In this document: one piece after another, positions 1-64,000 of the stretch
How the letters are laid out: every line of letters starts with the position of its first letter
Position numbering within the stretch: the first letter of the stretch is position 1
DNA from: Polyangiales bacterium
GTDB lineage: Bacteria > Myxococcota_A > Polyangia > Polyangiales > Houyiibacteriaceae
Assembly: GCA_035466435.1 (NCBI GenBank)
Contig: DATIUW010000106.1
Coordinates: 422 to 64,421 of the forward strand
Length of the DNA stretch: 64,000 bases
Direction: 5' to 3'
Program-made: the position numbers and the translations under genes
Notes under the pieces: model-generated
What the model was told of the DNA's origin: nothing
The model's input: only the letters and a program-made list of their open reading frames with translations
The model's database searches: none

Positions 1-2
1 GG

Positions 3-39
3 AAAGTAATCAAGCGGCGGCTTGTGTCAAGGTGGCAAC
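3..39 (-). repeat. 37-bp direct repeat, copy A: sigma70-like promoter (TTGACA-16 nt-TACTTT on minus strand) firing out of the window
   Basis: 34/37 identical to 158-194; reverse complement reads TTGACA caagccgccgcttgat TACTTT. Confidence 0.75.
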
Positions 40-102
40 TGACGGCGGTGTGTACGCTGCGGGTGGGCCCTTCATCCCCACCCCGCCACCCCCACGCGAG
101 CG

Positions 103-140
103 CCTGAGTCTAGCGCGTCTGCCAGTTCCGCCACTTCCGC
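103..140 (-). pseudogene. tRNA-Leu(CAG) 5' half only, truncated in the anticodon loop
   Basis: Minus strand GCGGAAG TG GCGGAACTGGCAGACGC G CTAGA CT CAG G gives acceptor 5' strand, D-arm, anticodon 5' stem and CAG; the expected TCTAG, variable arm and T-arm are absent from the following 102 nt. Confidence 0.8.
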
Positions 141-157
141 AGGAAAGCGGGGGCCGA

Positions 158-194
158 AAAGTAATCAAGCTGCGGCTTGTGTGAAGGCGGCAAC
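158..194 (-). promoter_or_regulatory. 37-bp direct repeat, copy B: promoter of the tRNA-Leu fragment (TTCACA-16 nt-TACTTT)
   Basis: Lies about 18 nt upstream of the tRNA 5' end with a GC-rich discriminator; near-identical to 3-39. Confidence 0.65.
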
Positions 195-278
195 CGCCCC
201 CTGGGTACTGGGCAGCGAGTGGCCCCTTCACACGGCCTTCGGCCGGCGGTTCGTTCCGCCCGACCACCCGTGGGGCCT

Positions 279-698
279 TCAAACGAAGCTGGTCGGAACT
301 TTGCTTGCGCTCACCACGAGCTGCCGAGCGGCTTCGACGAATCGAACGATGGTCGGCAGATGCCCGCGGCCTAGCTTGAGCTTGCCCTCCATCAGTCCCT
401 TGATCGGATCCAGCTTGCCTTCGATGACCTCTTGCCAGCGCGTGTACGAAGCCACGAACGTGAACTCGGCGGCGCCGGAGCGGTCAGCCCCTTCCACGTA
501 GGTGGCGGCACGGCATTCGCCGCCATGGACATCCAGCACGATTCCTGCGTCTCGTGGCAGACCGATGGTCGGGTCTGCAAGCACGATGATCGCCACGGTC
601 CCAAACGTCCAGCACTTGCCGGCGTCTCGGTATGCGGGGTTGTTGTTCAGCGCGGTGCGGTAGGCTTCAGCCCACTCCGCGGAAGGGAATCGATGCAC
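279..698 (-). CDS. SCP2 sterol/lipid-carrier domain protein
   Basis: FPSAEW...LNNN N-terminus and WQEVIEGKLDPIKGLMEGKLKL signature; GTG start with GGAG upstream. Confidence 0.8.
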   Translation of the reverse strand: MHRFPSAEWAEAYRTALNNNPAYRDAGKCWTFGTVAIIVLADPTIGLPRDAGIVLDVHGGECRAATYVEGADRSGAAEFTFVASYTRWQEVIEGKLDPIKGLMEGKLKLGRGHLPTIVRFVEAARQLVVSASKVPTSFV

Positions 699-782
699 AA
701 GCGAACTCCATGCCCGGCCCGGGTTCGCCTCCTTAGCGTGGAGCGTCGGCCCGTGCAACGGCGGCATGCTAAGAGCCTCACC

Positions 783-1541
783 GTGCGTGTGCTTCATTCG
801 GCGCTTCTCGAGCGCCATGGCTTCCGCCATGGCTTTGCAACTCGCGTCGGCGGTGTCAGCGCGGCGCCTTTCGACACGCTCAATCTCGGCTTTCACTTGG
901 GCGATGACGATGACGCAGTCCGGCAAAACCGCCTTCGCTTCGTCAGAAGCCTCGGTCTTTCAATCGAGCAGCTCTTCGAGCAGCGGCAAGTCCATGGAAA
1001 CGAGGTTCGAGAGGTAACGAGCTCGGACGACACCGAAGAGATCCAGAACCGGGAAGGCGATGCGCTCGTCGCGCGCGACGTTGGGATTGCCGTGGCTGCG
1101 CGCACCGCCGACTGTGTTCCCGTGCTGCTCGCCCATCCGCCGAGCGGAGACGTTGCCGCGGTGCATGCAGGATGGCGCGGCGCCGTGGCGGGTGTCGTAG
1201 GCCGGGCTGTCGTGGCGATGAAGCAGCCGCCCGCCGAGCTCGTCGCGGCGATCGGCCCTCACATTCGCGTCGGCGCATTCGAAGTCGGCGAGGAGGTTGC
1301 GCGCGAGCTCGAGCTCGCTTCGAAGCGGCGCCCGGTCGTCGAGCGAGGGGCTGACAAGCCCCACGGCGATCTCGCGGCGCTCATCCGGCTACAACTCCTC
1401 GATCGGGGCCTTCCATCGACTGCCATCGATGATGTGGGCGGCTGCACACACGATGAGCCGGACCTGTTCTTTTCGCATCGGCGTGACCGCGGGAAGACGG
1501 GCCGGCATCTGTCGGTGATCGTCGCCCGCCCGTCGCGCTGA
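783..1541 (+). CDS. pgeF: YfiH/PgeF family purine nucleoside phosphorylase (laccase-like domain)
   Basis: GFATRVGGVS, QVHG, TADCVPV, HAGWRG and FFSHRR motifs; start approximate. Confidence 0.9.
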   Translation: MRVLHSALLERHGFRHGFATRVGGVSAAPFDTLNLGFHLGDDDDAVRQNRLRFVRSLGLSIEQLFEQRQVHGNEVREVTSSDDTEEIQNREGDALVARDVGIAVAARTADCVPVLLAHPPSGDVAAVHAGWRGAVAGVVGRAVVAMKQPPAELVAAIGPHIRVGAFEVGEEVARELELASKRRPVVERGADKPHGDLAALIRLQLLDRGLPSTAIDDVGGCTHDEPDLFFSHRRDRGKTGRHLSVIVARPSR

Positions 1542-1600
1542 AGTCTCGGCGCGGCATTCCAAGGGTCGCTCGGATTGGCGCTTCATGCTATTTCCCGTCC

Positions 1601-2440
1601 GTGGCGGACTTCGCCAAGACCAAAGCCGGAGTCGATGCCTCCGAAAAGAAAACCCTAGGCCAAGGGCTCTTCCGCAAGTGTGACGAGTGCGGCGATGCGG
1701 TGAAGAAGCAGGACTTCGAGCGGAACCTCGAAGTTTGTCCGGCCTGCGGGTTTCACTTCCACTTGCCAGCAGAGCGCTGGATCGAGGTCCTCACCGACCC
1801 AGGGACTTGGGCGGCTCTCGACACCGATTTGGTATCCGCCGATCCAATCGGCTTCGTCGATTCGAAGCCCTATCCGGAACGGATCGAGGCGGCCCGCAGG
1901 TCGACCGGCGTCAACGACGCAATCTTGGCAGGCGCAGCCCGCATCGACGAGCGACCGATTCAGCTCGGTGTGTTCGTGTTTCGCTTCATGGGCGGCTCGA
2001 TGGGCTCGGTCGTCGGTGAGGTCATCACCCGGATGATGGAGCGCGGCGTGGAGCACCAGCACCCCGTGGTCCTGCTCTCGTGCTCGGGCGGGGCGCGTAT
2101 GCAGGAGGGGTCCTTGTCGTTGATGCAGATGGCCAAGACCGTCGCGGCTCGGGCTCGTCTACGTGATGCAGGCGTCCCCTTCATCAGCGTGTTGCTCAAT
2201 CCGACGACCGGTGGCGTGGCCGCGAGCTTCGCGCTGCAAGGAGACGTCAACATCGCCGAGCCGGGGGCACTGATTGGGTTCGCCGGGCCTCGAGTCATCG
2301 AGGACACGATTCGCGAAAAGCTTCCCGATGGATTCCAGCGCGCCGAGTTCCTGTTGGAGCACGGCATGATCGACATGATCTCCACACGTCAGAACATGCG
2401 CCGCAACGTCGCGCGCATGGTCGAGTATCTGGCAGGGTGA
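1601..2440 (+). CDS. accD: acetyl-CoA carboxylase carboxyltransferase beta subunit
   Basis: CxxC...CxxC zinc finger, FMGGSMGS, SGGARMQEG, PTTGGVAAS, GFAGPRVI. Confidence 0.97.
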   Translation: MADFAKTKAGVDASEKKTLGQGLFRKCDECGDAVKKQDFERNLEVCPACGFHFHLPAERWIEVLTDPGTWAALDTDLVSADPIGFVDSKPYPERIEAARRSTGVNDAILAGAARIDERPIQLGVFVFRFMGGSMGSVVGEVITRMMERGVEHQHPVVLLSCSGGARMQEGSLSLMQMAKTVAARARLRDAGVPFISVLLNPTTGGVAASFALQGDVNIAEPGALIGFAGPRVIEDTIREKLPDGFQRAEFLLEHGMIDMISTRQNMRRNVARMVEYLAG

Positions 2441-3708
2441 CGCGGTACCAGGAAGCGCTCCGCTGGCTCTACGGATTGGAGTCCGGCGGTATCAAGCTCG
2501 GGATCGAGCGCACTGCCGAGGCCGCCGAGCTACGCGGCCATCCGGAACGCGCTCTTCGCCACGTGCACGTGGCGGGCACCAATGGAAAAGGCAGCGTCGC
2601 TGCCATGCTCGAATCGACCTTGCGTGCAGCGGGGTACCGGACGGGATTCTTCTCCTCGCCTCACCTGCAGCGTTACGTCGAGCGCATCCGGATCGGCGGG
2701 CGTCCCATCTCCGAGCGTGAGGCCGCCGCGCGTATCGAGGATCTCCGGGCCGATACCCGCCTGCCCCCGCTGTCATTCTTCGAGTTCACGACGCTGCTCG
2801 GGTTCGAGGCGTTTCGGGATGCTCGATGTGACGTCGTCGTGCTCGAGGTCGGGCTCGGAGGCCGCCTCGATTCGACTAACATCGTCTCGCCGGAGGCGTG
2901 TGTCATCACGAGCATCGGTCTCGAGCATCAACGGATTCTCGGCGATACACTCGCCAAGATCGCCCGTGAAAAGGCCGGTGTCATCAAGCCAGGCGTCCCG
3001 TGCGTCGTCGGTGCGCGCGGCAAGAGCGTTCGCCGCGCGATCAGCTCGAAAGCTCGCGCGGTCGGTGCGCCGGTGCGCTGGATCGACAGGGACTTTGGGA
3101 GCGCCCGGCACGAGGGCTCCCTGTCGGTACGGGTAGGAGAGCAAACCTGGGACGACCTCCGCCTCGGGCTACGGGGAGGCTACCAGGCAGACAACGCCGC
3201 GTGCGCGATTGCGACCCTATGCGAGCTCAGGCAACGCGGCTTCTCCGTATCCGACGCAAACATTCGCGAGGGGCTCGAGCGGGTGAAGTGGCCAGGCCGC
3301 CTCGAATCGATCCCTGGCCGGCCGGCCTTCTTGTTTGACGCTGCTCACAACGCAGCAGGCTGTGAGACGCTCGCCTTCCATCTCGAGGAGCTCGCGTTTC
3401 CGGGCCGCGTCGTGCTTCTATTCGGTGCGATGCGAGACAAGGATCACCGCCGCATGCTCGCTTCCTTCGACGGGCTCGTAGAGCGCCGCCTCTATGCTGC
3501 GCCCCCGATTCCGCGCTCCGAGAGGCCGGAGCGCCTCGCAAAAATCCGCGCGGGAACGACCTGCAGAAGCGTCCGCGACGGCGTGGCGCGTGCCAGACGC
3601 GCGGCGGGCCCCGAAGGTCTCGTGGTCGTGGCCGGCTCGATATTTTTGGTGTCGGAGGCCCGCGCGATCGTCAAAAACGTTCGGACCGATCCTCCCATCG
3701 CAATGTGA
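2437..3708 (+). CDS. folC: folylpolyglutamate synthase/dihydrofolate synthase
   Basis: HVAGTNGKGS, EVGLGGRLDSTN, WPGRLE, DAAHN; GTGA overlap with accD. Confidence 0.95.
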   Translation: MTRYQEALRWLYGLESGGIKLGIERTAEAAELRGHPERALRHVHVAGTNGKGSVAAMLESTLRAAGYRTGFFSSPHLQRYVERIRIGGRPISEREAAARIEDLRADTRLPPLSFFEFTTLLGFEAFRDARCDVVVLEVGLGGRLDSTNIVSPEACVITSIGLEHQRILGDTLAKIAREKAGVIKPGVPCVVGARGKSVRRAISSKARAVGAPVRWIDRDFGSARHEGSLSVRVGEQTWDDLRLGLRGGYQADNAACAIATLCELRQRGFSVSDANIREGLERVKWPGRLESIPGRPAFLFDAAHNAAGCETLAFHLEELAFPGRVVLLFGAMRDKDHRRMLASFDGLVERRLYAAPPIPRSERPERLAKIRAGTTCRSVRDGVARARRAAGPEGLVVVAGSIFLVSEARAIVKNVRTDPPIAM

Positions 3709-3733
3709 CGGCTTCTGCGCTACAAGTGCGCCG

Positions 3734-4753
3734 ATGAGTGTGTTCTTGAAGGCCTGTCGGCGGGAGCCGACTCCCTACACGCCGATCTGGATCATGCGGC
3801 AAGCCGGGCGCTACCAGCCGGAATATCGCGCGCTCCGAGAGCGGGTGAGCTTCATCGAGCTTTGTAAGACGCCCGAGCTCGCATGCGAGGTGACGGTGCG
3901 AGCGGTGGATCAATTGGGCGTGGATGCGGGGATCATCTTTGCCGACATTCTCTTGATTCTGGAGCCGCTGCAGATCGGATTCGAGTTCACCGACGACCGC
4001 GGGCCTAGAATCATGAATCCGATTCGCAACGCCGCGCAGGTCGATCGCATTCCGGAGCGCATCGATGCGGCCGAATCGTTGCGGTACGTGATGGACGCGA
4101 TCCGCACGACCGAGAAGGAGCTCACGGTGCCGCTCATCGGTTTTGCCGGCGCTCCCTTTACCTTGGCTTCGTATGCGATCGAGGGGGGTGGTTCCAAGGA
4201 CTACTACGAGACCAAGAAGATCATGTACGGTGACGAAGGACTGTGGAATGCGTTCATGACGAAGCTCTCCGCAGCGATTGCCGACTACCTGAGGGCGCAG
4301 ATCGATGCGGGCGCGCAAGCGGTTCAGCTCTTCGATAGCTGGATCGGCTGTCTTTCTGCTGCGGACTATCGCCGTTACGTTCTCCCGCACACTAGAGCGA
4401 TCTTCGATGCGCTGCCCGAGGACACGCCAGCCATTCACTTCGGCACCGGAAATCCTGCGCTCTATCCCGCGATGCGGGAAGCTGGCGGAGACGTGATCGG
4501 AATCGATTGGCGCATCTCCATCGACGAAGTTTGGTCGGTCCTCGGCGACGGTGTCGGTCTCCAGGGCAACATGGACCCGGCAGCCCTGCTCACTTCACCG
4601 GAAGTATTGCGGGCGCGCGCCTCCGAGGTGTTGCAAAGCGCAGCCGGCCGCCCGGGCCACATCTTCAATCTCGGCCACGGCATCATGCCGCAAGCCACGG
4701 TCGATCAGGCCCGCACCCTGGTCGATCACGTGCATGAAGCCAGCCAGCGTTAG
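3734..4753 (+). CDS. hemE: uroporphyrinogen decarboxylase
   Basis: PIWIMRQAGRY, IGFAGAPFTLASY, QLFDSW, FNLGHG. Confidence 0.97.
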   Translation: MSVFLKACRREPTPYTPIWIMRQAGRYQPEYRALRERVSFIELCKTPELACEVTVRAVDQLGVDAGIIFADILLILEPLQIGFEFTDDRGPRIMNPIRNAAQVDRIPERIDAAESLRYVMDAIRTTEKELTVPLIGFAGAPFTLASYAIEGGGSKDYYETKKIMYGDEGLWNAFMTKLSAAIADYLRAQIDAGAQAVQLFDSWIGCLSAADYRRYVLPHTRAIFDALPEDTPAIHFGTGNPALYPAMREAGGDVIGIDWRISIDEVWSVLGDGVGLQGNMDPAALLTSPEVLRARASEVLQSAAGRPGHIFNLGHGIMPQATVDQARTLVDHVHEASQR

Positions 4754-5448
4754 TTCTTGCGAACGCCGATGAAGTGGAAGGTGAGGCCGAACGTGCCCGT
4801 CATCTGCCGGCCGAGAATCCATGACTGGAATCGAGCACCGGTGTTCGGATCATCGCCTCGAAGCGAGATGCCGACGAAGCTCCAATCGACGGATCCGACC
4901 AAGGACATCCAACGGATGAGCGGGATCCGAATACCTACGCCACCCGTTGCGACGATGCCTCCATTGTCCACGTTGGTCAACCCGTACGGATTGCCGTTTA
5001 ACAACTTCGCGAAACCGAGATCGACTCGGAACATGATGTGCACGTAGGGGATGCGAATCGTGGGTTGAAACTCGAGACCCGTCTTCATGAGCTTGTACTG
5101 ATCGTAGTTGGCCTGACGATAGAACCAGCCGAGGAAAAACGGGCCGCCGAAGGCCGTGCCGACGGCAAAGCCTCCTTCGAGCCCTTTGACGCGAGGCGCA
5201 TTGGGGACGTTGCTGAGACTCAGGCTTCCAAAGTTGTCCGGATCGTAACCCGACGGTCCCAAGAAGCCCTCGATCCAAAGCCAGCCCTGCACCTTTCTGT
5301 AGTACGGCCCTCGCTCGTCTTCTTCCTTCTTGGGCGCTTCGGCCGCTGCTTCCGGTTCTGCTTCGTCGACCGTGCCCACCTCGTCCTGCGCCGAGGCGGT
5401 GTTTCCGAACACGAGCAACCCCGCGATTATCCAAATTGCATGCCTCAT
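4750..5448 (-). CDS. secreted protein, probable small outer-membrane beta-barrel
   Basis: Signal peptide (MRHAIWIIAGLLVFGNTASAQ), acidic linker, Gly/aromatic alternating strands, C-terminal FGLTFHF. Confidence 0.6.
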   Translation of the reverse strand: MRHAIWIIAGLLVFGNTASAQDEVGTVDEAEPEAAAEAPKKEEDERGPYYRKVQGWLWIEGFLGPSGYDPDNFGSLSLSNVPNAPRVKGLEGGFAVGTAFGGPFFLGWFYRQANYDQYKLMKTGLEFQPTIRIPYVHIMFRVDLGFAKLLNGNPYGLTNVDNGGIVATGGVGIRIPLIRWMSLVGSVDWSFVGISLRGDDPNTGARFQSWILGRQMTGTFGLTFHFIGVRKN

Positions 5449-5553
5449 GAGCTCTCTCCCCATCTGGAATTCGCGCCCGCGGAATGCTTCTTGCAAATCC
5501 CGCGCCCGACCGCTTTCATCGCCCACGGACCATAACACAGGAGCGCGAAGCAC

Positions 5554-6747
5554 GTGAGATCCGGGACGCCACGAAATACTTTCAAGCCGTGGCGCAAATT
5601 GTTCGCGTATCCGAGGGGTTTCGAAGCTTCGGTTTCCGGCAATCGTGTGACGCTGCTCCACGACGGTGAGCAGGCGCTCCCGGCGATGCTCGAGGCAATC
5701 GCGGAGGCAGAGCACGAAATCCTCGTGGAGATGTATTGGTTCGGATCCGATCGGACCGGGCGCCGGTTTGCAGACGCGCTGAGCATGCGAGCCGCAGAGG
5801 GCGTTCGCGTGCGTGTCCTCTACGACGCCGTAGGAAGCATTCAAAGCGACGGTCGGATGTTCGCGCGGATGCGTGACGCGGGCTGCGAGGTCGAGGAATA
5901 CAATCCGATCGCGCCCTGGAGAGCGCGCTTCCGGATAGGCGTCGTCAACAATCGCGATCATCGCAAGCTGCTGGTGGTCGATCGCCGCGTGGGCTTCACC
6001 GGAGGCGTCAACCTGGGTGATGAATGGGCTCCTTTGGAGGAGGGAGGTGGGGGCTGGCGTGACGATACGGTTCGTATCGAAGGACCGGCAGTCGAGCAGA
6101 TGCGTCACATCTTCGAAGCAGGATGGCGCCGTACCGTGGAGCCTTCCACGGCCGGTGAGCCGCCGGTGCGTCCGTCGCTCGAGGACGGCGACGGCAGCGG
6201 CAGCCGCGTTTTGGTCTTGGCGAATCAACATCCAGGTGAACGTCGCGCCATACGGCAGGCCTATCTGAGCCGCATCCAAGAGGCGAAACGGTCCGTGTGC
6301 ATCACCAACAGTTACTTCGTGCCCGACGGCCAGATCCAGCGCGCGCTCGCAGATGCGGTCGCGCGCGGCGCGGCGGTCCGGATCATCGTGCCCGGCAAGA
6401 GTGACGTCACGGCCGTCTGGCACGCGGCCCGCAAGCTCTATGGACGTCTCTTGAAAGCCGGGATTGTCCTTTACGAGTGGCAGGGCTCGATGCTCCACGC
6501 CAAGACGGCGGTCATCGACGGCCGTTGGTGCACGATTGGCACCTACAATCTCGATTCACGGTCCTTGCGCTTCAATTTGGAGGTAGTGGCCACCATCGAG
6601 GACGCCGAGGTGGCCCATGCCATGGAGCAGCGTTTCCAAGCGGATCTGGCGAACGCCAAGCCGGTGTCATACGAACGATGGAGGCGTCGCCCCCTGTCGG
6701 CACGGATGCTAGACGATTTCTTTCATCGCTTTCACAAGTTGCTGTGA
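5554..6747 (+). CDS. clsB: cardiolipin synthase (ClsB-like, PLD superfamily)
   Basis: Two HKD motifs (HRKLLVVD, HAKTAVID), SYFVP, NLDSRSLRFNLE; no N-terminal TM segments. Confidence 0.88.
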   Translation: MRSGTPRNTFKPWRKLFAYPRGFEASVSGNRVTLLHDGEQALPAMLEAIAEAEHEILVEMYWFGSDRTGRRFADALSMRAAEGVRVRVLYDAVGSIQSDGRMFARMRDAGCEVEEYNPIAPWRARFRIGVVNNRDHRKLLVVDRRVGFTGGVNLGDEWAPLEEGGGGWRDDTVRIEGPAVEQMRHIFEAGWRRTVEPSTAGEPPVRPSLEDGDGSGSRVLVLANQHPGERRAIRQAYLSRIQEAKRSVCITNSYFVPDGQIQRALADAVARGAAVRIIVPGKSDVTAVWHAARKLYGRLLKAGIVLYEWQGSMLHAKTAVIDGRWCTIGTYNLDSRSLRFNLEVVATIEDAEVAHAMEQRFQADLANAKPVSYERWRRRPLSARMLDDFFHRFHKLL

Positions 6748-6748
6748 C

Positions 6749-7342
6749 GTGGAACGCAAGCCCCGACACATCTATCTCGATCCCCTCGATGCCGTCTGGT
6801 TGACGGTCGCGAAACGCATCGGCTTTCGAGTCGAGCGATCGACGGAGGTCTATGCATCGACCGATGGAATGGGCCGGATGATCATCGGGCACCCTGGCAC
6901 GCTCGACCCCGATGACTGCCTCGCCCAGATGATCCTGCACGAGCTCTGTCACTCGCTGATCGAAGGGCCGCGAAGCCTCGGTGTCGTCGACTTCGGCCTC
7001 GACAACGAGAGCGAGCGCGACGTGCAGCGCGAGCACGCATGCCTCCGGCTCCAGGCGTGGCTCACCGCCAAATACGGCCTGCGCCGGGTGCTCGCGCCCA
7101 CCACCGACTTCCGGGGCTACTACGATCAGCTTCCGGCCGATCCGTTGGCCGACGACGACGAGGACGACCCTGCAGTCGCCCTCGCCCGGGCAGGCGCTGC
7201 TCGCTCGGAACGGTCTCCGTGGGCGCCGCATCTGCGCCAGGGCCTCGAGGCGACCGCCAGAATCATCGAGGCCGTATCCGAGCTGGGGGCCGCCGATCCC
7301 TCCGGCCCGCAGCTCCCTATCTGGGCGGAATTCGAGCGTTAG
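6749..7342 (+). CDS. hypothetical HExxH protein, weakly EpmC/YfcM-like
   Basis: ILHELCHSLIEG...VDFG motif; starts 1 nt after the cls stop. Confidence 0.65.
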   Translation: MERKPRHIYLDPLDAVWLTVAKRIGFRVERSTEVYASTDGMGRMIIGHPGTLDPDDCLAQMILHELCHSLIEGPRSLGVVDFGLDNESERDVQREHACLRLQAWLTAKYGLRRVLAPTTDFRGYYDQLPADPLADDDEDDPAVALARAGAARSERSPWAPHLRQGLEATARIIEAVSELGAADPSGPQLPIWAEFER

Positions 7343-7394
7343 CGCGCGGGCGCTCCCCCTGAGCCGCACCCCCGGCTGGCACCCCCCCTCTCGC

Positions 7395-7412
7395 GTGGTA
7401 TACGAGCGCCCG
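7395..7412 (+). promoter_or_regulatory. rpsB extended -10 promoter with GC-rich discriminator
   Basis: GTGGTATACGAGCGCCC resembles the conserved rpsB promoter TGTGGTATAAAGCGCGCC. Confidence 0.55.
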
Positions 7413-7449
7413 CTTCTCCGGAAGCCGGGCGTCGTTTCGGCCCCGAAAT

Positions 7450-7535
7450 CATACACATCTCCTGGCTCGATCAGGCGTTCCGGTGCCCTTCGGGGTTGTT
7501 CGCCTGGGGAGATGGCAGCGCAACCGAAAGGAGAA
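7450..7535 (+). ncRNA. rpsB 5' leader (t44-like S2 autoregulatory element)
   Basis: ACACA...GGTGCCCTTCGGGGTT...AACC pattern directly upstream of rpsB. Confidence 0.55.
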
Positions 7536-7542
7536 ACGAGCA

Positions 7543-8418
7543 ATGGCTCAACCTACCCACGAGATCCAGGAGGCGCCCGAGTTGGCGGCTCTCGGTGGTC
7601 CCGAAGTCGCTTCGGGCGATCTTCCAATCGGCCTCAGGGCCCTCATCGATGCCGGCGTGCATTTCGGTCACCAGACCAAGCGCTGGAACCCGCGGATGCG
7701 CCCCTACATCTACGGCGCCCGCAATGGCATTCACATCATCGACCTCGATCAGACCGCCGAGCTCTTCAAGCGTGCCTACAACTTCGTCGGAGATGCAGTC
7801 GGACGCGGCGGGCACGTGCTCTTCGTCGGCACCAAGCGTCAGGCCGCCGAGGTCGTCCGTGAGGAAGCCACGAGGGCAGGGCAGTTCTTCGTGACTGGCC
7901 GCTGGCTGGGTGGAACGCTCACCAACTTCCGCACGATGAAAGGGGGCATCGAACGCCTTCGCGACATCGAGCAACAGGTCGAAGACGGCACCATCAATGT
8001 CCTCCGCAAGAAGGAAGCGCTGTCGCTTCGTCGTGAGGCGGAGAAGCTCGAGAAGTACCTCGGCGGCATCAAGATGATGAACAGCCTCCCGTCCGTGCTC
8101 TACGTGGTCGATCCCCAGAACGAGCACATCGCCGTGAGCGAGGCTCGCAAGCTCCACATCCCCATCGTGGCGCTCACCGACACGAACTGCGACCCCGACC
8201 TGATCGACTTCGTCATTCCCGGCAACGACGATGCGATTCGCTCGATCAAGCTGATCACCTCCCGAATCGCCGATGCGTGCATCGAGGGTGGTCAGAGACA
8301 TCGCGAGTTCTTGCAGCACGAAGGCGCCCAGGCGCCGTCAGCGGCCAGCGAGGGGGTCCAGGTCGAGTTCGCGCGCAAGCGCGGCTCGGCGCCCGCAGCT
8401 CCGGAAGGAAACGAATGA
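7543..8418 (+). CDS. rpsB: 30S ribosomal protein S2
   Basis: [45 protein letters not shown]. Confidence 0.98.
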
Positions 8419-9092
8419 TGGCCGAAATCACTGCATCCATGGTCAAGTCACTTCGCGATCGTACTGGCGCCGGCATGATGGCGTGCCGGGATGCGCTTCG
8501 CGAGACCGAAGGAGACGAGGAAAAGGCAATCGAGATCATTCAGAAGAAGGGTCTCAGCAAAGTCGCCAAGAAAGCGGGCGCCATTGCAGGGGATGGCCTG
8601 GTTCACGCCTACATCCACGGTGCGGGGCGGGTAGGTGTCCTCGTCGAGGTCAACTGCCAGACCGACTTCGTGGCGCGCAACGAGGACTTCCGGCAGTTCG
8701 TCGAGGAGACTGCGATGCAGATCGCCGCGGAGGCGCCGCTGTTCGTGAGCGAGGACGACATCCCGGAGAACGAGCTCCTCGCCCAGACGGCGATCTTCCG
8801 AGGGCAGATCGAAGAAGAAGGCAGACAGACCGGAAAAGAGAAGCCGGCTGCGGCCGTCGAAAAGATCGTCGAAGGCAAGCTCGCCAAGTGGAAAAAGGAC
8901 GTCTGCCTTCTCGATCAGCAGTCGATCATGGGTGACGAGAAGACGATTCGTCAGCGCATGGAAGAGCTCAGCGCCAAGATCGGCGAAAAGATCAACGTGC
9001 GACGCTTCACTCGATACGAGCTCGGCGAGGGGATCGAGAAAAAGAAATCAGACCTCGCGGCAGAGGTGACCGAAGCGCTAAAAGGCTCTTGA
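8418..9092 (+). CDS. tsf: elongation factor Ts (short form)
   Basis: [36 protein letters not shown]. Confidence 0.97.
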
Positions 9093-9095
9093 ATC

Positions 9096-9824
9096 ATGTC
9101 GAACGGGGCGAAGCTCACGCGGGTGCTGCTGAAGCTGTCGGGGGAGGCGCTTTCGGGCGGCTCCTCCGGGGAGAGCATCGACCCCACCATTCTCACGGCG
9201 ATCAGCGAAGAGCTGGCTGAAGTTCACGCGAGCGGATGCCAGATCGGCATCGTCATCGGAGGCGGCAACATCTTTCGTGGCCTCAAGGGCAGCGCAAGCG
9301 GCATGGATCGCACCGCTGCCGACCACATGGGCATGTTGGCCACGGTCATCAACGGCATCGCGCTGCAGGATGGTCTGGAGAAGGCCGGAGTGAATACCCG
9401 CGTCATGAGCGCCTTGGAGATCAAGGCCGTGTGCGAGCCTTACATTCGCCGCAGAGCCGTCCGACACCTCGAGAAGGGCCGCGTCGTGATCTTCGTGGCG
9501 GGAACGGGGAATCCGTACTTCTCGACGGACACGGCCGCCGCCCTTCGGGCGATGGAGATACGGGCCAACGCCCTGTGCAAGGCCACCAAGGTCGAGGGGA
9601 TCTACGACAAAGATCCGACGAAGCATCCCGATGCGATCATGGTGCGGAGGCTCAGCTACGACCAGTTCTTGATGGAAAGAGTGGGCGTCATGGACGCCAC
9701 GGCCGTGGCCCTATGTCGCGACAACGACCTGCCGATCCGCGTATTCAAGCTGGGCCAGCCCGGCAACATTAAACGGGTTGTCATGGGCGAAGACGTCGGT
9801 AGCCTAGTGACGGCCGAGGGCTGA
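9096..9824 (+). CDS. pyrH: uridylate kinase
   Basis: [34 protein letters not shown]. Confidence 0.98.
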
Positions 9825-9847
9825 TTTCCCCTCGACGCGAGGAACCG

Positions 9848-10405
9848 ATGCTCAACGAGACACTGGAAGAGCTGAACGCATCCATCGACAAGGCACACGA
9901 GTCGCTCAAGCGTGACCTCGCCAGGATTCGCGCCGGGCGCGCCAACCCCGCCATCCTGGACGGGGTTCGCGTCGAGTACTACGGCACACCGACGCCCCTC
10001 AAACAGCTTGCCTCGATTTCGGTTCCCGAACCTCGGATGATCATGCTCAAGCCTTTCGATCGGAGCCAGATACAGCCCATCGAAAAAGCGATCATGGAGG
10101 CGCAACTCGGTCTCAATCCGTCGAATGACGGTGAGCTCATTCGAGTTCCGATGCCTCCGCTGACCGAGGAGCGGCGCAAAGACTTGGTGAAGGTCGCACG
10201 CAAGTCGGGCGAGGAATGCAAAGTGGCAATCCGAAAAGCCCGCCACGATGCCAAAGACATGATCGACAGCCTCCAAAAGGAAGGCGAAGTGGGCGAAGAC
10301 GATGCCGAGCGCGCGCGCAAGGAGCTCGAGGAAATCGTCAAAAACGGCACGAACAAGGTCGACGAGATCGTCGGCAAGAAAGAAGCCGACATTCTAGAGG
10401 TCTGA
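9848..10405 (+). CDS. frr: ribosome recycling factor
   Basis: IRAGRANP, GLNPSNDG, PPLTEERRKDLVK. Confidence 0.98.
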   Translation: MLNETLEELNASIDKAHESLKRDLARIRAGRANPAILDGVRVEYYGTPTPLKQLASISVPEPRMIMLKPFDRSQIQPIEKAIMEAQLGLNPSNDGELIRVPMPPLTEERRKDLVKVARKSGEECKVAIRKARHDAKDMIDSLQKEGEVGEDDAERARKELEEIVKNGTNKVDEIVGKKEADILEV

Positions 10406-10417
10406 GCGAGCCGGTGC

Positions 10418-13303
10418 TCAGAACGGCCTTCCGAAGCTCACGTAGAACGTGGCGCCGCCGCCTGCGTCGAACCCGTATGCGAAGCCGAATCGCAAGGACA
10501 GGGGCTCGGTGTATCCGATCGTGAAGTCCATCAGTAGCTCGAGACCAGCGCCTTTTCGAAAGCTGCCGAAGTCGAGCGGCCCGAAGTACGCATTTCCGTA
10601 GTCGAAGAACACGAGTCCGTACATTCGGTCGAAGAACAGCGGGACCGTTCCCGGGCCGCGAAGCACTCGGGTCAGCGGGAACCGGTATTCGGTCTGAAGG
10701 AGCTGAAAGCGATCGCCAAATATGGAGAAAGCCGGGTAGCCGCGCAGTGCCACGCCGCCCTGCTCCGCGAAGTTGACGAGCTGATCGAACAGCGACGTCT
10801 CCGGAAAGCCCCCCAGCGAGAAGATTCCACGCTCTCCGCGGCTGTCCTCACCCGCTCCGCCTCCGTATCGAAACGCCAGCACGTGGTGCTGCGCCCATGG
10901 CATTTCGATGAAGCGCCTGATGAACCACGATGCGCGAATACTTTCGAATTGGCTGCCAATCGACGGATGCGCGAAGAAAATCGAGGCTCCGAGGGTGCGC
11001 CCTTCCGATGGCGTGTAGTCGTAGAGATGCTGACGCGCATCGTTGTACGACCAGGAGAGACCGATGTCGGCGTTGAGGCCGGTCGCGGGCAGGATGGGAG
11101 GCCCATAGTTCGGATCGAGGGTGCCTTCGAACGCGGACAAGGAGCGCGTCCACGTGAGCCCATAGCTCGCGCTGATTCGATTCGCGTGAAAAGAGCGCGG
11201 GATGACGTAGCCCACCGTCAACCGGCCCCCGTAGGCGTCTTCGACGTTAGGCTGCCTTTGTCCGTTGACGACGAAGCCGCCCCGTGGGGTGACTCGGCGA
11301 AAGAACGAAAGCGAAAGATCCGGTGGCAGGCGACGAAGCGTGTAACGAAGGTCGGCGTTGACATAGCCTTCGGTGAGACTGACTCCGAGCCGGGCGAAAA
11401 AGTCGTGAAACTGTGCTGCATCTTCCCCTCGGGTGAAGATTCCGAGCTGACGCCCGAATGCGTCCTCCTCCAGGTCTAGCCCCCAGAATCGCGGATAGAG
11501 AGTTCGCGCCGCGACATAGCGATCCGGCGAGTCGGGGAGCAGCGTATCGGCGTCACTCGGCGGCGGGCGATCGTCGACGTAGGGCGCGGCCGGACGATCA
11601 TGGTCCGACTCGAGCTCGAGCAGGTAGATGTCGTAGCCACGGCTGGTGTAACCGATGTAAGCGAGGTGCGTTCCATCAGGCGACGGCGCAGGTGTATATG
11701 CGCCGGAGACCACGTTGGTAATCTGCGTGATCTCGCCGGAGCCTGGCTCCCAGGCATGGATGTTCGCGATGCCCGTGCGATCGCTCGAAAAGTAGAGGCG
11801 GCTTCCATCCGGCGACCAAGCGGGCCCGGTGTCCAGCGCCCGGTCGTGGGTGACCTTCACAATCTCTTTCGATGCGAGATCGATCACGTGGATGTCGCGA
11901 TACCCTCCTTTGCGCCAGGCGCTGTATGCCACTTTGGTGCCGTCGGGGGAGAAGCGCGGCGTATACACCTGTTCGAATCGGTCGCTTGGAACGAGTAATT
12001 CTTGGGTGCCTTCGATGTCGTCCAGCCGGGCAACCCAAAGGGTTTGCGTGCTGGAATCGTTGCGAACGTACGTGACGAGACGCCCGTCCGGAGAGATGTC
12101 GGGGTAGCGCGCGCGAAGGCCCCGAGTGATCCGCTCGCGCTTCCACACGCCTCGGGGATCGAAGCGGAATAGATCGTAGTACGTATAGATGTTGGTCCTG
12201 TATGCATCGAGGGATTCGAAATAGAGGTCTCCGTCGGGATGCACCACGGGGTAGCTCTCCCCAGCGCTCCGCGCGATCCGCTCGACGTCGTTCTCCTCGT
12301 CCAGCTCGAGCGCTCGAATTTGAGCGTCGCTTCGGCCGTCGCTCACGTAGTAGATCAGCCTTCGGTCATCTGCGAATCGCAATCCACGTACCGTCTCGCC
12401 ATGAAACGTCAGCCGGCGGCCCGCCTTGATTCCTCTCGCCCGGACGCTCGCTTGCACCTCGTCGTAGTGTCGGTGCATGTCTTCGATCCACAGATCGTAC
12501 AGCTCCGCAAAAGTCTTTCCGGTGAGGCGCTTCCCCATGCGATTGACGCTGAACGGAATCGCACGACGTCCGTACCACTCGGTCATCTCCGTGATGATCT
12601 CCTCACCGTAACGGTCGACCAGCCACTGTATGAAGCGCGAACCATACAGGTACCAGATGTCTCCGTGAGGCCAGTAGTCGGTTCGATTGTTCAGGGTATC
12701 GAAGTGCAACAGGTTGTTCTCCAAGAATGCCATCCGCATGTACATCTCGAACTGCGTAGAGCGCATGCGGCCCCCGGCCGTTTCACTCGACTCCAGATAT
12801 GTCGCGATGCCTTCGATGATCCATCGCGGTTGCAAGGCATTGGGCGCCCATATCTTTCCGAAGATCTGATTGAAGATTCGGGGTAGGCCCCCGATGTTGT
12901 CGAGATGCAGGATGTGAGCGTGCTCGTGGGTGACCAGGATTGTCAGCCAGTCATCGAAGTCGCCGAGCACCGACAGGTCGCTCGGTGCACCGACGAAGAG
13001 GCGGATTACGTTGTAGGGCACGGCCGTGGCATTGCCGTTCGCCGTGTCGACCTCGTCGGTGAGAACGATTTGGACTCGCCTCTGCGGCCGGTGTCCGAAG
13101 ATCGGCGCGAGCCGCTCGTGAGTCCGTTCCGCGATTCCGAGGACCCGCCGGGCGACCAGGGCCAGGGGCTCCGGATAGCTGACTTCGAAGTGCTCGCTCT
13201 GGACGGTCCGCCAACGCCTGCCCAGGTCCTTGGTCTGAGCCGCCGCCGGAATCGCCCCCAAAAGCGCCAGCAAGCAAGCGATTGCAGGCGCTGCGCGGGC
13301 CAT
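10418..13303 (-). CDS. Omp85/BamA-superfamily barrel fused to a gluzincin peptidase and a TolB/PD40 beta-propeller
   Basis: Signal peptide; HEHAH...EGIA; repeated P-x-F/W-SPDG; LRGY and EYRFP; C-terminal YVSFGRPF. Confidence 0.85.
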   Translation of the reverse strand: MARAAPAIACLLALLGAIPAAAQTKDLGRRWRTVQSEHFEVSYPEPLALVARRVLGIAERTHERLAPIFGHRPQRRVQIVLTDEVDTANGNATAVPYNVIRLFVGAPSDLSVLGDFDDWLTILVTHEHAHILHLDNIGGLPRIFNQIFGKIWAPNALQPRWIIEGIATYLESSETAGGRMRSTQFEMYMRMAFLENNLLHFDTLNNRTDYWPHGDIWYLYGSRFIQWLVDRYGEEIITEMTEWYGRRAIPFSVNRMGKRLTGKTFAELYDLWIEDMHRHYDEVQASVRARGIKAGRRLTFHGETVRGLRFADDRRLIYYVSDGRSDAQIRALELDEENDVERIARSAGESYPVVHPDGDLYFESLDAYRTNIYTYYDLFRFDPRGVWKRERITRGLRARYPDISPDGRLVTYVRNDSSTQTLWVARLDDIEGTQELLVPSDRFEQVYTPRFSPDGTKVAYSAWRKGGYRDIHVIDLASKEIVKVTHDRALDTGPAWSPDGSRLYFSSDRTGIANIHAWEPGSGEITQITNVVSGAYTPAPSPDGTHLAYIGYTSRGYDIYLLELESDHDRPAAPYVDDRPPPSDADTLLPDSPDRYVAARTLYPRFWGLDLEEDAFGRQLGIFTRGEDAAQFHDFFARLGVSLTEGYVNADLRYTLRRLPPDLSLSFFRRVTPRGGFVVNGQRQPNVEDAYGGRLTVGYVIPRSFHANRISASYGLTWTRSLSAFEGTLDPNYGPPILPATGLNADIGLSWSYNDARQHLYDYTPSEGRTLGASIFFAHPSIGSQFESIRASWFIRRFIEMPWAQHHVLAFRYGGGAGEDSRGERGIFSLGGFPETSLFDQLVNFAEQGGVALRGYPAFSIFGDRFQLLQTEYRFPLTRVLRGPGTVPLFFDRMYGLVFFDYGNAYFGPLDFGSFRKGAGLELLMDFTIGYTEPLSLRFGFAYGFDAGGGATFYVSFGRPF

Positions 13304-13461
13304 CTCCGCCCTTCTAGCACGGGCTCCGAGGGCACCCCCAACACTCGGGGGATCCCCGACTTTCCGTCAAAGGCTTGACCGCATGCATCGCCACCTCCTA
13401 GCCTTAACCCTGATTGGGGGGCGTCGGTTTCGCTACAATGGGGTCTGAGCGAGGGGAGCTG

Positions 13462-14385
13462 GTGATCGAGGGTTTGACGTTGCCACTGGCGCTGCGTTTC
13501 ATCTCAGGGAAGTATCAGGGAGGTGAGTTTCCGCTTCCCGAGGCCGGCGAGATCGTCATCGGACGTTCCAGCGAGCTCGACATGGTCCTCGTCGAAGACA
13601 TGGTGTCGCGGCGGCACGCCAAGATCTCCGTCCACCACGGCGACGTCTACTTGGAGGACCTCGGCTCGACCAACGGCAGCTTCGTCAATGGCGAGAAGAT
13701 CACGCGGACCAAGCTCGCCGAGGGCGATCGCATTCTGATCGGAACCAGCATCATCAAGGTGGTTGCCTCGGACGGCTCCAGCTCGGTGCAGGACGCCCAA
13801 GCCAAGATGGACGCCGCTGCGAGCGCGCGTCCGTCGGCGGCCAAGACGATGACCGGCTCCATCGCCGAAGTAGCGTTGCCGGACCTCCTTCAGCTCTTTT
13901 CCGCCTCGAAGAAGACGGGCGTCTTGCAGATTACGACCATGACCGACGTCGGCTCGATTTACCTCGAAGACGGGCGAGTGCGGTTTGCCGTCGTCAACGG
14001 CGATGAATCGGTACCTCCCGAGAAGGCCTTCTATCGGATCCTGGTCTGGGACAAGGGCACGTTCGATCTCCTGCCGAAGGTAGAACGGGAATTTCCCGAA
14101 GAGATTCAGAGTAGCATCGAGGGACTCCTGATGGAGGGAATGCGGCAGCTCGACGAGATCCGCCGACTCGGAGATGCGCTGCCGCCTTTGCAGTCGCGGA
14201 TCGTGCTCCCCATGCCTCTCGACAAGCCGCTGCGTGACGCGTCACCCGAAGAGCTCGACGTGATCCAGCTCGCCCTGAACCACGAGACGCTGGCCGACAT
14301 GATGAATCACAGCGGCAAACCCGATCCCGATGTGGCCGAGCTCGTCGTTGCGTTGCTCGAAAAAGGATATCTCGTCGCCGACTGA
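13462..14385 (+). CDS. FHA domain plus DUF4388 domain protein
   Basis: IGRS...VSRRHA...DLGSTNG (FHA); MTGSI...LPDLLQL...KTGVL...LLMEGMRQLDE (DUF4388); start approximate. Confidence 0.88.
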   Translation: MIEGLTLPLALRFISGKYQGGEFPLPEAGEIVIGRSSELDMVLVEDMVSRRHAKISVHHGDVYLEDLGSTNGSFVNGEKITRTKLAEGDRILIGTSIIKVVASDGSSSVQDAQAKMDAAASARPSAAKTMTGSIAEVALPDLLQLFSASKKTGVLQITTMTDVGSIYLEDGRVRFAVVNGDESVPPEKAFYRILVWDKGTFDLLPKVEREFPEEIQSSIEGLLMEGMRQLDEIRRLGDALPPLQSRIVLPMPLDKPLRDASPEELDVIQLALNHETLADMMNHSGKPDPDVAELVVALLEKGYLVAD

Positions 14386-14495
14386 GTGAGCCCGCGCGAC
14401 CGTCAATCAGGGCCTCCGTGCAGGGGGGGACCTTCTTGACACTCCCGGGGGGCAAGGTTACTACGCCGCGTCCGCCGCGGCCGAGATGCTGAACT

Positions 14496-15224
14496 TTGTT
14501 GCCCAAAACTCACATCATCATTCCCTGCTACAATGAAGCCGAGCGTCTGCCCCGAAACGAGCTGCTCGGATTTCTCGAAGCCAATTCCTGGGTCACCATG
14601 GGGTTGGTCAACGATGGGAGCACAGACGACACGATTGGGCTGCTCGAGGAGCTGCAAGCGAAGCACCCCGACCGCATCGACGTCCACGACCTGAGCCCAA
14701 ACGTGGGCAAAGCCGAGGCCGTACGTCGGGGCGTGCTTGGCACGGTAGGCCGCGACTTCGATTGGATTGGCTATTTGGACGCCGATTTCTCGACTCCGCC
14801 AGAGGCCTTCGAAGCCATGCTGGGCGCCGCGGCGCCACAGCATCGAGTGCTCGTCGGTTCGCGCGTGCTGCGCGCTGGGGCGAACATAGAGCGCAGCACC
14901 TCTCGGCACTACGTCGGCCGCGTCTTCGCGACCGTCGCTTCGGTCACCCTACACATGTCACTCTACGACACGCAGTGCGGAGCCAAGCTCTTCGAGCGCG
15001 GCATCGTGCCCGAGTTGTTCTCAGAGCCTTTTCTGACCCGCTGGCTCTTCGATCTAGAGCTGCTGATGCGGTTGCGGAAGCTCGTGGGACCCGAGGAGTT
15101 CGAGAAGATCGTGTACGAGCACCCGTTGAGTCAGTGGATCGAGAAGGGCGACTCACGCATCCGCGTCCGGGATGCATTTGCCGTGCCCTATGATCTCATG
15201 CGCATTCGTCATGCCTATCGATGA
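14496..15224 (+). CDS. GT2 polyprenol-phosphate glycosyltransferase (DPG/DPM synthase-like)
   Basis: IIPCYNEAERL, VNDGSTD, YLDAD, DTQCGAKLF, WLFDLEL. Confidence 0.9.
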   Translation: MLPKTHIIIPCYNEAERLPRNELLGFLEANSWVTMGLVNDGSTDDTIGLLEELQAKHPDRIDVHDLSPNVGKAEAVRRGVLGTVGRDFDWIGYLDADFSTPPEAFEAMLGAAAPQHRVLVGSRVLRAGANIERSTSRHYVGRVFATVASVTLHMSLYDTQCGAKLFERGIVPELFSEPFLTRWLFDLELLMRLRKLVGPEEFEKIVYEHPLSQWIEKGDSRIRVRDAFAVPYDLMRIRHAYR

Positions 15225-15266
15225 TTGAGGTCTCGCACGGCGAGCTGAGAAGGTGAATCGGCCAAG

Positions 15267-17246
15267 ATGAAGCTTCGTGAGATTTCGTGGCCACGCGCCA
15301 TCCAGCTAGCATCCGGCGTCGCGCTCATCAGCACCGCCGCGATGAGCGTCACTTTTTGCGTGAATCTGCTGCTGATTGACGACCCGACGAAGCTTTTCAC
15401 CGGCAACAAGCTGGCTGCGGCCGAACGCAACTGGTTCACCGTCTCGATGCTCGCGAGCTTCGTCGTCCCGTGGCTCGTCGCAGCACCGTGGTCGATGAGG
15501 AAACCCTTCGCGGAAGTGTCAGCTTCGGTTTGGCGCTGGGGGCATCGAGTTGCGCCACTGATCCTCTTCGGCGCCGCCGCTCCCATGCTCGATCGTGCTG
15601 CATATTCGAATGATCCAATCACGACCCTGCTGTGGACTCTAATCGTCGGACTGCTCGCCGCATCGTTGTTCCAGCGTGCCTTCGACGAGGGCAGACTAGG
15701 CGTCAAGCTTTCCTCACCTCTCGAACGAAGCAGAGCTTGGGACTGGCTGCCTCCGACGCTGGTCACGGTCGCATGCGTCTTGCTTTTCGCGCACTTCGCC
15801 GTGTATTCGGTGATGCGTCACTATCAAATGGAATCGCGATCTTACGACCTCGCGATCTTCGACAACATGATGTGGAACCTCGTGCATGGCGAAGGTTTCC
15901 GTTCGAGTCCCGCCTTTGGGCCGGAAGGCAATCACCTCGCTAGGCACGCGACCTTCGGCGCGCTGCTACTGGCGCCAATCTACGCGTTGCGCCAACAGGC
16001 CGACACCCTCCTGATCGTGCAGGCACTCATGGTCGCCAGTACGCCCATCCCGATCTATTTGATGGTGAAGCGCATGGTTCGCAGCGCTTGGATCGGGTGC
16101 GTGATGGGTATCTGTTACGCGATCTATGCGCCCATACACGGTGCGATATTCTACGATTTTCACTTCTTGACGACGGCCCAGCCGCTCATTGCGTGGGTGT
16201 TTTACCTGATGCTCACCGACAAGACGCGGGTTTTGGCGCTTGTCACCGCGATTGCGCTCGCGTGGCGTGAGGACATCGGTGCCGTGCTCGCAGCGGGCGG
16301 CGCGATCATCTTCTTGCGTGGCGTCCATCGGACCAGAACGTTCGTCTTGATGGCGGTTTGCTCCGTTTATTTCTTGGCCATGAAGTTTGCCATCATGCCG
16401 CTGTTTGGAGAGCCGTCCAGCTTCGCGTGGGTCTACAAGGATTTGTGGCCAGAGCAGCAACGAAACTTCGGCGGCGTTCTGCAAACGTTGCTGACGAACC
16501 CGACCTATTCGTTCGAGACGTTGCTCGACAAGCAGAAGCTCGTCTTCGTGCTGCAACTCTTCGTGCCGCTCTTGTTTCTGCCGGTCCGGCATCGATTCGC
16601 CTGGGTGGCCCTCACGCCGGCCGCGCTCTTCACGCTTTTGGCCACCAAGTATCCGCCCGTGTATCAGACATCGTTTCAGTACACGGCCTATTGGGGTCCT
16701 TCCATGTTCTTGGCGACCGCCGTCGTATTGCAGGAACGATTCGTCGAGCAAGGAAGACGGAGCGCGCTTCACGCAAACGTAATCGCGATCCTGTTGGCCG
16801 GGGCCCTCGTGAGCTTCCACTTCGGCTCGGTGTTCGAAAGCAAGAGCTTTCGAGGAGGCTTCGGGCGCGTCCGATTCGACTGGACGAAACAGGACGCGAG
16901 CGAGCTGGCCGCCTTCCGTCGGCTGGCTGCCATGGTGCCGCGCGACGCCAGCATCGTAGCCACCGAAACGGAGACCCCGCATCTGAGCAATCGACGAGAG
17001 TGTTTCACCATGCGCATCGGATACTTCGATGCCGACTACATGTTGGTGAAGACGAGCGAGATCCGAGCGGACCGACGGGGACGACAGCATTTCGTCGATG
17101 CGTTGGAGACCGGTGAGTACGGTTTGTTGGAAGTGGATGCGCCGTTCAGCCTGTGGAAGCGCGGCCACCCCACGGACCGAAACGACGAGGGTCGGCGTCT
17201 ATTGCGGCTGCCCCGCCCTCGTCCGAAAGAGCCAGCGAAGAAGTAA
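15267..17246 (+). CDS. DUF2079-like polytopic membrane protein (putative GT-C glycosyltransferase)
   Basis: Many TM helices; YDLAIFDN, YDFH, WRED, FQYTA motifs; follows the GT2 gene. Confidence 0.75.
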   Translation: MKLREISWPRAIQLASGVALISTAAMSVTFCVNLLLIDDPTKLFTGNKLAAAERNWFTVSMLASFVVPWLVAAPWSMRKPFAEVSASVWRWGHRVAPLILFGAAAPMLDRAAYSNDPITTLLWTLIVGLLAASLFQRAFDEGRLGVKLSSPLERSRAWDWLPPTLVTVACVLLFAHFAVYSVMRHYQMESRSYDLAIFDNMMWNLVHGEGFRSSPAFGPEGNHLARHATFGALLLAPIYALRQQADTLLIVQALMVASTPIPIYLMVKRMVRSAWIGCVMGICYAIYAPIHGAIFYDFHFLTTAQPLIAWVFYLMLTDKTRVLALVTAIALAWREDIGAVLAAGGAIIFLRGVHRTRTFVLMAVCSVYFLAMKFAIMPLFGEPSSFAWVYKDLWPEQQRNFGGVLQTLLTNPTYSFETLLDKQKLVFVLQLFVPLLFLPVRHRFAWVALTPAALFTLLATKYPPVYQTSFQYTAYWGPSMFLATAVVLQERFVEQGRRSALHANVIAILLAGALVSFHFGSVFESKSFRGGFGRVRFDWTKQDASELAAFRRLAAMVPRDASIVATETETPHLSNRRECFTMRIGYFDADYMLVKTSEIRADRRGRQHFVDALETGEYGLLEVDAPFSLWKRGHPTDRNDEGRRLLRLPRPRPKEPAKK

Positions 17247-17255
17247 GGTGGGCAT

Positions 17256-17600
17256 CTACCGCTCCTCGCCGTCGAAATGGCGCCGCAGCGCCCGATAGGC
17301 CCTGGTGAGGGAGTCCGTCAGCTCTCGAGCGGCGCGGTGACGCTCGGGGTCCTCGGTGTGTCGCTCCGGACGGTACTGCTCCAGCAGACGTTGATACGCG
17401 TGCTCCACGTCCGTCCACGTGGCCCCTGGGCTCAGCTCCAGATTGGCGAGGTACTGCTTCACTCGCGCCCATCCGGGGCGGCTTTGCTCCGGTTCTTCCG
17501 ATCCCTGGCGCCGCCTGCGTTCTTCGAGGAGCTCTGCGTCCGTGAGCTCGGCGAGCTTCTTACCCGAAGGCCCGAAAGGCCCGTCACTGAGTCGGCTCAT
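17256..17600 (-). CDS. small J-domain-like protein with HPD replaced by RPE
   Basis: YLANLELSPGATWTDVEHAYQRLLEQYRPERH...AYRAL follows the J-domain helix pattern. Confidence 0.7.
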   Translation of the reverse strand: MSRLSDGPFGPSGKKLAELTDAELLEERRRRQGSEEPEQSRPGWARVKQYLANLELSPGATWTDVEHAYQRLLEQYRPERHTEDPERHRAARELTDSLTRAYRALRRHFDGEER

Positions 17601-17926
17601 GGGCGCACGGCACCATGAAGCGTCAACAGTCGAACGAGCAAGTCTTCCGAGTACTTCGTCAGCGTCGTGAACGCCACCCCCATTCCGGGCGGATCTTCTT
17701 GCACGCGCACGACTTCACCGGTGCCCTCGATGACCTCGACGTCGTCCATGATGACCGTGAACTTCAAGTCCACCTCGGTTCCGACCGGTAGGGGATCTTT
17801 GGAGCGAATGAAAACGCCGGATCGCGACACGTTGGTGACGTACTCGTGGACGAATGCATCGAAAGACTCGAATTCCTTGTTGATGGTGACCCGCTTCTCG
17901 ATGCGTTGGTGGTCGTCGCTACTCAT
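17597..17926 (-). CDS. PilZ domain protein (myxobacterial TIGR02266-type)
   Basis: RxxxR (RIEKR), NVSRSGVFI, GEVVRV, GMGVAF. Confidence 0.85.
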   Translation of the reverse strand: MSSDDHQRIEKRVTINKEFESFDAFVHEYVTNVSRSGVFIRSKDPLPVGTEVDLKFTVIMDDVEVIEGTGEVVRVQEDPPGMGVAFTTLTKYSEDLLVRLLTLHGAVRP

Positions 17927-17933
17927 CGAAAGA

Positions 17934-19454
17934 TCAGCCTCCAGTGAGATCGAACTGTTCGAGATGATAGTCGTTCCTCGGATTCAATTCGATACGCCGT
18001 TGAAAGCGGCTGGCAGCCTCTTCCAGCGAGGCTTTTTCCTCGCGTTCCAGCATGTCGCAGACCGCCGGATGGGCGCTGATGACGATCTTGTAGCCAGGCA
18101 GGGAATCGCGCTCTCGCCGCATCTGCCGGAAAATCTCGTGGCAGATCGTCTCCTTGGACTGAAGGCGTCCGGTGCCATCGCAAAAGAAGCACGGCTCGTA
18201 GAGCGTCCCCCCCAACGACTGCCGAGTGCGCTTTCGCGTCATTTCGACCAGACCCAAGTCGCTGATTCGGATGGCAGTGGTCTTGGCCTTGTCGTCCCGG
18301 AGCACATCGAGCAACGCCTTGAACACCTTTTCCCGATGTGCGTGGCGCTCCATGTCGATGAAATCGAGGACGATTAGGCCTCCGATGTTTCGGAACAGAA
18401 GTTGATACGCGATCTCCCTGACCGCCTCGAGATTCGTCTGCAAGATGGTCTGCTCGACGTCTCGGCCTTTGCCGGTGAAGCGTCCCGTATTGACGTCGAT
18501 GGCCGTCAACGCTTCGGCCTGATCGATGACCAGATGCCCACCCGAGGGGAGCGGGACCTTGCGCGACAGCGCGCGTGTGATCTCTTCCTCGATGCCATAC
18601 TCGTCGAAGAGCGGCTCGTAGCCTTCGTAGAGGCGCACGTCGTTCGCGCGTTCCGGAAGAAACAACGTGAGGAACTCCTTGAGCCGTTGATATTGGTTCC
18701 GATCGTCCACGACGATCTCGTTGACGTCCTCGGTGAATAGATCGCGCGCAGACTGAATCACGATGTCGGGCTCTTCGTGTACGAGCGCGGGAATCTTCTT
18801 GACGGAATCGCGGGCGGCCTCGGTCTGCTCCCAGAGCTTCACGAGGTATCCGATGTCGGCTTTGAGCTTCTTCTTCGTCAAGCCCTGGGCGAGCGTTCGG
18901 ACCACGACGCCGCCCTGAGGAGGCTTGACCGACTCGATCACCTCCTTGAGCCTGCGACGCTCGCGCTCGTTACCGATTCGTTTGGAAACTCCGACGTGCT
19001 CCACCGTAGGCATGAAGACGACGTAGCGACCGGGGAGGGCGACGTGGCTGGTCACACGTGCGCCTTTGGTGCCAATGGGGCCCTTGGAGACCTGGACCAT
19101 GAGCTGCTGGCCTTCCTTCAGAAGGTCGCGGATCGGGGTTTTGCGAGATGCCCGATTCCGCCGCGCCCCTCGGCCGTTGCTGCTCTTTGCGTTGCCTTCC
19201 CCTTCCTCGTCGGTCGCACCAGGCTCTGCCAACAGATCTTCGACGTGGAGAAAGGCGGCGCGGTCGAGGCCGACGTCGATGAATGCTGCCTGCATGCCTG
19301 GCAACACCCTCGTCACCCTGCCCAGGTAGATGTTGCCAACAGGGGAGCGATGATGCCGTCGCTCGACATAGAGCTCGCGGAGCACTCCGTCCGCGATGAG
19401 ACCAACGCGCGTCTCTCCGATGTCGACGTTGATCAGAAGTGAATTTTTCGCCAT
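17934..19454 (-). CDS. rng: ribonuclease E/G family (RNase G-sized)
   Basis: GNIYLGRVTRVLPGMQAAFIDVG, AIDVNTG, GGLIVLDFIDM, GLVEMTRKR, CFFCDGTG. Confidence 0.95.
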   Translation of the reverse strand: MAKNSLLINVDIGETRVGLIADGVLRELYVERRHHRSPVGNIYLGRVTRVLPGMQAAFIDVGLDRAAFLHVEDLLAEPGATDEEGEGNAKSSNGRGARRNRASRKTPIRDLLKEGQQLMVQVSKGPIGTKGARVTSHVALPGRYVVFMPTVEHVGVSKRIGNERERRRLKEVIESVKPPQGGVVVRTLAQGLTKKKLKADIGYLVKLWEQTEAARDSVKKIPALVHEEPDIVIQSARDLFTEDVNEIVVDDRNQYQRLKEFLTLFLPERANDVRLYEGYEPLFDEYGIEEEITRALSRKVPLPSGGHLVIDQAEALTAIDVNTGRFTGKGRDVEQTILQTNLEAVREIAYQLLFRNIGGLIVLDFIDMERHAHREKVFKALLDVLRDDKAKTTAIRISDLGLVEMTRKRTRQSLGGTLYEPCFFCDGTGRLQSKETICHEIFRQMRRERDSLPGYKIVISAHPAVCDMLEREEKASLEEAASRFQRRIELNPRNDYHLEQFDLTGG

Positions 19455-19600
19455 TCGTATTTCCGTTGTGAGCGTTCGCGGTGATCGGGCGCGGTCGACC
19501 GAGCCCGTGGGCTCCAGGTCGACGGTTCGCGGAGCGGTGAGTCCGTCCCGGCGTGGTGGTGCCGAGCGCGCAGTGCCAACGTACAAGCTCCTCGGAAGGG

Positions 19601-20110
19601 TTAGTTCTTCTCGAAGATCTGCTCGATTTCGGCCTGCGTGCTCTCTTCGCTCTTGGAGCGCGCGACGGCGATCTCCTTCACAACTAGATTACGCGCGGTT
19701 TCCAGCATCTTCTTCTCGCCGAAGGAAAGGGACTTTTCGACCTGAAGCCGATAGAGGTCCCGCATCACCTCGGCAACGTCGAAGACGGAGCCGGTCTTGA
19801 TCTTGTCCATGAAACCGCGGTAGCGACGGTTCCAGGTCTGATTGTCGAAAACCACGGGCTGCTCTCCGAGCAGGGCGAAAATCTCCTTGATATCCGTCTC
19901 GGAGATCGGGGGACGAAGCCCCACCTTCTTGGCCTGCGCCACCGCCACGCGGATTCGGTCGTTGTTCTTCGCGTCTAGAGGCTTCAACACGTAGAATTCC
20001 ATCGTCGTCGAGCCAATTTTTCGTTGCTCGATCGAGACGACCTCAGTTACGCCTTGTTTCGGATAGATGGCCTTGTCGCCAACCTTGAATTCGTATGCTC
20101 CCGCTTGCAT
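19601..20110 (-). CDS. cdnL: CarD-family RNA polymerase-binding factor, CdnL type
   Basis: FKVGDKAIYPKQGV, TWNRRYR, KTGSVFDVAEVMRDL, LSFGEK; no C-terminal DNA-binding tail; AAGGAG RBS. Confidence 0.88.
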   Translation of the reverse strand: MQAGAYEFKVGDKAIYPKQGVTEVVSIEQRKIGSTTMEFYVLKPLDAKNNDRIRVAVAQAKKVGLRPPISETDIKEIFALLGEQPVVFDNQTWNRRYRGFMDKIKTGSVFDVAEVMRDLYRLQVEKSLSFGEKKMLETARNLVVKEIAVARSKSEESTQAEIEQIFEKN

Positions 20111-20205
20111 CGGGACTCCTTGTTTCGCCAAAAATGTCCCCGAACGCCCGTTTGTTGGGCGCAGGCTGAACGGGCGCTGCGCAGTGTTTATTTCCGACTA
20201 CTAGA

Positions 20206-20361
20206 GTGTCGCACTTCGCGCGTCCCCGCCTCTCGGTGAAGCCAGGGAGGTCCCCAGCCGGGGGGAAATGTAGTCCGCATGGACGCGCCGGTCAACGCGC
20301 TCCCCTCCCGCTTCGGAACCCGGGACGATCTGCGATCTGGAGTCGGGATCGGGCGCGACAC
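20206..20361 (-). ncRNA. candidate rod-shaped structured RNA upstream of cdnL
   Basis: Terminal GTGTCGC/GCGACAC pairing; internal GGUUCC/GGGACC and GGGG/CCCC helices; apical GCGCGUU/GGCGCGU hairpin; G-U wobbles work only on the minus strand. Confidence 0.45.
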
Positions 20362-20379
20362 AGGCCTCGTCCGAACTTT

Positions 20380-20540
20380 CTTCAGCTTTCCAACCTGATC
20401 TGATAGACACACTTTGTTCAATGATTTCAATGCTTTGCCTTAAAAGATTGCAAAACTTTTCGCTTAAATAGAGCAAAGTTATGTATAATTCATGTGCGGT
20501 TCCGCTTGACACGTGAAGTGACGTGACAATACGGTACGTG
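20380..20540. promoter_or_regulatory. AT-rich divergent promoter region between cdnL and the histone-like gene
   Basis: Marked AT enrichment; TATAAT at 20484-20489; TTGACA at 20506-20511 with TACGGT 18 nt downstream. Confidence 0.55.
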
Positions 20541-20576
20541 CACCTGCAATCTTGACCCACCTTGGAGGAGGTCGAA

Positions 20577-20864
20577 ATGGCGACTGCAAAGAAACGAACG
20601 AAGAAAGCCGCAAAGAAGCGGCCAGCAAAGAAGCGCGCAGCAAAGAAGCGCACAACCAAGAAGGCTGCCAAGAAGCGCTCGACGAAGAAGGCAGCAAAGA
20701 AGCGCACAACCAAGAAGGCCGCCAAGAAGCGCTCTTCGAAGAAGCGCGCCAGCAAAAAGGCAACCAAGAAGCGAGCTTCCAAGAAGCGCGCTCCGAAGAA
20801 GGCTGCCAAAAAGCGGACTTCGAAGAAGGCTGCGAAGAAGCGAACGACTCGCAAGAAGAAGTAA
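20577..20864 (+). CDS. histone H1-like Lys/Ala/Arg-rich repeat protein
   Basis: 95 aa built from KKAAKKR(T/S)(T/S)-type repeats; GGAGGAGG RBS. Confidence 0.85.
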   Translation: MATAKKRTKKAAKKRPAKKRAAKKRTTKKAAKKRSTKKAAKKRTTKKAAKKRSSKKRASKKATKKRASKKRAPKKAAKKRTSKKAAKKRTTRKKK

Positions 20865-20873
20865 GCTTCTCGG

Positions 20874-20945
20874 CGGTAAGCCTTCGGGCTTACCGAGGGG
20901 TCACGAACGTGACCCCTGGCCTGAGGCCCCGTTCATTGGGGCCTT
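20874..20945 (+). terminator. three tandem GC-rich hairpins after the histone-like gene (terminator or 3' stabiliser)
   Basis: CGGTAAGCC-TTCG-GGCTTACCG; AGGGGTCACG-AA-CGTGACCCCT; GAGGCCCC...GGGGCCTT; no U-tract. Confidence 0.5.
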
Positions 20946-21032
20946 CGCGCAGTCTGTCGTGGCGATCCCTCTTATCTTGTGGGGGGTGTTCGTCTGCTGG
21001 CGCTCCAGCCCGACCGGCTGGGGCGTTGGCAT

Positions 21033-22358
21033 TTAAGCGCGGCTCCTCTCGCTCCGTAGAAGCCGCGCCAGCCGTGCTGGCTCGATCCGTACGGCGATGA
21101 CCTTCTCGCGCTCGAGGGTCACCGTGCCGACGGGGCTTCCCTTGCGCTTCCGAACGAATCGCCGGGGCGTGTACAGCACGTCGACGACCGGCTCCCCTCG
21201 GAGGTCGCTGAAATGCGCGGCCAAGGTGGCCGCGTCGACCAGGGCTTCCGGCGCGCACGGCTTGGACTTGCTGAGCGGCACCACGACGTGGGCGCCCGTG
21301 ACGCCCCGAGCATGCAACCATAGGTCATGCGGTTTGGCGAACCGGAGCGTGAGCCGGTCGTTGTCCGCGGCCGAGCGTCCCACGAGCACGGTGGTTCCAT
21401 CCGCGGCGACGAACTCGCGATAGGGAAGCCTGGCACCCGCGCGCTTCCGCTTTCGCTCCCGCTCCTTGGGTGCGGTGGTTTCAATGCCTAGTGTTTCGAG
21501 CTCAGCGGCCAGCTGCTCCGGCATCTTCTGCTCGAGCCCATCGCGCAGGCTCGTCAACTCCGCTAACTCCGCTTCGACTGCTTCGAGCCGGCTCGGCGCG
21601 ACTTCGAGGCCTCGCTTCAGGCGTTTCGACTTCGCGAAGAGGTCTTGTGCCAGCTCGGTGGCACTTCTGCGCGGATCGAGCTCGATGCGTACGGTCCGCG
21701 GCGTGCCGCTCCACGTGGTCGCTTCGAAATGATCGGCGCCGGGTGGAATCTCGTGGGCGTGCGCGAGCAGGAGGCTCGCTCGTTCGCGGAGCTCCTCCGC
21801 AGTCGCCGCACGCTCTAGGTCGCTCTTGATGGCATCGCGTTTCCTGGCGAGCCGCTTGATTTGCCTTTGCAGCGCGCGCTCGAGCTGCTGGCGGTAGGCT
21901 GCATGATGTGCACCGAGGGCCGCGACGCCATCGGCGCGCAGCTCGGTCAGGCTCTTGGGCACGAGGTGAGCGTCCTCGTGCGGGGGCTCTTGCGGCGCTC
22001 CTGGCGAATGCACGACCACGGAGCCATCGGGCTCACAGAGCCACCAGGCGCCATACGGTTTGGGTGCGGCCGCGAGGAGCACGTGAGATTTGCCGCCGCG
22101 CGCGAGGGAAATGCGGATGGCTCGGCGGCTCAGCTGTACGCCCTCGACTGAAGATCCTTCGACGTGGCGTCGAAGCTGCGAGACTGCGGGAATGGCGTGC
22201 GCGCCCCGAGGACGTCGATCGATCAATCCGGCTCCGAGAGCGCCGGGAAGGGTGACCAGGATCAGGGCCTCGTGAGAGCCGGCGGCGCGAAGCGACAGCG
22301 TCAAGAGACCAGGCATGGGCTGGTCCACACGCGTCACTTTCGCGTTCCACTCGGTCAC
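21033..22358 (-). CDS. NFACT/RqcH-like protein with C-terminal NFACT-R (DUF814) domain
   Basis: LVGRSAADNDRLT, DLWLHARGVTGAHVV, DAATLAAHFS, VRKRKG; coiled-coil middle region. Confidence 0.85.
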   Translation of the reverse strand: MTEWNAKVTRVDQPMPGLLTLSLRAAGSHEALILVTLPGALGAGLIDRRPRGAHAIPAVSQLRRHVEGSSVEGVQLSRRAIRISLARGGKSHVLLAAAPKPYGAWWLCEPDGSVVVHSPGAPQEPPHEDAHLVPKSLTELRADGVAALGAHHAAYRQQLERALQRQIKRLARKRDAIKSDLERAATAEELRERASLLLAHAHEIPPGADHFEATTWSGTPRTVRIELDPRRSATELAQDLFAKSKRLKRGLEVAPSRLEAVEAELAELTSLRDGLEQKMPEQLAAELETLGIETTAPKERERKRKRAGARLPYREFVAADGTTVLVGRSAADNDRLTLRFAKPHDLWLHARGVTGAHVVVPLSKSKPCAPEALVDAATLAAHFSDLRGEPVVDVLYTPRRFVRKRKGSPVGTVTLEREKVIAVRIEPARLARLLRSERSRA

Positions 22359-23020
22359 TCCGGCTCTTCAGACAGGGCTTGGAGAAGTCGCGCTTCGCGA
22401 AAGGACTGAGGAGACTCGATGGTGACGAAGGCTCGCGAGGCGTCCGAATGACGGAGCTTGTCAATCACGTCCAGCAACTGGGCGTGTGAGAACGAGCGAC
22501 GCAAACCTTCAGCAACCAGCGTTGCGTACACGACTTCGGCGCTCGGCACGGGATCGTCGACCGCGTCGAACCCCCCGAGGATTGACAGCTTGTCGGCCAT
22601 CTGTTGCACCGCTTCAGGCTCCCAGAGTCCGGTTGGCCTCCATACGATCAGGCGGCCTTCGGTCCGGGGAATCCTCTCGAAGTACTCCCGCACGCGCTCT
22701 CGGTCCCGAGCGCCGGTCGTGATCGCAGCGCCGGTCGCGACCACCACCATCGCAGCCTCGAGCGCGTCAGACGCTTCGCGCAGCCACGTCAACGCTGCCT
22801 CGAGCTCATCGCTCGGGCGAAACGCTCCCGCAGCGGAGCGCCAACACACCTCGGGAGCGCGCAACGCGATCTGGAACCCCGCCGGAAGGTTCTGCCGCCA
22901 TTTGGTGAGCGTCGAAGGCTTTGGAAGCGGAGCGCGCAAAGCGAGCTCTGCAAAACCTAGCTCCGAGGTGTACTTGGGCCCCGGAGGACGTTCCAACAGC
23001 GCGCCGGCGAAGAGTTGCAT
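22355..23020 (-). CDS. DUF72-like protein (divergent)
   Basis: PKPSTLTKWRQNLPAGFQIALRAP resembles the DUF72 N-terminal motif; overlaps the NFACT start. Confidence 0.6.
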   Translation of the reverse strand: MQLFAGALLERPPGPKYTSELGFAELALRAPLPKPSTLTKWRQNLPAGFQIALRAPEVCWRSAAGAFRPSDELEAALTWLREASDALEAAMVVVATGAAITTGARDRERVREYFERIPRTEGRLIVWRPTGLWEPEAVQQMADKLSILGGFDAVDDPVPSAEVVYATLVAEGLRRSFSHAQLLDVIDKLRHSDASRAFVTIESPQSFREARLLQALSEEPE

Positions 23021-23167
23021 CGGCGTCAGGGTAGTCGTAGCTCCGACACAAGCAAAGCCGCGCCATGGGCCGAATCCTGGAAGAGGACCACCGATTGACG
23101 AGGGGTGATTCGATGGCCTACAACTGCCCCTAGCGTTGCTGCCACCGGGCGAGGAGGGGACCAGAGC

Positions 23168-23956
23168 ATGGAGCAAGCTCGCAATTACGTTTGTACAGAG
23201 TGCGCAAGCTCCGTTCCGTCAGGACACAAGTTCTGTGGCGCCTGCGGTGCGTCCGTACCGATTGAGGCTCAGACGCTCGAAACCAAGTTCTTCGGAGCCC
23301 TGCAAGCTCCCGGAAAGGCTCGCCTCATCGTCATTCGTGGTGACGATGCGATGGGCGAGGGCCTCAGCTACCTACTCCAGGCGACCGAGCACGTCGCGGG
23401 CCGTGAGGCCGATCAGATCCCCTTCCCGAGCGACAATTGGCTGAGCCCCGTTCATGCGAACTTTCTCTATCGCGGCGAGAAGCTATTCGTTCGGGACGAG
23501 GGTAGCCTCAACGGCGTGTACATTCGGATTCGACGACCTTCGCCGATCCAGATCGGTGACTACTTCATGTGCGGACAGCAGCTCTTCCGTGTGGATGCGA
23601 CCCCCAAGGACAGCTCCGGTCCGGAGGCGGACCAGACGTACTTCTATTCTTCCCCGAGACGGCCTAGTGCATTTCGCATCACGCAGGTTTTGGAGGGCGG
23701 GATGGATGGCATCGTTTGCTGCGCGCACGAGCAGGCGGTGCAAATCGGGCGAGAAGAGTGCGATTTGAATTTTCCCGACGACTTTTTCATGTCTCCAAAG
23801 CATGCCCGCGTCGAAATGTCGGGGGAATCGCTCACCCTAATCGACCAGAATTCCAAAAACGGCACCTACGTGCGCGTTCGAGGTGAGCGAGAGCTGGGGG
23901 ACGGAGACTATCTGTTTCTGGGCCGGAACCTGCTCCGAGTGGAGGTGACGGCGTGA
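23168..23956 (+). CDS. zinc-ribbon plus tandem FHA domain protein
   Basis: CTEC...FCGACG; two GR...S-x-x-H...S-x-NG FHA units. Confidence 0.88.
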   Translation: MEQARNYVCTECASSVPSGHKFCGACGASVPIEAQTLETKFFGALQAPGKARLIVIRGDDAMGEGLSYLLQATEHVAGREADQIPFPSDNWLSPVHANFLYRGEKLFVRDEGSLNGVYIRIRRPSPIQIGDYFMCGQQLFRVDATPKDSSGPEADQTYFYSSPRRPSAFRITQVLEGGMDGIVCCAHEQAVQIGREECDLNFPDDFFMSPKHARVEMSGESLTLIDQNSKNGTYVRVRGERELGDGDYLFLGRNLLRVEVTA

Positions 23957-25044
23957 TCGTCTGTTCCCGATGTAGCAAGGAAAATCAGGATCACTACAAG
24001 TTCTGTCTCGGGTGTGGCGCTGAGCTTCCGCGGCAGGCTTCGAAGCCCAGGTCCTTCGCGGCGCCTGAGACGCAGGGTGCAGAGTCATCGTCCCAGAAGC
24101 GCGATACGAACGCGCCTCGCGCGAGGGGAGGGCATGCCGGAGCGCTGGCCTCGGCGCCGCAGATGGAAATGGAGCCCACGCCTGCGCACGCCGAACCACT
24201 CGCGGTCGACGATCCTCTACCCCGAGAGTTGGCACCTCTCGGAGAGGAAACCTCGCCCTGCTCCCACTGTGGCGCCGAGGTGCCGGTCAACTTTCGCTTC
24301 TGCCACGTTTGCGGAAACGATCTCCATGCAATCGGCGGCAGCAAAGGCTCGTCACCAGGAGCGGCGGCCGAGCGCGTTTCTGCCCCTGCGGTCGCGGAGC
24401 CTCGGCCGGAAACGAAGCGCGCCCGCCTCGTGTTGATCCAGCCGGACGGCTCGGAGGGCGAGGCATTCCCCCTCTCGGGAGATCGAACCCTGATCGGACG
24501 CAGCACCGGAGGTGTGTTTTCCAACGACGCGTACCTGTCGCCGGAGCACGCCGAGTTCCGCTTCGAGGACGATCAGCTCGTCGTGAAGGACATGGAGAGC
24601 TTGAATGGCATCTACATTCGGATCGAGCCCGACGTGCCAATCGAGCTTTTCGACGGAACCGTCTTCCGCATCGGGCAGGAGATCTTGCGGTTCGAAGGCC
24701 CTCTCGCGCCCGATCCGGCTCCCGATGGCACGCAGTACATGGGCAGCCCCCACCACGGCTTTTTGGGGCGTGTTTCGCTCGTCATCGGACGCCACGCCAC
24801 CGGCAATAGCTACCCGGTCCCGCCGCAGGGGATCCACCTCGGCCGTGAGCGTGGCGACGTCTTGTTTCCCGAAGACGGGTACGTGTCGGGGCTCCACTGC
24901 CGCATCCATTCCGAAGTGGGTCACGTGTTTCTCACCGACGTCGGCAGCTCGAACGGCACGTTCGTCCGGGTATCCAGCGAGTCGTTCGTCCCCAAGGGCA
25001 CCTTCGTCCTCATGGGTCAGCAGCTATTTCGCGCCGACTATTGA
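23953..25044 (+). CDS. double zinc-ribbon plus tandem FHA domain protein
   Basis: CSRC...FCLGCG and CSHC...FCHVCG; FHA units LSPEHA...SLNG and VSGLHC...SSNG. Confidence 0.88.
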   Translation: MIVCSRCSKENQDHYKFCLGCGAELPRQASKPRSFAAPETQGAESSSQKRDTNAPRARGGHAGALASAPQMEMEPTPAHAEPLAVDDPLPRELAPLGEETSPCSHCGAEVPVNFRFCHVCGNDLHAIGGSKGSSPGAAAERVSAPAVAEPRPETKRARLVLIQPDGSEGEAFPLSGDRTLIGRSTGGVFSNDAYLSPEHAEFRFEDDQLVVKDMESLNGIYIRIEPDVPIELFDGTVFRIGQEILRFEGPLAPDPAPDGTQYMGSPHHGFLGRVSLVIGRHATGNSYPVPPQGIHLGRERGDVLFPEDGYVSGLHCRIHSEVGHVFLTDVGSSNGTFVRVSSESFVPKGTFVLMGQQLFRADY

Positions 25045-25928
25045 GCCTGGCTCCGGGTGGCGCCGAGCCGCGAGGACAGGAAATCTTCGATCCGCTCCGC
25101 GATTCGATCCGGCTGCTCCACAGGCGCCGCGTGGCTGGCGCCCTCGATCACCTCGAGCTCGGCATTGGGAATGGCGTTTGCCATCTCCCGAGCGAGTGTC
25201 ATCGGAGTGAACGTGTCGTGCTCTGCGGCTACGACGAGCGCCGGAACGTCGATGTCGGACAGAAACGCTCTGGCGTCGTGTATTCCTGCGTGTTGAAGCA
25301 TTCGGAGGAATACGTCCGGATCCATCAGGGACGCGTGCTCCCAATAGCGTTGAAAATCCTCTTCTTGAATGCGCTCGGCGTCGAGCTCCCGTCCGGCGCA
25401 CGCGACTCGGAATGCGATTGCCGCGGGGACTCGTCCCCAGACGGCGCGGGCCACGGAAGGAAACATCCGAGCTCCCCGCACGAGGGTCGGAAGAACCTGG
25501 TCTAGGAGGTCGGTGCCATGGAACGTCGTCGTGATCCGACCGAAGGTACCGCACATGAGAACGAGGGCCGCGACGCGGTTTGGGTTTTGCCGCCAGTATT
25601 CGAGCCCCACCTGCACTCCCATCGAATGAGCGATGATCATCGGACGCTCGACCTCGAGATGGGTGCAGACCTCATGGAGGTCACGCGCCAACGCCTCGAC
25701 GGAGAGTTGGGCTCGGTCGGCGGGAGGGCCGCTTCGCCCGTGTCCGCGAAAGTGCCAGTGTACGACCCGATGACGTCGAGCGAGCCGCGGGGCGAGGTAC
25801 CGCCAGGCGAAGCCATCGCAGCCGATTCCGTCGGTCAACACGATCGGAGGCTCACCTTCGCCGAGCTCCTCGAAGAACAGGCGGGTGCCGTCCCTTGCTT
25901 CGACAAAGCCCTCGCGGTCGTACTGCAC
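25038..25928 (-). CDS. alpha/beta hydrolase
   Basis: FRGHGRS, AHSMG nucleophile elbow, catalytic Asp and His (DTFTP, GASHAAPVEQP). Confidence 0.9.
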   Translation of the reverse strand: MQYDREGFVEARDGTRLFFEELGEGEPPIVLTDGIGCDGFAWRYLAPRLARRHRVVHWHFRGHGRSGPPADRAQLSVEALARDLHEVCTHLEVERPMIIAHSMGVQVGLEYWRQNPNRVAALVLMCGTFGRITTTFHGTDLLDQVLPTLVRGARMFPSVARAVWGRVPAAIAFRVACAGRELDAERIQEEDFQRYWEHASLMDPDVFLRMLQHAGIHDARAFLSDIDVPALVVAAEHDTFTPMTLAREMANAIPNAELEVIEGASHAAPVEQPDRIAERIEDFLSSRLGATRSQAQ

Positions 25929-25939
25929 GCTGTGGAAGC

Positions 25940-26140
25940 TTACTTCTTGGCGACGTCTTCCGGGCTATCCGGGATATCATTGACGGAGGGCAGCTTGCGA
26001 ATTTCAGGAAGAGCAATTTTGACGCAGCGCTGGACGATCCACGACAGCGAGCGATCCAACCTTGCCGATTCGTGCTTGATGTCGTGTAGCATCGACTCCG
26101 GGAAGTAGAGACTTTGCTTTCGCTTGTCGGTCGTGGACAT
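25940..26140 (-). CDS. myxobacterial small RHH-like protein (TIGR04563, MXAN_4361/4362 family)
   Basis: DKRKQSLYFP...RLDRSLSWIVQ signature; GGAGG RBS. Confidence 0.88.
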   Translation of the reverse strand: MSTTDKRKQSLYFPESMLHDIKHESARLDRSLSWIVQRCVKIALPEIRKLPSVNDIPDSPEDVAKK

Positions 26141-26253
26141 CGTTAAGAATCCTCCATGCGGACGCGATACCTTCGACTGGTTGCGTCCTGCGCGTGTATC
26201 TGGTGGTCCTACCCAGGGATAGATGCAGTGTCAATGCCAAAGGTCTGATCTTC

Positions 26254-27579
26254 GTGTTCCATCACAAATCCCAACGAAAAATTCTCCGCCTACTCGGTAT
26301 TGCAGCGTTGGCTTTGGCGCTCGTCGCGGTGATGACGTCCGAAGCGCCTGCACGCCGCAGTCCATTCGAGCCGCTCGCGGTTTTCGCGCGCGCACTGTCG
26401 TACATCGAGCTAGCCTACGTGGAGCCGGTCGATCAAGACGAGGTCGTCGAGGGAGCGATTCGCGGTCTCGCGAATTCGCTCGATCCGCACAGCGCGTTTC
26501 TCGACCCGCGCGAGTACGACATTCTGAAGAGCGACGCGGAGGGGCGCTTCGCGGGAATCGGGGTCGAGGTGTCCGTTCGCGATGGATGGCTGACCATTCT
26601 TTCGGTGTTCGAAGGCGGCCCCGCAGCCAAAGCCGGGTTGCTACCTGGTGACCGGTTCTTGAGCATCGACGGGGAAGAGGCCAGAGACATCCGGATTCAC
26701 GATGCCGTGCAACGAATTCGCGGCGAACCGGGGACGAACGTGACCGTGACCATCCGCCGCGAGGCGCAGGAAGAAGCACTCGAGCGCACGTTGACCCGGG
26801 CGTTCATCGACATCGATCCGGTGGAGATGGAGCCGCTCGACGAGGGCCTGGTCTACTTGCGTGTGAAGGCTTTCCAGGACGGGACTGCTCGTGCTCTCAG
26901 CCATGCGCTCGACGAGGCAGTCGAGAAGCTCGTAGCGCGCGGAGGGGTCGAGGGCCTGCTCATCGACTTGCGGGACAACGGTGGTGGGCTCCTTCAGGAG
27001 GCGGTCTGGGTCAGTGACGAGTTCCTCAGCTCTGGTGTCATCGTGAGCACCCGGGGGCGTGATGGGAAGGTGATCAGCGAGTACGCAGCGCGGCGCGCCG
27101 GAACACGGCCGAGTTGGCCGATCGTGGTGCTGATCAACGAAAACACGGCCAGTGCGTCCGAGATCGTCGCCGGAGCGCTGCAGGATCATGAAAGGGCCGT
27201 GTTGGTCGGCGTCCGCTCGTTCGGCAAGGGCAGCGTGCAAAACGTGTTCGAGCTTCCGGGTGGGAGCGCGCTCAAGCTCACGACGTCTCGTTATTACACG
27301 CCCTCGGGTCGCTCGATCCAGGCGCAAGGAATCACGCCGGACCTCCTGGCTGAGCAGCCTCGACGCGATTTGGATCCGGAAGAGCCCCTTCGCGAGGAAG
27401 CACTCGAGGGGCATCTCGCCGCCCAGTCCGACCGGGCGACGGCCGAGGGACGGTCGATCCGGGCGGCGCCTTCGCCGGTCAGCCCGTCACCAGAGATCTT
27501 CGAGGATGATTTACAGGCGCAACGCGCGTATGCGGTGCTGAAGGGGCAATTGGGGAGACGGGGCCAGAGGCGGCAGTAG
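26254..27579 (+). CDS. ctpA: S41A carboxy-terminal processing protease with PDZ domain
   Basis: LDPHS, GIGVEV, IDLRDNGGGLL, TASASEIVAGALQDH, FGKGSVQ, YYTPSGRSIQ; start approximate. Confidence 0.92.
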   Translation: MFHHKSQRKILRLLGIAALALALVAVMTSEAPARRSPFEPLAVFARALSYIELAYVEPVDQDEVVEGAIRGLANSLDPHSAFLDPREYDILKSDAEGRFAGIGVEVSVRDGWLTILSVFEGGPAAKAGLLPGDRFLSIDGEEARDIRIHDAVQRIRGEPGTNVTVTIRREAQEEALERTLTRAFIDIDPVEMEPLDEGLVYLRVKAFQDGTARALSHALDEAVEKLVARGGVEGLLIDLRDNGGGLLQEAVWVSDEFLSSGVIVSTRGRDGKVISEYAARRAGTRPSWPIVVLINENTASASEIVAGALQDHERAVLVGVRSFGKGSVQNVFELPGGSALKLTTSRYYTPSGRSIQAQGITPDLLAEQPRRDLDPEEPLREEALEGHLAAQSDRATAEGRSIRAAPSPVSPSPEIFEDDLQAQRAYAVLKGQLGRRGQRRQ

Positions 27580-27619
27580 CTTCGCCGAGCGTTTGGTCTC
27601 GGAGAAAGTGGGAGTTGGG

Positions 27620-28657
27620 ATGCGGCGTGCGTTTTTCCTCATCGTGATCATCGTGGCTGCGCTGGGCCTGGTCTCCATCGCAGTCATCAACACGCGGGCG
27701 GGGCAGGACTTCGTGCTCGCGCGCATGATCGACGTCGTCATGCGACGCACGCCCACACCTCCGCCCGAGGGCGGGCTTCGCGTATTCATGTGCGGCACAT
27801 CCTCCCCGCTGCCCGCGCCGAACCGAGCCCAGGCCTGTGTGGGGGTCATGGCCGACGACCGGCTCTACATCGTCGATGCGGGTGCGGGATCGCCCGGCGT
27901 GGCCTCCTTGGGCGGGCTGCCGCTCGAGAACCTGCGTGCGCTGCTCCTCACGCACTTCCATTCCGATCACATTGCAGCCGCCGGCGATTTCAACCTGTTG
28001 TCGTGGGTTGCGGGTCGTTCGCGTCCGCTCGAGGTGGTGGGCCCAGAAGGCGTCGAGCGCGTCGTGTCCGGTCTCAACGAGCTGTATGCGCTGGATCGAA
28101 GCTACCGGGTGGCCCACCATGGCGCCGGTTTCATGCCTCCGGAGCTCCATGAGCTCGCTGCGCGCACCATCCAGCCCGGTGTCGTGCTCGACGATGGGGG
28201 GCTCGAGATCACCGCGTTCACGGTCGATCACAGCCCGGTGACGCCCGCGGTCGGGTATCGCTTCGACTACGGAGGCCGGTCGGTGGTGATCACGGGCGAC
28301 ACCATCGTGACGGAGGGTCTGGTCGAGGCCGCGCGGGACGCCGATTTGCTGCTTTCCGACGCGATCTCGCTTCCGATCGTGCGAGCGCTCGAAAAAGGCG
28401 CGCACGCTGCCGGCCGCGAACGTCAGGCGAAGATCCTGCGCGACATTCAGGACTATCACGCGAGCACTTCGTCTCTGGCCGACGCTGCACAGCGTGCGGG
28501 CGTACGCAAGCTGGCGCTCTATCACCTGGTTCCAGCGCCTCGCAACGCGCTCATGGAAAAGATCTTCATGCGCGACATGGAGGACGGCACGGTGCTCACC
28601 GAAGACGGCATGATCTTCGATTTGCCGGCGGACCGAACCGAGGTGATCGTCCGCTAG
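27620..28657 (+). CDS. membrane-anchored or secreted MBL-fold hydrolase (RNase Z/arylsulfatase-like)
   Basis: N-terminal hydrophobic helix; CGTSSP, THFHSDHI, VDH, ITGDT, YH and LYHLVP. Confidence 0.85.
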   Translation: MRRAFFLIVIIVAALGLVSIAVINTRAGQDFVLARMIDVVMRRTPTPPPEGGLRVFMCGTSSPLPAPNRAQACVGVMADDRLYIVDAGAGSPGVASLGGLPLENLRALLLTHFHSDHIAAAGDFNLLSWVAGRSRPLEVVGPEGVERVVSGLNELYALDRSYRVAHHGAGFMPPELHELAARTIQPGVVLDDGGLEITAFTVDHSPVTPAVGYRFDYGGRSVVITGDTIVTEGLVEAARDADLLLSDAISLPIVRALEKGAHAAGRERQAKILRDIQDYHASTSSLADAAQRAGVRKLALYHLVPAPRNALMEKIFMRDMEDGTVLTEDGMIFDLPADRTEVIVR

Positions 28658-28679
28658 CTGCCGGCTCTCGAGCTGGGGG

Positions 28680-29183
28680 CTACGAGCTCTGGCGCCGCCT
28701 CAGGCGCCTGAAAACGACGCCCGGCGTTTGCCCTGGGCGGGTTTCGATTTCTTCGAAAGCGCTCAAGTCGCAGCGGAAATGGGTGTCGCCCTCGACCTCC
28801 TCGTCGATCGTCGTCAAGTAGATCTCGGTCGCCAGCGGAAGTGCGCGTTCGTAGAGGCTCGCGCCGCCGATGACGAATGGGCATGGGTCCGTCTCTCTTG
28901 CCAGGGCGATGGCTTCCTCGAGAGTGGACGCAGACTCGCAGCCCGGGAACCGCGCGCCGCGTTTCCTCGATACGACGATGTTGCGACGCCTGGGAAGTGG
29001 CCGTCCGATCGAATCATGGGTCTTGCGGCCCATGATGACGGCATGCCCTTCGGTCGTCTTCTTGAAGTGCTTCAGATCTTCGGAGACGTGCCAAGGCAAT
29101 GCGCCGCCCTTGCCGATGACCCCGTTGCGAGCCACCGCGATGATCAGCGCCAGCGGGGCTGGTTCGCTGACGGGGTCGCTCAC
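28680..29183 (-). CDS. folA: dihydrofolate reductase
   Basis: [57 protein letters not shown] overlap with thyA. Confidence 0.95.
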
Positions 29184-30022
29184 ACCGCCACCGGGGCCTT
29201 GATGGCCGGATGCGGGTGATAGTCCTTGAGTTGGAAATGCTCGAACCGGAAATCGAACAGGTCGTCGACGCTGGGATCGATCAACATGGTAGGCAACGGG
29301 CGAGGCTGACGTGAAAGCTGCAACCGTGCCTGATCGACGTGATTGCGGTAGAGATGAACGTCGCCGAACGTATGAATGAACTCGCCCGGCTCGAGAGAGG
29401 TCACCGACGCGATCATCATCGTCAGTAGGGCGTAGCTGGCAATGTTGAAGGGGACGCCGAGAAAAACGTCTGCACTGCGCTGGTATAGCTGGCAGCTGAG
29501 ACGGCCTTTGCTGACGTAGAACTGTACCAACGTGTGGCAAGGGGGTAGGGCGACCTTCTCCGCCTCGGCGGGATTCCAGCCAGAGATGATCAAACGGCGG
29601 CTTTGCGGGTTGGAGCGTATCTGCTCGACCACGTGAGAAAGCTGATCGAAGCCGTCCTTGCGATACGAACCGTCTTCCCGTTGCGTCGCTCCGAAGTTGC
29701 GCCACTGGTGCCCGTAGATCGGCCCGAGGTCACCTTCTTTTCGCCCAAACCGTGCGGTTTGCTCCGCCGTTGCCCACTCGTCCCAAATCGAGACGCCGAC
29801 CTCTTGAAGATGACTCACGTGCGTCTGGCCCCGGATGAACCACAACAGCTCGTGGATGATCGATTTCAGGTGGACCTTCTTGGTCGTCAGTAGCGGAAAG
29901 CCGTCGCGAAGGTCTACGCGCATTTGGTAGCCGAACAGGCTCCGGGTGCCCGTGCCGGTACGGTCGTCCCGCTCAACGCCGTCGTTGAGCACCTTACGCA
30001 GGAGATCCAGATATGCGCGCAT
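29180..30022 (-). CDS. thyA: thymidylate synthase
   Basis: [42 protein letters not shown]. Confidence 0.98.
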
Positions 30023-30029
30023 GGTCGTT

Positions 30030-31154
30030 CTACTCACTCACTTCGACGGGCTCGCGCGCATCGTCTCGGCGAATCGAGTAGCGCACCAGCGCCCGCAGGA
30101 TGTCGTTGCGTTGAAGATCTCCTATCAGGCGTTTGATGTCTTCGTAGACCGAGGGATCCCTCAAAAGAGCGCCGATGGTGCCTTTGCCCTCCCGCATCTC
30201 CTCGGTGAGGAACGCGATGTCTTCGCTGGCATTCTGCAGGTTGGTCATGAATGAATCCCCGAGCTCTCCATAGATGAGCTCGTTCACGGCGCCGTCGCCC
30301 TCCCGAACCTCGGTCAGGATGCTGTTGAGCTGGGCAAAGGTATCGCGAATGTTGCGAATGGCTTCCGTTCCTTCGGTGCCGTAGAGCAAGGCGTGCGCGG
30401 TGCCTTCGTTGGTCTGGATGTCTTCGGTAATCTCGTTGAGATTCTTTCCGAGGGCGGCGACCTGCTTGCCCGCGGCGCGCAGCTCTTTGACGGCTGCCTT
30501 CACGTCGCGGCCGAGCTCTTCGTCGTGTACCAGCCGACCGATCGTGCCATCCCCACTGGCAATGAGACCGCTGGCCTTGGCGAGGTTGCGGGCCGTCTCC
30601 TTGAGGTCGTTCGAGAACTCCTGGTCCGCAAATGGGTCGGTGGCGAGCCGTAGATTGTGTGCCGTGCCTTCGACCTGCTCGAGCGTCCGCTCGGCCATGT
30701 CCATGATACCACCGCCCACCGAGACGGGAATGGGCTCGTCGGGGTCCCATTCGGGATACTCATCCGCTCCCACCGAGATTTCGACCAACCGGTCGCCGAG
30801 CAGACCCTTGCTCCCAATCGACGCGATACTGACTTCTGGCTCGTCGACGCCGGTCGCGGCGTCAGGCACCCCGCGGATGAGGTGAGTCGCCTCGTCGATG
30901 ATGCGGAAGTAGACCTCGATCTTTCCCGACTCCGCGATGATGACGTCGGTGACCGAGCCGACGTTCACGCCAGCCACCCGGACCGTATTGCCCTTTTGCA
31001 GACCGCCCACGTTCTCGAAGATGGCGTGATAGGTCGTCTTGGGCGCGAAGATGTTCTCCTGCGCGCCAATCGCAAAAGCAACGCTCGCCCCGATCACCAA
31101 TGCGACCAAGACGAAGATGCCAACACGAAGGCGTGTACCGGCGGTCGTCCTCAT
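30030..31154 (-). CDS. mlaD: MCE/MlaD family protein with long helical C-terminus
   Basis: N-terminal TM (VGIFVLVAL), [29 protein letters not shown], repeated G-x-GT-I-G-x-L units. Confidence 0.88.
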
Positions 31155-31173
31155 TTGCTGCCCAACCCAGCCC

Positions 31174-31947
31174 TTACCCGGCACTCCTTAGCAGAGTTTC
31201 CGTGTCCTCGTCGACTGGAGCGTTGCCCTCGATGAAGTCCCGGACTCGCGGGTCCTCCGCGGCCCGTAGCTCATCCGGGGTGCCGGAGAAAATCACGTAT
31301 CCCTCGTGGATCATGGCGATCCGGTCGCTGATCGCGAGCGCCGTATCCATGTCGTGGGTCACGACGACCGAGGTCACGTCCAACTCGTCGTTGAGATGTT
31401 GGATCAGATCTGCGATGCGGGTGACGTTCACGGGGTCGAGCCCTGTGGTCGGCTCGTCGTACAACAACACCTCCGGCCGCATCGCCAGCGCACGCGCCAG
31501 CGAGACCCGCTTCTTCATTCCGCCCGAGAGATCGTTCGGCCACGTCTCTTCGGTGCCGGGCAGTCCCACGTACTCGAGTGATTCTCGGACCCGCTCGGAG
31601 ATTTCGCGCTCGGTCATCTCCGTTTGCTCGCGCAAACCGTACGCGACGTTCTCTTTGGTGTTGAGGGAGTCGAAGAGTGCCCCCGCCTGAAACAGCATCG
31701 CCATGCGGCGGCGCACGGGCGCGTACTCCGCTTCGGTCATTCCCGAGATCTTCTGACCGTCGAAATGGATGGTCCCTGCATCGACGTCGAGAAGCCCGAT
31801 CAACATTTTGAGCATGACGCTCTTGCCCTGCCCCGAGCCACCAATGATCGTGATGACTTCTTCTTCACGAACGTCGAGGTTCAGATCCCGATACACGACC
31901 TTGGATCCGAAGGCCTTCTGTACCCCGCGAAACTCGATGAGCGCCAT
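31174..31947 (-). CDS. mlaF: MlaF/Mkl-family ABC ATPase
   Basis: GGSGQGKS, FQAGALFDSL, LSGGMKKRV, YDEPTTGLDP, VTHD. Confidence 0.92.
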   Translation of the reverse strand: MALIEFRGVQKAFGSKVVYRDLNLDVREEEVITIIGGSGQGKSVMLKMLIGLLDVDAGTIHFDGQKISGMTEAEYAPVRRRMAMLFQAGALFDSLNTKENVAYGLREQTEMTEREISERVRESLEYVGLPGTEETWPNDLSGGMKKRVSLARALAMRPEVLLYDEPTTGLDPVNVTRIADLIQHLNDELDVTSVVVTHDMDTALAISDRIAMIHEGYVIFSGTPDELRAAEDPRVRDFIEGNAPVDEDTETLLRSAG

Positions 31948-31996
31948 CGAAGCAACTTTAGTTGGGCTCGCGGGCCCCGTCGACTACTGTAGGCCC

Positions 31997-32605
31997 ATGC
32001 GCCAGGGCATGGGCTGGCTTCTTTTGAGTCTTTGCATCGCGAGCTGCACCGGCAAGGCCGAGGCTGTTCGCGCTGCGCAGCCCCATTTGGAGCACTTCGA
32101 CGAGCTTCGTTCGAGGGCTCTGAGCCTGCTCGAGCTCCGCGCCGACATCCAGCGTAAGCGCCTGCTGGTACAGGCGCGCGAAGGCGATGAGGAGTCGCTT
32201 CCGGACAATCTGCGGCCGGTGTTCGAGCGCATGCAGGCCGAAAGAATGCAGATCACGGAGGCACAGCTGCGAGATGGCGAGGCCCTGTTTTGGCGAATGC
32301 TCGACTTTTCGTTCTCCGAGAATCCAAACGTGCTTCAGGCCGAGATCGTATTTCTCGAAAAGGATGGCTCTCGGTCCACCTTTCGCCATCCTCGCGAGCG
32401 AGAGCTTCCTGCTGGCGTCCAATGGCACGGCCTGCGTCAACACCGCACCTATGCGGGTCTCGCGACCTGTCTGACGGACGAAGGGTCGGAGCCGTGCGTG
32501 CTTTTGGAGCTCAGGCCCCGAGACTATCCGGGAAGCGCAGGGCTGACGGTCGCGTTTCGTACGCCGCCCGTCGAGTCTACGGAAGACGAAGACTCAGATC
32601 GATGA
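31997..32605 (+). CDS. hypothetical lipoprotein
   Basis: MRQGMGWLLLSLCIASC lipobox-like signal; fills the gap divergent from mlaF. Confidence 0.55.
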   Translation: MRQGMGWLLLSLCIASCTGKAEAVRAAQPHLEHFDELRSRALSLLELRADIQRKRLLVQAREGDEESLPDNLRPVFERMQAERMQITEAQLRDGEALFWRMLDFSFSENPNVLQAEIVFLEKDGSRSTFRHPRERELPAGVQWHGLRQHRTYAGLATCLTDEGSEPCVLLELRPRDYPGSAGLTVAFRTPPVESTEDEDSDR

Positions 32606-33095
32606 TTCGATAGGGGATCGTTCCGGCGTCGGCATTGGGATCGAAGCAACCGACGGCGCTGACGTCGTTGGTCGAATGCTCGAAGCAGAGGGCGGGATCC
32701 ATCTCGAAGCGCGCGGCCAGCTCGGCTCGATCGGTGTCGCGGAGTATCGACGTGGAGGACTGCTCCGGGGTTCCGAGCCGTCGCAGGGTCTCCTCGTCGA
32801 GCGTACACGCCCGATTTCGCGACTCTGCAGGCATGTCCGGATGGAACCAAGGGAGCGCGTCCTCGCCGATCGCACCGTCTTTGCAACTCTTGGCGGCGCT
32901 CGCCAGCGCGCCCACGAGGATTGTCCTCGACGCCCAGATCTTGGTGTCATCGCCCTGCGCGAGGATGAGCCGCCATCCGTAGACTTGAGCCCAATAGGTG
33001 AACAGGCAGCAGGACAGGACGAGAGCTCCGAGACAGCCGAGGCCCACCCAGAGCCCGGCGTTTCGAGACGTTGGCGCTGGTGCGTCTTCCATCAT
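32577..33095 (-). CDS. hypothetical membrane-anchored Cys-containing protein
   Basis: N-terminal TM LWVGLGCLGALVLSCC followed by a soluble domain with four Cys. Confidence 0.55.
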   Translation of the reverse strand: MMEDAPAPTSRNAGLWVGLGCLGALVLSCCLFTYWAQVYGWRLILAQGDDTKIWASRTILVGALASAAKSCKDGAIGEDALPWFHPDMPAESRNRACTLDEETLRRLGTPEQSSTSILRDTDRAELAARFEMDPALCFEHSTNDVSAVGCFDPNADAGTIPYRIIDLSLRLP

Positions 33096-33127
33096 CTGGT
33101 CCCGGGATTACCACCGTTTCGCCGAGC

Positions 33128-33156
33128 TTGACAGGCGGCTCCCCCGGGCCTAGCGT
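33128..33156 (+). promoter_or_regulatory. sigma70-type promoter of the nuoE operon
   Basis: TTGACA-17 nt-TAGCGT, ending 14 nt before the nuoE ATG; no SD sequence. Confidence 0.55.
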
Positions 33157-33170
33157 CCCCGCGCCCCGCC

Positions 33171-33806
33171 ATGGCATTTGCGCTAACGCCGGACCGCGAG
33201 AAACAGGTCGAAGAGATCCTGACCCGATATCCGGAGCGCCGGGCGGCGCTCTTGCCCGTGTTGTGGCTTTGTCAGCGACAAAACGGCTGGATAAGCCCCG
33301 AAGTCGTCGAATACGTCGCAGAACGGCTTGGATTGTCGACGGCCGCGGTCAAGGGCGTCGTCACCTTCTACACGATGTTCTTCGACGAGCCCGTCGGGGA
33401 AAACGTCATCTGGGTGTGCCGTACCCTCTCGTGCGATCTGCGTGGCGGCAAAGTCATTCAAGAGCACCTCGAGAAAAGGCTAGGCTGCTCGGCTGGGGAA
33501 ACCAGCTCGGACGGCAAGTTCACGCTGCTCAAGGCCGAGTGCCTCGCAGCCTGCGGACAGGCGCCCATGGTGCAGGTCAACGACCATTACTACGAGAACC
33601 TCGACGTAGAGTTGCTCGATCGCATCATCGAGGCACACCTCGCCAAGGGTGCCGAGGCGGCAGCCGAGGAGTTTGCCACGCACGCCACGTTTCGCGGTGC
33701 GCGCAAAAGTACGAGCTCGGCGCCTCCGCCGCCGAGCAAGGAGGCCGTGCGACTCGCGTCACGACCGCCTGCTGCTACGCCAACTCCGGAGAGCGACGAA
33801 TCATGA
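33171..33806 (+). CDS. nuoE: NADH-quinone oxidoreductase subunit E
   Basis: VVTFYTMF, CRTLSC, ECLAACGQAP; Pro/Ala-rich C-terminal tail. Confidence 0.95.
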   Translation: MAFALTPDREKQVEEILTRYPERRAALLPVLWLCQRQNGWISPEVVEYVAERLGLSTAAVKGVVTFYTMFFDEPVGENVIWVCRTLSCDLRGGKVIQEHLEKRLGCSAGETSSDGKFTLLKAECLAACGQAPMVQVNDHYYENLDVELLDRIIEAHLAKGAEAAAEEFATHATFRGARKSTSSAPPPPSKEAVRLASRPPAATPTPESDES

Positions 33807-35179
33807 CCGAGCCTTTCCAACCGCTGTTGACCTCGCGGTACGGCATCCCCGAGAGCTGGAAGCTGGCCAACGCCGAGAAGGCGGGTGCGTATCGCGTCGC
33901 CAAAGAGGCGCTCACGGCCCGTGAGCGTGCCGAGCTCAAAGAAGAGGTCAAGAAGGCGAATCTTCGGGGCCGCGGCGGTGCGGGCTTCCCCGCGGGGGTG
34001 AAGTGGGGCTTCCTCAATCCGCAGGAAGGAGACCAGGTTTACCTGGTCATCAACGCCGACGAGAGCGAGCCCGGCACCTTCAAAGATCGCAGCATCATGG
34101 ATCTGGATCCACACCGACTGGTGGAGGGGGCCATCATTTCGTGCTTCGCGATCGACGCTCACGTTGCCTACATCTACGTGCGCGGGGAGCTGGCTTTCTC
34201 CGCGGCCCGGTTGGAGGCGGCCGTGGCCGAGGCGAGACAGGCCGGCTACCTGGGCGAGCGACCGTTCGGCATCGACCATCCCATCGACATTCACGTTCAT
34301 CTCGGCGCCGGGGCTTACATTTGCGGCGAGGAGACGGCGTTGTTGAACTCCCTCGAAGGGCGTCGCGGAGAACCAAGGCTCAAGCCGCCGTTTCCCGCCG
34401 TCAAAGGCGTTTTCGGGATGCCGACGATCGTCAATAACGTGGAGAGCATCGCCTCGGTTCCCGACATCATCGCCATGGGAGGCGATGCCTGGGCTTCGCT
34501 CAGCCGGCTTCCCGGCGACGGCGGGGTCCGGATCTACGGTGTGAGCGGACACGTGAAGAACCCCGGCCTCTACGAAGCGCCGGTCGGAATCACCATGCGC
34601 GAGCTGATCGACGAGTACGCCGGCGGCATGCTCGGAGATCGACCGCTCAAGGCTGTCATCCCCGGCGGCTCCTCGACACCCGTCCTCGACCCGCGCCGCA
34701 AGGTCCACGCTCCAAACCCAGATCATCCGCTTCACCAGTGGGACGGCATGAGTGAAATCGACGTGCCCATGGGTGTCGACACCTATCGAGCGCTCGGTAC
34801 CATGCTCGGTACTTGCTGCGCCATCGTCATGGACGATACCGTGAGCATGGTGGAAGCGTGTCGAAACCTCATGCGCTTCTACAAGCACGAATCGTGCGGG
34901 CAGTGCACGCCGTGTCGTGAAGGATGTGGGTGGCTCGTCGACGTGCTCGACAATCTCTGCGCAGGGCGCGGAAAGCCCGAGGACGTCGACCTCTTGGTCA
35001 ACATCGCAAACAACATGATGGGCAACACCATTTGCGCGTTTGCCGACGGCACGGCCATGCCCATGCTCGGCATGGTGCAGAAGTTTCGAGAAGAGTTCGT
35101 GGATGCGGCGGTGAACGGTGTCCCCGACGGCGTCCGGCACGACGAGAGCGTCCGAAGCATGGTCGAGGTGCGAGCGTGA
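33803..35179 (+). CDS. nuoF: NADH-quinone oxidoreductase subunit F
   Basis: GRGGAGFPAGVKW, NADESEPGTFKDR, YICGEET, ESCGQCTPCREG. Confidence 0.97.
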   Translation: MTEPFQPLLTSRYGIPESWKLANAEKAGAYRVAKEALTARERAELKEEVKKANLRGRGGAGFPAGVKWGFLNPQEGDQVYLVINADESEPGTFKDRSIMDLDPHRLVEGAIISCFAIDAHVAYIYVRGELAFSAARLEAAVAEARQAGYLGERPFGIDHPIDIHVHLGAGAYICGEETALLNSLEGRRGEPRLKPPFPAVKGVFGMPTIVNNVESIASVPDIIAMGGDAWASLSRLPGDGGVRIYGVSGHVKNPGLYEAPVGITMRELIDEYAGGMLGDRPLKAVIPGGSSTPVLDPRRKVHAPNPDHPLHQWDGMSEIDVPMGVDTYRALGTMLGTCCAIVMDDTVSMVEACRNLMRFYKHESCGQCTPCREGCGWLVDVLDNLCAGRGKPEDVDLLVNIANNMMGNTICAFADGTAMPMLGMVQKFREEFVDAAVNGVPDGVRHDESVRSMVEVRA

Positions 35180-35679
35180 GCATTCCTGGCGCAGCCCTCT
35201 TCGTCGTAACGGCGATCTTGGCGATGGCTGGTGGTCTGATGACCATTTCCGCCCGTCGCCCGCTTCGTGCGGCCATCGGTCTATTGGTCCACATCGTCTC
35301 ACTGGCGGGCATGTTTCTCACGCTGAACGCCGAGCTGCTCGCGGCCCTTCAGCTACTGGTCTACGCGGGCGCAATCGTCGTCTTGTTCGTCTTCGTCATC
35401 ATGCTGATCGGTCCGGCCGCGGAGGTCGGTCCGGTGCAAGGACGCATCACGTCGCGGACGCTGGGCATCGCGCTGACCATCATCATCGTTCTCGCGGTAT
35501 CCACTTCGGTCGCGTACTTCGATGCGCCTTGGGTCGAGGTGCCACCGGATTTCGGCACCGTCGAAGGCCTAGGTATGGCCGTCTACAAGGAAGCCCTGGT
35601 GCCATTCGAGATCGTGTCGATCACGTTGCTGGTCGCCATCGTCGGCGCAATTGCAGTCGCTCGAAGCCGCATGGAGTGA
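35176..35679 (+). CDS. nuoJ: NADH-quinone oxidoreductase subunit J
   Basis: QLLVYAGAIVVLFVFVIML, PFEIVSITLLVAIVGAI. Confidence 0.95.
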   Translation: MSIPGAALFVVTAILAMAGGLMTISARRPLRAAIGLLVHIVSLAGMFLTLNAELLAALQLLVYAGAIVVLFVFVIMLIGPAAEVGPVQGRITSRTLGIALTIIIVLAVSTSVAYFDAPWVEVPPDFGTVEGLGMAVYKEALVPFEIVSITLLVAIVGAIAVARSRME

Positions 35680-35685
35680 AACCAG

Positions 35686-35991
35686 ATGTTGGGCATCGGC
35701 ACCTATTTGGCATTGGCCTCGGTTTTGTTCGGCATCGGCGCCGTCGGTTTCTTGAGCCGCCGCAACATGCTGGTTCAGCTCATGTCGATCGAGCTCATGC
35801 TCAACTCGGTCAACGTTCTTCTTCTGGCCTTCAATCGTGCCTATCCCGCGAACCACGACGGTCAGGTCTTTGCTTTCTTCGTCATTGCAGTCGCGGCAGC
35901 CGAGGCGGCCGTCGGCTTGGCGATCCTCATCGCCTATTACCGCATCAAGAGGACGGTCGACACCGACGATGCGACCCTGCTGAAGTATTGA
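35686..35991 (+). CDS. nuoK: NADH-quinone oxidoreductase subunit K
   Basis: MSIELMLNSVN, VAAAEAAVGLAI. Confidence 0.97.
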   Translation: MLGIGTYLALASVLFGIGAVGFLSRRNMLVQLMSIELMLNSVNVLLLAFNRAYPANHDGQVFAFFVIAVAAAEAAVGLAILIAYYRIKRTVDTDDATLLKY

Positions 35992-35995
35992 ATCC

Positions 35996-38611
35996 ATGCA
36001 AATAGAAGCCACTCAGCAGATCATGCTCCTTTTGCTCGTCCTGTTCCCGTTGGGCGGCGCGATCATCAACGGCCTGCTCGGTCGTTACCTCACCAAGGGG
36101 TTGGTCACGCTGGTCGGCGTCGGTTCGGTGGCCGTTTCGTTCGGATTGGCCGTGGCCTCGTTCATCCAGCTTTACGGCCTTCATCACGAGGCCGAGCATG
36201 CAACTCTCGTCTACCACTTCTACGAGTGGTTCTCGCTGAAGCTTCCTGGCGGGCAGGTAGTGCCGATCAACGTCCGCTTCGCGATGGATTCACTCAGCGG
36301 CGTCATGACGCTCGTGGTGACCGGCGTCGGCGGCCTCATCCATCTCTACAGCGTCGGCTACATGGGGGAGGACGAAGGCTACCCGAGGTTCATGAGCTTC
36401 TTGAACCTGTTCATGGCCTCGATGCTGATTCTGGTGCTCGGAAGCAGCATTCCACTCATGTTCGTCGGCTGGGAGGGCGTGGGCCTCTGCTCTTACCTGC
36501 TGATCGGGTTCTGGTATCAGAACCGTGAGTACGCGGCGGCCGGACGAAAGGCGTTCGTCGTCAACCGCATCGGCGATTTCGGAGTCCTGATCGGGATGTT
36601 CATCTTGGTCGTCGTTGCCGGTTCCTTCGAGTTTGCCGAAATCAACGCCGCCGCCGTGAACGGCCAGTTCGAGGCCGACTTTCCGGTCTGGATCTTGGGT
36701 GTTGCACCGAGCCTCGCCACCGTCGCGTGCGTGTTTTTGTTCCTCGGGTGTACCGGCAAGAGCGCCCAGATTCCGCTCTACGTCTGGCTTCCCGACGCCA
36801 TGGCGGGTCCCACGCCCGTTTCGGCCCTCATCCATGCCGCGACCATGGTGACTGCGGGCGTCTACCTCTGCTGTCGTCTCTCGCCGTTGTTCATCACCTC
36901 GGACGTCGCGATGTCGATCATCGCCGTCGTAGGCACGCTCACCGCGCTGCTAGCCGCCTCCATCGCAGTGGCTCAACGGGAGATGAAGAAGATCCTCGCT
37001 TACTCCACGGTGAGTCAGCTCGGCTTCATGTTCGCAGCGGTTGGCGTGGGATTCTTCGCGGCGGGCTTTTTCCACGTATTCACGCATGCGTTCTTCAAGG
37101 CATGCTTGTTCCTCGGCGCCGGCTCGGTGATGCACGCCGTACACGCGCACGGTGACGCCGACATCTTCAAGCTGGGCGGCTTGAAGAAGGATCTGCCGAT
37201 CACACGATGGACGTTCCTCGCAAGCTGTCTGGCGATCGCGGGGTTCCCGTTGACCAGCGGCTTCTTCTCCAAGGATGAGATCCTGCTCGGCGCGGCCGCC
37301 CAGGTTCATCGTCCCGACGGTGCGCTCATGCAGGCAGTGGGCTGGTTCACCCTGATAGGCCTCACGCTCGCGGCGGTCATGACGGCCTTTTACATGTTCC
37401 GTCTGTATTTCTTGACGTTCACCGGCGACTACCGCAGCGCGGATCAGTCCGGTGACCATCCGTATGACGCACACCCCCACGAATCTCCGCCGAGCATGGC
37501 CGTTCCGCTCGTGGTGCTGGGCATCGGTGCGCTCGTGGTGGGCTTTTTGGGGATGCCGCACGTGGTGCCGATAACAGGCACGCATTTGCCGAGCTGGTGG
37601 GGTCATTGGATGGAGTCGTCCGTTGCGGGCCGGCCGGTGCCCGAGGAGCTCAGCGTCGTGAACTTGGCTTCGGGTCTCGCCTTTGGGGCGATGGCCGTCG
37701 GCATCGGCGCTGCCTGGATGCTCTATCGCAACAAGAACGAGGACGCGCTCGCCAAGGCAGCCCCCGCCCGCCTCTATCAGCTCGCCTTCGACAAGTGGCG
37801 CGTGGACGAGCTCTATGCGGCCATCATCGTCAACCCCATCAAGAAGGTGGCCACCGCGGTCGGCCACTCCGACATGACCTTCGTCGATGCGCTGATGACG
37901 CGCCTGCCGAGCTTCAACGCCCGCGAGGCCGGTCGTCTTCTCGCTCGCCTGCAGAACGGCGTCGTCCAGATGTACGGCGCGGTCATGGTGGTCGGATTCG
38001 TCGGGGTGCTGGCATGGTTTTGGATGCCCCATGCGACCATCGAGGCGAATTTCGAGGGCACGGAGGTCGCCCTCGAAGCGCCGACGGGGCTCGGTTACGA
38101 GTATCGCTGGGATGCAAACTCCGATGGAGAGTTCGAGACGGCATGGACCAGCGCTGCATCCACCTCGTTCGCATACGGGCAAAACGACGTGCGAGGCGTG
38201 GCGGTGTTCCTGCGGAGCATCGAGACCGGGATCGAGCGCCAGATTCATGTCACCGAAAAGTGGACGCCTCTTCCCATCGAGTCCGTGATTCCCGTGGAAC
38301 GCATGACGCCCAGCGAGCGCGGATTCGAGGTTCGCGTCGAAGGCACCGACTTGCTGTTCCGCAAGCCCTTCGCGCTCACGAAGGCCACGGGCAGCCAGGA
38401 GATGCGCTTGCCGATGGGACGGGTGGGGCGGCTCGGCCAGGCGCGTGTGTTTGCTCGGCCGCTCGTCGAAGCGACGGTGGAGGTCCGAAATGCGTTTGGA
38501 AACATCCGTCGCGCCTCCCGGGAGCTCGCATTGCCGTTTGCTTTCGAAGAGCAGGAGGCAACACCTCAGGCAATGCTGATGTCGCCATCGTCTCGTGAGG
38601 TGCTCCGATGA
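35996..38611 (+). CDS. nuoL: NADH-quinone oxidoreductase subunit L with a C-terminal soluble extension
   Basis: WEGVGLCSYLLIGFW, GKSAQIPLYVWLPDAMAGPTPVSALIHAATMVTAG, HAFFKA; 871 aa. Confidence 0.96.
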   Translation: MQIEATQQIMLLLLVLFPLGGAIINGLLGRYLTKGLVTLVGVGSVAVSFGLAVASFIQLYGLHHEAEHATLVYHFYEWFSLKLPGGQVVPINVRFAMDSLSGVMTLVVTGVGGLIHLYSVGYMGEDEGYPRFMSFLNLFMASMLILVLGSSIPLMFVGWEGVGLCSYLLIGFWYQNREYAAAGRKAFVVNRIGDFGVLIGMFILVVVAGSFEFAEINAAAVNGQFEADFPVWILGVAPSLATVACVFLFLGCTGKSAQIPLYVWLPDAMAGPTPVSALIHAATMVTAGVYLCCRLSPLFITSDVAMSIIAVVGTLTALLAASIAVAQREMKKILAYSTVSQLGFMFAAVGVGFFAAGFFHVFTHAFFKACLFLGAGSVMHAVHAHGDADIFKLGGLKKDLPITRWTFLASCLAIAGFPLTSGFFSKDEILLGAAAQVHRPDGALMQAVGWFTLIGLTLAAVMTAFYMFRLYFLTFTGDYRSADQSGDHPYDAHPHESPPSMAVPLVVLGIGALVVGFLGMPHVVPITGTHLPSWWGHWMESSVAGRPVPEELSVVNLASGLAFGAMAVGIGAAWMLYRNKNEDALAKAAPARLYQLAFDKWRVDELYAAIIVNPIKKVATAVGHSDMTFVDALMTRLPSFNAREAGRLLARLQNGVVQMYGAVMVVGFVGVLAWFWMPHATIEANFEGTEVALEAPTGLGYEYRWDANSDGEFETAWTSAASTSFAYGQNDVRGVAVFLRSIETGIERQIHVTEKWTPLPIESVIPVERMTPSERGFEVRVEGTDLLFRKPFALTKATGSQEMRLPMGRVGRLGQARVFARPLVEATVEVRNAFGNIRRASRELALPFAFEEQEATPQAMLMSPSSREVLR

Positions 38612-40236
38612 GCTCTCACATCCTATCGTGGCTTCTCGCGATTCCCGCGCTCAGCGCGTTGGTGGTCTTGCTCCTCCCGCGGCCCTGGGAGCGTACGGTG
38701 CGCCGCTTTTCGATTGGCGCGATGCTTCTCGAGCTCGTCGTGAGCATTCGCCTGATCTTCGCCGACTACTCGACTGCGGGATACCGATTCGTCGAGCAGG
38801 TGCAATGGATAGAGTCCTTTGGGATCTCCTACAAGGTCGGCATCGACGGCCTTTCCCTTTGGCTGGTCATCTTGACCACGGCGCTGTCCCCGATCGCTCT
38901 CTATGCCTCGTGGGGTAGCGTTACCACGCGCATCAAGGAATATGCGCTTTCGTTTTTGCTTCTCGAGCTCGGCATGCTGGGCGCGTTCGTGGCGCTCGAT
39001 CTGTTTCTCTTTTACGTATTTTGGGAGCTGATGCTGGTGCCGATGTATCTGATCATCGGCATTTGGGGCGGCAAAGATCGCGTCTACGCGGCGCTCAAGT
39101 TCTTCTTGTATACGATGGTCGGCAGCTTGCTGATGCTCGTCGCCATCCTGTATGTCGTATCGAGCTATCGGGAGCTGGCAGGGCACTACACGTTCGACCT
39201 CGAGGAGCTTTCGAGCCTCGTCTTGCCGGCACTGCCCCAGTACCTGTGCTTCGCCGCATTCGCGTTGGCGTTTGCCATCAAGGTTCCCATGTTCCCGTTT
39301 CACACCTGGTTGCCCGATGCGCACGTCCAAGCGCCAACCGGGGGCTCCGTCATTCTGGCCGCCGTCCTGCTGAAGCTCGGAATCTACGGGTTCGTCCGTT
39401 TCGCCATGCCGCTCTTTCCGGTCGCCAGCCAGGCGATCGGTCCCATTCTCGCGGGGCTCGGTGTCGTCGGAATCATCTACGGAGCGTACGCAGCGTGGGT
39501 TCAGCGCGACCTGAAGAAGCTGGTGGCATACAGCTCCGTCAGTCACATGGGGTTCATCTTGCTCGGCCTTTTTGCGATGAACCGAAACGGCATCTCCGGC
39601 GCCATGCTGCAGATGATCAATCACGGTGTGTCGACGGGGGCGCTCTTCCTTCTGGTCGGCGTCATCTACGACCGCCGCCACACCCGCATGCTCGACGACT
39701 TCGGTGGCCTCGCGAAGGTCATGCCCTGGTACACGCTCATCTTCGTCATCATCACCATGAGCTCGATCGGGCTTCCCGGCACCAACGGCTTCATCGGTGA
39801 ATTCATGATCTTGGCCGGCACGTTCTTTTCGCGGACGCCCATCGGCTTCGGGACCGCTTGGTTCGTGATGACCTTGCTGGCGGCGACCGGCGTGATCTTC
39901 GCCGCCGTGTACATGCTCCACGCCGTCCTGCGCATGTTCTGGGGCAAGGTGGAGCACGAGGAGAATGCGAACCTCACCGACCTCAATACGCGGGAGGTCA
40001 TCACGCTGCTCCCCCTCGTGGGTCTGGTGTTCTGGATCGGCCTCTATCCGAGCTTCTTCCTCGACAAGATGAACCCCGCTGCGGACGAGTTCGTGACGGA
40101 TTTCACCGTCCGATATTACGAGGGGCGCCGCACGTCCGAGCCGCGTCTGGTCGACTTCGAGCTCCTCAAGCGAGAGCTCGAAGCGGCGGGCGAGCTCGCC
40201 TTGACACGAAGCGCAGACGAGGAGGGTCGACCATGA
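38608..40236 (+). CDS. nuoM: NADH-quinone oxidoreductase subunit M
   Basis: FYVFWELMLVPMY, KVPMFPFHTWLPDAHVQAP, AYSSVSHMG, GLPGTNGFIGEF. Confidence 0.97.
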   Translation: MSSHILSWLLAIPALSALVVLLLPRPWERTVRRFSIGAMLLELVVSIRLIFADYSTAGYRFVEQVQWIESFGISYKVGIDGLSLWLVILTTALSPIALYASWGSVTTRIKEYALSFLLLELGMLGAFVALDLFLFYVFWELMLVPMYLIIGIWGGKDRVYAALKFFLYTMVGSLLMLVAILYVVSSYRELAGHYTFDLEELSSLVLPALPQYLCFAAFALAFAIKVPMFPFHTWLPDAHVQAPTGGSVILAAVLLKLGIYGFVRFAMPLFPVASQAIGPILAGLGVVGIIYGAYAAWVQRDLKKLVAYSSVSHMGFILLGLFAMNRNGISGAMLQMINHGVSTGALFLLVGVIYDRRHTRMLDDFGGLAKVMPWYTLIFVIITMSSIGLPGTNGFIGEFMILAGTFFSRTPIGFGTAWFVMTLLAATGVIFAAVYMLHAVLRMFWGKVEHEENANLTDLNTREVITLLPLVGLVFWIGLYPSFFLDKMNPAADEFVTDFTVRYYEGRRTSEPRLVDFELLKRELEAAGELALTRSADEEGRP

Positions 40237-41704
40237 GCTCCCTGATGGGCGTGTCGCCTCTTCTTCTGCTCGTCGCGGCAGGGCTGAGCATCATGATCAT
40301 CGATGCATTCACCAGCGAGCGAGCGGAGCTCGCGATCGTGACCGCCTTGTCCCTCTTCATGGCGGCCGCCCTCGCTGGAGCCATGCTCGTCGGTAGCGAG
40401 TTGGCGCCAGCACCCGAGCTGGTGACTCGTTACCTCGCCGTCGACCGCCTTGGCCTCTTCTTCGACGTCGTCATTTGCGTCGGAGCTGGCCTTTCGGCGC
40501 TCCTCGCGGGGGGATACCTGCGAGAGCACGGCTTCGAACGAGGTGAATTCTACGTACTGGTGATCTTCACGGCATTTGGCGCGATGGTGCTCGCACGCGC
40601 AGTCGACCTGCTGAGCATCTTCCTCGGCCTCGAAACCATGTCTTTGGGTGTCTACTCGCTCGTTGCCTACCGCCGCACCAGCGCACGTGCGGTCGAAGGG
40701 GCGGTGAAGTACTTCCTCCTCGGCTCCTTTGCGGCCGCCATTCTCCTCTTTGGAAGCGCGCTGCTCTACGGAGCGACCGGGCACACCGATCTTGCGGGCA
40801 TTCGAGAGGTCATTGCCGCCGGCCGCGCGGATTCGATTCTCACGATCCTCGCGCTGGTGATGTTGATCGTCGGGCTGACCTTCAAGGTAGGGGCGGTGCC
40901 GTTCCACATGTGGGTCCCCGACGCCTACGAGGGCGCCGCGACGCCCACGACCACGTTCATGTCCGTCGGAGTCAAGGCAGCCGCCGTCGCGGTGCTGGTT
41001 CGTGTCCTGGTCGGCGCGTTCGGCGATCCGTCGACCATGAGCCTCTACACCGGCTGGACCCCGGTAATCATCCTGCTGGCCGTGCTGAGCATGGTGTTCG
41101 GCAACGTCGCCGCGCTGGCGCAGAGCAGCGTCAAGCGGATGCTAGCGTACTCGTCCGTGGCACACGCCGGCTACATTTTGGTCGGCCTAGCGGCCGTACA
41201 CGAGGCTGGCTCGGCCGCCGTCAGCTCCGTCCTCTACTACGTGGGCGCCTACACCGTGTCGAACGTGCTCGCCTTCGGCTCCCTCATCCTGATGGGGTCG
41301 AAGGGGAAAGAGGCGGTGAGCTACGAAGACCTCGCGGGCGCCGGTCGCCGTCATCCGTTGGCCGCGCTGCCTTTCGCCATCGGAGTGCTGTCGCTCTTGG
41401 GTATGCCGCCCACAGCCGGTTTTTTCGGCAAGTACTACGTCTTCAGCGCCGCTGTGCAGTCGGGGCTGGTCTGGCTGGCCGTCATCGGCGTCCTCGCAAG
41501 CGCCATAGGCGCCTACTACTACCTCAAGGTCATCGTCTACTTGTTCATGCGCGAGCCTGAAGAGGGCCGTCCGATCGCCGTTCCAATGCAATCGACCTAC
41601 GTGGTCGCCGCCCTCGTCCTGGCGGGGTACTACGTGATTCGGATGGGCATCACGCCAGGGCGCTATCTCGACTGGGCGGTCTCGGCGGCCGCCAGCTTCG
41701 TGAG

Positions 41705-41708
<4 letters not shown>
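40233..41708 (+). CDS. nuoN: NADH-quinone oxidoreductase subunit N
   Basis: EGAVKYFLLG, FKVGAVPFHMWVPDAYEGA, KRMLAYSSVAHAGY, PPTAGFFGK. Confidence 0.97.
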
Positions 41709-43201
<1,493 letters not shown>

Positions 43202-43229
43202 TGCTCAGCCAATTGCTAGAAACAGCTGC

Positions 43230-43964
43230 TCAGTCTACGGCGGTTCCGATGCGGGACCAGCGGATGCGTTCGAACAACGATTCGCGCGTATTTCTCCAGG
43301 ACATGTAGATGAACAACGCCTTGCCCTTGATTCGTGAATTGGGCACCGCGCCAATTAGAGGGTTGCGGCTGTCATTGGAGCTGTCGCGATGGTCGCCGAG
43401 GACGTAAACGTGACCTTCCGGAACTTCCAGCGGCAGACGATCGAGCGGAAAGTCGTGCTTCGAGTGGCTGATTCGGTGCGAGATGCCGTCCAGCTTTTCC
43501 AGATAAATCCTGCACGTAGGGTCTATGTTTCTCTGCTCCTCGTTCGAACAAGGGCCGAGCTCGACCGTTTCGAGGACCTCGCCGTTCCGAACGATCTTGC
43601 CGTCACGGATGACGATTTCGTCTCCTCCGACTCCGATGACCCGCTTGACGATGTCTTCGTTATCCGCAGGGCTGTGCAAAATGATCACGTCACCAGGATC
43701 GGGTCCGCCCCAATTCACGACTGCCTCGTTGGTGAAGGGCAGGAATAGTCCGTACGGGTACTTGGCCACGACGACCCGGTCGCCGTCGAGCAAGGTGGGC
43801 TCCATCGACGGTCCATCGATGGCGAAGGCCTCGAACAGCGTCACCCGGATGAACAACGCCAAGAGGAGCGCCCCGCCGATCGTCAGCAGATTCGATTTCC
43901 AGCTATCACCTTTTCTCGGCTGGCGCGCCGCTCTCGAAGCAGCTCTGTCTCGTCGTTTGCTCAT
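43230..43964 (-). CDS. lepB: signal peptidase I
   Basis: SMEPTL, IVKRVIG, GDHRDSSNDSR. Confidence 0.95.
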   Translation of the reverse strand: MSKRRDRAASRAARQPRKGDSWKSNLLTIGGALLLALFIRVTLFEAFAIDGPSMEPTLLDGDRVVVAKYPYGLFLPFTNEAVVNWGGPDPGDVIILHSPADNEDIVKRVIGVGGDEIVIRDGKIVRNGEVLETVELGPCSNEEQRNIDPTCRIYLEKLDGISHRISHSKHDFPLDRLPLEVPEGHVYVLGDHRDSSNDSRNPLIGAVPNSRIKGKALFIYMSWRNTRESLFERIRWSRIGTAVD

Positions 43965-44052
43965 TCGTGCGGGATCACCGGCAGGCAGCGCGGGCGAGCA
44001 CTTCGCTGGCGCGGACGCTAGTCTGCGGGTAGGCATGCGTCAAGCGACCCCC

Positions 44053-44715
44053 ATGAAGTTCCTATGCATCGACACGGCGACTGAATACGGCACCGTGGCC
44101 GTCACGCGCGAGGACGGGTCCTGTGCCTCGGTTTGCTGGCGCTCGTCCGGCGGGCATGCCGAGAATCTCCTTGGTTACGTCGAATCGGCGCTTTCCGAAG
44201 CAAACGCCTCGCGGGAGGAGCTCGGCGGGATCGGTGTCGTCACGGGCCCTGGAGGCTTCACCAGCCTACGGGTCGGGCTCGCGACAGCGAAAGGTCTGGC
44301 GCTCGGTTTGGACCTTCCCATCGTCGGGGTGAGCTCGCTCCGCGTCATTGCCCGGTCCATCGAGGCTTCCGATACGGATGCGGTACGCGTGCCCATCGTG
44401 AAGGCATATCGGGGTGACGTTTTTGCCGCAGCCTACGCCATGGCGAAGGACCACCTCGACGAGCTGGTGCCACCGATGTCGGGTCCAACGGCGGAAATCC
44501 TCGAAAAGATCCATCGCGTGGTTGGGGATCGCCCGATCGCGCGATCGGGAGAGGGACACGTCGTCACCCCGGAGGCGCTGGCGGACGAGGTGCGCTTCGT
44601 CATGCGGACCGAGGGCCCGGCCGACCTCGCGGCCTTGGAGCCGCGATACCTTCGCCCGAGTGATGCAAAGCTACCCGAACGCCGTTTGAGCACGAAGCAC
44701 GCCGATCGCGATTAG
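44053..44715 (+). CDS. tsaB: tRNA t6A biosynthesis protein TsaB
   Basis: LCIDTAT, HAENLL, GPGGFTSLRVG, LEPRYLR. Confidence 0.92.
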   Translation: MKFLCIDTATEYGTVAVTREDGSCASVCWRSSGGHAENLLGYVESALSEANASREELGGIGVVTGPGGFTSLRVGLATAKGLALGLDLPIVGVSSLRVIARSIEASDTDAVRVPIVKAYRGDVFAAAYAMAKDHLDELVPPMSGPTAEILEKIHRVVGDRPIARSGEGHVVTPEALADEVRFVMRTEGPADLAALEPRYLRPSDAKLPERRLSTKHADRD

Positions 44716-46115
44716 CCGGCGTGTTCGCCGATCGCGTCGCGATACGCACGCTCGTAGAGGCGAATCGTGCGCTCCCAGGAGTGGTCGATTCGCATCACGC
44801 GGCTCTGCAGCTCCCGAAATGCCTTGGCGTTGGCAAAGGCCGCCGCAGCGCGTTGCAGAGCAGAAAGCAGCGATTTTTCGGTCGGGGCATCGTACAGGAA
44901 CCCGGAACCCGTCTTCAACGAGGCCTCGCAGTCGACCACCTCGTCAGCCAGGCCGCCTTCCCGATGAACGATCGGCAACGAGCCGTAGCGCTGCGCGCGC
45001 ATCTGGATGTTGTCGGTCGGCGCTTCGCGTCCTGGAACGACGACGAAATCGCTGGCTGCGATGAGCGAGTGTCTAAACGCCTCCTCGCTTCCCGTCCTGA
45101 TCTGAATACGATCGGGCCATTGATCCCACAGCTCTTCGTAGATCGCTACCAGCTCACCGCCGCCTTCGAGCTGAATGACCAGTTGCACGTCGTTCCGCAA
45201 GAAGTCGGGGCCAACCTTGGCCAAGAGCTCCATTCCGTCACCCTCGACGCGCCCGATTGCGGCAAACAACGGCACGTCGCTGCGGACCGGCAGCATCACT
45301 TCACGCTGTAGGGCTGCCTTGCACTCCCCTTTGCCCTCCATGTCGAACGGATCGAAACGGGCGGGCAAGTGACCGTCTGTTGCGGGGTTCCAGCGAGCAG
45401 GATCGATACCGTGCCTGACACCGACCATGCGGGGGCCGATCTCGCGAAATACGGGTGCCAAGACGTTGGTGCTCTCCGGGGCCTGAAGCCGGTGTACGTA
45501 GTTGGGAGACAACGTCGTGATTCGATCCGCGCTCAACAAGCCGGCTTTCAGCACGTTGATGTGATCGCCCTCGCGGGCCTCTTCGCCCAGGCCGAGCCAT
45601 TCCGCATCCCGTTCGTCGAACCTTCCTTGCTGCGCGGCATCATAGACGGTGAGAACGCTGGGCAGCTCGGGAAGCACCGAACGCAACCGGGCTAGTGCGG
45701 CGCCGCCCGCCCAGCCATGCGCGTGAACGACATCGTGGTCTGCGGCGCTCTGCCGGACATGCTCTGCCGCCGCCGCGGCAAACACACCGACACGCGTCGC
45801 GTCGAGCTGCTCACCTTCGCCGGTCAGCGACGTCGCAGACAGGAGCACCTCTTCGTTTCCAATGAAGGTGAGATCGACGCCGTCTGGATTGCGGCCCGTA
45901 TAGAGCTCGCACGACCATGTCCTGCCGCCGAGGTCGACCTCGAGCTTGGTGAGCCGCCGGGCCAGCGCGAGCTTCGCCACGTCGATGTGACTGTAGAGTG
46001 GAGATACCAGCTCGACGCCGTGCTCGGCTCGGCGCAAGACCTTGGCCAAGGTCAGCACGTCGCGTGCCTCCTGGGTCGAGGTGAATGCTTGGGGGGCGAT
46101 GAACGAGACTCGCAA
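44712..46115 (-). CDS. glycogen synthase (GT5) homolog with degenerate catalytic motifs
   Basis: GT5 scaffold (LKAGL...TTLSPNY, GID...WNPATD, KxxCKAALQ, YGSLPIV..GGLAD, DHSWE); KTGGL and EPCGL motifs are missing; TTG start approximate. Confidence 0.8.
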   Translation of the reverse strand: MRVSFIAPQAFTSTQEARDVLTLAKVLRRAEHGVELVSPLYSHIDVAKLALARRLTKLEVDLGGRTWSCELYTGRNPDGVDLTFIGNEEVLLSATSLTGEGEQLDATRVGVFAAAAAEHVRQSAADHDVVHAHGWAGGAALARLRSVLPELPSVLTVYDAAQQGRFDERDAEWLGLGEEAREGDHINVLKAGLLSADRITTLSPNYVHRLQAPESTNVLAPVFREIGPRMVGVRHGIDPARWNPATDGHLPARFDPFDMEGKGECKAALQREVMLPVRSDVPLFAAIGRVEGDGMELLAKVGPDFLRNDVQLVIQLEGGGELVAIYEELWDQWPDRIQIRTGSEEAFRHSLIAASDFVVVPGREAPTDNIQMRAQRYGSLPIVHREGGLADEVVDCEASLKTGSGFLYDAPTEKSLLSALQRAAAAFANAKAFRELQSRVMRIDHSWERTIRLYERAYRDAIGEHAG

Positions 46116-46204
46116 AGTGCTGGACCATAGCGATTGTTGGTGGCACCGGCCACGTGGAAAAAACATGGTTGCACCCGACGCCTGCTGCGCCAGGATGCGT
46201 ATCG

Positions 46205-47110
46205 ATGGCTGAACGCGGGAAAATCGCCGTGACTGGGGCTTCTGGGCTCGTGGGCGCTGCTCTGGTGCCCGCGCTTCGGGCCCACGGGTACGACGTTTTG
46301 CGCCTAGTGCGGCGCGCAGCCTCCGCGGACGACGAGGTCCAGTGGGATCCTGGCGCCGGCACGATCGATTCCGACGCACTTCAGGGCGTCAAGGGGGCCG
46401 TCCACCTTGCCGGCGAGAACATCGGTTCCGGTCGCTGGACCGAGAGCAAAAAGAAGAAAATTCGAAACAGCCGTGTCCAAGGTACGGAGCTTCTGGCGAG
46501 CGCTCTCGCGAAGCTTTCCCCAAAGCCCGACGTGCTGGTTTCCGCGTCCGGGGTCAACTACTACGGAAACCGCGGGTCCGAGACCTTGGATGAACGCAGC
46601 GCCTCGGGGAGCGGCTTTCTCGCGTCCGTGTGCCGAGAATGGGAGGCCGCGACCTCTGCGGCTAGCGAAGCTGGAATTCGGGTGGTGCTCGCTCGCTTCG
46701 GCATCGTGCTTTCCTCCGAGGGCGGCGCGCTCGAGAAGATGAAGATCCCATTCGTCTTGGGAGTTGGCGGTCGCATCGGCGATGGCACGCAGTACATGAG
46801 CTGGATCGCCTTGGAGGATATCGTATCAGCCATCGTCTTCGCGCTCGATCGACATGATCTGCAGGGACCGGTCAATTTCGTTTCGCCCACACCCGTGACC
46901 AACGCGGATTTCACAGCCACTCTGGGTCGCGTCCTCAAGCGTCCCACCGTGTTGCCCGTACCCGAGTTCGCGTTGCGGCTCGCGCTCGGCTCGGAGATGG
47001 CCAACGAGCTGCTGATCGGTGGTGTGCGTGTGATTCCGGCCGAGCTCCATTCTCATGGCTTCGAGTGGCAATATCCCACGCTCGAGCCTGCGCTGCGTTC
47101 GATCCTCTGA
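46205..47110 (+). CDS. TIGR01777/YfcH NAD-dependent epimerase family protein
   Basis: VTGASGLVG, HLAGENI..RWT, GFLASVCREWE, QYMSWI. Confidence 0.92.
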   Translation: MAERGKIAVTGASGLVGAALVPALRAHGYDVLRLVRRAASADDEVQWDPGAGTIDSDALQGVKGAVHLAGENIGSGRWTESKKKKIRNSRVQGTELLASALAKLSPKPDVLVSASGVNYYGNRGSETLDERSASGSGFLASVCREWEAATSAASEAGIRVVLARFGIVLSSEGGALEKMKIPFVLGVGGRIGDGTQYMSWIALEDIVSAIVFALDRHDLQGPVNFVSPTPVTNADFTATLGRVLKRPTVLPVPEFALRLALGSEMANELLIGGVRVIPAELHSHGFEWQYPTLEPALRSIL

Positions 47111-47159
47111 CACTGCGTCTTGCTTGACCGGCCCTCGCGCTTCGGCAGACACTCCCGTC

Positions 47160-49160
47160 GTGCCAAGGGGGCTGCCCTCATGGAGCGCTTGGGCGTCCGC
47201 CCTGGCGTTCTTCCTCACCGGACTGTTTCCGCTCTTCAACGCAGATGCCTATGGGCACCTGGCCCAAGGGCGCCAGATCGTGGCGCTCGGCAGGGTCCCG
47301 ACAGTCGACCTATTCTCGTTTTGGAGGTCGGATCCCCAGCCGTGGAAGAACTACGAGTGGGCGTACGATTTGGCGACCTGGCTGGTCTACGACCATTTGG
47401 GGGCGAGTGCCTTGGTCTTGCTCAAGTGCGTCGCCTTGGGTTTGCTCGGTCATCTCCTCGTGATCCTGGCCCGCAGGTTGGCGCTCGGAGCCGAGCTCGC
47501 CGGGCCGCTCGCGCTCGCCGGGCTGTTGATCGCGCTCCCGATCGTCCGATTTCGGTTCACCACGCGCCCCCAGGTCCTGGGGCTCCTATTCCCAGCCATC
47601 TTGGTTTTGGGCATCAACGCGTTCTTTTCCGACCGACACTCGGTTCGGAGGAAAGCTTGGATTCTGGCGGGGCTCACGCTGCTGCAGCTCGTGTGGGTGA
47701 ACGCCCACGGCTCTCACCTTCTCGGACTGGCCATCAGCGCGATCTTTGCAGGCTTCTCGATTCGTACGGGCGCGTTTCGTTGGATGCTGGGCTTGTTGGC
47801 CCTACAAGCCGCTGCCACGGCCTGCACGCCATTTGGTGCGGCCATCGCGACCGACGCGATCGCACACGTGCTCGATCCCCGGTACCGCGAGCTCGTGGTC
47901 GAGTGGGGTCCATGGTCGCCCCGAGATCCGCTACGGCTTCTGATCGCGCCGCTTGCCGTTGCGTTGCTCGTGCTCTTGGCGATGCGGCCGGTGACCCGGT
48001 CCTCGAGGTTCGGGCTCGCCTACGCGGTGTTTTGCGTGCTGCTGAGCCTGATGGCGTTTCGATCCATGCGCTTCGTGGGCCACCAGCTCCTGTTCTGCGC
48101 ACCCTTCATCGCGGCCGGCGTGTCTCGCATGCCTTGGGCCGGGACGCTGCGCCGCTCAGCGCCTGTGGTCGTTGCTTGCGCCGCGGTCGTGTCTGCCGTC
48201 TGGATGACGCGCTTGGTGCCTGCGCTCGGCTTTGGCCTCGGTGAGGCGAAGGACGCGTATCCCTGGGCCTCGGGTGACGTCATCGAGCGGTTCGTCGAGA
48301 AGCCCAGAATTCTCGCCAGCATGGAGGATAGCTGGTTTCTCATGTTTGCCGCTCCGAGCGCAAAGCTGCTGATCGACGGGCGGGTCCCGTTTTACGGTCC
48401 GGACATGATCCGGCGGGTCGGTCAGAGCTTTGCAGACGTGCCTCTTCTGGCGGCGGAGCTGCGAGAGCGCGACGTCAACACCGTGGTCATCGACCACACG
48501 CGCTCGGACCACATTCCGGCAACGGAGCACTTGAGCCGCCGTGCGGATTGGGTTTTGGGGTTCGTGGAAGACGGCCACTCGTTATTCATTCGAAGGGACG
48601 TGGCATCGGGGCTCGATCCATTCGAGATCGTCGGACCCGGATATCGCTCGGGGCGTCTGCTCGACTCGCGCGTGCCCGAAGCAGACGTGACGAGGGAAGT
48701 GCAGCGGCTCGGCTCACAGTTGAACACTTCCGTCATTCACGCTTGGCATCAGGGCTTGGAGCTCTTGCGTCCCCTCGCGCGCGACGGTGATCGCGCGGGT
48801 ATTCGAATGCACCGCAGCGCTGCTGAAAGGGCTCGGGCTCGGGCGGCCTACGAGCGCATTTCAGTGGCTGCGAAGCGATTTCCAGGTTTCACCAGCATCG
48901 AGCTATTCCGCGCGATGGCGGCTCTGTCGGCCTGTGACGTACCCGAGGCCCGAGAGGCACTCGGTCGGGCGATGTATGGCGGACAGACACGCGCTACGAC
49001 CCTCGTCGCGCTCGAGCTCTCGCTCCGGGCAGGGAGCCGGGCGGACCGTGACGCTGCATTGGCACAGCTCAGGCGACTCCGAATGCACCCGGAGAGCCGT
49101 GACGATCCCTGGGTCGCCGCGATCGAGCGCGAAGTCGGCATTCGATGCCCGGCGCGCTAG
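47160..49160 (+). CDS. polytopic membrane protein (putative GT-C fold) with helical C-terminal domain
   Basis: DAYGHLAQGR...DLFSF...YEW, RPQ, WVNAHGS, EW and IDGR motifs; about 10 TM segments; start approximate. Confidence 0.65.
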   Translation: MPRGLPSWSAWASALAFFLTGLFPLFNADAYGHLAQGRQIVALGRVPTVDLFSFWRSDPQPWKNYEWAYDLATWLVYDHLGASALVLLKCVALGLLGHLLVILARRLALGAELAGPLALAGLLIALPIVRFRFTTRPQVLGLLFPAILVLGINAFFSDRHSVRRKAWILAGLTLLQLVWVNAHGSHLLGLAISAIFAGFSIRTGAFRWMLGLLALQAAATACTPFGAAIATDAIAHVLDPRYRELVVEWGPWSPRDPLRLLIAPLAVALLVLLAMRPVTRSSRFGLAYAVFCVLLSLMAFRSMRFVGHQLLFCAPFIAAGVSRMPWAGTLRRSAPVVVACAAVVSAVWMTRLVPALGFGLGEAKDAYPWASGDVIERFVEKPRILASMEDSWFLMFAAPSAKLLIDGRVPFYGPDMIRRVGQSFADVPLLAAELRERDVNTVVIDHTRSDHIPATEHLSRRADWVLGFVEDGHSLFIRRDVASGLDPFEIVGPGYRSGRLLDSRVPEADVTREVQRLGSQLNTSVIHAWHQGLELLRPLARDGDRAGIRMHRSAAERARARAAYERISVAAKRFPGFTSIELFRAMAALSACDVPEAREALGRAMYGGQTRATTLVALELSLRAGSRADRDAALAQLRRLRMHPESRDDPWVAAIEREVGIRCPAR

Positions 49161-50329
49161 GCAGCTCCATCCCGATCGAGCTCGATCAGGGTGATCTCGG
49201 CGGGTGCGGCGATGCGCATCGGAGGCCCCCAATAACCGGTGCCGGAGCTGACGTAGATCTGAGAGTCACCGCGTCTGTGTAGTCCCGAGAGAAACGGCTG
49301 GACCAGCCGGGTCAAGAATCCAAAGGGGAAGATCTGACCGCCGTGCGTGTGGCCCGAGATCTGAAGGTCCACGCCGTGGTTGCGAGCTTCGTCGAAATGG
49401 ACCGGTTGGTGCGCCAAGAGCACCACGGGCCTGCTGGTGTCCCGCCCGTTCATGGCTCGCGCCATGTCGGCGCCGTGTCCGTTGCCGAACTGGTGCGCCG
49501 TCCAATCGTCGACGCCCGCCACGTGGATCGATTCGCCGTTCTTCTGGACCTCCACGTGCTCGTTCCGAAGAGCCCGTATGCCTAGCCCGTTCAGGAACTC
49601 CAGCCATGCGTCGGCCCCCGAGTAATACTCGTGATTGCCGGTCACGAAGTACGTTCCCAAAGCCGCGCGGATTTCTCCGAGCGGTGCCACGGCAGCTCCC
49701 AAATCTTCGACGGTACCGTCGATCAGATCACCCGTGATCGCCACGATGTCGGGTTCGAGGGCATTGACCTTGCGCACGACGTCCTGCACGAAATCTCGCC
49801 CGATGGTGAGCCCTACGTGCATGTCGGTGAGTTGAACCAGCCGCAGGCCGGCGAGCTGGGCGGGAAGCTTCTTCAAACGCACGGAGACGCGCTTGACCTC
49901 GACCGGACGTATCGCAGACCAAACACCGTAGCCCGAAAGCGCGAATCCTAGGGCTCCGGCGCCTCCGGCCAGCAACTGAGCGAGAAACTGACGCCTGCCG
50001 CCGTCGATCGAGACCAGGCTCGCGTACTTGACCCAGCTCCACCGAGCGAGCTCGCCGCCCCAAAGAAGGACCAGCAGCAGAAACATCGAGCCCATCCACA
50101 CGTATCCCACCCAGGAGATGGGAACGGCGAGGTTCCGCGGCAACGTGCGCCACGCCATCATCGATGCGGGGATCGAAAGGGCGAGCAATACCAGCGACAC
50201 GGTGGCGATCTGGCGCCAGGGCGACGGCCACATCGGATCGCGGATGAGCCGTGCCCACAAGTAATAGTGGGTTGCCACGGTCAGGCCGAAGATGACTCCG
50301 AAAAAGATGAGGATGCGGCCGAGCGACAT
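49157..50329 (-). CDS. membrane-bound metallophosphoesterase (YkuE/YaeI-like)
   Basis: N-terminal TMs; TDMH, TGDLID, GNHEYY, LAHQP, SGHTHGGQ. Confidence 0.92.
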   Translation of the reverse strand: MSLGRILIFFGVIFGLTVATHYYLWARLIRDPMWPSPWRQIATVSLVLLALSIPASMMAWRTLPRNLAVPISWVGYVWMGSMFLLLVLLWGGELARWSWVKYASLVSIDGGRRQFLAQLLAGGAGALGFALSGYGVWSAIRPVEVKRVSVRLKKLPAQLAGLRLVQLTDMHVGLTIGRDFVQDVVRKVNALEPDIVAITGDLIDGTVEDLGAAVAPLGEIRAALGTYFVTGNHEYYSGADAWLEFLNGLGIRALRNEHVEVQKNGESIHVAGVDDWTAHQFGNGHGADMARAMNGRDTSRPVVLLAHQPVHFDEARNHGVDLQISGHTHGGQIFPFGFLTRLVQPFLSGLHRRGDSQIYVSSGTGYWGPPMRIAAPAEITLIELDRDGAA

Positions 50330-50485
50330 TTGGCGCCGTGCTGCAGCGTCTAGGGATGTGTCACCAGCACGTCAAGTCGCCGCTTGGCCCGGCACGGAAG
50401 GATCGCGAGAGTCATCTGGCGCAGGATCCCCCAAAGCCGTGGCTCTTTACGCCTCGGGGCAGTCCCCCTATAACCGCGCGGTCTC

Positions 50486-51772
50486 ATGAATGGCGAACCG
50501 GAGAATCCACACCGCAGGGCGATTCGAGCCGGATTGGCGGCCGTGGCCCTGCTCATGTCGACCAATGTACAGGCCGGAGCGCAAGAACCGACTCGAGAGC
50601 CTCCTCCCGAAGCTTCCGCAAAGGAAACCATCGAGGAGTTGGTGACGGCGCCTGGTGGCGTTCCAACTGAATCCATCGATCCCGACCTGGCCGTGGAGAT
50701 GCTGAAATCGAGCACCGCGAAGCTGGAAGAGCAGCTGAGGAACGACCTCGCCGGGGGCACGTACGTCATCGATTTCGACGAGGGCTTCGAATGGGTGCGG
50801 CTCGTCTCGGGAGAGTGGGTCAAAGGCGAGATCCAACGCATGCGAGACGATGTCCTCGAGTTCGACAGCGACAAGCTCTCCATGCTCAGCATCGACTTCG
50901 CGGACGTGACTCATCTGTACTCGCCACGCGTGGAAACCTATTTGTTCTACGATCGAGTCAGCGCCACCGGAAAGGGGATCATCATCCAAGACGAGGTCAT
51001 TATCGAGACCGAGGAAGGTGTCAGAATCTTCCCGCGGGATGAGCTGCAGTCGATCATTCCCGGAGGAGATCGCGAACGAGACTGGTGGTCGATGAAGCTT
51101 CGGTTCGGGGCCACGTTCAACAGGGGCAACACCGATCAGCTCACCTATGACATCAATTTCAATACGCGCCGGGAGGACGATCTCACGCTTCTCGATTTGA
51201 AGTACAATGCGTCCTTCGGTCGGACGGGCGGCGAACAGAACGTCAACCGGCATCTAGGAGAGCTGAACTTGAAGGTTTTCGTCTCCAGGCGTTGGTTCGT
51301 CACGCCCGCATTTGGGCAGCTCTTGAACGACCGTTTCCAGAACATTCGGTTCCGAGCCACGCCTGCGGCCGGCGCTGGCATTCACATCATCGATTCGTCC
51401 AAGGTCAAGTGGGATTTCCAAACGGGTCTCGGCTATCAGTTTCTCCGATTTCGAGATGAAAGCGTCACGAACGGAGACAATCCGCAGAACGACGTGTTCA
51501 TTCCGCTCTACACCTACGCGGATTTCGAGATCACGGGCGACATCGATCTCACGCTGAGCTGGAGGACCAACCTCGTGCTGACGACCATCGGCAACACCAA
51601 CCACACCGGCAAAGCCGATCTATCCATCGAGGTCAATAGCATCCTCAACTTCGACATTGCGTTTCTGTATCTCCGGACCGAGGATCCAGGCCCTCCATCG
51701 GATCCCGCAGACCCGCCTCTCGAGCAGAACGACTACCAGCTCATCATCGGCGTCAGCGTCGAGTTGGGGTAG
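50486..51772 (+). CDS. DUF481-like outer-membrane beta-barrel protein
   Basis: Signal peptide; L.SGE.VKG N-terminal domain; RGNTD; amphipathic strands; C-terminal IGVSVELG. Confidence 0.7.
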   Translation: MNGEPENPHRRAIRAGLAAVALLMSTNVQAGAQEPTREPPPEASAKETIEELVTAPGGVPTESIDPDLAVEMLKSSTAKLEEQLRNDLAGGTYVIDFDEGFEWVRLVSGEWVKGEIQRMRDDVLEFDSDKLSMLSIDFADVTHLYSPRVETYLFYDRVSATGKGIIIQDEVIIETEEGVRIFPRDELQSIIPGGDRERDWWSMKLRFGATFNRGNTDQLTYDINFNTRREDDLTLLDLKYNASFGRTGGEQNVNRHLGELNLKVFVSRRWFVTPAFGQLLNDRFQNIRFRATPAAGAGIHIIDSSKVKWDFQTGLGYQFLRFRDESVTNGDNPQNDVFIPLYTYADFEITGDIDLTLSWRTNLVLTTIGNTNHTGKADLSIEVNSILNFDIAFLYLRTEDPGPPSDPADPPLEQNDYQLIIGVSVELG

Positions 51773-52079
51773 CGCTACGTCCGCCGCGTGAGCCGGCCAA
51801 GCGCAGTAGCTCCCCGACGGAGTGATCGGCTTCGATGGGATGGCGGAGAGGAAAGCGCTTGTCGATATGGTAGTGCGTGCGACGGCCCTGGCGTCGCCGC
51901 GAGATGGCCCCTGCTTCTTCGAGCTCGCCCAGGATCCGCTGCACGGCTCGCTCCGTGATGCCAACCGCTTGTGCGATCTCGCGGACTCGAATGTCCGGGT
52001 CGCGTGCGATGCACAGCAGTATATGCCCGTGATTACTCAGGAAAGTCCATGCTGGAGCCGTCTGGTTCGGGATGGCCAT
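51753..52079 (-). CDS. winged-HTH transcriptional regulator (WTFLxNH family, MarR/ArsR-like), copy 1
   Basis: WTFLSNHGHILLCI, VGITERAVQRI, GRRTHY, PLRHPIE. Confidence 0.9.
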   Translation of the reverse strand: MAIPNQTAPAWTFLSNHGHILLCIARDPDIRVREIAQAVGITERAVQRILGELEEAGAISRRRQGRRTHYHIDKRFPLRHPIEADHSVGELLRLAGSRGGRSATPTRR

Positions 52080-52097
52080 CGTACTGCCGTCTCTATT

Positions 52098-52161
52098 TAC
52101 ATAAAACACAAATCACGTATTGACAAGCAGGAAAAAAATAACATGCTTCAAATATCATGAA
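52098..52161. promoter_or_regulatory. operator array overlapping a sigma70 promoter
   Basis: TACATAA-N8-TCACGTA (52098-52119); CAnn half-sites at 52100, 52114, 52128, 52142 and 52156; TTGACA at 52120-52125. Confidence 0.7.
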
Positions 52162-53842
52162 TCCGGCGACTCATAGCGTTTTGTCGTCCCGGCCGTCGCC
52201 CTTGCGGCGAACGCGACAGCTTCTAGACCTCGATAGACAAGACATCGCTGTCATCATCATCTACGGCGTTGCGTTGGGTCTGCTGTCGCTCGCGGTTCCC
52301 ATTGCGGTTCAGTCGCTCGTGAATACGGTGGCCTTCGGCTCTCTGATTCAGCCTCTGGTCGTGCTGACGATACTTCTTGCCGTCGCTTTGATCGGCGCAG
52401 CGGTGCTTCGGGCTCTCCAAGTACGAGTCGCGGAAATGCTGCAGAGGCGTTTATTCGTCCGAATGGTGATCGAGATCGGTGATCGCCTGCCTCGCATGAG
52501 CGCGCGGGCGCTTCGGGCGGCCAATGGTCCCGAGCTCTTGAACCGATTCTTCGACGTATTCACCACGCAGAAGAGCTTGGCGCATCTGCTACTTGGCGGA
52601 ATCGACGCGCTGTTGATCGCGCTGGTCGGGATGGCGGTCTTGGCGTTCTACCATCCCTGGCTCCTGGCGTTCGACATCGTCTTGATTCTGGGCGCGTTGA
52701 TCGTGCTCTTTCCCCTGGGGCGAGGCGGAACCCGGACCAGCGTGGCGGAGTCGAAATCAAAATACGCCGTTGCATGGTGGCTCGAAGAAATGGCACGGCA
52801 CCCGCTGTCTCTAAAGCAGGCAGGGGGCGGAGATTTCGCACAGGAGCGCGTCCAAGCGCTTGCTCACTCGTATCTCGACAATCGGGATCGACACTTCAAA
52901 ATCGTCTTCCGTCAGCTCATCGGCGCACTGACCTTCGAGGTGATTGCAAGCGTGGCGCTGCTAGCCCTCGGTGGATTGTTGGTGATCGAGCGTCAGCTCT
53001 CGCTCGGGCAGCTCGTCGCTGCCGAGCTCATCGTGACGGCCGTGGTGGCTTCGATTGCAAAGCTCAGCGGGAAAGTGGAGATCTTCTACGACTTGGTTGC
53101 TGCCGTCGACAAGCTCGGAGATATTCTCGATCTTCCCCTCGAGCGTGAGGGTGGGGAGAGCCCACCCTCCAGCGCGGAGCCTCGTGGGCATCTACACATT
53201 CGAGATTTGGAGATCGATCCGGTGCTACACGACGAAATGCCGCCGATTTCTCTCGATCTCCGACCTGGGCAGTGGCTTGCGATCACCGGTGCGCCCGAGC
53301 GTGCCACCGCACATTTGGTGGATGCGATCTTCGGATTGAATCCCGCCCGTGCGGGTCTCGTGGAGATCGACGGACACGACACGCGCGATCTTTCGCTTCG
53401 CAACCTTCGATCTCGAATTGCGCTCGTCCGCAATGTCGAAGTCTTGCCGGGCACCATCCTCGATAACCTCCGTTCGGCGAATGCCGAGCTCAGTGCCGAC
53501 GATGCATGGGCTGTTCTTCACGACGTGGGTCTAGAAGAGAGCATCAAGTCCTTGCCCGATGGTCTCAGCACCGAGCTAGTCGTGGACGGCGAGCCGTTGA
53601 CACGTTCGCAGACGATTGCGCTGACAATTGCGAGAGCTCTCGCGGGCAGCCCGTCGATTCTCGTTCTCGACCGGACGCTCGACTGGCTTGGTCCGAAGGA
53701 GCGGCGGGCCACGCTCGACGCCTTGCTTTCTCGAAGTGAAGTCTCGGTCTTGCTCATCACCGACGAATCGGAGCTCGTTTCCCGCGCCGATGTGCAATTG
53801 GACCTATCCGAGCTGTTCAAACCGCATGGAGAAGCAGCATGA
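52157..53842 (+). CDS. T1SS-type ABC exporter (TMD+NBD) with degenerate ATPase motifs
   Basis: LAVPIAVQSLVN, ELLNRFFD, LSLGQLVAAEL in the TMD; NBD fold with Walker A as GAPERATA, signature LTRSQ and Walker B LVLDR. Confidence 0.85.
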   Translation: MNPATHSVLSSRPSPLRRTRQLLDLDRQDIAVIIIYGVALGLLSLAVPIAVQSLVNTVAFGSLIQPLVVLTILLAVALIGAAVLRALQVRVAEMLQRRLFVRMVIEIGDRLPRMSARALRAANGPELLNRFFDVFTTQKSLAHLLLGGIDALLIALVGMAVLAFYHPWLLAFDIVLILGALIVLFPLGRGGTRTSVAESKSKYAVAWWLEEMARHPLSLKQAGGGDFAQERVQALAHSYLDNRDRHFKIVFRQLIGALTFEVIASVALLALGGLLVIERQLSLGQLVAAELIVTAVVASIAKLSGKVEIFYDLVAAVDKLGDILDLPLEREGGESPPSSAEPRGHLHIRDLEIDPVLHDEMPPISLDLRPGQWLAITGAPERATAHLVDAIFGLNPARAGLVEIDGHDTRDLSLRNLRSRIALVRNVEVLPGTILDNLRSANAELSADDAWAVLHDVGLEESIKSLPDGLSTELVVDGEPLTRSQTIALTIARALAGSPSILVLDRTLDWLGPKERRATLDALLSRSEVSVLLITDESELVSRADVQLDLSELFKPHGEAA

Positions 53843-55176
53843 AGCATTCCTCGATGGACAACACGCCCTGGACTGGTTTCGTGCGTGATCAGCTTCCCCC
53901 CGGGTTAGAGGTTGGCGCGCCTCGACGGCCGACCACCGTGGCAAAGATGCTCGTCGCCATGTTCCTGATGTTCGCGCTGATCGCACTGTTGGCTCCCTGG
54001 ACCCAAAACATCCGCGGGCGGGGCCGCGTGGTCGCGTACTCTCCCGATCAGCGGGTGCAAACTATTGAAGCGACCATTTCCGGCACCATCGAAAAATGGT
54101 TCGTGCAGGAAGGCTCCCAGGTCAAGAAGGGCGATCCAATCGTGAAGCTGACAGACAATGATCCCAGGATTCTCGATCGGTTGGATGAACAGCGTGGGGC
54201 CATCGAGCTGCAGCGCATTGCAATGTTGCAACGCGTCGAAACGCTGACCTCTCGGGTCGAGTCGCTGCGGCGCTCGCAACGCGCCGAGATCAACTCTGCT
54301 GAGGCAAACGTGGCCATCGCCCACCAGGACGTAGCGGCAGCCCAGCAGGACCTCACCGCGGCACGCGCGGAGCTCGAGACGAACGAGCTCAACTTGCGCC
54401 GGCAAAGCGATCTTCGCAAAGACGGATTGGCCTCGCAGCGCGAGCTCGAGCTCGCGGAGCTCGCGGAGCGGCAGAGCAGGGCAAAGGTGGCGTCAGCCGA
54501 AGCGAAGTTTCAGGCATCTCAAAACAAGCTTTATCAGAGTCGCGCGGCCCTTCGTCGCGTCATCGCGTCCGCCGAGGCGGAGATCGAAGGCGCCGAGGCA
54601 GCTCTGAATAGCGCCCAAACCGACTCTGCGTCCGTAAGCGGCGGCCTCGCTCGCTTGGAGGTCGACATCGCGCGACAAGAAGCGCAGATCATCGCCGCCC
54701 CGATCGACGGAACGATACAAAAGGTCGTCGGCAGGCTCGGCGGCGAGCAGGTGTCACGCGGTGAGGTGCTGGCGGTGCTGGTGCCGCAGACCAACGATCG
54801 AGCGGCCGAGCTCTATGTCGACGGAAACGATGCGGTTCTGATCAAACCTGGAACCAAGGTTCGGCTTCAGTTCGAGGGATGGCCCGCGGTGCAATTTGCA
54901 GGCTGGCCGTCCGTGGCGGTGGGTACCTTCGGCGGCCGAGTTGCGTTCGTCGACGCCACCGACGATGGACGAGGCAACTTCCGCGTCTTCATCGTGCCCG
55001 ATCGAGAGGACGACCCGTGGCCGGCCGCGAGCTATCTTCGCCAGGGCGGCCTCGCGAAGGGGTGGATCCTTCTGAATCAGGTGCGCCTCGGGTTCGAGGT
55101 CTGGCGACAATTCAATGGCTTTCCGCCGACGACCGATCCGCCGCCCATGGCTTCTCCGGACGAGGGAGTCCAATGA
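53839..55176 (+). CDS. HlyD-family membrane fusion protein
   Basis: TM followed by PWTQNIRGRG, lipoyl motifs (WFVQEGSQVKKGD, APIDG), long coiled coil, VRLQFEGWPAVQF. Confidence 0.92.
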   Translation: MKHSSMDNTPWTGFVRDQLPPGLEVGAPRRPTTVAKMLVAMFLMFALIALLAPWTQNIRGRGRVVAYSPDQRVQTIEATISGTIEKWFVQEGSQVKKGDPIVKLTDNDPRILDRLDEQRGAIELQRIAMLQRVETLTSRVESLRRSQRAEINSAEANVAIAHQDVAAAQQDLTAARAELETNELNLRRQSDLRKDGLASQRELELAELAERQSRAKVASAEAKFQASQNKLYQSRAALRRVIASAEAEIEGAEAALNSAQTDSASVSGGLARLEVDIARQEAQIIAAPIDGTIQKVVGRLGGEQVSRGEVLAVLVPQTNDRAAELYVDGNDAVLIKPGTKVRLQFEGWPAVQFAGWPSVAVGTFGGRVAFVDATDDGRGNFRVFIVPDREDDPWPAASYLRQGGLAKGWILLNQVRLGFEVWRQFNGFPPTTDPPPMASPDEGVQ

Positions 55177-56612
55177 TCCGAAAAGCGTCGCTCTGCCTAG
55201 GCTTCTTGTTGGGGGGCGTTTTCCACTCGATCGCACTCGCGAGCGAAGAGCGCATGGCGCCCCTGCGCTTCGACGAAGTGCTGCGGTCGGTGACGGCCCA
55301 TGATCCCCGCATCCGCAAGGCCGTAGAGGGGCTGCGTCGCGCCGAAAGCAACACCATGCAAGCGCGCGGTGCGTTCGATCCGCGCGTCGAAGGAGACGCC
55401 GCGCTGCGGACCGGCGCCTACTACGACTTGAGGCGCGCTGACGTCGAGCTTCGCCAAGCCACGACGCTCTGGGGGTCGGAGATCTACGCCGGTTATCGAG
55501 TGGGCTTGGCTCGGAATGATCGCTGGCCGACCTACTTGGAAGATCAAACACTTTCGGGCGGCGAAGTGCGTGCAGGCATCGACATGCCGATCTGGCGTGG
55601 GGGTCCCATCGACGAGCCTCGCGCGAAACGCGCCCGCGCACTGGCGCTCGAAGAGGCCGCGCGCCACGACCTCTCGGGCATGGAGCTCAACCTCGAGCTG
55701 GCCGCCGCCGGCGCCTACTGGAAGTGGGTGAGCACGGGCCAGAAGCTGGAGGTCACGAGGGGCCTTCTTCGCCTCGCCGAAGAGCGTGATGGCCAGCTTC
55801 GACGGCGGTTGGCGGCAGGCTCGATCGCGGAGTTCGACGTCACGGACAACGAGCGCATCTTGTTCGAGCGCCGGGCATTGCTCGTCGCTGCCGAACGCGC
55901 CTTCGAGCAGGCTGCGTTCGAGCTGTCGTTGTTTCTACGGGATTCCCAAGGGCAATCCGTGGTCCCGGGATCGAGTCGACTGCCCGCCGATCAGGAGCTC
56001 CCGTCAGGCCAGGAGCCCGTCGAGGCACTAGTCATGGAACGCGTTCTCATGTGTCATCCCGATCTCCGACAGGTCCGTGCTCAGCTCGATGCCGCAGAGG
56101 TCGACGTGGCGCTCACGAAGAATCAGCTCGCGCCCGACATCAAAGCCCTTTTCCAGTATTCCCGCGACTTGGGTGAGCTCACGGGCACCGATCTGGACTT
56201 CACGCTCCCAGGAAACGTGTTCAAGGTAGGGGTCCAGCTCTCGATGCCGCTTCCGTTTCGGAGCGAGCGCGGCCGGGCGGGCATCGCCCGCGCAGAGGTC
56301 GCACAGACCGAAGCCGAGGCTCGCTTTCTGGAAGATCAGTTGACCGCCCGGGTTCGCGACGCTGCCTCGGCGGTGCGAGCCGCTCAAGAACGGGTCGAGC
56401 TCACCCAGGAGATCGTCGAAACCGCTGTGGAGCTTGCCGAGGGCGAGCGGCGCCGGTTCGACGTAGGGGCCAGCAACCTCATCTTCGTCAACCTTCGAGA
56501 GCAACAAGCCGCCATGGCCAAGATGCAGCTCATCGAAGCGATTGCGATCGTTCAGATCGAGCGCACCCGATGGGATACGACGACCCGCGTCGAGTGCGGC
56601 CGCGGCGGGTAG
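55173..56612 (+). CDS. TolC-family outer-membrane channel
   Basis: Signal peptide; ARGAFDP, AYWKW, ERRRFDVGASNLIFVNLRE. Confidence 0.9.
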   Translation: MIRKASLCLGFLLGGVFHSIALASEERMAPLRFDEVLRSVTAHDPRIRKAVEGLRRAESNTMQARGAFDPRVEGDAALRTGAYYDLRRADVELRQATTLWGSEIYAGYRVGLARNDRWPTYLEDQTLSGGEVRAGIDMPIWRGGPIDEPRAKRARALALEEAARHDLSGMELNLELAAAGAYWKWVSTGQKLEVTRGLLRLAEERDGQLRRRLAAGSIAEFDVTDNERILFERRALLVAAERAFEQAAFELSLFLRDSQGQSVVPGSSRLPADQELPSGQEPVEALVMERVLMCHPDLRQVRAQLDAAEVDVALTKNQLAPDIKALFQYSRDLGELTGTDLDFTLPGNVFKVGVQLSMPLPFRSERGRAGIARAEVAQTEAEARFLEDQLTARVRDAASAVRAAQERVELTQEIVETAVELAEGERRRFDVGASNLIFVNLREQQAAMAKMQLIEAIAIVQIERTRWDTTTRVECGRGG

Positions 56613-56627
56613 AAGGGTCGCCGGCGC

Positions 56628-57809
56628 TCAACCGTGGCAGGTCATTCGCTCGCCGCCCACCGAGCGACGAGATCCGGTCGATTCGAGACGCGCAAGCAGC
56701 TCCTCGCTTGCGCGCAGTGCGAGTAAGGGATCCTCGTCGAGAACCAAGACGTGACCCATTTTTCGGCCGGGGCGGGGCTGAGCCTTGCCGTAGAGATGGA
56801 GCCGTGCCTCGGGGCGGGCGAAGACCAGGGTCCAATCGGGCTCGCCATCCTGCCAGAGATCTCCGAGCAGGTTGACCATTGCGGCCGGGCGGAGAAGTGA
56901 AGGATCACCGAGGGGAAGATCGAACACCGCGCGAACGTGTTGTTCGAACTGAGAGGTGACACAAGCCCCGAACGTGTAGTGGCCGCTGTTGTGCGGGCGG
57001 GGCGCGATCTCGTTTACGAGCACGGCCGTCCCGCCGACCAGAAACATCTCCACCGCCATCATTCCCACGTGGTCGAGGGCGTTGGCGATTCGGGCTGCGA
57101 TCTCGAATGCTTCCGTTTCTACCGTACTGGTAATCGGGGCAGGCGCGACCGTGGTGTGAAGCACGTGATTGCGATGAACGTTCCGAGCGACGGGATAGAA
57201 GCGCATTTCGCCCCTCGGATTTCGTGCGAGAAGCACAGAGATTTCAGCGTCGAACTCGACGAATTCTTCGAGCATGGCAGGCATTGCTCCGATCGCCTCC
57301 CACGAAGCTTCGAGCTGGTTTGCGGCGGCGATCACGGCCTGACCCTTCCCGTCGTACCCCGAGTGCCGGCTTTTCAGCACGCAGGGGAAACCGAGGCTGG
57401 CTGCCGCTTCGCGGAGCTCGGTCAAGTGGCTCACCGGGAGGCAACGTGGTTGCGGCGCCTCGATGCTTTCGAGGAAACGCCGTTGCGCTCGACGATCCTG
57501 GATGGTTTGCAAAACCGAAGAAGAGGGGCGAACGGGACCGATGCGCTCGAGATCGGCCAGCATGGATGCCGGAACGTGCTCGGTGTCCAGCGTGATGACG
57601 TCGACTCGACGAGCGAGCTGTTTGGCCGATTCGACGTGGTCGAGCTGGCCGGGGACCCACTCATCAGCCAGAGGGACCGCGGGATCGTCTCGATCGGGGC
57701 TCAATACACAGACTCGGTAACCCATGCGGCGGGCCTCGAGAATCATCATCCGTGCGAGCTGGCCCCCCCCGATGATGCCGAGCGTTGCACCTGGGAGCAG
57801 TGGGCTCAT
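56628..57809 (-). CDS. purK: N5-carboxyaminoimidazole ribonucleotide synthase
   Basis: [43 protein letters not shown]. Confidence 0.97.
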
Positions 57810-58312
57810 AGCTTCGTCTCCAGGACTTTCGCCGTCTGCGCGGATCGATAGGCCTGGAGCCGTCCGCGTAGCTCTGCGTCGCCCCGTGCCAGGATGGCTG
57901 CGGCCAGCAGTCCGGCATTCGCGGCGCCGGCATCGCCGATGGCCAAGGTGCCCACCGGGATTCCCTTCGGCATCTGCACGATCGACAAGAGGGAATCCAT
58001 CCCGCTGAGAGCGCTCGTACGAACGGGGACGCCGAGGACGGGAAGCAGAGTCTTGGCAGCGGCCATGCCGGGTAGATGGGCTGCGCCACCAGCGCCCGCG
58101 ATCAGGACCTCGATGCCCCGGGCCTCTGCCTGCTCACAGAAGCTGAACAGTAGGTCGGGCGTTCGATGGGCGGATACGACCTTCGCCTCGTACGGGATCC
58201 CGAGCTCGCTCAGCACACGGGCCGCGTGCTCCATCGTGGACCAATCGCTCTGGCTGCCCATGATGATGGCAACGCGGGCCGGAGGGGGATCAGGGCTTGT
58301 TGGTGCTCCCAT
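57806..58312 (-). CDS. purE: N5-CAIR mutase
   Basis: [39 protein letters not shown]. Confidence 0.98.
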
Positions 58313-58419
58313 GCGACAATATACTCACGAACCCGGCTTCGCGGGTCCTATATTGCCGGAGGCCTTCGAGCGCAAGCCGTTCAGGCGAAAAAAGCTCCCA
58401 ATTGCCGACAGTTAGCGAT

Positions 58420-58449
58420 TTGACTCGTGAAATCAGCGTCATGTAAGGT
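58420..58449 (+). promoter_or_regulatory. promoter of regulator copy 2 with the operator between -35 and -10
   Basis: TTGACT-18 nt-TAAGGT, containing CTCGTGA-N8-TCATGTA (58424-58445). Confidence 0.65.
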
Positions 58450-58493
58450 CGGCACGCCTCGATTGCAGCACGTGAGCTGAGGAACGACGAAAC

Positions 58494-58820
58494 ATGGCAA
58501 AAAATAGCGCGAAGGCTGCGGACCAGGATTCCTCGTGGACTTTCCTCACCAATCATTCTCACGTGCTCTTGTGCCTTGCAGAGGACCCCGAAGCGCGAAT
58601 GCGCGATGTTGCCACACGGGTGGGGATTACCGAGCGCGCGGTTCAGCGCATCGTGTCCGAGCTCGAGGCCGCAGGCTACCTCGTGCGGCACAGAGAAGGG
58701 CGCCGAAATCGATACGAGGTCGAGGGGAACCTTCCATTGAGACACCCCGTCGAGGGTCACCGGAATCTCGAAGCCCTCATCAGGCTCATCCTGGGCTCCG
58801 AGGCCAAGCCGTCCCGCTGA
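58494..58820 (+). CDS. winged-HTH transcriptional regulator (WTFLxNH family), copy 2
   Basis: WTFLTNHSHVLLCL, VGITERAVQRI, GRRNRY, PLRHPVE. Confidence 0.9.
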   Translation: MAKNSAKAADQDSSWTFLTNHSHVLLCLAEDPEARMRDVATRVGITERAVQRIVSELEAAGYLVRHREGRRNRYEVEGNLPLRHPVEGHRNLEALIRLILGSEAKPSR

Positions 58821-58830
58821 CGGCGCGCGC

Positions 58831-59913
58831 TCAGCCTTCGTCCGATTCGGAGTCGTTCTTCTCTTCCCGGCGGCGTGTGAGCTCCGACTCGAGCTCGGTT
58901 TTGAGCGCTTCGAGACGCTTGATGCGAGCCTCCGCTTCCTCCTCGTCGATCTCGCCCGCATCGTTCTTCTTCAGCTTCGCGATCTCTTCCACGACGCTTT
59001 CGAGCTTCTGCTCCAGCTTGGCCTCGCTCTCGGCCAGCTCGGCCTTGTCGAACATCCGTTCTTCGGGTCGAGATTCGTTCGCCGACGTCTTTTCTCTGCG
59101 CGCGCGCTGGACCGCGGGAATGAAAACGCGGTTCTCCGGGAGCTGGCGTTGATTCATGAAAGTGGGGGACACGATCTCGATGCCCGCCTCGTGCAGGCTG
59201 TCGAGCGCGCTCTTACGGAGCTCGGACTCCGCGCTGAGCAGGTATTTCACCTCCTCGAGGAAGCCTGCCACCTGATAGGTGATCGAGAAATCTCCCAGCT
59301 CCAACACGAAAACGAATGGATCCGCGAGACCCGCACGACGGGCAGCTTCGAGCAAGCATTTTTCTACCTCGCCGCGGGGCACGTCGTATCCCAGCGAAAC
59401 CGTGGCGGAGATGAACGTGCCCGAGGAGCGGACCACGGTGACGGGGTTTGAAACGAGGTAGAGGTTCGGTAGGGTCGTCAAGTCGCGCCGCTCGTTCTGG
59501 ATCTCGGTTCGCAGCAACCCGAGCTCGGACACGCGTCCGCGGTGTCCTTCGACGACGATGAAGTCCCCAGGCTTGAAGTTTCGAATGGAGCGCAGCATCA
59601 GGCCGGCCATCGCGTTGCCTAGCAGGGTGGTCGATGACAGGGCGACTGCTGCGGTCACCAAAATCCCCAAGAGGCTCAGAAGCTGCCCACGAGCGGCGTC
59701 GGCAATCGGAAGCTCGAGGATCACGAGGACTACGACGACACCCGCCAATGCTCCAATGAGAAGTTGTTGCGAGATGCGGCTCCCGGACGTCGGAGGCTTT
59801 CGCTTCATCAGAAGCTGATACGCAGCAGTGACGATCAAGATCCCGATCAGCAGTATGACCAGCGCGGGAAGCCACTCGCGGAGGGAGGCTGGAATCGATT
59901 TCAGGTAGTCCAT
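58831..59913 (-). CDS. MscS-family mechanosensitive channel
   Basis: Three TMs; LGNAMAGLML, FKPGDFI, GRVSELGLLRT, LPN, VSLGYDV; acidic coiled-coil tail. Confidence 0.9.
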   Translation of the reverse strand: MDYLKSIPASLREWLPALVILLIGILIVTAAYQLLMKRKPPTSGSRISQQLLIGALAGVVVVLVILELPIADAARGQLLSLLGILVTAAVALSSTTLLGNAMAGLMLRSIRNFKPGDFIVVEGHRGRVSELGLLRTEIQNERRDLTTLPNLYLVSNPVTVVRSSGTFISATVSLGYDVPRGEVEKCLLEAARRAGLADPFVFVLELGDFSITYQVAGFLEEVKYLLSAESELRKSALDSLHEAGIEIVSPTFMNQRQLPENRVFIPAVQRARREKTSANESRPEERMFDKAELAESEAKLEQKLESVVEEIAKLKKNDAGEIDEEEAEARIKRLEALKTELESELTRRREEKNDSESDEG

Positions 59914-59914
59914 T

Positions 59915-60886
59915 TCAACTCTTCGAAAGCACCAAGAGGGCCATGTAGCCGACGAAGCCGGCTAGAAGCACGAATCCCTCGGCTCGGGTAACCCTCATCC
60001 CCGTCTTCATCAAGGGAAACAGCAAGAACGAAGCGCCCAGCATCCACCACATGTCTCGGCCGAGGATTTCTGCCGGAACGGTCAAGGGATGAATGAGACT
60101 GGTCGCACCGGCGATGCCCAACACGTTGAATATGTTGGATCCCACCACATTGCCGACAGCGACGTCGTCTTGGCCCCTGCGAGCCGCCACGAGTGACGTG
60201 GCGAGCTCCGGTGTGCTCGTGCCGGCAGAGATGATGGTGAGACCAATCACCGTATCCGAGACGCCAAGCGCGCTCGCCACGGCAATCGCGCCGCTGACGA
60301 GCGCCTTCGAGCCTGCGGCCAGCAATGCCACGCCGGCAACGACGGCTCCGATGTTGAAGGCCGCGGCGGCCTTGCCCGTTCGTCCGAAAGAAGCGGTCGT
60401 GAGCTGCTCGAACTCCTGTTGCTCGAGAGGCGTCACGCTCTTTCGACCCAGCCAAACCGCATACGCGGTGAATGCGACCATGGCAGTGAGCAAGAAGGCG
60501 CCCTCGATGCGATCGAGCAGTGAATCGCGTGTCAGAAGGTAGAGCTGAAAGGCAGCCAGCATCATCACCGGCCATTCGAGGCGAACCGTGTTGCCCAAGA
60601 TGCGAAGCGGTCGAATCAGGGCTGCAAGCCCGAGAATGGCGCCGATGTTGAAGATGTTCGACCCGACCACGTTGGCAATCGCGATTCCGGGGCTACCCTC
60701 GACGGCCGCTTGCAACGACACGACGAGCTCGGGCATCGACGTACCCGCCGCCACGATGGTGAGCCCGATGACCGGCGGCGAAATCCGAGCGAGCAGCGCA
60801 ATGCCGCTCGCGCCCCGCACGAGCGCCTCGCCGCCACCAAATAGGAGAACGAGGCCACCGACGATCAGCGCCCATTGCAAAATCAT
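59915..60886 (-). CDS. Ca2+/Na+ antiporter (CaCA, YrbG-like)
   Basis: Two alpha repeats: [14 protein letters not shown]...NVVGSNIFN and [14 protein letters not shown]...[10 protein letters not shown]. Confidence 0.95.
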
Positions 60887-60952
60887 GGCTCAGTCACCCT
60901 CGAATCGAGCAGCTTCAATTGTGGCCGATGGCAAGCTACCATACTTGGTCCC

Positions 60953-61534
60953 ATGAGGTGTGGGCACACTTGGACGGCACGGATCTTGGCAGATGCGCGG
61001 GCCAAGACACGCAGACTTGGTCTAGCCGCGTTCTCGAGCGTTCTCATCGCCGGTTTCTCATCGGCTCCGGTCGCATCGGCAAAGGGCTTCGAAGGAGGGC
61101 AGTCGATCTACGGATGGACGGAGTATGCGCATCTCTATCCGAAGGGGCTTCGCTTGAAGGCGAAGCTCGACACCGGCGCGAATACCTCGTCGCTCAATGC
61201 GCTCAACATGGAGAAGTTCGAGCGCGATGGCGAGCCTTGGATCAAGTTCGAGGTCATCGACCCCTCGGGCGACGAGCGGATCCGATTCGAGCGTCCGATT
61301 TCGCGCGAAGTCCACATCAAAGACCTCGATGGAGGATCGGACAGCAGGCCCGTAGTGCGGATGGAGTTGTGCATCGGACGCACGTACCGGGAAGTAGAGT
61401 TCAGCTTGGTGGATCGAAGCCACTTCGACTACCAGGTTTTGGTGGGCCGAAACTTCCTCGCAGATGCGGTGCTCGTCGATGCGGGGAAGAGGTTTCTGGC
61501 GGGCAAGAAATGCAAGGCGGCTAGAAAGCAGTGA
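60953..61534 (+). CDS. secreted retropepsin-like aspartic protease (RimB/RloA-like)
   Basis: Signal peptide; GWTE, KAKLDTGANTSSL, RPVV, EFSLVDRSHFDYQVLVGRNFL; start approximate. Confidence 0.85.
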   Translation: MRCGHTWTARILADARAKTRRLGLAAFSSVLIAGFSSAPVASAKGFEGGQSIYGWTEYAHLYPKGLRLKAKLDTGANTSSLNALNMEKFERDGEPWIKFEVIDPSGDERIRFERPISREVHIKDLDGGSDSRPVVRMELCIGRTYREVEFSLVDRSHFDYQVLVGRNFLADAVLVDAGKRFLAGKKCKAARKQ

Positions 61535-63045
61535 GCGGCACGGGAGTCAAGGTGCTCGTCGTCGCTTTGATGGCCGCCGGATTGGGACTGGCTGCCTACA
61601 AGCACTGGATCTTGGGGTACCCTGCCGTGCCGGATACGGCGATTCCGAGTTGGTTGGTCGAAGCTCGACTTCGTGTCGTTGCGAACGACGGTCCCGTCAA
61701 GGTGCGATTCAAGATACCGAACGATCCCTACGGGTACGGCATCCTCGAAGAAGACTTCGTGTCCGACGACTTCGGTCTGACCACGCACGCCGGCACGCCG
61801 CGTATCGCAGAGTGGACCGTGCGGCGCGCAAGCGGCGAGCAGACGCTTTATTATCGTATGCTGGTCTACCGAAAGCCGTTCACCTTCGACGAGGAGCCCC
61901 CTCCGGGACCGGCCCCTGCACCGGAATGGGAAGAGCCTTATCACACGGCCGCGGTGCAACTCGTAGATTCCGTCCGTGCGCAATCGGCGGGCCCGGTGTC
62001 GCTTGCCTCCATTCTGATGAGTCGATTGATACAAGCTTCTCCCGACGATTCCGCCTCGCTATTACTTCGGCGAATGCCCGGCGAGCCAGACGTCGTTCGG
62101 ACGGCCGTCAACCTCCTCGCCTATGCAGGCATTTCGGCCCGCAAAGTCACCGCTCTCGAGATCAGCGACGGCCGCACGGGCGTGCGGCCCGAGCCGTGGT
62201 TGGAGGTGTATGCAGAAGGCCAGTGGACCGGCATCGATCCCTCGACCGGCGAAGCGCGCTGGCCGGAGGAGCTCTTGCTTTGGACCCGAGAGGGAGGGCG
62301 TTTGCTGACTGTCGAGGGAGCCGATGAGCCGGAGCTCGAGTTCTCGGTGGCCCGTAACCAGCGGGATGCGGTCATCCTGGCTCAACGACGCGCACAGCGC
62401 ATGGATAGCCCGCTCAGTGGAGTCTCGCTCTTCGACCTGCCTTTGGGCACCCAAAACGTTTACAAGATCTTGCTGCTCGTTCCGCTGGGCGCGCTCTTGG
62501 TCATCGTGTTTCGCAACATCATCGGAGTACAGACCATCGGCATCTTCATGCCGATCCTGATCGCGCTGGCATTTCGAGAGACGGGGCTGACCGTCGGCTT
62601 GCTCTTGTTGATCGTCATCGTAGCAACGGGGCTGGCCATTCGCTTCTACCTCGACCGACTTCGCCTGCTCTTGGTTCCCCGTCTTTCAGCCGTCGTCACG
62701 GTCGTGGTGGGCCTGATGGTGGCCGCAAGCCTGTTGGCCGACGAGTGGCAGCTCGATCGCGGTCTCGCAGTGGCCCTCTTTCCCATCGTCATCATGGCGA
62801 TGACGATCGAGCACATGTCCGTGGCGTGGGAGGAGCGCGGTCCGGCCGTCGCGTTGCAAGAGGGCTTCGGGAGCCTCGTGGTGGCGGTGGCCGGCTACTT
62901 CGTCATGATCAATCCGATCATCGGGCACGTCATGTTCACGTTCCCCGAGCTCTTGCTGGTGGTTCTGGCGTTGTCGATCGCTCTGGGGCGCTACACCGGA
63001 TACCGTATTACGGAGCTATGGCGATTTCGATCGCTTCGAGGGTGA
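61531..63045 (+). CDS. inactive transglutaminase fused to a 7TM domain
   Basis: PWLEVY...W.GIDP transglutaminase remnant with no catalytic Cys; LPL..QNVYKILLLVPLGAL, GIFMPILIALAF, GRYTGYRITELWRF. Confidence 0.88.
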   Translation: MSGTGVKVLVVALMAAGLGLAAYKHWILGYPAVPDTAIPSWLVEARLRVVANDGPVKVRFKIPNDPYGYGILEEDFVSDDFGLTTHAGTPRIAEWTVRRASGEQTLYYRMLVYRKPFTFDEEPPPGPAPAPEWEEPYHTAAVQLVDSVRAQSAGPVSLASILMSRLIQASPDDSASLLLRRMPGEPDVVRTAVNLLAYAGISARKVTALEISDGRTGVRPEPWLEVYAEGQWTGIDPSTGEARWPEELLLWTREGGRLLTVEGADEPELEFSVARNQRDAVILAQRRAQRMDSPLSGVSLFDLPLGTQNVYKILLLVPLGALLVIVFRNIIGVQTIGIFMPILIALAFRETGLTVGLLLLIVIVATGLAIRFYLDRLRLLLVPRLSAVVTVVVGLMVAASLLADEWQLDRGLAVALFPIVIMAMTIEHMSVAWEERGPAVALQEGFGSLVVAVAGYFVMINPIIGHVMFTFPELLLVVLALSIALGRYTGYRITELWRFRSLRG

Positions 63046-64000
63046 GGCAGCAGATGGGTCCACTTTCGCCCAAGCGTTTCCGCGATCTCGGCGTGCTCGG
63101 CATGAACCGGCGCAACTTCGAGCTCATTCATGCGCTCAATCCACGGGCTTCTTATCCTCTCGTCGACGACAAGCTTCGTACCAAGAGGCTGGTTCGGGAC
63201 CACGGCATCTGTGTGCCGGAGGTCTATTGCGTGATCGATCGCCACCACCAGCTCCAAGACATCGAATCACGACTCGAAGGCCGCGACGATTTCGTCGTCA
63301 AGCCCGCGAGAGGGGCTGCCGGAGATGGGATCTTGGTCGTGGAGCGACGCTTGGGCGGGGGATCTTATCGAACGGCCAGCGGCAAGCTCAAGTCGATCGA
63401 AGATCTGCGCCAACACCTAGCGAACATTCTGAGCGGAATGTACAGCTTGAGCGCGGCGCCCGACAGAGCGTTTTTCGAGTACCGAATCAAGCCGGACGAG
63501 ACTCTCGGAAAGATCAGCTTTCAAGGCGTTCCCGATGTGCGGGTCGTCGTGTACCGCGGCTACCCCGCATTTTCGATGGTGCGGCTGCCGACGGCCATGG
63601 CGGACGGGAAAGCAAACCTGCACCAAGGAGCCGTGGGAGCGGGGGTGGACATCGGCACGGGCAAGACCTCTTCTGGTGTATGGAAACGACGGAGAATCCG
63701 TGAGCATCCGGATACGGGTTGCTCGATCGAGGGCGTCGAAGTGCCTCACTGGCCCCGGTTGTTGGAGATCGCTGCTGGATGTTTCGATTTGATCGGAATG
63801 GGCTATCTGGGTGTTGATTTGGTTCTCGACGAGGACCATGGCCCGATGATGCTCGAGCTCAACGCGCGGCCGGGTCTCGACATCCAGATCGCCAACCGAA
63901 GGGGTCTGAGGGAGGTGCTCGCCAAGGTCGATGCGTTCGCGGACGAGCCGCGGTCGCCGGCCGAGAGAGTCGACATGGCGAGAAGTCATCTCGGCGATGG
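63042..64000 (+). CDS. alpha-L-glutamate ligase-like ATP-grasp protein (RimK-related), running off the right edge
   Basis: GVLGMNRRN...NPR..YPLVDDKL, FVVKPARG..GDGI, GVPDVRV, ANLHQG, GYLGVDLV, LELNARPGL; no stop in the window. Confidence 0.92.
   Translation, partial: MRQQMGPLSPKRFRDLGVLGMNRRNFELIHALNPRASYPLVDDKLRTKRLVRDHGICVPEVYCVIDRHHQLQDIESRLEGRDDFVVKPARGAAGDGILVVERRLGGGSYRTASGKLKSIEDLRQHLANILSGMYSLSAAPDRAFFEYRIKPDETLGKISFQGVPDVRVVVYRGYPAFSMVRLPTAMADGKANLHQGAVGAGVDIGTGKTSSGVWKRRRIREHPDTGCSIEGVEVPHWPRLLEIAAGCFDLIGMGYLGVDLVLDEDHGPMMLELNARPGLDIQIANRRGLREVLAKVDAFADEPRSPAERVDMARSHLGD

Follow-up and report, generated by a model that had tools for sequence, protein, structure and literature searches.

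Introduction

When carbon is plentiful, the cyanobacterial LysR-type regulators NdhR/CcmR and CmpR keep sbtA-type importers and the gene for a Na+/H+ antiporter repressed, as recounted in sections of PMC13249358, where the carbon-uptake regulators listed are of LysR, AbrB and CRP types. Members of SmtB/ArsR (SmtB, AzuR, CzrA) are small winged-helix homodimers acting on a 12-2-12 inverted repeat over promoters (PMC8790569). A 2026 preprint on Bacillus subtilis states, in the portion available, that the mechanisms regulating carbonic anhydrase (CA) and importer genes are still to be explored (10.64898/2026.09.08.750065).

Here, we analysed a 64-kb stretch of DNA (64,000 nucleotides, the window) from a Polyangiales bacterium, in which two small regulators, R1 and R2, bracket an ABC-HlyD-TolC exporter and purE-purK. 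An earlier note on this DNA had proposed a single module responding to inorganic carbon or pH. The palindrome of the regulator family stands before bicarbonate pumps, CAs and CO2-handling enzymes, and is therefore likely to mark an undescribed CO2-shortage switch. On the comparative evidence below, we think it fairly probable that R1 and R2 are homodimeric repressors on 12-2-12 operators, released by inorganic-carbon shortage, which would derepress purE-purK and the exporter.

Regulators and purE-purK

R1 (51753–52079, minus strand) and R2 (58494–58820, plus strand) are open reading frames for 108-residue winged-helix regulators of a family with the motif WTFLxNH, 52% identical over 98 residues, confirming the outward-pointing paralogous pair first read from the sequence; both carry NHxH-x-LLC and PLRHP. 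The VGITERAVQRI helix that had been singled out as identical is present in R1 and R2, but it represents the consensus of the family, and 38 of 80 relatives have it unchanged. As described earlier, R1 is divergent from the exporter operon, whose first gene encodes the ABC protein, and R2 from purE-purK. The latter comprises purK (56628–57809, minus strand; NCBIfam NF004679 and TIGR01161 above cut-off), encoding N5-CAIR synthetase, a user of ATP and bicarbonate, and purE (57806–58312, minus strand; TIGR01162 above cut-off), encoding N5-CAIR mutase. PurK consumes bicarbonate, and mutants in purK depend on high CO2, according to the pertinent part of PMC10880623.

Judged by sequence, R1 and R2 are members of a winged-helix family that is large, unnamed and spread over many bacterial phyla; clustering at 50% identity divides it into about 2,000 clusters. 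A third paralogue lies on another contig (C332) of the same assembly. PF12802 (MarR_2) matched above gathering over the helix-turn-helix part only, PHROGs and ESM Atlas returned generic helix-turn-helix names only, and a full-text search of a largely open-access literature found no paper on the family. The LysR domains (HTH_1 and substrate-binding) are absent from R1 and R2, which sets them outside the LysR CCM regulators NdhR, CmpR and CbbR. In a quick, poorly resolved tree (12 of 109 branches strongly supported; four duplicate or damaged rows dropped), R1 and R2 fall into different clades, and a recent duplication was rejected on that basis.

All 20 congeners that gave a match have the R1-ABC divergon. 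The two divergons are adjacent in only 3 of the 11 congeners having both (G002, G006, G010), and the single bracketed module of the earlier note is thus not supported. A wider reading of seven congeners showed icd after purK in six and a beta-CA gene there in one, with SulP after the exporter in two.

Predicted operators

De novo motif discovery in 79 relatives, drawn from many phyla, gave an SmtB/ArsR-like 12-2-12 inverted repeat with the sequence AATACRYGAAAT-nn-ATTTCRYGTATT. The palindrome occurs in about 72% of the 79 upstream regions (log-likelihood 370, versus 73–87 for shuffles), and 54 of the 79 score at least 12 bits. This motif, recovered independently of the window, retrieves both of the window's palindromes, at 52098–52119 and 58424–58445, bearing out the operator that had been described as common to both intergenic regions. 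When 4.48 Mb were scanned for TACRTGA-N8-TCAYGTA, as the earlier note had suggested, 52098–52119 was the sole site with at most one mismatch, and 58424–58445 was one of ten with two mismatches. Both palindromes are conserved in congeners, and three DNA runs from different studies have no difference at them among the differences listed: one contig has 0 differences over 51500–55939, and a second has six over 57931–59000, all outside the operators. RNA run X19 yielded short, divergent pieces only.

On the exporter side, the element behind the palindrome is a 12-bp unit recurring every 14 bp. Five such units (at 52096, 52110, 52124, 52138 and 52152) make up an unstranded array at 52096–52163, which contains 52098–52119, spans a TTGACA (52120–52125) and the ABC start codon, and gives 12-2-12 scores of 17.7, 12.2 and 16.3 bits; such arrays are conserved in congeners. 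On the purE side, the site positioned to control purE is predicted to be a second operator adjoining the purE start (58322–58347, unstranded), absent from the earlier note, whose right half has decayed and which scores 8.2 bits here versus 22–28 bits in 10 of 11 congeners. The 58424 site would instead cover R2's own promoter: the operator at 58422–58447 (14.8 bits) fills the spacer of a predicted promoter, TTGACT-N18-TAAGGT (58420–58449, plus strand), and overlaps both the -35-like and the -10-like box, and TTGACT-N18-TAnnnT precedes R2 in the window and in 10 of 11 congeners. A sigma-70 promoter scan called no promoter in the R1-ABC or purE-R2 intergenic region. At 59898, over the start of mscS, a further site scores 10.8 bits; it is not seen in the closest congener and was therefore treated as chance.

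The position of the 58422 site over R2's promoter, and the weakness of the purE site in the host, would suit palindromes that serve autoregulation only, leaving purEK and the exporter uncontrolled. We consider this highly improbable, given the strong separate purE operator of the congeners, the array across the ABC promoter and start, and the finding that operators track the target operon even where the regulator gene sits elsewhere in the locus. Outside the training windows, 14 of 21 sites of at least 14 bits lie within 450 bp upstream of target operons (dabB, sbtA, icd, bioD, terC, mrp or the exporter ABC); 293 kb of control DNA held one site of that strength.

The host genome contains only 11 sites of at least 15 bits, versus 3–6 in shuffles. 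Upstream of the host's sbtA, dabBA, icd, sulP and two CA genes there is no operator (best below 4 bits, with dabA judged without one piece at a contig end), nor is there a 12-2-12 operator upstream of htpX, which speaks against a genome-wide regulon in this genome. The host's two divergons would be small local regulons, with likely cross-binding between them.

Gene neighbourhoods

Among 80 regulator loci, an uneven sample made up of the best hits to R2, 30 have SbtA, DabA or a beta-CA within 8 kb, versus 0 of 18 control stretches and a background of about 1.9% of the host genome; the proposed link of the family to inorganic carbon or pH thus passed this check, which the earlier note had suggested. 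The neighbours are importers (SbtA/B, DabAB, SulP), beta-CA, the CO2 or bicarbonate users PurK and BioD, and the CO2 producers isocitrate dehydrogenase (IDH, two unrelated types) and PEP carboxykinase. Counts per 80 loci are SbtA 15, IDH 15, exporter 11, DabA 10, purEK 8, beta-CA 7, SulP 5 and bioD 3. BioD uses CO2. On named plasmids, the regulator lies near sbtAB, icd and CA, and carbon neighbours are scattered over the weakly supported regulator tree (SbtA 12 changes in 17 rows, DabA 8 in 11).

Further neighbours, namely the Mrp antiporter (3 of 80), TerC/Alx (TerC 4), HtpX (5), CNNM (2), Ca/Na antiporter, P-type ATPase, CorA and an NhaR-like LysR, are equally consistent with alkaline or metal stress. 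NhaR, Alx and Mrp have roles in alkaline or sodium stress, and Lake Untersee water is both alkaline and low in carbon. The main rival to the inorganic-carbon reading is that alkaline cytoplasmic pH would be the signal, read by deprotonated interface histidines with repressors and operator unchanged; carbon genes would then belong to the regulon on account of the loss of dissolved CO2 at high pH. Besides these neighbours, an NhaR-like LysR in 13 of 80 exporter loci and beside R2 in two congeners, together with a His-rich site in a family with no conserved lysine for a carbamate, are consistent with a pH signal. We nevertheless hold it to be unlikely, since genes for pH homeostasis are fewer among the neighbours than those for carbon importers, CA and CO2-substrate enzymes (47 of 80 loci have SbtA, DabA, CA, SulP, purK or IDH), and NdhR, a proven carbon-limitation repressor, also governs a Na+/H+ antiporter gene in the account given in part of PMC13249358.

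Sensing of a central metabolite such as 2-oxoglutarate or isocitrate, an indirect report of carbon supply, would follow the example of NdhR, which uses 2-oxoglutarate and 2-phosphoglycolate (PMC13249358, in the relevant part), and would agree with IDH being as frequent as SbtA and following purK in most of the widely read congeners. We judge this improbable, as the 108-residue regulator has no effector domain and its conserved non-DNA residues are His, Glu and Cys, a pattern that looks more like a metal or proton site.

Predicted dimer and candidate sensing residues

The regulator model (pLDDT 89) has helices at 20–30, 36–43, 47–60 and 92–100 and a wing at 63–76, a winged helix-turn-helix (wHTH) fold of the roughly 100-residue SmtB/ArsR kind. 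In structure comparisons, CzrA (Z 9.1, rmsd 4.6, 78 aligned) and SmtB (Z 9.0, rmsd 4.2, 78 aligned) ranked level with members of other wHTH families. Homodimer prediction scored 0.80, versus 0.00 for the best of three controls; among reference structures, 20 of 30 solved pairs but just 1 of 23 single chains attained the mark. Contact agreement between runs was at least 87% (pLDDT at least 86), and the score may echo similarity to solved wHTH dimers. The dimer is predicted to be built by the WTFLTNH and LRHP motifs, with His23 near partner residue 86, His21 near residues 15–17 and Thr16 near His84. R2's conserved residues H21, H23, C27, R83, H84, E87 and H89 lie at or beside this predicted interface, and H21/H23/H84/E87 are intact in 78 of 79 GTDB loci. 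In an even sample of Actinomycetota, the full H/H/H/E set is missing in 15 of 22 loci, and SbtA, DabA or CA occurs in only 3 of 22 and an adjacent icd in 1 of 22, so the carbon reading applies to a subfamily. Sensing by carbamylation of a lysine with CO2 was dismissed because no lysine is conserved in the family.

A further rival reading is an SmtB/ArsR-like repressor that would sense Mn, Zn, Ca or Ni and control metal export, with the carbon genes as hitch-hikers. The operator is near SmtB-type sites such as AATACCTGAACA-GA-TGTTCAAGTATT, and the de novo motif agrees with the 12-2-12 promoter-operator definition and examples in PMC8790569; the best PDB profile hit is SmtB (E 5.7e-5), H84-x2-E87 is like half of the alpha5 motif, and TerC, CNNM and CorA are neighbours. 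NF033788 (SmtB/ArsR) matches 62 of 104 family members at E 0.001 (best E 2.6e-9), but R1 (34.3 bits) and R2 (23.0 bits) fall below its cut-off of 55 bits. Neither the alpha3N (Cx1-2C) nor the alpha5 (DxHx10Hx2E) metal site is present, with one Cys (C27) and only an Hx2E at 84–87, in a check confined to these two classes, PMC8790569 mentioning 13 others. A PDB sequence search with R2 gave nothing under E 0.06, and hhalign against a bona fide ArsR protein a probability of 2%. The recurring annotated neighbours include no metallothionein, heavy-metal ATPase or CDF gene, and operators stand directly before dabB, sbtA, icd and bioD. A metal sensor is, in our estimate, a distinctly poor prospect.

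Exporter operon

The ABC gene (52157–53842, plus strand) encodes, by its motifs, a T1SS-like half-transporter with a degenerate nucleotide-binding domain. It is followed by an HlyD-type periplasmic adaptor (53839–55176, plus strand), whose start overlaps the ABC stop, and a TolC-family outer-membrane channel (55173–56612, plus strand; likely start ATG 55173 in a frame open from 54879); these overlapping genes form one operon in the three-gene order of type I secretion. All four marks of an active ATPase are degenerate: the Walker A region, ITGAPERATA (53282–53311), is without GK[ST] and has lost its Lys, the signature reads LTRSQ rather than LSGGQ, Walker B, LVLDRT (53660–53677), is without Glu, and the switch His is absent. 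These motifs are lost in the host genus and in most of the exporter ABC family, with 14 of 78 retaining GK[ST] in Walker A together with DE in Walker B, and the assembly has no second copy of the ABC above 150 bits. To judge from these motifs, the protein is unlikely to hydrolyse ATP. The operon contains no gene for a secreted substrate (RTX or leader peptide); three ORFs with at least three GGxGxD repeats lie on other contigs. The association of this exporter type with carbon genes, stated in the earlier note, is genuine though modest, a carbon gene being present in 7 of 80 exporter loci. Of four annotated plasmid exporter loci, three are without a carbon gene, and on one named plasmid the exporter lies inside a dabA operon.

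Discussion

Heterotrophs depend on bicarbonate to make purines, fatty acids and pyrimidines, and if they lack CA or importers they fail at ambient CO2. In the inorganic-carbon reading that we favour, R1 and R2 homodimers would occupy 12-2-12 operators that cover both their own promoters and the divergent ones, repressing them. A putative intersubunit His-x-His and His-x2-Glu site, probably metal-bound and beside the conserved Arg83, would read bicarbonate/CO2 or a close proxy; ample carbon would keep the repressor bound, and scarcity would release it, turning on purE-purK and the ABC-HlyD-TolC channel. More tentatively, and with considerable doubt, the family could contain a direct one-component bicarbonate/CO2 sensor, with an intersubunit His3-Glu metal site, a neighbouring Arg and bicarbonate as co-repressor. 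This sensor might then govern a "CO2-shortage kit" of heterotrophs in more than 10 phyla, comprising import, hydration, CO2 release by IDH, the low-CO2 enzymes PurK and BioD, and an ATP-independent tripartite envelope channel for carbon or proton retention.

The analysis provides a candidate family of regulators together with its operator and candidate residues for sensing. Culturable hosts occur among the named loci (Deinococcus psychrotolerans, Cryobacterium, Arthrobacter U41, Myxococcus vastator, Sphingobium), so that the question can be put to a direct test. The results are relevant to why many bacteria from the environment require high CO2 or high density for growth, they link to CO2-shortage stress an exporter that is uncharacterised and whose ATPase looks dead, and the 108-residue protein might serve as a CO2 or pH biosensor.

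The exporter resembles type I secretion systems (HlyBD, PrtDE, NHLP exporters) in gene order and domain content, with best NCBIfam hits below cut-off, and differs in lacking a C39 domain, in an operon free of cargo genes and in the loss of its ATPase motifs. The NhaR-like LysR takes the same position beside the exporter in other lineages and stands beside the regulator in several loci, but its fold is unrelated to that of R1/R2; LysR proteins of this kind are activators in the known case. The top Foldseek hits of the regulator, AspA (pNOB8) and MarR-family wHTH proteins (E 2.6e-4 to 1e-3, about 22–25% identity), are tied and cover only the 60–65-residue wHTH core, and they show no function. 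MarR has a fold of about 140 residues with long N- and C-terminal dimerisation helices that seem to be absent from the 108-residue regulator (TM 0.35–0.41 to MarR targets). With SmtB/ArsR, R1/R2 share the small winged-helix form, the similar repeat over the promoter and a weak likeness in profile and fold, and the predicted homodimer would be a further resemblance; they differ in identity (about 10–22%), in a dimer predicted via WTFLT and LRHP, in an operator core of YGAA/TTCR rather than TGAA/TTCA, and in carbon rather than metal-export targets. NdhR/CcmR and CmpR are LysR tetramers of about 300 residues with an effector domain and the motif ATAG-N8-CTAT in phototrophs, whereas the R1/R2 family consists of 108-residue wHTH proteins, predicted to dimerise, whose operator is of the 12-2-12 type, whose hosts are for the most part heterotrophs and whose targets include PurK, BioD and IDH. 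Release under carbon shortage, autoregulation and divergent layout, as set out for NdhR/CcmR and CmpR in sections of PMC13249358, are the points of likeness, and by this analogy R1 and R2 likely work in the same way.

Two conserved divergons and a large regulator family

The positions that the earlier note gave for the two winged-helix regulators and their motifs, for the exporter operon and purE-purK, and for the two palindromes were all confirmed. R1 (51753–52079, minus) is divergent from the exporter operon (ABC, 52157–53842; HlyD, 53839–55176; TolC, 55173–56612), and its paralog R2 (58494–58820, plus; 52% identity to R1) is divergent from purE (57806–58312, minus) and purK (56628–57809, minus). 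The R1-exporter pairing occurs in 20/20 same-genus genomes (congeners) with a match (24 searched), and R2-purEK in 11. The regulators had been read as a bracket around both operons; both divergons are conserved, but the joint bracket is kept in just 3 of 11 congeners, and its presence in the window is partly a local accident. After purK, the isocitrate dehydrogenase (IDH) gene icd follows in six and carbonic anhydrase (CA) in one of the seven congeners read widely; SulP comes after the exporter in two congeners.

A DUF481 outer-membrane protein (50486–51772, plus) is convergent with R1, with the same placement in four congeners; mscS and a Ca/Na antiporter (58831–60886, minus) are convergent with R2. 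Ca/Na antiporters also occur near the regulator in locus L091 and on Arthrobacter plasmid L112 (16-bit site upstream). A rloA-rloB-like pair (60875–63045, plus) encodes a retropepsin-like protease and an inactive transglutaminase membrane protein, under NCBIfam cut-offs.

At 90% clustering, no fewer than 7,995 relatives of R2 are present (8,000 scored), and clustering at 50% identity gives 2,063 clusters with E of 1e-10 or lower; the nearest named relative among the matches listed is from a Myxococcales SG8_38 genome (89% identity for R2). No curated NCBIfam model scored above its cut-off for this family, and full-text literature searches returned no description of it. The helix VGITERAVQRI is exact in 38/80 relatives, so that finding it unchanged in both R1 and R2 predicts a common operator rather than recent duplication. 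Such a duplication was rejected, as the tree places the pair apart (weak support).

A predicted operator before candidate target operons

For motif finding, we used 300 bp upstream of 79 relatives, drawn from the top 80 among 601 confirmed matches (close kin L032 was dropped; one other congener was kept). The motif AATACRYGAAAT-nn-ATTTCRYGTATT, a 12-2-12 repeat, was present in ~72% of the 79 regions, far above shuffles, and 54/79 scored at least 12 bits. The 12-bp unit is itself near-palindromic, with repeats at −14, 0, +14 and +28. In the window, a five-unit array (52096–52163) spans TTGACA and the ABC start. Two operators occupy the R2-purE gap: one fills the spacer of TTGACT-N18-TAnnnT, a promoter-like pair kept in 10/11 congeners, and the other, by the purE start, scores 22–28 bits in 10/11 congeners and 8.2 bits in the window genome. 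Three DNA runs from different studies, covering the whole stretch, list no difference in the operators. Since operators overlap promoter boxes, their placement implies that the regulators would act as repressors.

The strongest test of the operator was its placement out of sample. Among sites of at least 14 bits outside the training windows (1.05 Mb), 14/21 lay no more than 450 bp upstream of dabB, sbtA, icd, bioD, terC, mrp or the ABC gene, compared with a single site across 293 kb of control sequence. The operator thus tracks the target operon and not just the regulator gene, and pure autoregulation, in which only the latter would be served, is highly improbable.

Genome-wide results tell against a wider regulon here: strong sites exceed shuffles only two- to threefold, and the genome carries its own sbtA, dabBA, two CA genes, sulP and icd, with the operator upstream of none. 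The sbtA gene is divergent from an Mrp-like antiporter cluster (C186, 13136–20017) and has no such site, so it may be under another regulator. A third paralog, R3 (1921–2310, minus), on contig C332 (locus 632–3036), has the helix GITERGVF and a replaced His89; the genes on either side encode a hypothetical secreted protein and a lipoprotein rich in Gly/Thr. The best operator of the genome (19.9 bits, position 3011) is upstream of this unit, and G005 has the same pairing with a 24-bit site. Contig C224 begins with a site near-identical to the C332 operator. Immediately before a lipoprotein-like ORF of 883 aa, a possible remote target, there is an 18.8-bit operator (C111, 5951).

Neighbourhoods point to inorganic carbon

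We counted neighbours within 8 kb at 80 loci from more than 10 phyla: SbtA and NADP-IDH (15 each), the exporter (11), DabA (10), purE-purK (8), SbtB and beta-CA (7 each), SulP and HtpX (5 each), TerC (4), and BioD, Mrp and DUF6671 (3 each). The carbon-gene enrichment anticipated earlier was borne out, with SbtA, DabA or CA at 30/80 loci and carbon genes in 0/18 arbitrary 16-kb control stretches (16 from sampled Actinomycetota genomes, two from one planctomycete). The count rises to 47/80 with SulP, purK or IDH, and to 55/80 with the exporter; ~1.9% of the window genome lies within 8 kb of such a carbon gene. At one locus the IDH is of the monomeric type, which belongs to an unrelated enzyme class; another has PEP carboxykinase with CA. 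Among 43 plasmid matches, six annotated loci were inspected, and these carried sbtAB (two), icd (one), CA (one) or TerC without a carbon gene (two).

In an even draw of Actinomycetota (23/101 genomes positive), only 3 of 22 fetched loci had SbtA, DabA or CA, and one each had adjacent icd, Mrp or TerC. The full set of His21, His23, His84 and Glu87, intact in 78/79 GTDB loci, was incomplete in 15/22 of these, and several of the fetched loci have an altered repeat. Few carbon neighbours and lost His/Glu residues limit the carbon reading to a subfamily that includes R1 and R2. One actinobacterial clade (L214, L218, L219, L221–L223; support 100) has lost His23, His84 and Glu87 and carries an altered upstream ACTAGCA...TTCTAG-like repeat, making it a natural negative control.

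DUF6671 (PF20376) is found repeatedly next to the regulator, icd, sbtA or dabA (L038, L078, L107, L114, L166, L207), with its own operator in L114, and is a candidate for an unknown low-CO2 protein. Two conjugative plasmids of Arthrobacter sp. U41 (L112, L114) carry six and one regulator copies alongside sbtAB, TerC/Alx, YqhA and DUF6671. The record names Lake Untersee, which is alkaline and carbon-poor.

Exporter loci, found as 80 metagenome loci by HlyD alignment (many short contigs, four close kin), had this regulator upstream in 14, an NhaR-like LysR nearby in 13 (NhaR cut-off passed by 2/4 tested), DabA, CA or SulP in seven, purK in two and IDH in one. Of four plasmid loci opened, one held dabA-ABC-HlyD-TolC with bioD and CA nearby. 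The window ABC lacks the Walker A Lys, signature, Walker B Glu and switch His; among 78 full-length homologs, Walker A is kept in 47, Walker B DE in 16 and both in 14, and the membrane domain is well conserved. The protein likely either needs no ATP hydrolysis or relies on a further partner.

A predicted dimer and its signal

In the model (pLDDT 89), the regulator is a winged helix that ends in an additional helix at the C terminus; AspA, ArsR and MarR proteins tie as fold matches, at ~20% identity. A homodimer is supported by prediction (score 0.80, best control 0.00; the mark was reached by 20/30 solved pairs and 1/23 single chains), with at least 87% of contacts agreeing between runs and pLDDT of at least 86. 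The predicted interface comprises residues 15–27 and 82–99, which are the family signature motifs.

We consider it fairly probable that dimers sit on 12-2-12 operator arrays and repress, and that inorganic-carbon shortage would release them through the intersubunit His/Glu site. The answer to such a shortage would be one coherent set: import, hydration, release and thrifty use of CO2. PurK consumes bicarbonate and becomes necessary when CO2 is low (PMC10880623). According to a preprint, IDH is among the main sources of CO2, and higher CO2 output rescues bicarbonate-starved B. subtilis. Alkaline pH as the signal is possible though unlikely: Mrp, TerC, HtpX and calcium exporters are among the neighbours, and pH is chemically coupled to inorganic carbon, such that genomics cannot separate the two. 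A metabolite proxy as the signal is improbable. The regulator-operator system is real and conserved and seems not to have been described before; comparative genomics ties it strongly to inorganic carbon.

Comparison with known systems

R1 and R2 are built like a relative of SmtB/ArsR regulators, and the family operator closely resembles SmtB-type sites (PMC8790569). However, they score below the SmtB/ArsR profile cut-off and lack its metal-site signatures, so that we do not assign them to that family. Metal sensing is improbable. DAB pumps are known in heterotrophs, and LysR and CRP regulators were named in an autotroph screen (10.1101/476713). The working mode proposed for R1 and R2 resembles that described for cyanobacterial NdhR (PMC13249358).

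What the first reader, a model, noticed from the sequence alone, without database searches (positions are those of the whole stretch)
52157..53842. ABC exporter with an apparently dead ATPase and no partner ABC gene in its operon
All catalytic NBD motifs are altered. Walker A GxxGxGKS reads GAPERATA, signature LSGGQ reads LTRSQ, Walker B DE reads DR, and the switch His reads D (ITD). The TMD, HlyD and TolC are intact and translationally coupled (ATGA overlaps). Degenerate sites are normally complemented by an active partner in a heterodimer, but none is encoded here and no RTX-type substrate is adjacent. Inference: either a partner in trans or an ATP-independent trans-envelope conduit.
Basis: partly seen in the sequence, partly recalled or inferred. 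Interest (0 to 1): 0.7.

Follow-up and report, generated by a model that had tools for sequence, protein, structure and literature searches.

The report
ATP-free pump tied to CO2 uptake
This bacterium carries an intact, conserved three-gene pump of the kind that spans both cell membranes, but its motor has lost every residue needed to use ATP and has no partner motor, and because relatives repeatedly place the same genes beside CO2/bicarbonate-uptake genes, it likely works as an ATP-free bicarbonate conduit, a predicted role that is untested.

Summary
Observation confirmed. The 561-aa type IV ABC protein has lost Walker A lysine, Q-loop, signature, catalytic glutamate and switch histidine; so have all 120 close homologs. 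It is no relic (NBD dN/dS 0.09-0.43) and has no partner: 202 of 211 family loci hold one ABC gene, none a second member. It belongs to an unnamed multi-phylum ABC-HlyD-TolC family, derived from HlyB/PCAT-type exporters, in which ATPase motifs were lost many times while basic TMD residues stay nearly invariant. Added here: a link to inorganic carbon. DabA occurs in 52 of 89 Myxococcota genomes with the family against 24 of 312 without (control gene: no link); 17 of 207 loci touch SulP, carbonic anhydrase, SbtA, DabAB or MpsC (about 1 expected); the divergent regulator and its CATG-N10-CATG operator also stand at dabBA promoters. Best reading: an ATP-independent, ion-gradient-driven bicarbonate conduit; cargo, direction and energy source are inferred. 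Most loci, this one included, have no carbon transporter beside them. The scan saw the dead ATPase before in two other genomes and a carbon regulon with such an exporter in one. No paper found describes the family.

The parts
52157..53842 (+). Type IV ABC-exporter-fold protein, 561 aa, six-helix TMD plus pseudo-ATPase NBD; short form without the N-terminal C39-like extension of many relatives
   Evidence: AlphaFold model pLDDT 89.6, TM-score 0.86 to PCAT1 8vox and HlyB 8dck
52196..53146 (+). TMD (residues 14-330) with family-invariant N129, K139, S199, K202, R243, H246, E290, K302, D312, K319
   Evidence: 96-100% conserved in 306 family proteins, mostly absent from 10 outgroup exporters; kept in members with and without catalytic motifs
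53288..53311 (+). Degenerate Walker A, GAPERATA (no lysine)
53429..53440 (+). Degenerate Q-loop, RNVE
53597..53611 (+). Degenerate signature motif, LTRSQ
53657..53674 (+). Walker B ILVLDR, catalytic glutamate replaced by arginine
   Evidence: DR in 120 of 120 close homologs
53762..53764 (+). Switch histidine position, reads D536
53839..55176 (+). HlyD-family membrane fusion protein, 445 aa, intact
   Evidence: dN/dS 0.01-0.22 in 9 pairs
55173..56612 (+). TolC-family outer-membrane channel, 479 aa, intact
   Evidence: dN/dS 0.02-0.20 in 7 pairs
51753..52079 (-). Divergent winged-helix regulator, 108 aa (WTFLSNH type); likely repressor of the operon
   Evidence: present in 29 of 32 loci of the genus and 15 of 32 other Myxococcota loci; relatives beside carbon genes
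52098..52161 (.). Conserved promoter/operator: five CANN/CATG half-sites at a 14-bp period (52100, 52114, 52128, 52142, 52156) over TTGACA at 52120-52125; likely leaderless start at ATG 52157
   Evidence: conserved in 28 relatives' promoters; the window's sites rank 1, 2, 3 and 5 in the genome with a matrix built from relatives; the simple sigma-70 scan did not list it
56628..57809 (-). purK, bicarbonate-using N5-CAIR synthase (bicarbonate use recalled), convergent neighbour
   Evidence: beside the operon in the window and 4 related loci
57806..58312 (-). purE
58424..58445 (.). Single operator-like site CGTG-N10-CATG between purE and the second regulator
   Evidence: score 7.1 against a background 99th percentile of 6.9; 11-13.5 at the matching places in L033 and L034
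58494..58820 (+). Second winged-helix paralog, 52-55% identical to the first, divergent from purE-purK

Best explanation
The gene encodes the inner-membrane subunit of an intact ABC-HlyD-TolC operon; it has lost all its ATP motifs and has no partner gene, so it likely acts as a homodimer that neither binds nor splits ATP, and it is predicted to carry bicarbonate across both membranes on an ion gradient, most likely inward, as part of the cell's inorganic-carbon supply. Shown: motif loss, intact fold model, purifying selection, single-ABC operon, no dedicated partner, repeated loss of motifs across the family, invariant TMD residues, and the genomic tie to DabAB, SbtA, SulP and carbonic anhydrase. 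Inferred: the dead NBD is kept as a scaffold; invariant K139, K202, R243/H246, K302 and K319 form an anion site at the cytoplasmic end of the cavity; E290 in TM6 and D312 couple H+ or Na+; HlyD and TolC give a duct through the outer membrane; the divergent winged-helix protein represses the operon through the CATG-N10-CATG array and releases it when inorganic carbon is short. Inward direction is inferred only from co-orientation with uptake genes. My odds: functional, partner-less and ATP-independent in this lineage 0.85; serves inorganic-carbon homeostasis 0.7; cargo is bicarbonate moving inward about 0.33.
For: Motifs lost in 120 of 120 close homologs; across the family only 19 of 150 representatives, 9 of 44 Bacteroidota and 0 of 4 sphingomonad proteins keep Walker A K + DE + H, against 9 of 9 outgroup exporters. 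On a TMD-only tree the 312 family rows form one clade and the intact state changes at least 24 times (12 times among 70 rows). NBD dN/dS 0.09-0.43, TMD 0.02-0.17 in 13 pairs. 202 of 211 loci hold one ABC gene, none a second member. DabA in 52 of 89 Myxococcota genomes with the family against 24 of 312 without, odds ratio 16.9, 5.3 within five families; control family PF14402 13 of 89 against 44 of 312, odds ratio 1.04. Bacteroidota: SbtA in 31 of 56 against 41 of 195, and 31 of 55 against 41 of 172 among genomes with a heme-copper oxidase. 17 of 207 loci have a carbon gene within 1.6 kb of the operon, about 1.1 expected, in different layouts: dabBA-ABC-HlyD-TolC, ABC-HlyD-TolC-SulP-CA with SbtA, CA-ABC, SbtA-CA-ABC, MpsC-ABC, TolC-SulP in two members of this genus; in L244 regulator, dabBA, LysR, Usp, ABC, HlyD and TolC share one strand. 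The operator scores 19.4 and 15.6 at the dabB promoter of L244 and 11.9 and 10.8 in L243 (background 99th percentile 6.9). 4 of 6 plasmid relatives of the regulator lie within 5 kb of CA, DabAB or SbtA. Precedents: NBD-less MsbA transports on a pH gradient (PMC4979069); CFTR attracts anions with one basic residue on each of TM extensions 3-6 (PMC6986785), and this family has invariant basic residues on the same four helices.
Against: No activity, binding or expression data. 185 of 207 loci show no carbon gene in the DNA held, the window's own locus included. The operator is not found before this genome's dabB, sbtA, CA or SulP genes (scores 1.2 or lower); its dabBA has its own LysR. 37 of 89 family-bearing Myxococcota genomes gave no DabA match and 24 DabA genomes no family match; kin are not independent, and the expected adjacency comes from one genome. 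A minority of the family keeps near-canonical motifs (16 of 150 keep four). Conserved polar residues do not fall on one face of TM2, TM3 or TM6 in a helical-wheel test (resultant 0.33-0.39; 0.60 and 0.87 for TM4 and TM5). The CFTR parallel rests on helix identity and one equal spacing (K139-K319 and K190-K370, both 180), not on a structural alignment. Bicarbonate can probably cross outer membranes by porins, so the need for a duct is unproven, and TolC systems are known as exporters (recalled).
Confidence: 0.35

Rival explanations
1. ATP-independent anion efflux: the same partner-less complex lets bicarbonate (as an overflow or pH valve) or another small anion leave the cell, driven by the inside-negative membrane potential.
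For: Same dead NBD and basic TMD residues; efflux of an anion is downhill and needs no ATP (thermodynamics); the fold and TolC partner are those of exporters; CLC channels lie near 4 Bacteroidota-set loci.
Against: Co-orientation with dabBA, SulP-CA and SbtA-CA uptake genes suggests induction under carbon shortage, when a leak would be wasteful.
Confidence: 0.2
2. ATP-independent export of a different cargo (peptide, small protein or lipid) that is needed under low CO2, in the manner of a type I secretion system run on proton-motive force.
For: Closest models and structures are NHLP/LssB/PrtD/HlyB/PCAT exporters; long forms carry a C39-like N-terminal domain (lead).
Against: No conserved cargo gene among neighbours; RTX-like repeats in 1 of 211 loci, and the genome's one repeat protein seems to carry a lipoprotein-type signal; the C39-like domain is absent here and in 131 of 313 rows sorted by length.
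Confidence: 0.2
3. The carbon link is incidental (shared lifestyle or shared mobile islands) and the pump exports an unrelated compound without ATP.
For: 185 of 207 loci lack a carbon gene; regulators beside the operon vary: wHTH, TetR in 20 of 44 Bacteroidota loci, LysR, ArsR.
Against: Four unrelated carbon systems recur next to the operon in different phyla; the control family shows no co-occurrence; the SbtA link holds among oxidase-bearing genomes; the operator is shared with dabBA promoters.
Confidence: 0.13
4. The NBD still binds a nucleotide or another ligand and gates or regulates the conduit, or keeps slow ATPase activity through non-canonical residues.
For: NBD under purifying selection; new residues are fixed in this lineage (R425, D505-R506, T384); 220 of 312 family rows keep the Walker A lysine.
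Against: In this lineage the P-loop varies freely in sequence and length and the A-loop aromatic is gone.
Confidence: 0.07
5. A canonical half-transporter encoded elsewhere (the 605-aa exporter on contig C104) pairs with it in trans.
For: That exporter has all motifs and is in the same genome; described degenerate sites occur in non-homodimeric transporters (PMC7756269).
Against: It is kept in 4 of 4 genus members without the operon, is too distant for tblastn to find, and a subunit that lacks both Walker A and signature would spoil both composite sites (established ABC architecture).
Confidence: 0.03
6. A decaying pseudo-operon.
For: NBD dN/dS is mostly 2-8 times the TMD's.
Against: All dN/dS values lie well under 1, frames are intact in 13 of 17 other genus members, and promoter and overlaps are conserved.
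Confidence: 0.02

Closest known systems
HlyB-HlyD-TolC type I secretion system and PCAT/AMS exporters (PDB 8dck, 8vox; TIGR01846, TIGR03375, TIGR03796/7)
   Same: Type IV exporter fold (TM-score 0.86), ABC-MFP-OMF operon, C39-like domain in long relatives (lead).
   Different: About 20% identity, far under every curated cut-off; no ATPase motif; no RTX or double-glycine cargo seen; family-specific basic TMD residues.
Heterodimeric exporters with one degenerate site (TM287/288, TmrAB; PMC7756269)
   Same: Degenerate NBD motifs on a type IV fold.
   Different: Those keep one working site from a partner; here one gene, no partner, and both composite sites would be dead.
CFTR (ABCC7) anion channel (PMC6986785)
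   Same: ABC exporter fold used for anions; basic residues on cytoplasmic extensions of TM3-TM6.
   Different: CFTR is gated by ATP binding and hydrolysis, is one chain, and has no MFP/OMF; homology of the residues was not tested.
NBD-less MsbA (MsbA-MD; PMC4979069)
   Same: Shows that a type IV TMD can transport on a proton gradient without ATP.
   Different: An engineered truncation with drug substrates, not a natural system.
Known inorganic-carbon transporters DabAB/MpsAB, SbtA, BicA/SulP, CmpABCD (PMC10880623, PMC13144422)
   Same: Genomic companions; proposed shared purpose.
   Different: Unrelated folds in the inner membrane; the review's text has no mention of TolC, HlyD or outer membrane.

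Membership tests
Type IV ABC exporter fold | Six-helix TMD fused to an ABC-type NBD | tested here: met
Active ABC ATPase | Walker A GxxGxGK[ST], Q-loop, LSGGQ, Walker B DE, switch H | tested here: not met
   none present in the window's protein or in 120 close homologs
Active ABC ATPase | Measured ATP hydrolysis | not testable with these tools
   needs purified protein
Type I secretion system (HlyB/PrtD/LssB) | ABC + HlyD + TolC gene set | tested here: met
Type I secretion system (HlyB/PrtD/LssB) | Score over the curated family cut-off | tested here: not met
   101-128 bits against cut-offs of 510-726
Type I secretion system (HlyB/PrtD/LssB) | RTX or other dedicated protein cargo | tested here: not met
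   RTX-like repeats in 1 of 211 loci; no conserved cargo neighbour
PCAT / bacteriocin exporter | N-terminal C39 peptidase domain | tested here: not met
   absent from the 561-aa protein; C39-like only as a lead in long relatives, no PDB sequence match
Heterodimeric exporter with one degenerate site | A second half-transporter with a working site, usually adjacent | tested here: not met
Inorganic-carbon transport toolkit | Genomic association with carbonic anhydrase, SulP, SbtA or DabAB | tested here: met
   family level; not met at this locus, which has only purK-purE beside it
Inorganic-carbon transport toolkit | Bicarbonate or CO2 transport, rescue of a high-CO2-requiring strain | not testable with these tools
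   needs a bench test
CFTR-like anion pathway | Basic residues lining a cytoplasmic portal and pore | tested here: inconclusive
   invariant basic residues on the same four helices; positions in space not measured, helical-wheel test mixed

The most novel reading that the evidence does not exclude
A natural ABC-fold transporter that has given up ATP altogether, many times over, and works with HlyD and TolC as an ion-driven bicarbonate importer through both membranes: an undescribed class of inorganic-carbon uptake system in Myxococcota, Bacteroidota, sphingomonads and other phyla, a tripartite system running inward, and a bacterial parallel to CFTR, controlled by an undescribed CO2-responsive winged-helix repressor.
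Probability: 0.33. Interest if true: 0.92.

Novelty: new variant of a known kind. Interest (0 to 1): 0.75.

Why it matters
ABC exporters are held to need at least one working ATP site. A widespread homodimeric family whose members lose the sites again and again, yet keep the membrane domain almost invariant, is a natural test of whether the type IV fold can run on ion gradients alone, so far shown for engineered truncations. The tie to DabAB, SbtA, SulP and carbonic anhydrase names a cargo that can be tested in cultured, harmless strains, and would add an outer-membrane-spanning component to the bacterial inorganic-carbon toolkit. Databases label these genes as bacteriocin or peptidase-domain exporters, which the evidence does not support.

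Tried and rejected
Partner in trans: one other exporter in the genome, not co-distributed. Decay: dN/dS under 1. RTX cargo: 1 of 211 loci. A genome-wide regulon under this operator: not found at this genome's dabB, sbtA, CA or SulP. Sigma-70 scan did not list the conserved promoter; its second hexamer matches 3 of 6. PDB sequence search with the N-terminal extension found nothing under E 0.3. Helical-wheel test of conserved polar residues was mixed. Expression: the two RNA-library runs hold only small shares as contigs and cannot show transcription. Complex prediction of the TMD homodimer was not available, so dimer formation is untested. Cluster look-up of 10 representatives gave only generic names. 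Ten paper searches listed no paper on this family; I saw listings and abstract starts, and keyword passages of PMC7756269, PMC6986785, PMC4979069, PMC13144422, PMC10880623 and of the first 300,000 of 747,818 characters of PMC8277102. Subscription papers and all supplements (fitness and transcriptome tables that might list these genes) were not seen. Rows dropped before counts: duplicate loci L064 (and L066), non-family loci L068-L071 and L138-L151, four loci picked for DabA proximity (L243-L246) left out of the 207, and G525/G526, whose hits are canonical exporters.

Full report
Observation. The ORF at 52157-53842 gives a 561-aa protein with ABC_membrane and ABC_tran matches, followed by HlyD and TolC genes with ATGA overlaps. 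Alignment with P-glycoprotein and with the genome's canonical exporter places GAPERATA at Walker A, VRNVE at the Q-loop, LTRSQ at the signature, ILVLDR at Walker B and ITD at the switch. All 120 close homologs share the loss. An AlphaFold model (pLDDT 89.6) is a complete type IV exporter monomer, closest to PCAT1 and HlyB at TM-score 0.86 and about 20% identity. The nearest named record (91% identity) is titled Myxococcales bacterium SG8_38, so the host is a member of that Myxococcota group.

No partner. The genome is 100% complete by marker genes but lies in 355 contigs. It has one other ABC_membrane exporter, on contig C104, with canonical motifs. That gene has no HlyD or TolC beside it and is kept in all four genus members in which neither this ABC nor its HlyD was found. 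Of 211 family loci from Myxococcota, Bacteroidota, sphingomonad plasmids and metagenomes (140 of them 12 kb or longer), 202 hold a single ABC-type gene; the other nine add an unrelated ATPase, never a second family member. A subunit without Walker A and without signature would spoil both composite sites of any dimer (established architecture).

Not decay. In 13 non-overlapping pairs within the genus, dN/dS is 0.02-0.17 for the TMD and 0.09-0.43 for the NBD; HlyD and TolC give 0.01-0.22. The NBD is relaxed but kept, as expected of a scaffold.

The family. Matches at E 1e-40 or better occur in 89 of 401 Myxococcota genomes (my cut) and 56 of 251 Bacteroidota genomes, on 23 plasmid records, and as Atlas look-alike clusters led by Verrucomicrobiota, Pseudomonadota and Planctomycetota (leads). 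Many members carry a 150-220-residue N-terminal extension that resembles C39 domains (no PDB sequence match). Motif counts: Walker A K, DE and H together in 19 of 150 representatives, 9 of 44 Bacteroidota, 3 of 31 other Myxococcota, 14 of 76 metagenome proteins, 0 of 4 sphingomonads, and 9 of 9 outgroup exporters; an exact LSGGQ/E in 1 of 150. On a tree of TMDs alone the 312 family rows form one clade (support 96) and the intact state changes at least 24 times; an IQ-TREE subsample of 70 rows gives 12 changes, with weak inner branches and long-branch warnings at the outgroup. Motif calls come from an automatic alignment and some may be off, but the window's clade and the sphingomonads lose the motifs on separate branches. 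In contrast N129, K139, S199, K202, R243, H246, E290, K302, D312 and K319 are 96-100% conserved in 306 proteins and mostly absent from outgroups, in members with and without catalytic motifs. Selection has moved from the motor to the membrane domain.

Link to inorganic carbon. Two Bacteroidota loci showed ABC-HlyD-TolC-SulP-carbonic anhydrase with SbtA and a Sphingobium plasmid dabA directly before the ABC gene; five other plasmid loci read showed no such neighbour. I then tested the link. (a) Adjacency: 22 of 207 loci carry SulP, beta-CA, SbtA, DabA or MpsC, 17 within 1.6 kb of the operon, against about 1.1 expected from this genome's density. Several marker queries came from these loci, some loci are kin, and one hit is a weak CA-like protein, so independent cases are nearer ten. 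185 loci show none. (b) Co-occurrence: DabA in 52 of 89 against 24 of 312 Myxococcota genomes, odds ratio 16.9, 14.9 without this genus, 5.3 within the five families whose totals were listed; the control family PF14402 gave 13 of 89 against 44 of 312. In Bacteroidota SbtA gave 31 of 56 against 41 of 195, and 31 of 55 against 41 of 172 among genomes with a heme-copper oxidase. Kin are not independent, so the p-values overstate. (c) Operons: of four loci picked because a DabA match lay near, three show dabBA next to the operon, one as regulator-dabB-dabA-LysR-Usp-ABC-HlyD-TolC on one strand. (d) Regulation: the 77 bases between the divergent winged-helix gene and the ABC start hold five half-sites at a 14-bp period over TTGACA, conserved in 28 relatives. 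The same motif stands at the dabB promoters of L243 and L244, not L245, and between purE and the second regulator in relatives. Four of six plasmid relatives of the regulator that I read (of 41 records) lie within 5 kb of CA, DabAB or SbtA. This genome has DabAB, SbtA, beta-CAs and SulP elsewhere, but without this operator; at this locus only purK-purE adjoin.

Mechanism. Shown are the anatomy, the selection and the associations. Inferred is a homodimer whose NBDs are a scaffold and whose basic TMD residues bind a small anion. CFTR draws anions with K190, R248, R303 and K370 on the extensions of TM3-TM6 (PMC6986785, passages); K139, K202, R243/H246 and K319 lie on the same four helices of the model, and K139-K319 has the same spacing as K190-K370, though the inner two do not match and no superposition was made. 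MsbA without its NBD transports on a pH gradient, whereas a Walker A mutant is inhibited by ATP (PMC4979069, passages); early loss of the signature and later of ATP binding would avoid such trapping (inference). E290 in TM6 is the candidate coupling residue. Because the operon is co-oriented with uptake genes I favour inward bicarbonate movement (0.35) over voltage-driven anion efflux (0.2), export of another cargo needed at low CO2 (0.2) or an incidental link (0.13).

Comparison and novelty. It is built like a type I secretion system but fails the tests for membership: scores far under cut-offs, no ATPase motifs, no cargo. The review of degenerate sites treats them in non-homodimeric transporters (PMC7756269, passages); the tripartite-pump review gave no hit for bicarbonate or ATP-independent in the part held; the carbon-toolkit review none for TolC or HlyD. 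Ten searches found no description of the family; subscription papers and supplements were not seen. Earlier notes of this scan report the dead ATPase in two other genomes and an ArsR-controlled carbon regulon with an ABC/HlyD/TolC exporter in one; these are unchecked notes, and my tests were made before I read them.

Verdict. A real, conserved pseudo-ATPase tripartite system, a new variant of a known architecture, with a tested genomic tie to inorganic-carbon supply and an untested cargo. Interest 0.75.

Noticed in passing
window 51753-52079, 58494-58820; G000 contig C332 about 1975-2256: Three paralogs of a WTFLSNH winged-helix family in one genome; relatives on actinomycete plasmids sit by carbonic anhydrase, DabAB or SbtA (4 of 6 read), one in Deinococcus is divergent from isocitrate dehydrogenase. 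Possibly an undescribed CO2/bicarbonate-responsive repressor family with operator CATG-N10-CATG.
   Followed up: partly
window 56628-58445; L033, L034, L036, L051: purE-purK lie between the operon and the second regulator, with operator-like sites on both sides of the gap in relatives; in L051 a carbonic-anhydrase-like gene sits between tolC and purK.
   Followed up: partly
window 52120-52159: The second promoter hexamer ends about 9 bases before the ATG and no ribosome-binding site is seen: likely a leaderless mRNA, conserved across the genus.
   Followed up: partly
window 60875-64000: Putative zinc protease, inactive-transglutaminase 7TM protein and a likely ATP-grasp gene; PF14402 was found in 0 of 22 other genomes of the same family, so the block may be a recent gain.
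   Followed up: no
window 50486-51772: DUF481 outer-membrane barrel gene upstream of the regulator in 9 loci of the genus; four more paralogs in the genome.
   Followed up: no
window 58831-60886: MscS channel and Na/Ca exchanger genes follow the second regulator; MscS recurs near the operon in 7 loci.
   Followed up: no
L081, L083, L090, L131: Long forms have a histidine-rich linker between the C39-like domain and the TMD, perhaps a pH or metal sensor.
   Followed up: no
L048, L075, L077, L090, L091, L152, L153, L244 and others: A LysR gene whose nearest match is this genome's C45 LysR, related to the LysR that faces dabBA, lies near the operon in 18 loci; TetR takes that place in 20 of 44 Bacteroidota loci, ArsR in 6 metagenome loci.
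   Followed up: partly
   Followed up: partly
L134, L137, L208, L217: uvrA abuts the ABC gene in four loci; the two checked on the tree (L134, L208) group together and keep Walker A, DE and H.
   Followed up: no
L076 (G180): HlyD was not called as one frame and this genome's dabA is in three pieces: joint decay or assembly indels.
   Followed up: no
L153, L172, L182, L194, L200, L227, L231, L232: Small proteins, some matching the S30AE/HPF family, precede the operon or its LysR.
   Followed up: no
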